Positions 1-20,000 of a stretch of 20,000 nucleotides of DNA are shown piece after piece. Source of the stretch: an uncultured virus (IMG/VR IMGVR_UViG_3300025626_000018). Lineage: Duplodnaviria; Heunggongvirae; Uroviricota; Caudoviricetes. A program made the translations under genes and the position numbers. Under the pieces are notes generated by a model. The model was not told the origin of the DNA. It did no database searches and saw only the letters and a list, made by a program, of their open reading frames with translations. Location of the stretch: positions 52,944 through 72,943 of the IMG/VR virus record IMGVR_UViG_3300025626_000018, one strand, 5' to 3'. Each line of letters begins with the position of its first letter. Positions within the stretch are counted from its first letter, which is position 1.

Positions 1-106
1 TAGATCAAACACTATAACTGCAAATAATAACTTTGCACCATCTGGTTATGCACTAGCTGCATAAACACAGGGAGCTGGCCACTTGCTTAGCAACAGAAAA
101 GTGGCA
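1..106 (+). ncRNA. ssrA: tmRNA, 3' part (tag-coding piece), likely two-piece/permuted alphaproteobacterial type; 5' part lies outside the window
   Basis: 20-64 reads GCA AAT AAT AAC TTT GCA CCA TCT GGT TAT GCA CTA GCT GCA TAA = ANNNFAPSGYALAA*, after an ATAACT resume context and with no ATG. A GCCACTT/AAGTGGC stem (78-84/99-105) encloses GCAACAGAA, as in alpha-type tmRNA coding pieces. Confidence 0.85.
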
Positions 107-151
107 TATTTAATATTTAAAATTTTTATAAAATCAGAAAGAATATACGAA

Positions 152-946
152 ATGCGTAATTTACTTATCACATCTGCACTTGTAACAGGATTTGCTGGTG
201 CAGCATATGCTGAAACTACAGTACTGCCATATGGCCCAACATTATCTGGTAAAGCTGTTTTAACATTTGCAGAAACCGCTGCAGATAAATGGGCCGCAAC
301 TCCAACATTCGATCTTGGTATTGATGTTGCTGGTATTTCAACTGTAAACCTTGACTTTTCTGCAACAGACGGAAATGGTGTTACTCTTGATAATTGGACA
401 ATTGGCACACAAGTAGCCGGTATCGATATTGCAATTGGCGATGACAATGGTGTAATGCCAGGTGCCGAAGGCGAGCAAACACTTACTGCTCCAGCAATGG
501 CTGAATCTGTACAAGTAAATATGGGTGCAATTTCTGCGGCTATCGGATTTACTGATATTGCTGCCGATATTACAGATATTAGCAATGTACAGGGCGCAAT
601 TGTACTCCCATCCGTAGCTGGAATTGAAATTACTGCCGCTGCTGATTATAACTTAAATACTGAAAATACTGTATTTGGCGCCGGTGTTACTGGTGTTGAT
701 CTTGGTGTTGCCGCAGTTGGCGGTGCAGTATCTTATGATGTAGACACTACAGCAATAGGTTATGAGCTTGTAGCAAAGCAATCTGTAATTACAACATATA
801 TTAATGGTGACGACACTGATATGCTACAAAATATTGGTGGCGAATTTGTATATGGTATTGCGGGCGCTGAGCTTACCACAGGCGCAAATTATAATTTAAA
901 TAGTGAAGATTTTTCTCCTTCAATTGAATTAAGCTTTGCATTCTAA
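152..946 (+). CDS. Outer-membrane porin-like beta-barrel protein (Rhodobacter-porin style)
   Basis: Signal peptide MRNLLITSALVTGFAGAAYA from ATG 152; acidic, Gly-rich amphipathic strands; C-terminal BAM-type signal IELSFAF ending in Phe. Confidence 0.75.
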   Translation: MRNLLITSALVTGFAGAAYAETTVLPYGPTLSGKAVLTFAETAADKWAATPTFDLGIDVAGISTVNLDFSATDGNGVTLDNWTIGTQVAGIDIAIGDDNGVMPGAEGEQTLTAPAMAESVQVNMGAISAAIGFTDIAADITDISNVQGAIVLPSVAGIEITAAADYNLNTENTVFGAGVTGVDLGVAAVGGAVSYDVDTTAIGYELVAKQSVITTYINGDDTDMLQNIGGEFVYGIAGAELTTGANYNLNSEDFSPSIELSFAF

Positions 947-968
947 ACTAACCAATTAATTGGAAATT

Positions 969-997
969 AAGAGGAGCTTTGGCTCCTCTTTTTTTTT
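969..997 (+). terminator. Rho-independent terminator
   Basis: AAGAGGAGC-TTTG-GCTCCTCTT followed by a T run, directly after the porin gene. Confidence 0.9.
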
Positions 998-1014
998 GTA
1001 TAATTTTTTATATG

Positions 1015-1022
1015 TATAAATA
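1015..1022 (+). promoter_or_regulatory. T4-type late promoter
   Basis: Perfect TATAAATA after a terminator and upstream of the 1080-5614 gene run. Confidence 0.8.
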
Positions 1023-1079
1023 ACAATATGAATGAAAATTAAAAATCGAATGCATATAATTATTAGAGGATTATTTCGT

Positions 1080-1661
1080 ATGATTAAAAAAATGTTTTTT
1101 ACATTAGTAGTATTGAGTTTATCGACTGCGGTATTTGCACAAGACACCACAGATACTGTTACAGATGATACAATATATACAGATAATACTAATAATAGCA
1201 CAGTAAAATCTGATAGCAATTCTAATGCTACAATTAAATCTCCGCCACCTTCCGCAATTTCTCCCTCTATTAATGGGAGTAATTCTGATTTATGTACAAT
1301 AGGTGTAGCTGGTGCTGTACAAACTCAGATATTGGGTATTTCGGCCGGTAAAACAGTCCGTGATATGAATTGTGAGAAATTAAAAAACGCTAAAACTTTG
1401 TATGATATGGGTATGAAAGTTGCGGCAGTATCAGTTATGTGTGAAGATAATCGTGTGTTTACTGCAATGATGAATGCTGGTACACCATGTCCATTTGACG
1501 GTTTGATTGGTTCAGAAGCAAAAGACGCGTGGAATTCGCCTGATAACAAGCATTTACGACCAGATTCTGATAAAAAAAGAAAGGTGATGTCTGATGACAC
1601 TAAGAGCACTCTTGGTGGCGTTGGTGTGGTGGGCGGTTTGCTCCTCTTACTCCTTCTCTGA
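1080..1661 (+). CDS. Secreted Cys-containing hypothetical protein with C-terminal hydrophobic anchor
   Basis: AGAGGA RBS before ATG 1080; signal peptide ending AVFA; Thr/Ser/Asn-rich linker; PPPSAISP motif; 4 Cys; C-terminus GGVGVVGGLLLLLLL. Confidence 0.75.
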   Translation: MIKKMFFTLVVLSLSTAVFAQDTTDTVTDDTIYTDNTNNSTVKSDSNSNATIKSPPPSAISPSINGSNSDLCTIGVAGAVQTQILGISAGKTVRDMNCEKLKNAKTLYDMGMKVAAVSVMCEDNRVFTAMMNAGTPCPFDGLIGSEAKDAWNSPDNKHLRPDSDKKRKVMSDDTKSTLGGVGVVGGLLLLLLL

Positions 1662-2493
1662 AACAATATACGGAACTACCAATAATGTAACGTCCAATGG
1701 ATTATCTTGGAATATGACTGGTATTTTACCAGATCATTCTGCTCCAAATATTTCTCTTCAAATTAATGGAGTGATATATCAATATACAATGAACAAAGAT
1801 CCGGACGCTGACGCCAAAGTACATATTCGAAATGAAAATTCTACTGGTGATGGATATATTTTCGAAAAAACAGATGATTGGTCTGGTGGAAATGGCGGAA
1901 ATATTCGAAAGTTATATACCTTTCCTGGCTCAAATGCAGAATTATGGGGTGATGGGTCTATGGAAATAGAAGGTGATGGATCTATTAGCAATTCAACATT
2001 AATTTATTCATATAAAATGGATATTGGTGAAAATGCTATTAGCTGTATAAGTCCATTAAATGATCCATCTTGTCCCGGTTTTTTAGATGCATTATATAAA
2101 TATTTACAAGATATGGGATTAACAGAACTATCAGAAGACGATCCATATTATACAACATGGTTAGAATCCCAGACTGAAGCTGAAATAAAAGAAGAAGAAG
2201 AAGATCCAGAAAAAGATCTGGAAGAAATGGAAAATGAAGAAATGCAAAGTCGAATGAGGGTCGAAGGAGCTAGTAATAGCCTTATTGACCAAACTCAACA
2301 AAATGCTGCTTTTGAAGCATTAGCAAATCTTCCGATACTTGAATCATATTATACTGTACTCATCCCAGGCGGCGAATACAAAGAAGACTTACAAATTAAA
2401 GATTCAGTATTACCTGATAATAATAGAGCAATGCGATCACTATCTACAGACACACAACATAATACAATGGTACGCTCGCAATACAATAGATAA
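1594..2493 (+). CDS. Secreted acidic hypothetical protein
   Basis: Signal-peptide-like N-terminus, beta-rich N-domain, CISPLNDPSCPG motif, Glu-rich linker. Confidence 0.7.
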   Translation: MTLRALLVALVWWAVCSSYSFSETIYGTTNNVTSNGLSWNMTGILPDHSAPNISLQINGVIYQYTMNKDPDADAKVHIRNENSTGDGYIFEKTDDWSGGNGGNIRKLYTFPGSNAELWGDGSMEIEGDGSISNSTLIYSYKMDIGENAISCISPLNDPSCPGFLDALYKYLQDMGLTELSEDDPYYTTWLESQTEAEIKEEEEDPEKDLEEMENEEMQSRMRVEGASNSLIDQTQQNAAFEALANLPILESYYTVLIPGGEYKEDLQIKDSVLPDNNRAMRSLSTDTQHNTMVRSQYNR

Positions 2494-2507
2494 CATAGGA
2501 GAAATAA

Positions 2508-3005
2508 ATGTTTAGATCTATTTCTATATTATTCACCATTGCTTTTGCTTCAACAGCAATTGCTGAGGACTTTCCCATTACAGGAAATGTCACATCAAAA
2601 TGCACAATATATTCAGATACTCCGGGTGTATATGGTAACCCTACCCCAAATAAACTAAGCACTGCTCCGGCTGACGGTGGGGTTTTACCAGTTATTCGGT
2701 TTGACGTAGCGATTGCTGATTCATATCTTGCAAAAATTTCTACACCAAATACTTTTTCAACCAGCCCTACTTTAACAGATGCTGTAAACTGGACGGGCGA
2801 AGTAACAGTTGGCACTATGTCAGAAACTACTATGTCCGGTTATGAAACAGCAAAAGTTATATATGATAATACAACCGAATATGATCTTACTATAGCTGGC
2901 TCAACATGGTTTAATGTATCATCAACTGTAACATATGGATTTGATAAATCATTTCCGGGTGGCGAATATAAGGCTTTAGTTAGCGCAGAATGTATAGCAA
3001 AATAA
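2508..3005 (+). CDS. Secreted fimbrial/pilin-subunit-like protein (Ig-like beta sandwich)
   Basis: AGGAGA RBS; signal peptide; ITGNVTSKC at the mature N-terminus and PGGEYKALV near the C-terminus, resembling chaperone-usher/Csu-type pilins; Thr/Ser-rich. Confidence 0.55.
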   Translation: MFRSISILFTIAFASTAIAEDFPITGNVTSKCTIYSDTPGVYGNPTPNKLSTAPADGGVLPVIRFDVAIADSYLAKISTPNTFSTSPTLTDAVNWTGEVTVGTMSETTMSGYETAKVIYDNTTEYDLTIAGSTWFNVSSTVTYGFDKSFPGGEYKALVSAECIAK

Positions 3006-3364
3006 TATTATTTTTAGTGTTGGTGTCTACTTCAGCTACGGCCCATGAATGGACACCAACCTATCCAACACTAAAGAGGTCATATATGGATGGCCTTCTT
3101 TATACTAAAATGCGGCTATTTAATAAAAGAAAAGAAATACAATATTATGCTATCTCTGCACATGATGAAGAATGGAATAGTATTCCATTTGCAGCTTCTA
3201 ATAAAATTATAAGTGTAAATTATCTTGCTTATAAAGAAATTGAAATTTATATACGAGAAATAGATAAACCACGAATAACATATATTTGTTCAACATCGAA
3301 ATTACTAAAAAAAGATGTTATAACAACCGGTGTCTCATCGCGAATATGTTCGAAAATAAAGTGA
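2990..3364 (+). CDS. Secreted protein, possibly PapD-N-like pilus chaperone domain
   Basis: Signal peptide ending SATA; TP near the N-terminus, then MRLFN, beta-rich pattern, 2 Cys; follows the pilin-like gene. Confidence 0.45.
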   Translation: MYSKIILFLVLVSTSATAHEWTPTYPTLKRSYMDGLLYTKMRLFNKRKEIQYYAISAHDEEWNSIPFAASNKIISVNYLAYKEIEIYIREIDKPRITYICSTSKLLKKDVITTGVSSRICSKIK

Positions 3365-3372
3365 GATGAAAT

Positions 3373-3786
3373 ATGAAAAAAGTTACATTATGTATATTAT
3401 TAATATTTTTATTGGGACAAAAAGCAATTGCTGAATCGAGCTCTTTAAATTTACAAATACCAAATGGTCCTGCTAGTTATCAATCTGATAAATTTAAAGC
3501 TGGTGAATTAGATTGTTCAAACGCAATTGGTTCTGCTACTAATTTAGAATTTGGTGTTACTGGATTTATTACTGAACCCGATAATCTATCTGATAGGGAT
3601 TATTATAATTCTGATAATACTGATATTGGTGTATATGCAAGAATAACAATACCACTTGGCAAAACCACTAAATCTCGGATTGATTGTAATCAATTATTCG
3701 AATTAGAATTAAAGCGTAAGCGGTTAGAAATAATGAAATTAGAACAAGAAGTAAGGCAATTGCGAGAATTACAATTTGAGGAATAA
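3373..3786 (+). CDS. Secreted hypothetical protein with beta-hairpin and C-terminal coiled coil
   Basis: Signal peptide ending AIA; two Cys flanking strands NLEFGVTG and IGVYARITIPLG; heptad-rich C-terminus. Confidence 0.7.
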   Translation: MKKVTLCILLIFLLGQKAIAESSSLNLQIPNGPASYQSDKFKAGELDCSNAIGSATNLEFGVTGFITEPDNLSDRDYYNSDNTDIGVYARITIPLGKTTKSRIDCNQLFELELKRKRLEIMKLEQEVRQLRELQFEE

Positions 3787-3791
3787 TTCTA

Positions 3792-3995
3792 TTGGATTAT
3801 AAACAAATGCGGGCCGAAGTAACAAGTTTACGATTACGTATTGCTGAGGCACGTAAAGCATTAGATATTAATACAATACCAAGAATTAAAATTGGGCAAG
3901 AAAAATCTTCTGTTGAAATAGAAAAAACAGATAAAAATGCCAAACTTAAAGAGTTGAGTGATATGAAGGCAAAATTAAAGGGATTTAAAAAATGA
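3792..3995 (+). CDS. Small basic hypothetical protein
   Basis: TTG start after GAGGA; fills the operon gap; overlaps the next start (ATGA). Confidence 0.55.
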   Translation: MDYKQMRAEVTSLRLRIAEARKALDINTIPRIKIGQEKSSVEIEKTDKNAKLKELSDMKAKLKGFKK

Positions 3996-4189
3996 TGTAT
4001 ATAAAAGATGTAATAGTATTAGTTATGGCAGTAGGTTTAATGGGTCTTTTAGGTCTTATTGTTGTTGATGAGTTTATGGTTGCTGCTGAACATAATGCAG
4101 AACTTGATCAAAATATTGTTGAGTTATTGCAAATGAGCATTACTGGCATAATTGGACTTGTGGCTGGTTATGTGGGTGCAAGTAAATAG
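3992..4189 (+). CDS. Small two-TM membrane protein
   Basis: Two hydrophobic segments separated by an acidic loop. Confidence 0.7.
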   Translation: MMYIKDVIVLVMAVGLMGLLGLIVVDEFMVAAEHNAELDQNIVELLQMSITGIIGLVAGYVGASK

Positions 4190-4201
4190 GAAAATTATAA
4201 T

Positions 4202-4546
4202 TTGATTTGTAATTATTTAATAGGATTGGCTGTATCTGCTCATTTAAATACAGGTATAGAATTTAATGAAATACACCCGCATGGAAGATTAGAATGTGGA
4301 AATTATATATCTGGGATATATTTAAATAGTTTTGAAATTCCCAGCATATATGCAGGATTTGAACATACATTATATAAAGATTTAAATATAGAATATGGTA
4401 TTGTAAACGGATATTATGGATTAACAGAAAAGGGTATAATTCCTTTTTTAAAATTCAATTATGGATATTATTTTGTGACTCCGACTCTGAATGAAGATAA
4501 CGATATTGCACTTACACTCGGAATAGAATATTTTTTAGGGGAATAA
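4202..4546 (+). CDS. Small outer-membrane beta-barrel-like protein (PagP-like pattern)
   Basis: SAH..FNE, GIYLNSF..SIYAG and GIVNGY motifs; C-terminal LTLGIEYF strand. Confidence 0.45.
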   Translation: MICNYLIGLAVSAHLNTGIEFNEIHPHGRLECGNYISGIYLNSFEIPSIYAGFEHTLYKDLNIEYGIVNGYYGLTEKGIIPFLKFNYGYYFVTPTLNEDNDIALTLGIEYFLGE

Positions 4547-4547
4547 C

Positions 4548-5243
4548 ATGGCAGAAGTTGAATTTGCAGGAATGACATTTAAAGGTGGCAAAATGTTTGC
4601 TATTCTTACCGCGTTATCAACGCTTGGCGGCGCAGCGTGGGCGGGATTTGAATTTTATTCCGATTATATGGATATGAAAGAAATTGTTCAGAATATTGAT
4701 ATTGATGCAATTAGCTCTGCTAATGAACTACAACTCCAAAAACTAGAAGATGCTATTGGCTATACTACTGTTATTAAAGACGATTTAAAAGCAGATATTA
4801 CTAGGCTTGAGAATTTAATCGATACACTTGAAGATAATGTTATTACTGCAGAAAATGCTGTAAGGGAAGTTCGCAGCGATGTTCTTGCAAAATTAGATAC
4901 ATTTGAAGAACGTTTACGAATAACATTAAAAGATAATCAAGATACGATAGCTAATGTGCGGGATAAAATTAGTACAAATCTCGAGATTAGCGAAGCAAGA
5001 ATTAAGGCAACACAAAATAGTATTGGCGACACGCTTGAAGGAATTCGAAATGAAATGAACCAACTACAAAAAGATACTACAGCTAGTATCCGTGAAGTTG
5101 AAGGTACAACAAGAGCATCAGAAAAAGATACTCGTGATTTTATGAAAACTATTGTTGCTGAAATAGAAGCCAAAATGAATAAATTAGATGATGATATTAG
5201 ACAGCGGATTCAAGAGGCTTTTGATAATCCACTTTCAGACTAA
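4548..5243 (+). CDS. Membrane-anchored coiled-coil protein
   Basis: N-terminal hydrophobic helix (MFAILTALSTLGGAAWAGF) followed by about 190 aa of heptad-rich helix. Confidence 0.75.
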   Translation: MAEVEFAGMTFKGGKMFAILTALSTLGGAAWAGFEFYSDYMDMKEIVQNIDIDAISSANELQLQKLEDAIGYTTVIKDDLKADITRLENLIDTLEDNVITAENAVREVRSDVLAKLDTFEERLRITLKDNQDTIANVRDKISTNLEISEARIKATQNSIGDTLEGIRNEMNQLQKDTTASIREVEGTTRASEKDTRDFMKTIVAEIEAKMNKLDDDIRQRIQEAFDNPLSD

Positions 5244-5260
5244 AATCATAGGAGAAAAAT

Positions 5261-5614
5261 ATGGCTGATACAATAGCTGATACAACGGCTAATACAAAAA
5301 CAATTGATGCATCTGCAGTAACAGGTGTTGATATAAATGGCGATGGGCACATTTCTGCTGATGAAATGGAAATGCACCTTGAATTTAAGCGTAAAGCGTT
5401 AGAAGATCAAGATGCACAAAGAGATGCTATGCGGAAAATGACATGGTTTGCTTTAATGGGTATGCTATTATATCCATTTGCAATTATATTGACTTCATTA
5501 TTAGGACTAGACACTGCTGCTAAAATTGTTGGCGATATTGCACCAACATATTTTGTTGCTATTGCAGCATTGGTTTCAGCATTTTTTGGTGCTGATGCTT
5601 TGAAAAAGAAATAA
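5261..5614 (+). CDS. EF-hand-containing two-TM membrane protein (holin-like topology)
   Basis: DINGDGHISADE is a canonical EF-hand loop; two TM helices; basic C-terminus KKK; AGGAGA RBS. Confidence 0.7.
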   Translation: MADTIADTTANTKTIDASAVTGVDINGDGHISADEMEMHLEFKRKALEDQDAQRDAMRKMTWFALMGMLLYPFAIILTSLLGLDTAAKIVGDIAPTYFVAIAALVSAFFGADALKKK

Positions 5615-5616
5615 AA

Positions 5617-6384
5617 TTATTTGATATTTTCAAATGGGTTTAATTTACTAGTGCCGGGCTTTAAGGAATACTTACTGCTCGGCATTTTAGTAATTTTAAC
5701 CTCGGGCTGCACCTCATAATACTTTGACCGCATACCAATGCGCATTTTGAATGGGCCAGTGCCAGAGAGTAATGGAACATCATTAGGAACGCCCATTGGA
5801 TTTGCAGAACCAATTCTATAGAAATCATCGCCGGCTTGCATATAATATGCTGGCTCGGATTTCCCTTTAAGATAATGCTGAGTAATTAACTCGCCCAAAT
5901 CTACTTCAGGTTTATTTAAAATATATTGTTTTTTACCTTTTAAATATGCAATCATTACATCACGTGGAACGGATTTTGGATCACTCAATCCAGAAATTAA
6001 TGTGGGTACTTTCATACCCTTTATTCCAGAAAACTTTTCAAGATCTTTTAACCATGCTTGAGTATCTTTATCGTTATTTAAGGTTTTAGTAATATATGCT
6101 TTAAGAGGAGATAATTTACCCTTACTAGGGCCTTTTTTATCAATTGCGGCAATCCATTTTTTACCGTCAAAACTAGCGCGAGTATTGCCAAGTTGGTCAG
6201 AGTGATTCATTTTAACTTCTAACCATATGCGATCGCCTTTATATTTAATAAGAATATCTGAATATGTTGGATCAACGGCTGGACGAGATGCGTCTAAACC
6301 CATATTGGCAATGTGTTTAGCCATATCATTTTCATACTTATCTGATTTAGCGCTTTCGCTTATAAATGATTTAAAAGTATACAT
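5617..6384 (-). CDS. PD-(D/E)xK nuclease-like protein with capsid-targeting-like N-terminus
   Basis: KYE...SDILI..IWLEVK catalytic-type pattern; N-terminus MYTFKSFISE resembles the T4 capsid targeting sequence MKTYQEFIAE. Confidence 0.6.
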   Translation of the reverse strand: MYTFKSFISESAKSDKYENDMAKHIANMGLDASRPAVDPTYSDILIKYKGDRIWLEVKMNHSDQLGNTRASFDGKKWIAAIDKKGPSKGKLSPLKAYITKTLNNDKDTQAWLKDLEKFSGIKGMKVPTLISGLSDPKSVPRDVMIAYLKGKKQYILNKPEVDLGELITQHYLKGKSEPAYYMQAGDDFYRIGSANPMGVPNDVPLLSGTGPFKMRIGMRSKYYEVQPEVKITKMPSSKYSLKPGTSKLNPFENIK

Positions 6385-6412
6385 TAGATTCTCATTAATT
6401 GCTTATATAGTT

Positions 6413-6928
6413 TTATTTATAATTAGAATATCTTCGCATTCCAATTAATTTTTTTGATGAATATGGGGCAATACTAACTTTATTATTTTGATTACCGCCC
6501 AAAAGTAAATAATATTTTTGCCCTCGAGAATGCCGAATTCCCATAAAAAATCCAACATGACCTTGCCATTTTGCGCCGGGGCGCTCTATTATTATAATAT
6601 CGCCATACCGCAATTCTTCTTCAAGAATTATTTCTCCGTAATTTAAAAATTCTTGTGCTAATAACGGTCGTTTAGAATTAAAATCGTGTAGGTTTGATAT
6701 ATTATTTCTAGCTAAAACCGCATTGATAAATGCTGCGCACCACTCAGTTGTAACCGGGTCAACATTTAAAAATCTTTTTAATTGAACCCGATCTATATTT
6801 TCATTAAGACCAACATAATAAATCGCTTCAGTAAGATTTATAGTATGTTTTGGCTGTTGCCCCAATGTATTAAATATGGAACAGCCAGTACTGAATAAGA
6901 AAATTATAATAAAAAATATATGCTTCAT
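6413..6928 (-). CDS. TIGR02594-like (NlpC/P60/CHAP-clan) peptidoglycan peptidase, lipoprotein
   Basis: EWCAAFINAVL, GHVGFF and LGGNQNNKV motifs; lipobox FSTGC after a hydrophobic leader when started at 6928. Confidence 0.8.
   Translation of the reverse strand: MKHIFFIIIFLFSTGCSIFNTLGQQPKHTINLTEAIYYVGLNENIDRVQLKRFLNVDPVTTEWCAAFINAVLARNNISNLHDFNSKRPLLAQEFLNYGEIILEEELRYGDIIIIERPGAKWQGHVGFFMGIRHSRGQKYYLLLGGNQNNKVSIAPYSSKKLIGMRRYSNYK
6414..6421 (-). promoter_or_regulatory. T4-type late promoter
   Basis: TATTTATA on + (TATAAATA on -), 30 nt upstream of the ATG at 6384. Confidence 0.75.
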
Positions 6929-6933
6929 AAAAA

Positions 6934-6941
6934 TATTTATA
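6934..6941 (-). promoter_or_regulatory. T4-type late promoter
   Basis: TATAAATA on the minus strand with 5 nt between it and the ATG at 6928. Confidence 0.65.
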
Positions 6942-6975
6942 TATAAAATATAGGCTAATAAAATGGAGAATATAA

Positions 6976-7173
6976 ATGCCAAAACCTAAAGGTGATATGA
7001 GTCAAAGAATTAAAAATGCTGGATTTTATAATAAACAACAAGCAAAGTCCACAGAAGCCGGAACAGGCAAATTTAGTGCAATTAAAGCAGCAAAAGCAAA
7101 TCCGCTCGAGGAAATGAAAGAAGCTCTTGCAAAACGAAAAGCACTTAAGAAAAAAACAGCTATAAAAAAATAA
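6976..7173 (+). CDS. Small Lys/Ala-rich hypothetical protein
   Basis: GGAGA RBS; 65 aa, highly basic. Confidence 0.65.
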   Translation: MPKPKGDMSQRIKNAGFYNKQQAKSTEAGTGKFSAIKAAKANPLEEMKEALAKRKALKKKTAIKK

Positions 7174-7193
7174 CATAAATTTAAAATTAGCCG

Positions 7194-7221
7194 TTTACTT
7201 TCCGTCAAAATATGATATAAT
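7194..7221 (+). promoter_or_regulatory. sigma70-like early/middle promoter
   Basis: TTTACT-16 nt-TATAAT upstream of ORF 7257. Confidence 0.55.
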
Positions 7222-7256
7222 AATAGAGTAATCTTTATTAAAGGGGAAGGTATACT

Positions 7257-7610
7257 ATGTCAGGTATGCATTTAATTCGCGGAATGTCTAGTAATAATTT
7301 TAAAAAAAGAAAACAAAAAAAATCGCCTGGTTGGCAGAAAGCTCAATTAGAACATGAAGCTTTTTTAAAAAAGATGGGTATAAAGGGCGATGATGGTCTT
7401 AAAGATCACCGTTATGAAATACCCGATTATAAAAGCACTTCTATGATAAAAACGTCAGATACAATCTGTAGTAATGGACTTAAAAAAGACACTGTTCAAT
7501 ATACTGGTAATGAAATTGCTGGTATTGTTGTAACTCATAAATCAAATCTTATGCCTATTCGCAAAGATAATATGCAAGCCGCAAAAGATGCGGCTCAAAT
7601 GAGGCGATAA
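7257..7610 (+). CDS. Conserved T4-like phage hypothetical protein
   Basis: YTG..IAGI..THKSNLMPI C-terminal motif recalled from T4-like phage hypotheticals. Confidence 0.7.
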   Translation: MSGMHLIRGMSSNNFKKRKQKKSPGWQKAQLEHEAFLKKMGIKGDDGLKDHRYEIPDYKSTSMIKTSDTICSNGLKKDTVQYTGNEIAGIVVTHKSNLMPIRKDNMQAAKDAAQMRR

Positions 7611-7615
7611 TATAA

Positions 7616-8359
7616 ATGTTAACAGAAAATTTTTTATCGGATTTAGATAAAGATGGTATTGCTATTGTTGACAATGCATTTAATACCGAAGATTTAATTG
7701 CATTTAATAAAGTTGCAAGTAAACTCCCGCCTTTTGTGGGTCATGGTAATGGACGGTGGTTAAATAATCCAGATGTATTATCAGAAGCTAAAATTAAAAA
7801 TATTGATTGGGCTTGTCATTGGGCACAAACTCCAAAAAATAATTTATTTATTAATACAATCATGCTTCCGTTATTAAAAAGTATTTGTGATGTTTTATTT
7901 GGGAATAAAGATTGGGGCTGGCAATTAACTAACCGTTATATTATGTCTAATTACAAGCATGATTATCCTATTCAGCCCCACTTAGATGCGCCATATTTGT
8001 GGCCACAAAAACTTGAATGCGAAATGTCTAAATATTTAGATAAAGGTCCTTTAAGTGTTACCTTTATGATTCCTTTAGTTGACTTTACAATAGAAAACGG
8101 TGCTACTGCATATGTACCTGGAACGCATAGATATAGATACAATACTACTAATTGGAATGAAGAAAAACCTTTTTATAAAGCTTTCTTTGAAAATAATTAT
8201 GTTCAACCACCGGTTTCTTTGGGCGGGTTCGGTTGTTTTTATGGTAATGTGCTGCATAGTATTATGCCAAATAAAACCAATCAAATTCGCCGCGGGATAA
8301 TTTTTCGTGGTATAAGACAAGATGCATTAAATGAAATGCAAAAGTTAAACTTAGGATAA
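7616..8359 (+). CDS. Phytanoyl-CoA dioxygenase (PhyH)-family Fe(II)/2OG oxygenase
   Basis: HLD (HxD), IPLVDFTIENGATAYVPGTH, distal LH...N...IRR. Confidence 0.85.
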   Translation: MLTENFLSDLDKDGIAIVDNAFNTEDLIAFNKVASKLPPFVGHGNGRWLNNPDVLSEAKIKNIDWACHWAQTPKNNLFINTIMLPLLKSICDVLFGNKDWGWQLTNRYIMSNYKHDYPIQPHLDAPYLWPQKLECEMSKYLDKGPLSVTFMIPLVDFTIENGATAYVPGTHRYRYNTTNWNEEKPFYKAFFENNYVQPPVSLGGFGCFYGNVLHSIMPNKTNQIRRGIIFRGIRQDALNEMQKLNLG

Positions 8360-8391
8360 ACTTAGTTATATTTTGAAACATAGAGGCGATA

Positions 8392-8622
8392 ATGAAACCC
8401 AATAAAACCTTCGAATTAACTGTAGATGATATTGAGATGATCGAATCTGCATTAAATGGTCGAGTGCATCGAAGATCTATGAGTATAACTATGGATCCTA
8501 CAAATATTTATGCGAAAGAGATGCAAAAAGAAATTACATTAATTCGTGATTTATTAGGACGTATTCATAATCAAAAAACATTTTATAGACCAAAAAACCG
8601 ATTTGGAAGCGGTAAACGATAA
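8392..8622 (+). CDS. Hypothetical protein
   Basis: GAGG RBS; 76-aa ORF. Confidence 0.7.
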   Translation: MKPNKTFELTVDDIEMIESALNGRVHRRSMSITMDPTNIYAKEMQKEITLIRDLLGRIHNQKTFYRPKNRFGSGKR

Positions 8623-8666
8623 TATTATCACATAAAAATTTTTATTCAAATAGTTTAAATTAACTG

Positions 8667-8695
8667 TTTACAATCTGTTTGTAATATGCTATTAT
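8667..8695 (+). promoter_or_regulatory. sigma70-like early promoter
   Basis: TTTACA-17 nt-TATTAT with extended -10 TG. Confidence 0.75.
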
Positions 8696-8723
8696 AGTAT
8701 TATTAGATATATTGGAGAATAAA

Positions 8724-9701
8724 ATGGCACATGAGGTAGAAATTGTAAACGGTGTAGCACAGATGGCTTATGCGGGCGAATTGCCATGGCATGGTTTAGG
8801 TGTTCCGGTATCAAACGATCTTACACCTATGCAAATGATGCAAAAGGCTGGTCTTGATTGGGAAGTTGAAAAGGTAGATGCTTTTGTCCGTTGGAAGGGC
8901 GATAATGTTGCCACTGGTCAACAAGCTCTTATTCGCTCAACTGATGGAAAAGTTCTTACTAATGTTGGCGAAAATTGGAATCCAGTCCAAAATGAAGAAG
9001 CCTTTAATTTCTTTGCTGAATATGTTGCGGCCGGTGATATGGAAATGCACACTGCCGGTTCGCTAAAGGGCGGTCAACAAGTGTGGGCTCTTGCAAAAAT
9101 TAAAGAGTCGTTTGATGTATTTGGTAAAGAAGATACTGTTGAATCATATTTGTTGTTTTCAAATCCTCATCAATATGGTAAATCAATTGATATTCGATTT
9201 ACTCCTATTCGTGTTGTTTGTAATAATACTCTTACATTTAGCTTGAACAGCCACGCTGAGCGTTCTGTTAAAGTTGGCCATCGCACAGTGTTTAATGCTG
9301 ATGATGTGAAAACAACATTGGGGCTTGCTTCTGAAAAATTTACTCAGTATAAAGATATGGCTCAGTTTTTAGGCGGCCGTCGTTTTACTGCTGATTCACT
9401 TATTCAGTACTATAGCCAAGTATTTCCATCTACTTCGCGCAAAGATATTGAAACAACGGTGACAAAAAAAGAAGATTTAAGCCGCAATGCGCAAACCGCA
9501 TATGATATGCTTGAAATTCAACCTGGCGCAGAATTTGGTGCTGGAACATGGTGGCAGGCATTTAATTCAGTAACATATGTCACTGACCATCTTCAAGGAC
9601 GAGGAGCTGAAAATCGGTTACACAATCAATGGTTCGGTAATAATCGGTTGCGCAAAATAAAGGCTGCAAATTTGGCCGTTCAAATGGCAACAGCAGCATA
9701 A
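8724..9701 (+). CDS. DUF932 (TIGR03299-like phage/plasmid) protein
   Basis: PWHGLG, AGLDWEV, TAGSLKGG, TPIRVVCNNTL and GTWWQAFNSVT motifs; GGAGA RBS before ATG 8724. Confidence 0.9.
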   Translation: MAHEVEIVNGVAQMAYAGELPWHGLGVPVSNDLTPMQMMQKAGLDWEVEKVDAFVRWKGDNVATGQQALIRSTDGKVLTNVGENWNPVQNEEAFNFFAEYVAAGDMEMHTAGSLKGGQQVWALAKIKESFDVFGKEDTVESYLLFSNPHQYGKSIDIRFTPIRVVCNNTLTFSLNSHAERSVKVGHRTVFNADDVKTTLGLASEKFTQYKDMAQFLGGRRFTADSLIQYYSQVFPSTSRKDIETTVTKKEDLSRNAQTAYDMLEIQPGAEFGAGTWWQAFNSVTYVTDHLQGRGAENRLHNQWFGNNRLRKIKAANLAVQMATAA

Positions 9702-9719
9702 CAAATATATCACATTAAA
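9696..9719 (+). repeat. 24-bp direct repeat, copy 1 (copy 2 at 10061-10084)
   Basis: GCATAACAAATATATCACATTAAA is identical at both sites and includes the stop codon of the upstream gene each time. Confidence 0.9.
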
Positions 9720-9720
9720 G

Positions 9721-9749
9721 AAAAAGATGTCCTTTGGGGCATCTTTTTT
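9721..9749 (+). terminator. Stem-loop/terminator directly upstream of an early promoter
   Basis: AAAAAGATGTCC-TTTG-GGGCATCTTTTT hairpin. Confidence 0.75.
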
Positions 9750-9750
9750 A

Positions 9751-9779
9751 TTTACATTCTCTTTATTATATGGTATAAC
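9751..9779 (+). promoter_or_regulatory. sigma70-like early promoter
   Basis: TTTACA-17 nt-TATAAC with extended TG, followed by TAATATA as in the other copies. Confidence 0.8.
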
Positions 9780-9808
9780 TAATATAGAATGAAACAAAGG
9801 AGCCTATC

Positions 9809-10066
9809 ATGACTATTCAAAAACTTATCGATCAAACATTCAGCTATAGCTTAGAAGCACAAGATGCAGGCCTTGCTGATCTATATCTGGCCGATACGGC
9901 TGATTTTAAGCAGGTGCAGTGGCTGATGAATTCGAATGACATTGACGGCGCTTTAGCAAAAATCGGTAATATGGATACAGAACCACGTGAGCAGATCCTA
10001 TTGGCGATTGCTGAAGAGTATGGTAATGGATATTTAGAAACTGTAATAGGCTATGAGGTGGCATAA
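9809..10066 (+). CDS. Small acidic early protein (DTEPRE motif)
   Basis: AAGGAG RBS; own promoter; similar to the polyprotein module at 19440-19694. Confidence 0.8.
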   Translation: MTIQKLIDQTFSYSLEAQDAGLADLYLADTADFKQVQWLMNSNDIDGALAKIGNMDTEPREQILLAIAEEYGNGYLETVIGYEVA

Positions 10067-10081
10067 CAAATATATCACATT

Positions 10082-10152
10082 AAATAAAAAAATGCACTTT
10101 AGGGGTTTACAATCAGATCTCTACATGGTATAACTAATATATCAAAAGGAGA
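10082..10152 (+). repeat. About 70-bp early promoter + RBS cassette, copy A
   Basis: AAATAAAAAAATGCACTTTAGGGGTTTACAATCAGATCTCTACATGGTATAACTAATATATCAAAAGGAGA; -35 at 10106-10111, -10 at 10129-10134; near-identical to 10511-10583. Confidence 0.9.
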
Positions 10153-10155
10153 TAT

Positions 10156-10341
10156 ATGATGTGGAAAAGATTTTATAAACTCACAGTTACTAACAAAGCT
10201 GGGAAAATTGTTCATACAGGAGAAGAATACTCTGGTTATGCAACTTCTGAAGAGCTTCGGTATCTTGACCGGGAATATCCTGACTGCAAGGTAGAAGCAG
10301 AGTTTATTGAATACGAATTAGAAATGGATGATGGAGCTTAA
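10156..10341 (+). CDS. Small early hypothetical protein
   Basis: Directly downstream of cassette A RBS. Confidence 0.75.
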   Translation: MMWKRFYKLTVTNKAGKIVHTGEEYSGYATSEELRYLDREYPDCKVEAEFIEYELEMDDGA

Positions 10342-10342
10342 T

Positions 10343-10507
10343 ATGACATTAGTTGCTAGTATAATTGGCGCTGTACTTTTCGGTGGAGTTAGTAGTATGT
10401 TTGTTAAGTCCCCTAAATCTCCAGAAGGGGAACTTACTACTCTTGCCTGGGCCCTCGTTGGCGTTATTGCAATGGTAGTACTTTTTAGCCAATTTGGTTT
10501 GGTATAA
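10343..10507 (+). CDS. Small two-TM membrane protein (not in ORF track; start could be 10328 or 10331)
   Basis: MTLVASIIGAVLFGGVSSMFVKSPKSPEGELTTLAWALVGVIAMVVLFSQFGLV*; GGAG upstream. Confidence 0.65.
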   Translation: MTLVASIIGAVLFGGVSSMFVKSPKSPEGELTTLAWALVGVIAMVVLFSQFGLV

Positions 10508-10510
10508 AAA

Positions 10511-10583
10511 AAATAAAAAAAATGCATTTTAGGGGTTTACAATCAGATCTCTATATGATATAACTAATATATCAAAAAGGAGA
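10511..10583 (+). repeat. About 70-bp early promoter + RBS cassette, copy B
   Basis: -35 TTTACA at 10536-10541, -10 TATAAC at 10559-10564; only a few differences from copy A. Confidence 0.9.
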
Positions 10584-10589
10584 AACACT

Positions 10590-10796
10590 ATGCTTACTAC
10601 TTATGGCGCAATGATTAAGAATGACATTATCGAAGCTTTCAATGCTGCGGTGGTTAATCCAGAAAATATCCACGAAGGTGGCGGTATCAATTGGAACTTT
10701 GTTGAGTCTGATATCTTTATTCCACTTGGAGTCTTCTATGATACTGAGTATCTGAATGATTGCATTAGTGTGCTTGTTGATAACCACTTCGCATAA
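10590..10796 (+). CDS. Small acidic early protein (GINWNFV motif)
   Basis: Downstream of cassette B RBS; similar to the first polyprotein module at about 17586-17800. Confidence 0.8.
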   Translation: MLTTYGAMIKNDIIEAFNAAVVNPENIHEGGGINWNFVESDIFIPLGVFYDTEYLNDCISVLVDNHFA

Positions 10797-10812
10797 GGAA
10801 ACTAAAACAAAG

Positions 10813-10934
10813 GACTCTTTTCTGATTATATAGTACGAGCGAAGAACCGTAAAGGTAGGTATGCCCATGGAGCAGAACCCGTAAAATCCTGGTAAGGGAC
10901 TAAGTTAAGACCACTATATAATCAGCAAAGAGTC
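10813..10934 (+). ncRNA. Candidate structured ncRNA 1
   Basis: 10813-10834 pairs with 10913-10934 (21 of 22 bp), enclosing a relatively GC-rich core with small hairpins; no credible ORF. Confidence 0.6.
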
Positions 10935-10945
10935 TAAGACAAGGA

Positions 10946-11101
10946 AAACTATTTCATACATACGTCTGTGTAGAGGCGTTGATCAGCTAAAAGCACTATC
11001 TCGAAAGGGATGTTAGTTTCGATCGAACCAGAGCGGCAATGTCAATAAGGCCGTGCGGGGAGATTGGAGATACTAGCTCGGGCGTATGTATAAAATAGTT
11101 T
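10946..11101 (+). ncRNA. Candidate structured ncRNA 2
   Basis: 10946-10968 pairs with 11079-11101 (23 bp, one C-A mismatch, two G-U); internal ATCTC-GAAA-GGGAT and GCGGC/GCCGT hairpins. Confidence 0.65.
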
Positions 11102-11130
11102 CAAACGAAGATAAAAAAGTAAAAAAAGTG

Positions 11131-11159
11131 TGTACATTTTCTTTCTTTTATGTTATAAA
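11131..11159 (+). promoter_or_regulatory. sigma70-like early promoter
   Basis: TGTACA-17 nt-TATAAA with extended TG and A-tracts upstream. Confidence 0.6.
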
Positions 11160-11197
11160 TGTATATACAATGAAATGAAGCAAAGGGAAGAATCATT

Positions 11198-11368
11198 ATG
11201 AATTATTATACAAAACAAATCATGTCTATCCTTGATTGTAATCAAGCTTTTGCGCGGCTCATTCAAGATGAAATGGAGTATTCCGGTTTTGATTTTTCTG
11301 AAGCTACCGAAACTGAATTTCAACAAGAAGTTCAATATGCAGTAGATGTAGTAAGTGGTGTAGCATAA
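11198..11368 (+). CDS. Small acidic early protein (56 aa, not in ORF track)
   Basis: MNYYTKQIMSILDCNQAFARLIQDEMEYSGFDFSEATETEFQQEVQYAVDVVSGVA*; purine-rich RBS and promoter upstream. Confidence 0.7.
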   Translation: MNYYTKQIMSILDCNQAFARLIQDEMEYSGFDFSEATETEFQQEVQYAVDVVSGVA

Positions 11369-11370
11369 GA

Positions 11371-11559
11371 ATGACAATTTTTTCAACAGGTTCAATTAAT
11401 ACTGTAAATCATTGGATGGTCGGTACTAAATGGCAATATGCCAAAGGTATTGTTACTATGCATGATAATGGCTTTTCGTGTTCATGTAAAAAGAACCCTC
11501 GCAAACAGTGCACCCATATTCAGAATGTTAAACTAAGAATATTGGGTGTATTTCAATAA
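11371..11559 (+). CDS. SWIM-like zinc-finger protein
   Basis: FSCSC-x7-CTH (CxC..CxH) motif. Confidence 0.7.
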   Translation: MTIFSTGSINTVNHWMVGTKWQYAKGIVTMHDNGFSCSCKKNPRKQCTHIQNVKLRILGVFQ

Positions 11560-11625
11560 ATGCCACTAAAATAACGCATTTTATAAGTTTTTTTAAAAAT
11601 TAATTAATTAATTGTGTTTAGGGGG

Positions 11626-11654
11626 TTTACATTCGTTTTAAACTATGCTATAAA
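11626..11654 (+). promoter_or_regulatory. sigma70-like early promoter
   Basis: GGGGG-TTTACA-17 nt-TATAAA with extended TG; same TTTAGGGG(G)TTTACA context as cassettes A and B. Confidence 0.75.
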
Positions 11655-11688
11655 GAGGTATAAAATGAAAGCAAATAAGGATAGCGCA

Positions 11689-11841
11689 ATGTGGTATGTA
11701 GAAGCAATAATGAATTGGCAAACTCAGGAAACTGAGCGTTGGGAATATATTAGTGAAGAATGTGCAAAAGAGCTTCACTTAAAATACTATGACATGTTTG
11801 TACCATCAGTTAAAAGCGGAGTAATGAAATCATGCAAGTAG
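11689..11841 (+). CDS. Small hypothetical protein (alternative start 11665)
   Basis: AAGGA RBS before ATG 11689; downstream of the promoter. Confidence 0.6.
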   Translation: MWYVEAIMNWQTQETERWEYISEECAKELHLKYYDMFVPSVKSGVMKSCK

Positions 11842-12158
11842 TAAATAAAAGATATTCGGATTCTTATATTGGAACTTTTGAAAAAACCGCCGAAGATTCA
11901 AAAAGAATTGCAGATATTCGTAACATGGTAATTACTATGAATAAAGATTTAGCTCGTCATGGTGCTACACAGCGTTTTTATGTAAAATTGCAAGGCCGCA
12001 CAAAAAATCGCTATGAAAAAGTTAAAGACTATTATGCAAATAAACATCCATATATTAGCGAATCTGATCTTGTACGATTTGTAAAATCTCGAGTGCGTTG
12101 CTCAATACCGCTTGAGTTTGCAGAAAGACTTGATCTTTATATTTATGAAAAAACCTAA
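11832..12158 (+). CDS. Hypothetical protein
   Basis: 108-aa ORF with GGAG upstream, ending just before the terminator. Confidence 0.7.
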   Translation: MQVVNKRYSDSYIGTFEKTAEDSKRIADIRNMVITMNKDLARHGATQRFYVKLQGRTKNRYEKVKDYYANKHPYISESDLVRFVKSRVRCSIPLEFAERLDLYIYEKT

Positions 12159-12163
12159 AAATA

Positions 12164-12196
12164 AAAGCCCCCAACACATTAAGTATTGGGGGCTTT
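12164..12196 (+). terminator. Terminator hairpin closing the early region
   Basis: AAAGCCCCCAA...TTGGGGGCTTT inverted repeat. Confidence 0.8.
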
Positions 12197-12210
12197 ATAA
12201 TATTTTTTTA

Positions 12211-12218
12211 TATAAATA
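12211..12218 (+). promoter_or_regulatory. T4-type late promoter
   Basis: Perfect TATAAATA after the terminator, upstream of ORF 12250. Confidence 0.8.
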
Positions 12219-12249
12219 ATACTAATAAGTTTATTAGTGGAAAAAAATA

Positions 12250-13002
12250 ATGGATACTAGTCAATTAAATTCCGAGTTTCTTAATAGAGCTATGGTACGG
12301 ACCTCATTTAATTTAATTGCAAAAGATTTTGAATCTTTGACTTATAAAAAAGAAATTCAACATCTTTTTCATTTACATTTTTTTCCAAAATTTAATAATA
12401 GCAATGATGTTCATATAGATCGAATTACTGCGTCAGCTCTTAAAAAAGCAATTAAAACTGCACGGAATATAGATATCCGTAACTTCGAAGCATTATATAA
12501 GTATAATATTAAAGGGGTAGGACCCGGTGAAGTTATGCTATATTTTATTTTGAATAATGGACATTTGGGTGGAGGCTCTTCGGCCGGAGTTGATATTGTG
12601 GATGCAGCAGGAAGCTTTGAAGTTAAAGCTGTTGATTATTCGGCTAATGGTAAATATGTTAATAATTTTAAAATTGGGGGAACATTTTCTATTGCTGAAA
12701 TTATTCGCGGGATTCAAGATTTAAAAAAAGATGCTGGATTAGGAAGTGGATCCGAAGTTAATAGCGGACAACTTGATATAATAAGAAAACAATTTCCGGC
12801 GCAGCTTAAAGACCTTGAAGATGAATTTGTAGATCTAAGTTATAAAAATTATTTTAAAAATCATAAAATTATTTTTTTAGCTAATAAAACTGGCGCCGGA
12901 TTTTCTCTTGGGGACCTTATTGAAATTAAACTGGTTCAAAAGAAAGATATTATCTTAGAAAGAATAACTTCTGGCACAATTAAACCTAGGGTAAAAATGT
13001 AA
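12250..13002 (+). CDS. Hypothetical protein, possible PD-(D/E)xK nuclease fold
   Basis: GVGPGEV...GVDIV....FEVKA pattern (E..D..ExK). Confidence 0.5.
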   Translation: MDTSQLNSEFLNRAMVRTSFNLIAKDFESLTYKKEIQHLFHLHFFPKFNNSNDVHIDRITASALKKAIKTARNIDIRNFEALYKYNIKGVGPGEVMLYFILNNGHLGGGSSAGVDIVDAAGSFEVKAVDYSANGKYVNNFKIGGTFSIAEIIRGIQDLKKDAGLGSGSEVNSGQLDIIRKQFPAQLKDLEDEFVDLSYKNYFKNHKIIFLANKTGAGFSLGDLIEIKLVQKKDIILERITSGTIKPRVKM

Positions 13003-13016
13003 AGAGGGAATTATAA

Positions 13017-13805
13017 ATGGCACAGTATAGCGTTAGTAGACAAAATCCACTTCATGCTGGAAATAATGATATTCATGAAGTGATTATGATGGCTGATAAA
13101 AATGGTAATATACTTAACGGCAATGGAAATGTTGGTAATATTCCACTTGCAGCCGGTTTAATTGCTAATTATAATCATATTAATAAATTTGGTGCTACTC
13201 CGGGCGATATAACAGCAGGCAGTATTTGGGACGGTAATACTGGAAGCAGTACTTATGTATTTCCGACTGTTCCATCTGTAATTTCTGTTGTTTCAACACA
13301 AAATTCTGGTGCGAGTGTTTTTATTCAAGGATTAGATGAAAATTATAATGATCAAAGTGAAACTATTCCTATTGGTTCAACTGGGGTAAAAACTTTTCTT
13401 AGAGTTTATAGAGCATATATGGTTGATATTAATAATGATGCTAACGTTATTATTAGTATTGGAGCCACAACCGCCGCGCAGATTACTGCAAATGAAGCTC
13501 AAACCTTAATGGCTATTTATACAGTACCCGCTGGTAAAACTGCTTATATGCTTTCATTAAGATTTGGTTCATCAAAGGCTAGTACTAATTCGGCTATGAA
13601 ATACACACTAAGACAAAGAACTTTTCAAGATGGCGGAATTTTCCGAAATAAAGGAACATATTTCGCAGCCGGCGGGCAAAACACATTTATTGAATACCCA
13701 ATACCATTAGTATTTGCAGAAAAAAGTGATATTCGTGTAGATGCTGTTGCTGCTCAACAAACAGAAGTAAATGCTTCTTTTGATCTTATACTAATAAACA
13801 ATTAA
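13017..13805 (+). CDS. Beta-rich late protein, possibly virion structural
   Basis: HINKFG, IQGLDENY and YTVPAGKTAY motifs recalled from phage hypotheticals; lies in the late operon. Confidence 0.55.
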   Translation: MAQYSVSRQNPLHAGNNDIHEVIMMADKNGNILNGNGNVGNIPLAAGLIANYNHINKFGATPGDITAGSIWDGNTGSSTYVFPTVPSVISVVSTQNSGASVFIQGLDENYNDQSETIPIGSTGVKTFLRVYRAYMVDINNDANVIISIGATTAAQITANEAQTLMAIYTVPAGKTAYMLSLRFGSSKASTNSAMKYTLRQRTFQDGGIFRNKGTYFAAGGQNTFIEYPIPLVFAEKSDIRVDAVAAQQTEVNASFDLILINN

Positions 13806-13837
13806 ACATACATTATAATACGGATAATATTTAAAAT

Positions 13838-15067
13838 ATGGAAAACTTTAAATCTTTCATTGCTGAAAACAAAAATACTCACATGACACACCTTGAAGAT
13901 AAGGTGATTTATGGTGGTGTTAATGGTACTCGTCAAGCTATTATGGCTTTGCGCGAATTGCGTAATATGTTAAAGGGCGAACATGACGGGAAAATATCTG
14001 TTAAATGGGATGGAGCACCAGCAGTATTTGCTGGCATTGATCCAGCTGATGGCAAATTTTTTGTTGCTAAAAAGGGTATTTTTAATAAAAATCCAAAAGT
14101 ATATAAAACTCCAGGTGAGGTAGATGCAGATACTTCAGGCGATTTAGCTATAAAGCTTAAGCAAGCCTTACAATATTTACCCGAATTGGGAATTACTGAA
14201 GTTATTCAGGGCGATTTTTTATACGGCCCAGGCGATCTTAGTAATGAAACTATTGCTGGTGAAAAATATATCACCTTCCATCCAAATACTATTGTTTATG
14301 CTGTACCAGCTAATACAGTATCATCAAAAGAAATTTTAGCATCTAAAATTGGTATTGTTTGGCATACTACATATAAAGGTAATACATTTGAAACTATGAA
14401 AGCTTCATATGGTGTTAATGTTTCTCGTCTTAAAAAATCAAAAAATGTTTGGTCGCAAGATGCTATGCTTCGTGATATGACAAATCTTACTATGAATAAG
14501 TCTGATTCCGATATAGTAAATGACTATTTAACTCAAGCTGGAAAATTATTTAATAAAATTTCGGGGGGCGTTTTACGCACCTTAGAAGCTAATACTGATT
14601 TAACACAATTAATAGAGCAACATTCAAATTCTTATGTACGGGCAGGCCAAATGCCCCCGGATCCAGCCAAAAGAGTAACGGCACTTATTAAATTTATTGA
14701 AGCAAAATTCCAAAAAGAAATGGATAAGCTTAAAACTGAAAAAGGTAAGGGGCGCAAACAAGATAAACTGAATGATATTTTATCATTTTTTTCGGCTAAT
14801 AATAAAAATAATTTGATAACTATGTTCGAATTGCAGAAAGTTATTGTCTTAGCGAAATTAAAACTTATAAATATACTTGATAGGATAAATAAAGTAAAGA
14901 CTTTTGTAAAAACTAAAAATGGTTTTAAAACAACGGGTCAAGAAGGTTATGTAGCAATTGATAGACTGGGTAGTGACGCTGTAAAGATTGTTGATAGATT
15001 AGAATTTTCATACAACAACTTTTCGCCAGATATTATTAAAGGATGGGATAAGCCAGGGAGAAGTTAA
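13838..15067 (+). CDS. DUF6267-like protein; ATP-dependent ligase-type nucleotidyltransferase motifs; capsid-targeting-like N-terminus
   Basis: HMTHLED, KWDGAP (KxDG), QGDFLY, EGYV and AVKIVDR motifs; N-terminus MENFKSFIAE. Confidence 0.75.
   Translation: MENFKSFIAENKNTHMTHLEDKVIYGGVNGTRQAIMALRELRNMLKGEHDGKISVKWDGAPAVFAGIDPADGKFFVAKKGIFNKNPKVYKTPGEVDADTSGDLAIKLKQALQYLPELGITEVIQGDFLYGPGDLSNETIAGEKYITFHPNTIVYAVPANTVSSKEILASKIGIVWHTTYKGNTFETMKASYGVNVSRLKKSKNVWSQDAMLRDMTNLTMNKSDSDIVNDYLTQAGKLFNKISGGVLRTLEANTDLTQLIEQHSNSYVRAGQMPPDPAKRVTALIKFIEAKFQKEMDKLKTEKGKGRKQDKLNDILSFFSANNKNNLITMFELQKVIVLAKLKLINILDRINKVKTFVKTKNGFKTTGQEGYVAIDRLGSDAVKIVDRLEFSYNNFSPDIIKGWDKPGRS
14866..14873 (+). promoter_or_regulatory. 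Possible internal T4 late promoter
   Basis: TATAAATA inside the upstream CDS, about 190 nt before ORF 15067. Confidence 0.4.
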
Positions 15068-15513
15068 TGATTAGATTTAAAGATCTAAGAGTTGTAGATA
15101 TGCGTGATGGAGAACCAGACGAAGTTCAACATCAAGCACATAGAGCAAAAAGAACTAGCGTTGATGAAGGCCCAGACGAGGCGCTGAATATTCAACAGCG
15201 ATTAGCTCGCGGCCGTAGTATGAAACGTAATAAAGCTAAATTAAAAATGGGGCGCAACCGCGCCGCACGTCGTACTGCCAATAAAGATGTGTTAAAAAAA
15301 CGTGCACGTAAAGCAGCCCGTAATATTATTCTTAAAAAACTTACAAAAGATATTCCGAAAAGTGATATGTCAGTTGCTCGTAAAATGGAATTAGAAAAAC
15401 GGCTTGAGAAAATGGGCTCAAGAATAGATCGCATTGCTGTAAAATTGCTTCCAAAAATGCGTCAAGCTGAAAAAGATAGAAAACAGCATAAGGCACAATC
15501 TAAAAATGGTTAA
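15067..15513 (+). CDS. Highly basic Arg/Lys-rich protein, putative internal head protein
   Basis: Acidic leader ending SVDEGPDEA, then a very basic helical region. Confidence 0.7.
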   Translation: MIRFKDLRVVDMRDGEPDEVQHQAHRAKRTSVDEGPDEALNIQQRLARGRSMKRNKAKLKMGRNRAARRTANKDVLKKRARKAARNIILKKLTKDIPKSDMSVARKMELEKRLEKMGSRIDRIAVKLLPKMRQAEKDRKQHKAQSKNG

Positions 15514-16708
15514 TTCTTTTAAACAATACATTATTGAAGAAGACCAAATAGTATATTTTACTTTTGGTAGATTAAATCCACCTACTGTTGGTCATGGTAA
15601 ATTATTAAATAAACTAGCCAAAACCGCTGGCCGTTTGCCGTATAAAATCTTTTTATCTCAATCTCAGGATAAAAAAGATAATCCTTTGAAATACGCGGAT
15701 AAGGTAAAGCATGTGCGAAAAATGTTTCCAAAACATGCCCGCAATATTTTAATTAATAAAAAAATTATTAATCCTTTTTTTGCATTAGCTTATCTTTATG
15801 AGCAGGGTTTCCGTAAAGTTATTATGGTAGCCGGTAGTGATAGAGTGGATGAATATAAAATTAGATTAAATAAATATAATGGAGTTGATTCTACTCACGG
15901 ATTTTATAATTTTAATGGTGGGGTTCAGGTAATATCGGCCGGTATGCGAGATGCTGATAGCGATGGCCCAGACGGTGCGTCTGGAACTAAGCAGCGTAAA
16001 TTTGCCACAGAGAATAATTTCACAAAATTTTATGAAGGTCTTCCTACTTCAATGAGTAATTCTGATGCAAAAAAACTTTTTAATGATGTGCGTAAAGGCA
16101 TGGGATTAAAAGAAGAAACCGAATTTAAACGTCACATTCAATTAGAATCTATTTCTGATATTAGAGAGCAATATGTAAAGGGTGATTTGTATTCTATAGG
16201 CGAAGAAATTATTATTACTGAAACAAGCGAGGTTGGTATTATTGCAACCCTTGGCCCAAATTATGTAATTGTTGAAACTTCATCCGGAAAATCTAGACAA
16301 TGGCTTGATAGAATTGAAAAAATTGAAGAAAAAACAACTACTACCCAAGATCCCGATATTGCGGACCGTGATGGGGCGCAGCCTAAAAAGTATTTTGCTG
16401 GAATAAAGAACAAGTCTACAAAAATTGCTAGAGACCAACATTTTAAAAAGAATGCTAAAAAGGCTGATAATAATCCCGATGCTTATAAAAAAGCACCAGG
16501 CGATGCCACTGCAAAAACTAAGCCAAGTAAGCACACTAAACGATTTGCACAAATGTTTGGCGATACCGACGAAGAAATTGATTATATTGATAAAGTAAAT
16601 GATAGAATTAATAGAGAAAAAAGAGCAGATAAAATCAAATTTGATGCAATGCGAGATCGCGCGCGAACTTTACAAACACGTTCAACAAATAGATCGACAA
16701 AGCCATGA
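15506..16708 (+). CDS. Cytidylyltransferase-like (HIGH-superfamily) nucleotidyltransferase with extra C-terminal modules
   Basis: FTFGRLNPPTVGH, NPL, VAGSDRV, SAGMRD and SGTKQR motifs; N-terminus MVNSFKQYIIEE; C-terminal PKKYFAG...TKPSKHTKRF module. Confidence 0.85.
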   Translation: MVNSFKQYIIEEDQIVYFTFGRLNPPTVGHGKLLNKLAKTAGRLPYKIFLSQSQDKKDNPLKYADKVKHVRKMFPKHARNILINKKIINPFFALAYLYEQGFRKVIMVAGSDRVDEYKIRLNKYNGVDSTHGFYNFNGGVQVISAGMRDADSDGPDGASGTKQRKFATENNFTKFYEGLPTSMSNSDAKKLFNDVRKGMGLKEETEFKRHIQLESISDIREQYVKGDLYSIGEEIIITETSEVGIIATLGPNYVIVETSSGKSRQWLDRIEKIEEKTTTTQDPDIADRDGAQPKKYFAGIKNKSTKIARDQHFKKNAKKADNNPDAYKKAPGDATAKTKPSKHTKRFAQMFGDTDEEIDYIDKVNDRINREKRADKIKFDAMRDRARTLQTRSTNRSTKP

Positions 16709-16953
16709 AAACTTTTAAACAATTTAATGAAAATACTAAAGCACTTAAAAATAAAGCGGAAAAATCTGGAATGCCATTAAGTGTTTTACGTAGTGTATAT
16801 AACCGCGGTGTAGCGGCTTGGAAAACCGGTCATAGACCTGGAACCACTCCTGAACAATGGGGATTTGCTAGGGTTAATTCGTTTACTACAAAATCTCCGG
16901 GCACATGGGGCAAAGCCGATAAAGATTTAGCGGATAAAGTAAGAGGCAAGTAA
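16705..16953 (+). CDS. DUF5824-like small protein with capsid-targeting-like N-terminus
   Basis: VYNRGVAAWKTGHRPGTTPEQWGFARVNSF; N-terminus MKTFKQFNE. Confidence 0.75.
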   Translation: MKTFKQFNENTKALKNKAEKSGMPLSVLRSVYNRGVAAWKTGHRPGTTPEQWGFARVNSFTTKSPGTWGKADKDLADKVRGK

Positions 16954-16954
16954 A

Positions 16955-17575
16955 ATGGCAGTTAAATCAGCAGATAGAAAACCAGAAAAATATATTGGTC
17001 CAGACGGTAAGGTAAGAATTCGTATGGTTCCGGTTGATAAAGAAGTTGTTAAGAGTGAAAAAGCGTTTAAAGAAATGCGTAGTAAATATTCTAAGCGCGA
17101 ACCCATGAAAAAAGTAAAACCTATGGGTGAAGCCAAAGATCCTGAAGAGTATGATAAAGAAGGTGATATGGCTAAGACACAACTCAAGACAATGATTGAC
17201 GCTGCCCAAGAACTACACGATCAATTGTCTGATGATGAGAACATGCCTGAATGGGTACAGAATAAGATTACTAAAGCTACAGATTATATCGATTCAGTGC
17301 GTGATTATATGAAAAATAATGATGACGTCAATGAAGAGACTATTGATGAAGTTCTAGATCGTCCAGGCGCATTGGATAGCTATAGAAAAAAAGCTAAAAT
17401 GAAAAGTGATAAGGCTCGTAATACTGCAACAGCTAAACTTCTTCGCGGCAATCCTGAAATTTCAAAAGAAAAAGAAACTATTCGTAAGCGTGAAAAGGGC
17501 CAAGACATGTCTGATAGAGTTGGTGTTAAACAATTCCGTAAATCAATCGGTAGAGGTTACAATGGAAAATCGTAA
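16955..17575 (+). CDS. Modular hypothetical protein, putative internal head protein
   Basis: EGDMAKTQL...MPEWVQNKITKATDYIDSV domain flanked by MGE|A and IDE|V type sites. Confidence 0.7.
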   Translation: MAVKSADRKPEKYIGPDGKVRIRMVPVDKEVVKSEKAFKEMRSKYSKREPMKKVKPMGEAKDPEEYDKEGDMAKTQLKTMIDAAQELHDQLSDDENMPEWVQNKITKATDYIDSVRDYMKNNDDVNEETIDEVLDRPGALDSYRKKAKMKSDKARNTATAKLLRGNPEISKEKETIRKREKGQDMSDRVGVKQFRKSIGRGYNGKS

Positions 17576-20000
17576 TTTGCAAGAGGCTTCTCTTAATAAA
17601 TCTAATATTGAAAAACACATAAAAAAGTCTTTAAAAGATAAGGCTAATTATAATAAAGATGGTTCAATTAATTGGGATCTTGTTAATGATGATGTTATGA
17701 TGGCAATGCCTTCGGCCGCCGAAAATGAAAAAACTTATACTAAACTATTCAATTCCGCGGCCGATAAAATGGATAAATCTATGTCACGTAAAGAAAATAC
17801 CGAAGAGTCTATGCAATTAACAAAAAATGCTATAACAAAATCTGGCAATTCAAATGTTATGAAATCTTTTAAGATAAGCAAGCTTAAAAATGATCTTGCA
17901 GCACTTCGTAAAAATTTAAAACAGCCAAATCCAGGATCACCAAAGCGTGGCTCAGCTTATGAAGCAAAAACCGAAATTAAAAAAGGTGATACTGTTCGTT
18001 TAAAAAAGAAATACGCTGACGGACCAGCCGAAGCTAAAATGGATTATATTGTAAAAGAATTAAGAGGACCGCGAGTTCTTATTGCCCCAAAAGTATGGAA
18101 AAGTGGTGGAATTGTTCCAACGGAATCTGTACAAATGTATATGATTGAAAAGCCTGCAATGGCAGAAGCTACCACAGAAATTACACAAATTAAAGGATTA
18201 ACTGAAATGACCGACAAACATTCTGCTATTTTCGATAAGTTAAAGAAAAATGATAATGTAAAAATTAAATTTGATTCAACGTTATCTAAAGGTGGAGATT
18301 TTGTCGAATATAAAGTTTTATCAAAAACAACCGTTTTAAAAGGTAAGCCTTCCGAACAAGAAAAAATTACTCTTCAAGCAAAATCTGGTGGTGTTAAATC
18401 TTTCTTACGTAGAAAAAAGGACGGTAAAATTACCTTTGCTATTGGCGATTTAGGTGCAAGTCTTATCGATATGAAAGAAGGTATTGAATATGTAGATGAA
18501 GCTAAATTACCAGCTAAAAAGATTATTAAAGATCTTGAAGCCAAAATGTCTATTGATGTCATTGTTGGTAAATATATTGACAAGCGTTCTAGTAATAGAG
18601 ATGCAATCTTAAAAATTATCCGCGATTATAATTGGAATAAATTTAAACAAAATATAAACAGCGAAACCGATAAGGGCGATGAGGCTATTTCTGAAGCTAA
18701 AACCGGTCAAATCCGTATTATAGATTTGTCGAATGCCCACCCTGATAACAGAGCCGGCGCTAAAGCAAAATCCGGGTTTCAGGTTCAAAAGTTTTCTGGT
18801 GGCAAATTTGTTAATCAAGGTGCCCCATATTCATCTAAAGCCGCAGCCGAAAAGGTTCGTGGCAGTGGCCAACATACTATGCAATTTGAATCGCTTGACG
18901 AAGCCGTTTTACGGGATCGCGATTATGAAGTAAAAAATAATAAAGTTTATATTTCAAAAGCTAACTTTAAAAAAATTCACAAAGATTTTAAAATTGCTCG
19001 TAAAGGTGATGAAATGATGATGGTTAATGGTGGGTCTAAAGGATCCATCCTTGTTCCAGTTGAATTTACCGAATCTGTTGAGGAGGCTCGGCAGTTAAAA
19101 AATCCTAAAACCGAAGTCATGGTTGTAGATAAAGCCGGCAAAACTATTGTTATTGATAAGACTAAACAAAAAGAATATCTTGCAAAGGGTTGGAAGCTTG
19201 CTGAATCTGTTAATGAAACAACCACGCCGATGAGAAACAGATTTGGTCCAGCAGTAGATTCTAAAAAGTTTGATGCATATAAAAAGCATATGAAAGCCAA
19301 TAAATTAGACGAACCAACAGTTCGCATGGCTCATCAAAATCCAGATGATGCTGAGTCAAAGCGAATGATGAAAAACCCAGCATATTCTAAAGGTTTAGAA
19401 TTGTACAAAGCCTCAATAAGAGAATCGAATCTTGATGAAGCTACAATGTCACGTGTTGCAAAAGAACTTGAAGATTATGCCCGTAAACATGGCGGCATTG
19501 ATAAGATGGACTTTATAAAAGCTGCTATGATGATGAAGAAAGGTCAAACAGCACAACTGAAGAAGTTTGTCGATGACTTAGACACAGAGCCACGTGAAAA
19601 AATTCTTTCTTTATTAGATAAAGACGCAGACCGCCGCAAAGAATACAAAGCATTTCAGAAAAATATACGTAATGAAGAAATTGAACTTGATGAAGGCGTA
19701 AAAGAAAGAGCAGTAAAGGCCCTAATGACAAAGGCTCTTGGTGGTAAAAGAGCAAAAGCCGGAACAACTTCTCGTATTGCTGATAACGGCGATTTTATTG
19801 TTACAGATGGGGGTGGACGTATTATTGGCCGCTTAAAGGCCGATAGCTTTACTAATCCGCTAGAAGAGGCTGCTGGTACCAGTGCTAAATACAAAGATAA
19901 TAAAGGTCTATTTGGCGGTAAATATACCTCCAGTGATCGGGCCGCAGCAATGTCTGGCAAAAAATTTATTGATTGGCGTAATAAAAAGCAATCAAAAAAT
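17562..20000 (+). CDS. Large modular Lys-rich protein (at least 813 aa, runs off the window); putative protease-processed internal head polyprotein
   Basis: Manual translation from ATG 17562 (AGAGG RBS), MENRNLQEASLNK..., is open to 20000 with no stop; about 12 recurring [LIVM]-x-E|[A/G/T/M]-like linker sites. Confidence 0.85.
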   Translation, partial: MENRNLQEASLNKSNIEKHIKKSLKDKANYNKDGSINWDLVNDDVMMAMPSAAENEKTYTKLFNSAADKMDKSMSRKENTEESMQLTKNAITKSGNSNVMKSFKISKLKNDLAALRKNLKQPNPGSPKRGSAYEAKTEIKKGDTVRLKKKYADGPAEAKMDYIVKELRGPRVLIAPKVWKSGGIVPTESVQMYMIEKPAMAEATTEITQIKGLTEMTDKHSAIFDKLKKNDNVKIKFDSTLSKGGDFVEYKVLSKTTVLKGKPSEQEKITLQAKSGGVKSFLRRKKDGKITFAIGDLGASLIDMKEGIEYVDEAKLPAKKIIKDLEAKMSIDVIVGKYIDKRSSNRDAILKIIRDYNWNKFKQNINSETDKGDEAISEAKTGQIRIIDLSNAHPDNRAGAKAKSGFQVQKFSGGKFVNQGAPYSSKAAAEKVRGSGQHTMQFESLDEAVLRDRDYEVKNNKVYISKANFKKIHKDFKIARKGDEMMMVNGGSKGSILVPVEFTESVEEARQLKNPKTEVMVVDKAGKTIVIDKTKQKEYLAKGWKLAESVNETTTPMRNRFGPAVDSKKFDAYKKHMKANKLDEPTVRMAHQNPDDAESKRMMKNPAYSKGLELYKASIRESNLDEATMSRVAKELEDYARKHGGIDKMDFIKAAMMMKKGQTAQLKKFVDDLDTEPREKILSLLDKDADRRKEYKAFQKNIRNEEIELDEGVKERAVKALMTKALGGKRAKAGTTSRIADNGDFIVTDGGGRIIGRLKADSFTNPLEEAAGTSAKYKDNKGLFGGKYTSSDRAAAMSGKKFIDWRNKKQSKN

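What the first reader, a model, noticed from the sequence alone, without database searches (positions are those of the whole stretch)
9809..19694. Polyprotein module 19440-19694 has a stand-alone early-gene counterpart (9809-10066)
Seen: ungapped alignment of early ADTADFKQVQWLMNSNDIDGALAKIGNMDTEPREQILLAI with module IDKMDFIKAAMMMKKGQTAQLKKFVDDLDTEPREKILSLL. D..DF, M, DTEPRE and IL are shared, with exactly 22 residues between DF and DTEPRE in both. The early copy is acidic and has its own sigma70 promoter. The module is Lys-rich and bounded by NLDE|A and ELDE|G. Inference: the same domain is deployed twice, pre-made in the virion and again from an early promoter. Early host-takeover or anti-defence genes may be recruited into the packaged polyprotein and become basic to suit the DNA-filled capsid.
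Basis: partly seen in the sequence, partly recalled or inferred. Interest (0 to 1): 0.9.

Follow-up and report, generated by a model that had tools for sequence, protein, structure and literature searches.

The report
One phage domain, free and polyprotein-embedded
A marine T4-like phage carries the same small helical domain twice, as an acidic stand-alone gene with an early-type promoter and as a basic segment of a large late multi-module protein that looks built to be cut up and packed in the head, a pattern like T4's packaged and early-made enzyme pairs.

Summary
ORF 9809-10066 (85 aa) and segment 19440-19694 of the large ORF (ATG 17562, runs off the contig) are true, anciently diverged homologues. 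Evidence: pairwise BLASTP E 3e-5; profile-profile probability 97%, E about 3e-11; score 57 against a maximum of 21 in 200 column shuffles; each family's HMM finds the other in 5 of 5 related phage records; both predicted folds have helices in the same order.

The domain family is large (430 clusters at E<=0.001), unnamed, and has no Pfam or PDB match. It splits on one well-supported branch into an acidic free-standing subfamily and a basic, polyprotein-embedded subfamily.

The contig is a 72.9-kb fragment of a T4-like marine myovirus that encodes a T4-type prohead protease.
- The small gene sits in a terminator/early-promoter cassette array.
- The big ORF ends an operon behind a TATAAATA late motif.
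- Its modules are joined by K-E-E-V-E-L-D-E linkers, enriched about 7-fold, which fit cleavage after L-x-E.
- Neighbouring genes begin with T4-like capsid-targeting sequences.

Packaging, cleavage, expression timing and function are all inferred, not shown. The idea that early genes are repeatedly recruited into the polyprotein is not supported. The closest precedent is T4 Alt versus ModA/ModB.

The parts
9720..9749 (+). Hairpin (13 pairs) plus T-run after the DUF932 gene; the terminator half of a PeSL-like terminator/early-promoter cassette
9751..9779 (+). Sigma-70-like early promoter TTTACA-N17-TGG-TATAAC. Four more copies of the cassette start at 10106, 10536, 11131 and 11626
9797..9802 (+). 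Shine-Dalgarno AAGGAG, 6 nt before the ATG
   Evidence: read from the sequence
9809..10066 (+). Stand-alone acidic DTEPRE-domain gene (85 aa). It has 104 homologues, and its predicted five-helix bundle scores pLDDT 91
9974..9991 (+). Codons of DTEPRE (residues 56-61), at the N-terminal cap of predicted helix 4. The motif is invariant in 30 of 30 aligned family members
12164..12196 (.). Strong hairpin (14 pairs, 7 G-C) that closes the small-gene region
12211..12218 (+). T4-type late-promoter motif TATAAATA, 32 nt before the first gene (12250) of the operon that ends in the large ORF
13838..15067 (+). Operon gene (DUF6267). Its N-terminus MENFKSFIAE resembles the T4 capsid-targeting sequence
15067..15513 (+). 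Operon gene (148 aa, Arg/Lys-rich). Its sequence occurs as an internal module of a polyprotein in record G007
15506..16708 (+). Operon gene, nucleotidyltransferase-like, starting MVNSFKQYIIE. Its C-terminal part is a module of polyproteins P0127 and P0130, and the nucleotidyltransferase part heads P0164
16705..16953 (+). Operon gene (DUF5824, 82 aa, starting MKTFKQFNE). The same domain is an internal module of polyproteins in other phages
16955..17575 (+). Operon gene (206 aa). Its central part is the N-terminal module of P0158
17562..20000 (+). Large Lys-rich multi-module ORF (813 aa visible, pI 9.6, net charge +46), cut by the contig end. It equals the first 813 of 952 residues of P0108, with 3 differences
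17577..17585 (+). L-Q-E of MENRNLQE|A, a candidate N-terminal processing site
   Evidence: T4 rule
19431..19439 (+). L-D-E of SNLDE|A, the candidate protease site upstream of the module
19440..19694 (+). Basic DTEPRE-domain module (85 aa). It has 66 longer homologues, and its predicted four-helix model scores pLDDT 88.5
19581..19598 (+). Codons of DTEPRE in the module (residue 674 of the ORF)
19686..19694 (+). L-D-E of EEIELDE|G, the candidate protease site downstream of the module. It matches the family linker logo K-E-E-V-E-L-D-E

Best explanation
The 85-aa ORF and the module are old paralogues of one unnamed all-helical domain of about 80 residues. Its hallmarks are a Tyr in helix 1, D-x-x-D-F at the start of helix 2 and, 22 residues later, D-T-E-P-R-E capping helix 4.

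Shown:
- The two are homologous.
- The family has two subfamilies, one acidic and free-standing, the other basic and embedded.
- The host is a T4-like marine myovirus with a T4-type prohead protease.

Inferred:
1. The large ORF is made late, as the last gene of an operon behind TATAAATA.
2. It enters the prohead, like its neighbours that carry capsid-targeting-like N-termini.
3. The prohead protease cuts it after the Glu of the (K-E-E-V-E-)L-D-E linkers into basic proteins of roughly 8-25 kDa.
4. These stay with the DNA and enter the cell with it, as T4's internal proteins and Alt do. The DTEPRE module would be one such product, present at time zero.
5. The acidic paralogue is transcribed minutes later from a sigma-70-like early promoter inside a mobile terminator/promoter cassette.

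I take the domain to be a non-catalytic binding module. It is small and helical, with no enzyme-like match. The conserved motif surface probably contacts the same or a related partner in both forms, and the charge is adapted to where each form resides: basic beside packaged DNA, acidic in the cytoplasm. My odds: homology about 0.95; cleaved and packaged polyprotein about 0.6; early expression of the free gene about 0.7; same target in two waves about 0.3.
For: Homology:
- Pairwise BLASTP E 3e-5.
- hhalign probability 97.1-97.3%, E 6.9e-11 and 2.7e-11.
- Observed score 57.1 against shuffles of mean 10.2 and max 20.7. With the motif columns deleted the score is still 21.6, against a maximum of 19.6.
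- The module HMM finds the small gene in 5 of 5 records (E 3.3e-7 to 9.3e-5). The small-gene HMM finds the embedded module in 5 of 5 other records (E 3.3e-9 to 1.1e-7).
- MAFFT aligns both families end to end. D29, D56, T57, E58, P59 and R60 are invariant, and Y13, F33, E61 and I63 are at least 90% conserved.
- The AF2 models have helices at 3-20, 23-41, 45-53, 57-71, 73-80 (small) and 4-17, 19-33, 37-46, 49-84 (module). These match in order, and the helices within the aligned core correspond at its offset of 8.

Two subfamilies:
- Of the best 150 representatives, 43 are 135 aa or shorter (38 acidic, 4 basic) and 107 are long.
- One branch with support 100 separates 131 short sequences from 139 long plus 2 short basic ones.

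Phage type: portal, gp21-like protease, scaffold, major capsid protein, sheath, tube, gp55, gp43/44/45/62, RegA and UvsX are present. The capsid protein is 60-66% identical to those of Melnitz, HTVC008M and C48C1.

Late operon: TATAAATA at 12211, with the same motif before the sheath, prohead-core and tube-like genes. Gene ends overlap or abut. Only two weak 7-pair hairpins lie on the + strand.

Cleavage logic:
- L[DE]E occurs 226 times in 41,210 aa of 66 homologues, against 34.2 +/- 5.5 in shuffles.
- Its density is 5.78 per 1000 aa in the window ORF, against 0.83 in the other + strand ORFs.
- Homology breakpoints lie within 10 aa of such a site 24.0% of the time, against 12.9% for random positions.
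- The phage's own capsid propeptide carries I-T-E at the position expected for its cleavage.
- The T4 CTS is MKTYQEFIAE, with processing determined by residues 8 and 10 (passages read).
- A loose CTS pattern hits 4 of 96 contig ORFs: the major capsid protein and three genes of this operon.

Early promoter: the pattern occurs 11 times on the + strand, 10 of them just before an SD and ATG, including gp55, gp45 and UvsX. A -35/-10 pair lies upstream of the small gene in 16 of 27 distinct related loci.
Against: - There is no direct evidence that the large ORF is cleaved, packaged or injected.
- No cultured phage in 50,697 records carries either form, so no published virion proteome can be consulted.
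- The N-terminus of the window polyprotein (MENRNLQE) has L-x-E but lacks the aromatic residues at positions 4 and 7 that target T4 internal proteins. Only 23 of 133 distinct N-termini of long family members fit even a loose CTS pattern, though many of those are fragments.
- The breakpoint enrichment at L[DE]E is only about two-fold. Glu-rich helical linkers could serve as spacers without being cut.
- The promoters are consensus matches. The general scan finds no more sigma-70-like sites than shuffles do.
- The two forms do not always co-occur. A 91%-complete 182.7-kb record has only the module, and four fragments have only the free gene. They therefore need not act together.
- DTEPRE sits at a helix N-cap, so part of its conservation could be purely structural.
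- No fold or family match hints at a function.
Confidence: 0.6

Rival explanations
1. The two are homologous, but the large ORF is an ordinary intracellular multi-domain late protein. On this view the Glu-rich K-E-E-V-E-L-D-E stretches are flexible or helical spacers that are never cut, and nothing is packaged.
For: There are no proteomic or cleavage data. The window ORF's N-terminus is only weakly CTS-like. Homology breakpoints are only about 2-fold enriched at the sites. The C-terminal linker region of the module model has lower confidence (pLDDT 77 falling to 60), as any flexible spacer would.
Against: A spacer need not keep an exact L-[DE]-E core followed by A, G or N (logo, 148 distinct sites). 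That core matches the cleavage rule of the protease this genome encodes. Modules occur as separate genes in one phage and fused in another, which fits products that work as separate proteins. The operon has a late motif, and three of its genes have CTS-like starts.
Confidence: 0.25
2. The domain is shared, but the two subfamilies have long had unrelated roles. DTEPRE and D..DF would then be conserved only because they cap helices and hold the fold together, and 'deployed twice' carries no functional meaning.
For: DTEPRE starts helix 4 in both models. The split is old and clean. Co-occurrence is not obligatory. The charges are opposite. In distant free members the motif relaxes to D-T-x-x-R-E.
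Against: Six consecutive residues are invariant across both subfamilies at about 20% overall identity. That is more than a capping box usually needs, since Arg and the second Glu are not capping positions.
Confidence: 0.3
3. The acidic early protein is a partner or antagonist of the injected basic module. It would pair with the module, or compete for its target, and so switch off an effector that is only wanted in the first minutes.
For: The two have opposite charges and the same fold. Both are present in the one 100%-complete record examined.
Against: The free gene occurs without a detectable module in 4 of 5 records, and the module without the free gene in a 91%-complete genome.
Confidence: 0.1
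4. The similarity is a chance or convergent short motif with no common ancestry.
For: The pairwise alignment is short (36 residues, 33% identity) and dominated by one hexapeptide.
Against: The profile comparison, the shuffle controls, the motif-deleted control in the same register, the reciprocal HMM detection in 10 of 10 records, and the matching helix order all argue against it.
Confidence: 0.03

Closest known systems
T4 Alt versus ModA/ModB (paralogous ADP-ribosyltransferases)
   Same: One fold is used twice in a T4-type phage. One paralogue is made late, processed by the prohead protease, packed in the head and injected with the DNA. The other paralogues are made from early genes after entry (passages of PMC5512222 read; Alt cleavage in a figure legend of PMC9026906).
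   Different: Here the domain is a small helical module with no enzyme signature. The packaged copy is one segment of a multi-module protein rather than a single-domain protein. Packaging is inferred only.
T4 internal proteins IPI-III with a capsid-targeting sequence
   Same: They are basic and non-essential. They are targeted to the prohead core by an N-terminal peptide of about 10 residues that is removed by gp21, and they are injected and highly diverse between phages (passages). Window ORF 13838 starts MENFKSFIAE, against the T4 sequence MKTYQEFIAE.
   Different: The T4 proteins are cut once. Here many modules are strung together with internal sites. There is no sequence similarity to IPI-III, which I did not search for directly.
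Polyvalent proteins of phages and conjugative elements (Iyer et al. 2017, PMC5512222)
   Same: They are large proteins with many unrelated domains in shifting combinations, predicted to be packaged and delivered. Some of their domains also occur as stand-alone phage genes. Homologues here combine the module with PF06414/PF13671 kinase-like, PF01467 and PF19141 domains.
   Different: Those proteins typically carry their own peptidase and MuF, portal or T4SS contexts. Here no embedded peptidase was found in the visible part, and release would depend on the trans-acting prohead protease. The paper's one occurrence of the term T4-like, in the passages I read, concerns ADP-ribosyltransferases rather than a polyprotein of this kind.
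Ejection proteins of giant phages (phiKZ, 201phi2-1, SPN3US) processed by a gp21-like protease
   Same: Many head-internal proteins are cut after Glu at a short motif by a diverged gp21 homologue, often at several sites (passages).
   Different: Their motif is S/A-x-E rather than L-[DE]-E, and those proteins are separate genes rather than a shuffled module string.
PeSL terminator/early-promoter cassettes of T4-like phages (PMC2839356, search listing only; PMC4122927, abstract read)
   Same: The free gene is flanked by repeated stem-loop plus early-promoter units, five promoter copies between 9751 and 11653. Its neighbours differ from phage to phage, as expected in hyperplastic regions.
   Different: The cassette sequence here is specific to this phage group. 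I did not compare it with published PeSL sequences.

Membership tests
DTEPRE-domain family (unnamed; defined here by alignment A3) | Significant match of both window sequences to one profile | tested here: met
   The A3 profile finds exactly two places in the own contig, with E 2.1e-34 (small gene) and 2.4e-28 (module). Cross-family hhalign gives 97%.
DTEPRE-domain family (unnamed) | D-x-x-D-F, then 22 residues, then D-T-E-P-R-E | tested here: met
   Both window copies have it. DTEPR is present in 97 of 104 small and 64 of 66 long homologues.
DTEPRE-domain family (unnamed) | Same predicted fold in both forms | tested here: inconclusive
   The helices agree in order and broadly in position.
T4-type packaged internal/ejection proteins | A T4-type prohead protease is encoded by the phage | tested here: met
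   phrog_207, E 5.9e-78, at contig 10451-11104.
T4-type packaged internal/ejection proteins | N-terminal capsid-targeting sequence with a cleavage site | tested here: inconclusive
   The window polyprotein starts MENRNLQE (L-x-E only). Neighbouring ORFs 13838, 15506 and 16705, and homologue P0111 (MKTFKNLIAE), are CTS-like.
T4-type packaged internal/ejection proteins | Basic protein made late | tested here: met
   pI 9.6 and net charge +46. A TATAAATA motif heads the operon. Timing itself is inferred.
T4-type packaged internal/ejection proteins | Presence in virions and cleavage by the protease | not testable with these tools
   This needs virion mass spectrometry or an in vitro assay.
Polyvalent proteins (Iyer et al. 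2017) | Several unrelated domains in one polypeptide, in variable combinations | tested here: met
   Homologues of 253-1172 aa carry different Pfam sets. Modules are shuffled between them.
Polyvalent proteins (Iyer et al. 2017) | Embedded peptidase domain that releases the parts | tested here: not met
   No Pfam or PHROG family was found in the 814 visible residues. The last 139 residues, seen in P0108, were not scanned.
Any Pfam family | Score above the curated cut-off | tested here: not met
   0 of 18 module rows and 0 of 30 small rows reach a cut-off. The weak shared hit is MgtE_N, in 5 of 18 and 2 of 30 rows.
Uteroglobin/secretoglobin | Significant sequence match to one uteroglobin unit and a matching fold | tested here: inconclusive
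   E 6.4e-7 was obtained only against engineered tandem fusions. Each copy scores 15 bits with independent E 0.13-0.18 over 28 residues. Uteroglobin is not among the rows shown by the Foldseek or VIA searches.
PeSL cassette | Stem-loop directly followed by an early promoter, repeated between small genes | tested here: met
   A hairpin at 9720-9749 is followed by the promoter at 9751-9779. There are five promoter copies. The stem-loop is clear only for the first copy.

The most novel reading that the evidence does not exclude
Marine T4-like phages (the pelagiphage/Melnitz-like group) carry a hypervariable 'effector string'. This would be a late operon whose genes fuse and split freely into polyproteins. 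The prohead protease would cut these at K-E-E-V-E-L-D-E linkers into a cocktail of basic proteins that are injected with the DNA. For at least one module, the DTEPRE domain, the phage also keeps an acidic cytoplasmic paralogue on an early mobile cassette. The same host or phage target would then be engaged first by a delivered protein and afterwards by a newly made one, or the delivered protein would be neutralised by the new one.
Probability: 0.3. Interest if true: 0.8.

Novelty: new variant of a known kind. Interest (0 to 1): 0.6.

Why it matters
If the inferred parts hold, abundant ocean phages deliver a shuffled set of pre-made proteins. They would be released from polyproteins by the head protease, a route to effector diversity not described for T4-like phages in the papers I could search. 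The DTEPRE domain would give a clean test case, because one fold exists in a packaged form and an early-expressed form. It could show how proteins adapt to life inside a DNA-filled capsid (the charge switches from about -12 to +4) and whether phages back up injected factors with early genes, as T4 does with Alt and ModA/ModB. The family has at least 430 clusters and no annotation, so naming it would also annotate many metagenomic proteins.

Tried and rejected
- megablast of window 9000-20000 against phage records: no match.
- tblastn of the small protein and of the module against 50,697 phage records. The small protein gave one chance-level hit (E 0.8, a Xanthomonas phage coat protein). The module gave nothing.
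- tblastn with full-length P0108 found only a different module (residues 147-306) in Melnitz phages and C48C1. The Melnitz region is annotated only as hypothetical proteins.
- PHROGs and Pfam on both sequences: nothing.
- Foldseek against PDB for both models and against BFVD for the small model: no match at E<=0.001.
- VIA wide search: best Z 7.1, to designed helical bundles, within the range the tool calls uninformative for helical proteins.
- PDB sequence search with the small-family profile: best E 0.37.
- Uteroglobin hit of the module profile: rejected as evidence, because the E-value comes from two copies in an engineered fusion. Each copy alone has E about 0.15.
- Weak sub-threshold Pfam hits (Ins_allergen_rp E 6.7e-4 at 20 bits against a cut-off of 23.2; MgtE_N): noted only as leads.
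- ESM Atlas: best score 0.77, below the level the tool treats as meaningful.
- Complex prediction of module plus small protein: no verdict (score 0.06, mark 0.32). This is neither for nor against binding.
- A strict CTS pattern matched only 2 of 133 N-termini. I then used a looser one and report both.
- P0277 in the representative search is a spurious repeat protein.
- Earlier notes of this scan: none for this genome.
- Literature searches: 'DTEPRE' found 0 papers. DUF5824/DUF6267/PF19141/PF19782 found 0 papers. Polyprotein plus prohead-protease term sets found 9 and 3 papers, none listed as being on marine T4-like phages.
- An MazG-like metal-site reading of D-x-x-D and E-x-x-E was considered. 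It was dropped for lack of any supporting match.

Full report
**What the window is**

The window is the last 20 kb of a 72,943-base linear contig with 33.6% G+C. CheckV rates the contig 43% complete. PHROG scans of the rest of the contig find a full T4-type gene set:
- portal, prohead protease (phrog_207, E 5.9e-78), scaffold and major capsid protein;
- sheath, tube and neck proteins;
- the late sigma factor gp55;
- DNA polymerase, clamp and clamp loader, RegA and UvsX.

The capsid protein is 60-66% identical to those of phage C48C1, the Methylophilales phage Melnitz and Pelagibacter phage HTVC008M. The host is therefore a T4-like marine myovirus.

**Checking the observation**

The two translations are exactly as quoted. 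BLASTP aligns residues 29-64 of the 85-aa ORF with 21-56 of the module, with 12 of 36 identical and no gaps. It gives E 3e-5 for the pair and 7e-4 against the whole open frame. Taken alone, this would be borderline once one allows for a reader comparing everything in the window with everything else. The family data settle it.

The small ORF has 104 homologues of 47-110 aa. In an alignment of 30 of them, D56-T57-E58-P59-R60-E61 is invariant, as are D29 and F33. DTEPR is present in 97 of all 104. The module has 66 homologues inside proteins of 253-1172 aa, and 64 of them carry DTEPR.

Profile-profile comparison of the two families gives probability 97.1% and E 6.9e-11 in my script. The tool's own run gives 97.3% and E 2.7e-11, over 53-54 columns.

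Two hundred column shuffles of the module alignment score 10.2 +/- 2.2, with a maximum of 20.7, against 57.1 observed. After deleting the six motif columns from both alignments, the same register still scores 21.6, above all 200 shuffles (maximum 19.6).

The two HMMs also find each other. The module HMM picks out the small gene in 5 of 5 related virus records (E 3.3e-7 to 9.3e-5 per record). The small-gene HMM picks out the embedded module in 5 of 5 other records (E 3.3e-9 to 1.1e-7).

A joint MAFFT alignment runs end to end. A conserved Tyr sits in helix 1. The small family has an eight-residue insertion. In the more divergent modules the C-terminal G-x(4)-E-x(3)-G-x-x-V pattern of the small family reappears.

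AlphaFold2 models are confident for both, with pLDDT 91.1 and 88.5. The helices come in the same order, and those within the aligned core correspond at its offset of 8. I could not superpose the models because their coordinates are not exposed.

**The family**

A search of 1.84 billion representatives with the joint profile finds 430 clusters at E<=0.001 and 134 at E<=1e-10. At least one, P0277, is a spurious repeat protein.

Of the best 150 representatives, 43 are 135 aa or shorter and 107 are longer. Of the short ones, 38 are acidic and 4 basic.

On a FastTree of 272 distinct domain sequences (133 from short proteins, 139 from long), the short/long label changes only 3 times. One branch with support 100 puts 131 short sequences on one side. 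On the other side are all 139 long sequences plus two short basic proteins, at least one of which looks like a polyprotein fragment. No rows were dropped other than identical duplicates and domains covering fewer than 65 of the 84 profile positions.

The free and embedded forms are therefore two old subfamilies. They are not the result of repeated recruitment. The charge contrast is general: median net charge is -12 (n=102) for the free form and +4 (n=44) for the module.

The family has no name. Neither form reaches a Pfam cut-off, no PHROG matches, and no solved or predicted viral structure matches convincingly. No paper in the searchable library contains 'DTEPRE'.

**The free gene's setting**

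Directly after the DUF932 gene (8712-9701) come three elements: a hairpin with a T-run at 9720-9749, then TTTACA-N17-TGG-TATAAC at 9751-9779, then AAGGAG and the ATG.

The promoter unit recurs at 10106, 10536, 11131 and 11626, each before a small ORF. This is the layout described for PeSL terminator/early-promoter cassettes in T4-like hyperplastic regions (abstract of PMC4122927; PMC2839356 seen only in the search listing).

Across the contig, the pattern TTTAC[AT]-N16-18-TA[TC]AA[TC] occurs 11 times on the + strand. Ten of these lie just upstream of an SD and ATG, including the genes for gp55, the clamp and UvsX. TATAAATA, in contrast, precedes the sheath, a prohead-core-like gene and a tube-like gene.

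In related phages the small gene has different neighbours. A -35/-10 pair lies 25-40 nt before it in 16 of 27 distinct upstream regions by a strict pattern. 'Early' is thus a reasoned inference, not a measurement.

**The large ORF's setting**

Its ATG at 17562 overlaps the end of the preceding gene. Back to 12250 the genes abut or overlap. Between them there are only two weak + strand hairpins. TATAAATA lies at 12211, just after a strong hairpin.

The visible 813 residues equal the first 813 of the 952-aa P0108, with three differences. About 139 residues therefore lie beyond the contig end.

Homologues are mosaics. The same modules appear in different orders and combinations, and some carry PF06414/PF13671 kinase-like, PF01467 or PF19141 domains.

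Four separate genes of the window's operon are internal modules of polyproteins elsewhere:
- the Arg/Lys-rich 148-aa gene;
- the tail of the nucleotidyltransferase-like gene;
- DUF5824;
- the 206-aa gene.

Free gene versus module is therefore a general feature of this locus. The DTEPRE pair differs in being distant paralogues in different temporal settings.

**Are the linkers cleavage sites?**

L-[DE]-E occurs 226 times in 41,210 residues of the 66 homologues, against 34.2 +/- 5.5 in shuffles (maximum 51 of 200). The 148 distinct sites give the logo K-E-E-V-E-L-D-E followed by A, G or N.

In the window ORF the density is 5.78 per 1000 aa, against 0.83 in the other + strand ORFs. Internal ends of pairwise alignments between homologues lie within 10 residues of such a site in 24.0% of 4,418 cases, against 12.9% for random positions (maximum 14.3% of 100 trials). 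That enrichment is real but modest.

That T4 gp21 cleaves after Glu in L/I-x-E is textbook knowledge that I recall. The passages I read say that processing of the capsid-targeting sequence MKTYQEFIAE depends on residues 8 and 10, and that related proteases cut after Glu at a short motif.

This phage's capsid propeptide carries I-T-E where cleavage is expected. A loose pattern for a capsid-targeting-like start hits 4 of 96 ORFs of the contig: the major capsid protein and window ORFs 13838 (MENFKSFIAE), 15506 and 16705. It also hits 23 of 133 distinct N-termini of long family members, many of which are fragments. A stricter pattern hit only 2 of 133. The window polyprotein itself starts MENRNLQE, which has only the L-x-E.

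**Mechanism**

The best reading has four steps.
1. The late operon supplies head-targeted proteins.
2. The prohead protease cuts the polyprotein at the L-[DE]-E linkers.
3. The basic pieces, including the 85-residue DTEPRE module, stay with the DNA and are injected.
4. The acidic paralogue is made early from its own promoter.

Homology and the two-subfamily structure are shown. Every other step is inferred. The domain's function is unknown. I take it to be a small binding module whose conserved D..DF and DTEPRE surface contacts a similar partner in both forms.

**Co-occurrence**

The own contig has exactly two copies. A 100%-complete 221-kb record has both forms. Its free copy has MDTSARED and again sits beside a DUF932 gene. 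A 91%-complete record has only the module. Four incomplete records have only the free gene, and a fifth has both.

**Comparison with what is known**

The logic matches T4 Alt (packaged, cleaved, injected) and its early-expressed paralogues ModA and ModB. It also matches the T4 internal proteins with their targeting peptide.

The architecture resembles the 'polyvalent proteins' of Iyer et al. That paper notes that some domains occur both fused and alone. Those proteins, however, carry their own peptidase, and in the passages I read the T4-like mention does not concern a polyprotein of this kind. Giant-phage ejection proteins are cut by a gp21 relative at a different motif.

I found no paper describing prohead-protease-type linkers in polyproteins of marine T4-like phages. 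Subscription journals are not covered by that library.

**Verdict**

The 'deployed twice' idea is plausible and has a clear T4 precedent. 'Packaged', 'early' and 'anti-defence' remain to be shown. Recurrent recruitment is not supported.

Noticed in passing
window 9696-11653: There is an array of five promoter cassettes (TTTACA-N17-TATAAC/TATAA), starting at 9751, 10106, 10536, 11131 and 11626. Each precedes a small ORF. The first two also share the upstream 44-nt unit (9696-9739 and 10061-10104). The layout is PeSL-like and marks a hyperplastic early region.
   Followed up: partly
window 13838-17575: Four separate genes upstream of the large ORF occur as internal modules of polyproteins in other phages (P0127, P0130, P0158, P0164, record G007). 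They are the 148-aa Arg/Lys-rich gene, the C-terminus of the nucleotidyltransferase-like gene, DUF5824 and the 206-aa gene. Gene fusion and fission at this locus is rampant.
   Followed up: partly
window 13838, 15506, 16705; contig 12243: A loose capsid-targeting-like N-terminal pattern picks out only the major capsid protein and these three operon genes among the contig's 96 + strand ORFs.
   Followed up: partly
L001:2365-3366 and L001:3913-5037: The large terminase subunit matches fall in two separate ORFs about 550 nt apart. The gene may be split or interrupted by an intron, intein or homing element, or it may be frameshifted.
   Followed up: no
L003:11042-11485 and L003:11478-11891: Two adjacent overlapping ORFs match the first half (positions 2-123) and the second half (124-228) of the same kinase family, phrog_10255. 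This is either a split gene or a frameshift.
   Followed up: no
P0174 (564 aa, metagenomic homologue): One polyprotein carries two DTEPRD modules (at residues 194 and 432), so the module also duplicates within a single polyprotein.
   Followed up: no
L135:1426-1755 (record G007): The free paralogue in a complete 221-kb genome has MDTSARED in place of DTEPRE. It lies directly upstream of a DUF932 gene. In the window the DUF932 gene (8712-9701) lies directly upstream of the small gene. L043-L045 also place the two together.
   Followed up: partly
module residues 36-63 (window about 19545-19628): A 28-residue stretch resembles helix 3, the turn and helix 4 of uteroglobin (about 15 bits per copy, independent E about 0.15). 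This is probably convergence of amphipathic helices.
   Followed up: yes
window 6413-6982 and 5617-6384, minus strand: Two minus-strand genes, one matching a baseplate-hub/tail-lysozyme family, each have a TATAAATA motif on their own strand (at 6941 and 6421). The first motif lies inside the listed ORF, so the true start is probably further downstream.
   Followed up: no

Follow-up and report, generated by a model that had tools for sequence, protein, structure and literature searches.

The 20,000-nucleotide stretch of phage DNA analysed here (the window) raises the question of why a small stand-alone gene, ORF 10590, should resemble the first module of a large late polyprotein, and whether domains pass between early gene cassettes and packaged proteins. 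Judged by sequence profiles and predicted structures, ORF 10590 and module 1 are true homologues, a single small three-helix domain being used twice. This double use in a marine T4-like phage suggests that such phages fill their predicted capsid-loaded, protease-cut cargo proteins with captured early genes. The features concerned are collected in Table 1.

Table 1. Features of the window relevant to the shared domains
Feature	Position	Strand	Remarks
ORF 9809	9809..10066	+	DTEPRE family; acidic, stand-alone, paired with a polyprotein module
Sigma70-like early promoter of ORF 10590	10536..10564	+	TTTACA, 17 nt, TG-extended TATAAC
ORF 10590	10590..10796	+	Stand-alone, acidic, 68 aa; belongs to an unnamed three-helix family with the core N-x8-W-x2-V-x2-D
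TATAAATA, presumed T4-type late promoter motif	12211..12218	+	Precedes the gene cluster holding the polyprotein; another at 14866
Upstream cluster genes	13838..17575	+	DUF6267, cytidylyltransferase-like, DUF5824 and others; three with short F-x-x-F/Y...E leaders
Glu-punctuated modular late polyprotein	17562..20000	+	ATG at 17562; truncated by the contig end; relatives P0093 and P0094
Polyprotein leader	17562..17585	+	8 residues ending L-Q-E; predicted gp21-type cut site, putative cleavage
Module 1	17586..17807	+	Polyprotein residues 9-82, ORF 10590 homologue; ends T-E-E, a non-canonical site
DTEPRE module	19440..19694	+	Residues 627-711; missing from P0094 exactly between two L-D-E

The first-pass annotation had rested the resemblance on two 18-residue stretches, which lie where it placed them (residues 25-42 of ORF 10590, 10662-10715; polyprotein residues 28-45, 17643-17696) and align without gaps at 7 of 18 identical positions. 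Pairwise comparison is marginal: BLASTP returned 25.4 bits with 9 identities in 37 (24%), and phmmer an E-value of 0.012 within the genome's non-overlapping ORF set. An HMM of 65 close stand-alone sequences matched the polyprotein at 18.1 bits, a score reached by none of 2000 shuffled polyproteins (maximum 6.1). A profile of 144 short stand-alone relatives of ORF 10590 alone, with the module left out, matched polyprotein residues ~13-82 at 43.4 bits (E 6e-13), a significant full-length match that places module 1 in the family. Alignment of the ORF 10590 family with the module by hhalign gave a probability of 96.6 (E 5e-10), and the reverse profile, made from the two embedded modules known (that of the window and that of P0244, described below), matched ORF 10590 and its paralogue with no other match of note. 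The profile of each side therefore matches the other, and the proposed homology stands. Chance resemblance or convergence of two short helical peptides, for which only the marginal pairwise score could be cited, is refuted by the full-length profile match, the shuffle and reversal controls, the reciprocal match and the intermediate P0244 module; we regard its probability as negligible.

The predicted folds of ORF 10590 and the module agree. Modelled separately (pLDDT 96 for ORF 10590; 84 for module 1, from a two-row alignment without stand-alone members), they have a common three-helix topology, and their secondary-structure strings are identical from helix 1 through helix 2. The helix that had been predicted ahead of the motif is present in both models (H11-21 and H5-16). 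The top two BFVD viral matches are common to both, with probabilities of 0.91-1.00 but E-values of only 0.035-0.12, and a by-eye count found 19 of 50 entries in common between their weak PDB match lists.

ORF 10590 has 89 close homologues, and its family gave 210 matches at E<=0.001 among 50%-identity representatives. Three long matches among those listed (60 of the 210 stand outside the list) are unrelated repeat proteins and were dropped. The family is large and acidic, and its members are nearly all stand-alone, mostly behind sigma70-like promoters. Residues N24, W33 and D39 are 100% conserved in 116 non-redundant stand-alone rows and are kept in both embedded modules. No PHROG or Pfam family matched ORF 10590, and no known family was matched by more than one of 140 members of its family; a PDB sequence search with the family gave one match only (E 0.24), Foldseek found none in the PDB at E<=0.001, the ESM Atlas yielded no usable feature match, its structure rows falling below the bar, and the member P0131 had no match in cultured phages. 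The best VIA scores (Z 5.7 and 6.2; PNPase helical domain and BsaWI) were within background, and none of these family or fold comparisons pointed to a target. Eight matches in metagenome-assembled genomes came from mixed taxa and look like binned phage contigs, and were rejected as a means of host assignment. In four metatranscriptome runs from a single study, contigs contain 87-88% of the words of the region, a figure that shows neither strand nor timing. This defines a widespread unnamed phage family for which there is a confident model and a set of invariant residues suited to mutagenesis.

In near-identical relatives the polyprotein has 952 aa and about a dozen units. Its leader is Glu-ended and lacks the F-x-x-F pattern of three neighbours, a pattern taken from the window's own leaders and the T4 layout. 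The genome encodes a gp21 prohead protease (PF03420, 140.8 bits), a scaffold and gp23. On the N-side of module 1, L-Q-E fits L/I-x-E; T-E-E on the C-side does not, and no further strict site occurs before residue 215. P0093 has 12 [ILV]-[DENQST]-E sites, a similar pattern being found 12 times against 3.3 in shuffles, and in P0094 whole modules have been gained or lost at these sites. P0244 is a second, different modular protein, in which the domain lies between I-E-E and L-E-E, keeps the full signature at a charge of +4 and is 35% identical to the window module. At the level of sequence, these comparisons establish that two different modular proteins each contain the domain as a bead bounded by Glu, and that such beads are gained and lost at linkers. 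Carriers number 7 of the 84 cluster proteins, six of them near-identical, and only two distinct embedded versions were found. A search for longer embedded copies, which gave one match among 8000 scored candidates, is insensitive because it missed the phage's own polyprotein; a motif adapted to the embedded form recovered copies of this polyprotein and two stand-alone genes and nothing else, and the polyprotein matched phage records through other modules only, in five records; Melnitz phages are among those with which it has other modules in common.

The polyprotein might instead be a late multidomain protein that is non-packaged or uncut, its Glu motifs being mere flexible acidic linkers or recombination points. 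Packaging is a prediction, the site downstream of module 1 is non-canonical, and the plain [ILV]-x-E motif is mildly enriched in P0093 (16 against 10.0, p 0.03) and not in P0244 (7 against 5.4, p 0.29), all of which would suit an uncut protein. This possibility is made improbable by the extended motif [ILV]-x-E-[ASGN], which is enriched alike in P0093 (11 against 2.8), P0244 (5 against 1.4) and the scaffold (12 against 3.1), and by leader-like N-termini in 21 of 84 cluster proteins compared with 26 of 983 others.

The first-pass annotation had also contrasted an acidic early copy with a basic module. ORF 10590 is indeed acidic (net charge -9, pI 4.05), but "basic" overstated the case for the module, which lies between neutral and mildly basic (residues 9-82: net charge 0, pI 6.8; residues 9-76: pI 8.9). 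Over the family domain, 337 stand-alone members have a median charge of -9 and a maximum of +3, against +1 and +4 in the window and P0244 modules. The window module departs from the family both in acidic charge and in signature, reading W-D-L-V-N-D-D where the full form is W-N/D-F/Y-V-D/E-A/S-D, so that three residues of this signature have drifted. Its substitutions F35L, D37N, A38D and Y41M (profile numbering) introduce residues that each occur at 0% (rounded down) in the 116 non-redundant stand-alone rows, and owing to them the module may have lost function; five acidic positions are lost as well. No variant site was seen in the module across nine near-identical loci covering it. DNA mimicry as a function kept in the predicted packaged copy is disfavoured, since that copy is not acidic.

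These four signature changes and five acidic losses would also be expected had the domain been captured, packaged and cut but, its host target lost, been re-purposed to act as a basic core peptide that binds DNA or fills space. The strict-site fragments of P0093 past the leader are all neutral or basic, the mean charge per 100 aa is +4.3 in cluster proteins versus -2.1 in others, and among the weak fold neighbours are histone H1 and winged-helix domains (Z 4-5, not significant). We consider such re-purposing rather unlikely: P0244 holds the whole signature while its charge rises elsewhere, and both modules keep the three invariant residues, whereas a filler needs no surface motifs.

As for its origin, distances and trees indicate that module 1 did not arise by recent copying of ORF 10590 and is most closely related to the other embedded module. 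Of 344 family domains ordered by closeness to the module, a proxy 97% identical to ORF 10590 comes in place 242. Both trees, unrooted and weakly supported (93/59), place ORF 10590 and the module apart and make the two embedded modules nearest neighbours by path. The opposite or a recent local course, with stand-alone genes derived from modules or module 1 copied here from ORF 10590, would agree with the finding of both pairs inside one 20-kb window, and AU tests on 32 of 120 rows rejected neither a module plus ORF 10590 clade (p 0.126) nor a module plus paralogue clade (p 0.097). Yet the family comprises 342 diverse non-polyprotein domains versus two embedded ones, and module 1 is 24% identical to ORF 10590 versus 35% to the P0244 module, which makes either course very improbable.

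A further case within the window, ORF 9809 and the DTEPRE module, had been taken to strengthen the idea of domain traffic, and it holds by HMMs in both directions: the stand-alone HMM matched the polyprotein at 18.3 bits (E 1.4e-5) and the module HMM matched ORF 9809 at 12.9 bits (E 6e-4). Charge is -10 to -12 in the stand-alone form versus -2 to +4 in the module, and the two L-D-E linkers flanking the module contain a 10-nt direct repeat (19431-19440 and 19686-19695). A third stand-alone/module pair occurs in other phages, with a stand-alone charge of +2 and no acid-to-basic shift. Since the second pair holds and a third exists elsewhere, there is support from several lineages for domains shared by early cassettes and late polyproteins; the rank of the proxy and the separation in the trees give no such support to traffic within this genome. 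Among openly accessible papers, we found none that describes such early-gene/polyprotein pairing.

The labels "early" and "packaged" are predictions from promoter and linker motifs. ORF 10590 has an AGGAG ribosome site (10578-10582) and follows one of five copies of a 28-nt repeat placed before small ORFs (9751, 10106, 10536, 11131, 11626); the 10536 promoter is absent from the output of a strict promoter scan. A sigma70-like motif lies within 250 nt of 49 of 82 stand-alone genes (shuffles: mean 4.3, maximum 10), and TATAAATA, which we take to be the T4-type late promoter motif, precedes none of the 82. A strong hairpin (12164-12196) separates the early cassettes from the late promoter motif. 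With its sigma70-like promoter, AT-rich upstream region, ribosome site and small ORF, the locus has the layout of the PeSL cassettes of T4-like phages, in which a repeated sigma70-like promoter and a ribosome site likewise stand before small variable ORFans (PMC2839356, PMC4122927). No clear stem-loop of the PeSL kind stands before the 10536 promoter, just a 12-nt palindrome; a stem-loop does precede the 9751 promoter (9720-9749). The relevant parts of these accounts describe shuffling inside variable regions and no export to late polyproteins.

On balance we favour, with modest confidence, the capture of early-cassette mini-genes as Glu-bounded beads in late head-cargo polyproteins that are cut by gp21 and delivered with the DNA. 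A stand-alone gene of a subfamily to which ORF 10590 does not belong would have been captured once, long ago, bringing the domain into the late cluster, and recombination at short linker-coding repeats would then have shifted it between cargo genes. The polyprotein would be built into the prohead, and the gp21-type protease of the phage would cleave it after Glu residues, releasing the module for entry into the cell along with the DNA. In the weakest step, the domain might use its invariant N/W/D core to bind a conserved host protein, either to take over the host or to counter its defences. The copy from the capsid would act ahead of any transcription and the early copy would sustain its action, a division of labour like that of Alt and ModA/ModB in T4; embedded copies would have lost acidic residues because, we propose, cargo must co-pack with DNA. 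Packaging, cutting and a host target of the module are thus what we infer.

Several known systems offer partial parallels, as far as the cited passages describe them. T4 IPI-III and Alt bear a capsid-targeting propeptide and are cut by gp21 after L/I-x-E (PMC9026906). This phage resembles them in its T4-type head, its gp21, short leaders ending in Glu, Glu sites and small, variable, mostly basic units, here of putative cargo. Each T4 IP is a single small gene, whereas this ORF strings together a dozen units; as a 952-aa chain, the polyprotein would work like IPs without being one, and no sequence match to IP families was returned. Stand-alone early counterparts, present for some polyprotein modules, are absent from the passages on T4 IPs. 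The use of one domain family in packaged and non-packaged form has precedents in T4 Alt versus ModA/ModB (PMC5512222) and in Macro, NADAR and Nudix genes, which lie in some cases in early regions and in others with virion genes (PMC9503650). Those precedents involve complete enzymes whose activities are known, however, whereas here unnamed mini-proteins of 50-90 residues serve as beads of a chain, and, unlike Alt and ModA/ModB, acidic charge is lost in two of three stand-alone/module pairs. Polyvalent proteins of phages and conjugative elements combine 2-15 domains per mosaic polypeptide and have related solo versions (PMC5512222); many unrelated domains, a mosaic build (module gain, loss and exchange) and solo relatives are common to both. 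Pfam at cut-off found no match in P0093, P0094 or P0244, and thus no polyvalent domain or embedded peptidase; unlike in polyvalent proteins, release is proposed to occur through the head protease at Glu linkers.

More tentatively, aquatic T4-like phages may possess a general early-to-packaged route, cassette mini-genes being repeatedly captured between protease-site linkers and often losing their acidic charge. If so, repeated capture would mean that the same host-targeting activity is delivered from the capsid at time zero, and the modules of such polyproteins would single out those early ORFans on which the first minute of infection most depends. Such a route would offer an origin for otherwise unassignable beads of T4-like head-cargo polyproteins and link the two most variable parts of T4-like genomes. 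Matched pairs, acidic when stand-alone and neutral or basic when embedded, could serve to test which changes are needed for packing with DNA and for ejection.

A cytidylyltransferase has been detected in S-CREM2 virions, in a passage where the authors allow for co-purification (PMC10665884); we count it as support, and a cytidylyltransferase-like gene is also present in the cluster of this phage.

The resemblance between ORF 10590, an acidic stand-alone gene, and module 1, the first bead (residues 9-82) of the long late polyprotein, is real. The two 18-mers compared in the first-pass annotation lie where it had placed them and share 7 of 18 residues, a pairwise likeness that alone is marginal. 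ORF 10590 has 89 close homologues; a profile of 64 of them plus the ORF itself matched module 1 with 18.1 bits (maximum of 2000 shuffles, 6.1). With these 65 sequences, 210 representatives were matched at E<=0.001; a second profile, of ORF 10590 and the 143 new members of <=120 aa among the 150 matches listed, matched polyprotein residues ~13-82 with 43.4 bits (E 6e-13). In the reverse direction, a profile of module 1 and the embedded module of P0244, a second modular protein, matched only the polyprotein, ORF 10590 (E 8e-5) and its paralogue (E 4e-5) among 311 genome ORFs, so that the profile of each side finds the other. The predicted structures also agree in helix pattern. In the models of ORF 10590 (140 stand-alone rows, pLDDT 96) and module 1 (alignment with P0244 alone, pLDDT 84), compared by pattern, a helix is followed by a short turn with a tiny hairpin, a helix beginning at the invariant Trp and another helix. 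The top two viral-structure matches, both unnamed entries, are identical for the two models; neither had a significant match among solved structures.

Members of the stand-alone family are acidic proteins of 60-100 aa with invariant Asn, Trp and Asp (116 non-redundant rows). In 337 non-polyprotein domains, charge over the same stretch around the Trp has a median of -9 and a maximum of +3. Upstream DNA was long enough for a promoter scan in 82 distinct stand-alone genes; a sigma70-like motif, defined by a permissive pattern, precedes 49 of them (shuffles, 4.3) and the late motif none. The family reaches beyond close relatives, since loci L172-L174 and L178 share no BLAST match with the proteins of this genome at E 1e-6. 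Two family genes are adjacent in L170, and in the phage-like contig L173 (6412-6952) a family gene lies beside ORFs that, from their sequences, may be TusA-like and TusE-like sulfur-relay genes. The domain is also C-terminally fused in 171-175-aa proteins without the Glu-linker layout (P0212, P0214 and L128:3614-4126); P0214 is the best match of module 1 after P0244.

A contig of 72,943 bp, whose final 20 kb are the window, comes from a T4-like phage, with genes in the genome for a prohead protease (PF03420), a scaffold (PF25623) and a major capsid protein (PF07068). Copies of one promoter-like repeat precede five small ORFs in the series containing ORF 10590. In the late cluster, DUF6267, a cytidylyltransferase-like gene and DUF5824 are followed by the polyprotein ORF, whose near-identical relatives P0093 and P0094 are 952 and 943 aa long. 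The RNA-like elements behind ORF 10590 (fold z -5.8, no match in Rfam) are a candidate for an unnamed phage non-coding RNA; the second is 74-91% conserved in eight other loci, near family genes, with two-sided changes at 9 of 45 predicted pairs (7 rows).

Coordinates of the features discussed (window positions unless a locus is named)
Feature	Position	Strand	Remarks
ORF 10590	10590-10796		68 aa, within series of small ORFs
ORF 10590 paralogue	L012:1021-1311 (genome 51020-51310)		96 aa; 2 kb upstream of window, same promoter type
RNA-like element	10813-10934	+	long-stem, multibranched; directly 3' of ORF 10590
RNA-like element, second	10946-11101	+	long-stem, multibranched; directly 3' of ORF 10590
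Strong hairpin	12164-12196		between small-ORF series and late cluster
TATAAATA motif	12211		after hairpin, ahead of late cluster
Polyprotein ORF	starts 17562		truncated by contig end
Third pair	L114:2736-2894	-	
Third pair	L138:507-626		
Third pair	L035:9422-11434		

The first-pass annotation had proposed traffic of domains between the early region and the polyprotein. Homologous pairs support the sharing of such domains across lineages; that module 1 was copied from the gene nearby is less likely. In P0244 (378 aa), distinct from the polyprotein, the domain is bounded by I-E-E and L-E-E, with the full signature kept and a charge of +4. Among 344 domains, a ranking that leaves out four proteins lacking the motif, P0244 is the top non-self match of module 1, and ORF 10590, represented by a 97%-identical proxy, comes 242nd. 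Both modules fall within one five-row group of a 120-row tree (SH-aLRT 90), apart from ORF 10590 and its paralogue, and are sisters in a 32-row tree (93/59), where constraining module 1 with ORF 10590 costs 16.7 log units and is not rejected (p 0.126). The ranking and both trees thus suggest that module 1 is an old acquisition from the wider family.

T4 gp21 is described as cleaving after L/I-x-E (PMC9026906). Twelve [ILV]-[DENQST]-E sites divide P0093 into pieces of 32-207 residues; beyond the leader, every piece is neutral or basic. P0093 is enriched in [ILV]-x-E-[ASGN] (11 vs 2.8) as the scaffold is (12 vs 3.1), in plain [ILV]-x-E only mildly. In P0094 one whole module is gained and one lost, both at Glu sites, and the 10-nt repeat in linker codons that flanks the lost module suggests recombination at linkers. 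Module 1 begins after L-Q-E, but with T-E-E at its end it may not be freed as a 74-mer. Two hybrid cargo genes (L016:7261-9339 and L017:2169-3845) join another N-terminal half to polyprotein residues 506 onward at an E-E-A site.

A second pair also holds: ORF 9809 and polyprotein module 627-711 (the DTEPRE pair) match each other's profiles with 18.3 and 12.9 bits, and charges are -10 to -12 in four stand-alone genes vs -2 to +4 in 11 modules. When 246 promoter-led small ORFs (104 families) were scanned against 84 late-cluster proteins, four families exceeded 25 bits (next score 8.8, reversed control peak 9.1): those of ORF 10590 and ORF 9809, a gene of the cluster wrongly classed as early, and one new pair. 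As locus fetching had enriched the first two families, the unbiased yield is 1/101. In this third pair, a 53-aa gene of L114 matches, with 38.5 bits, a bead of L035 that is bounded by Glu; the pair has the core G-N-T-S-S-x-K-M-K-K-Y-A and lacks the charge flip, its stand-alone member being +2. The ORF 11198 family reached only 4.0 bits.

What the computation shows is homology, a common predicted fold, a modular layout and loss of charge. Most likely, a stand-alone early gene was captured between two linkers and the domain then transferred among cargo genes; the embedded domain would now be packed into the prohead, excised and injected, and would act on whichever host protein the early copies target. 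The direction from stand-alone to embedded is likely. Packaging and cutting we infer from the motifs and from the detection of a cluster-type enzyme in S-CREM2 virions, where the authors caution about possible co-purification (PMC10665884). That both forms share a host target we only guess, because the proteins are small, lie in the early region and have an invariant core. Four signature positions have drifted in the window module, and re-purposing of module 1 as a DNA-binding or filler peptide is therefore a serious rival to capture with a retained target. The polyprotein would work like the T4 internal proteins, yet by the features tested it is neither one of these nor a polyvalent protein; the embedded and stand-alone domains echo the split between T4 Alt and ModA/ModB. 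No description of stand-alone/module pairing was found in the main texts of papers outside subscription.

Elsewhere in the window, inspection by eye of 83-3786 gives a porin-like secreted ORF and then, at 1032-3786, a series of ORFs with signal peptides; these possibly encode host-surface proteins. Two ORFs of ~250 aa look by eye like restriction-nuclease folds: 12250-13002 (+), with no match in Pfam and PHROG searches, and 5617-6384 (-), which begins with a Glu-ended leader, as cluster genes do.
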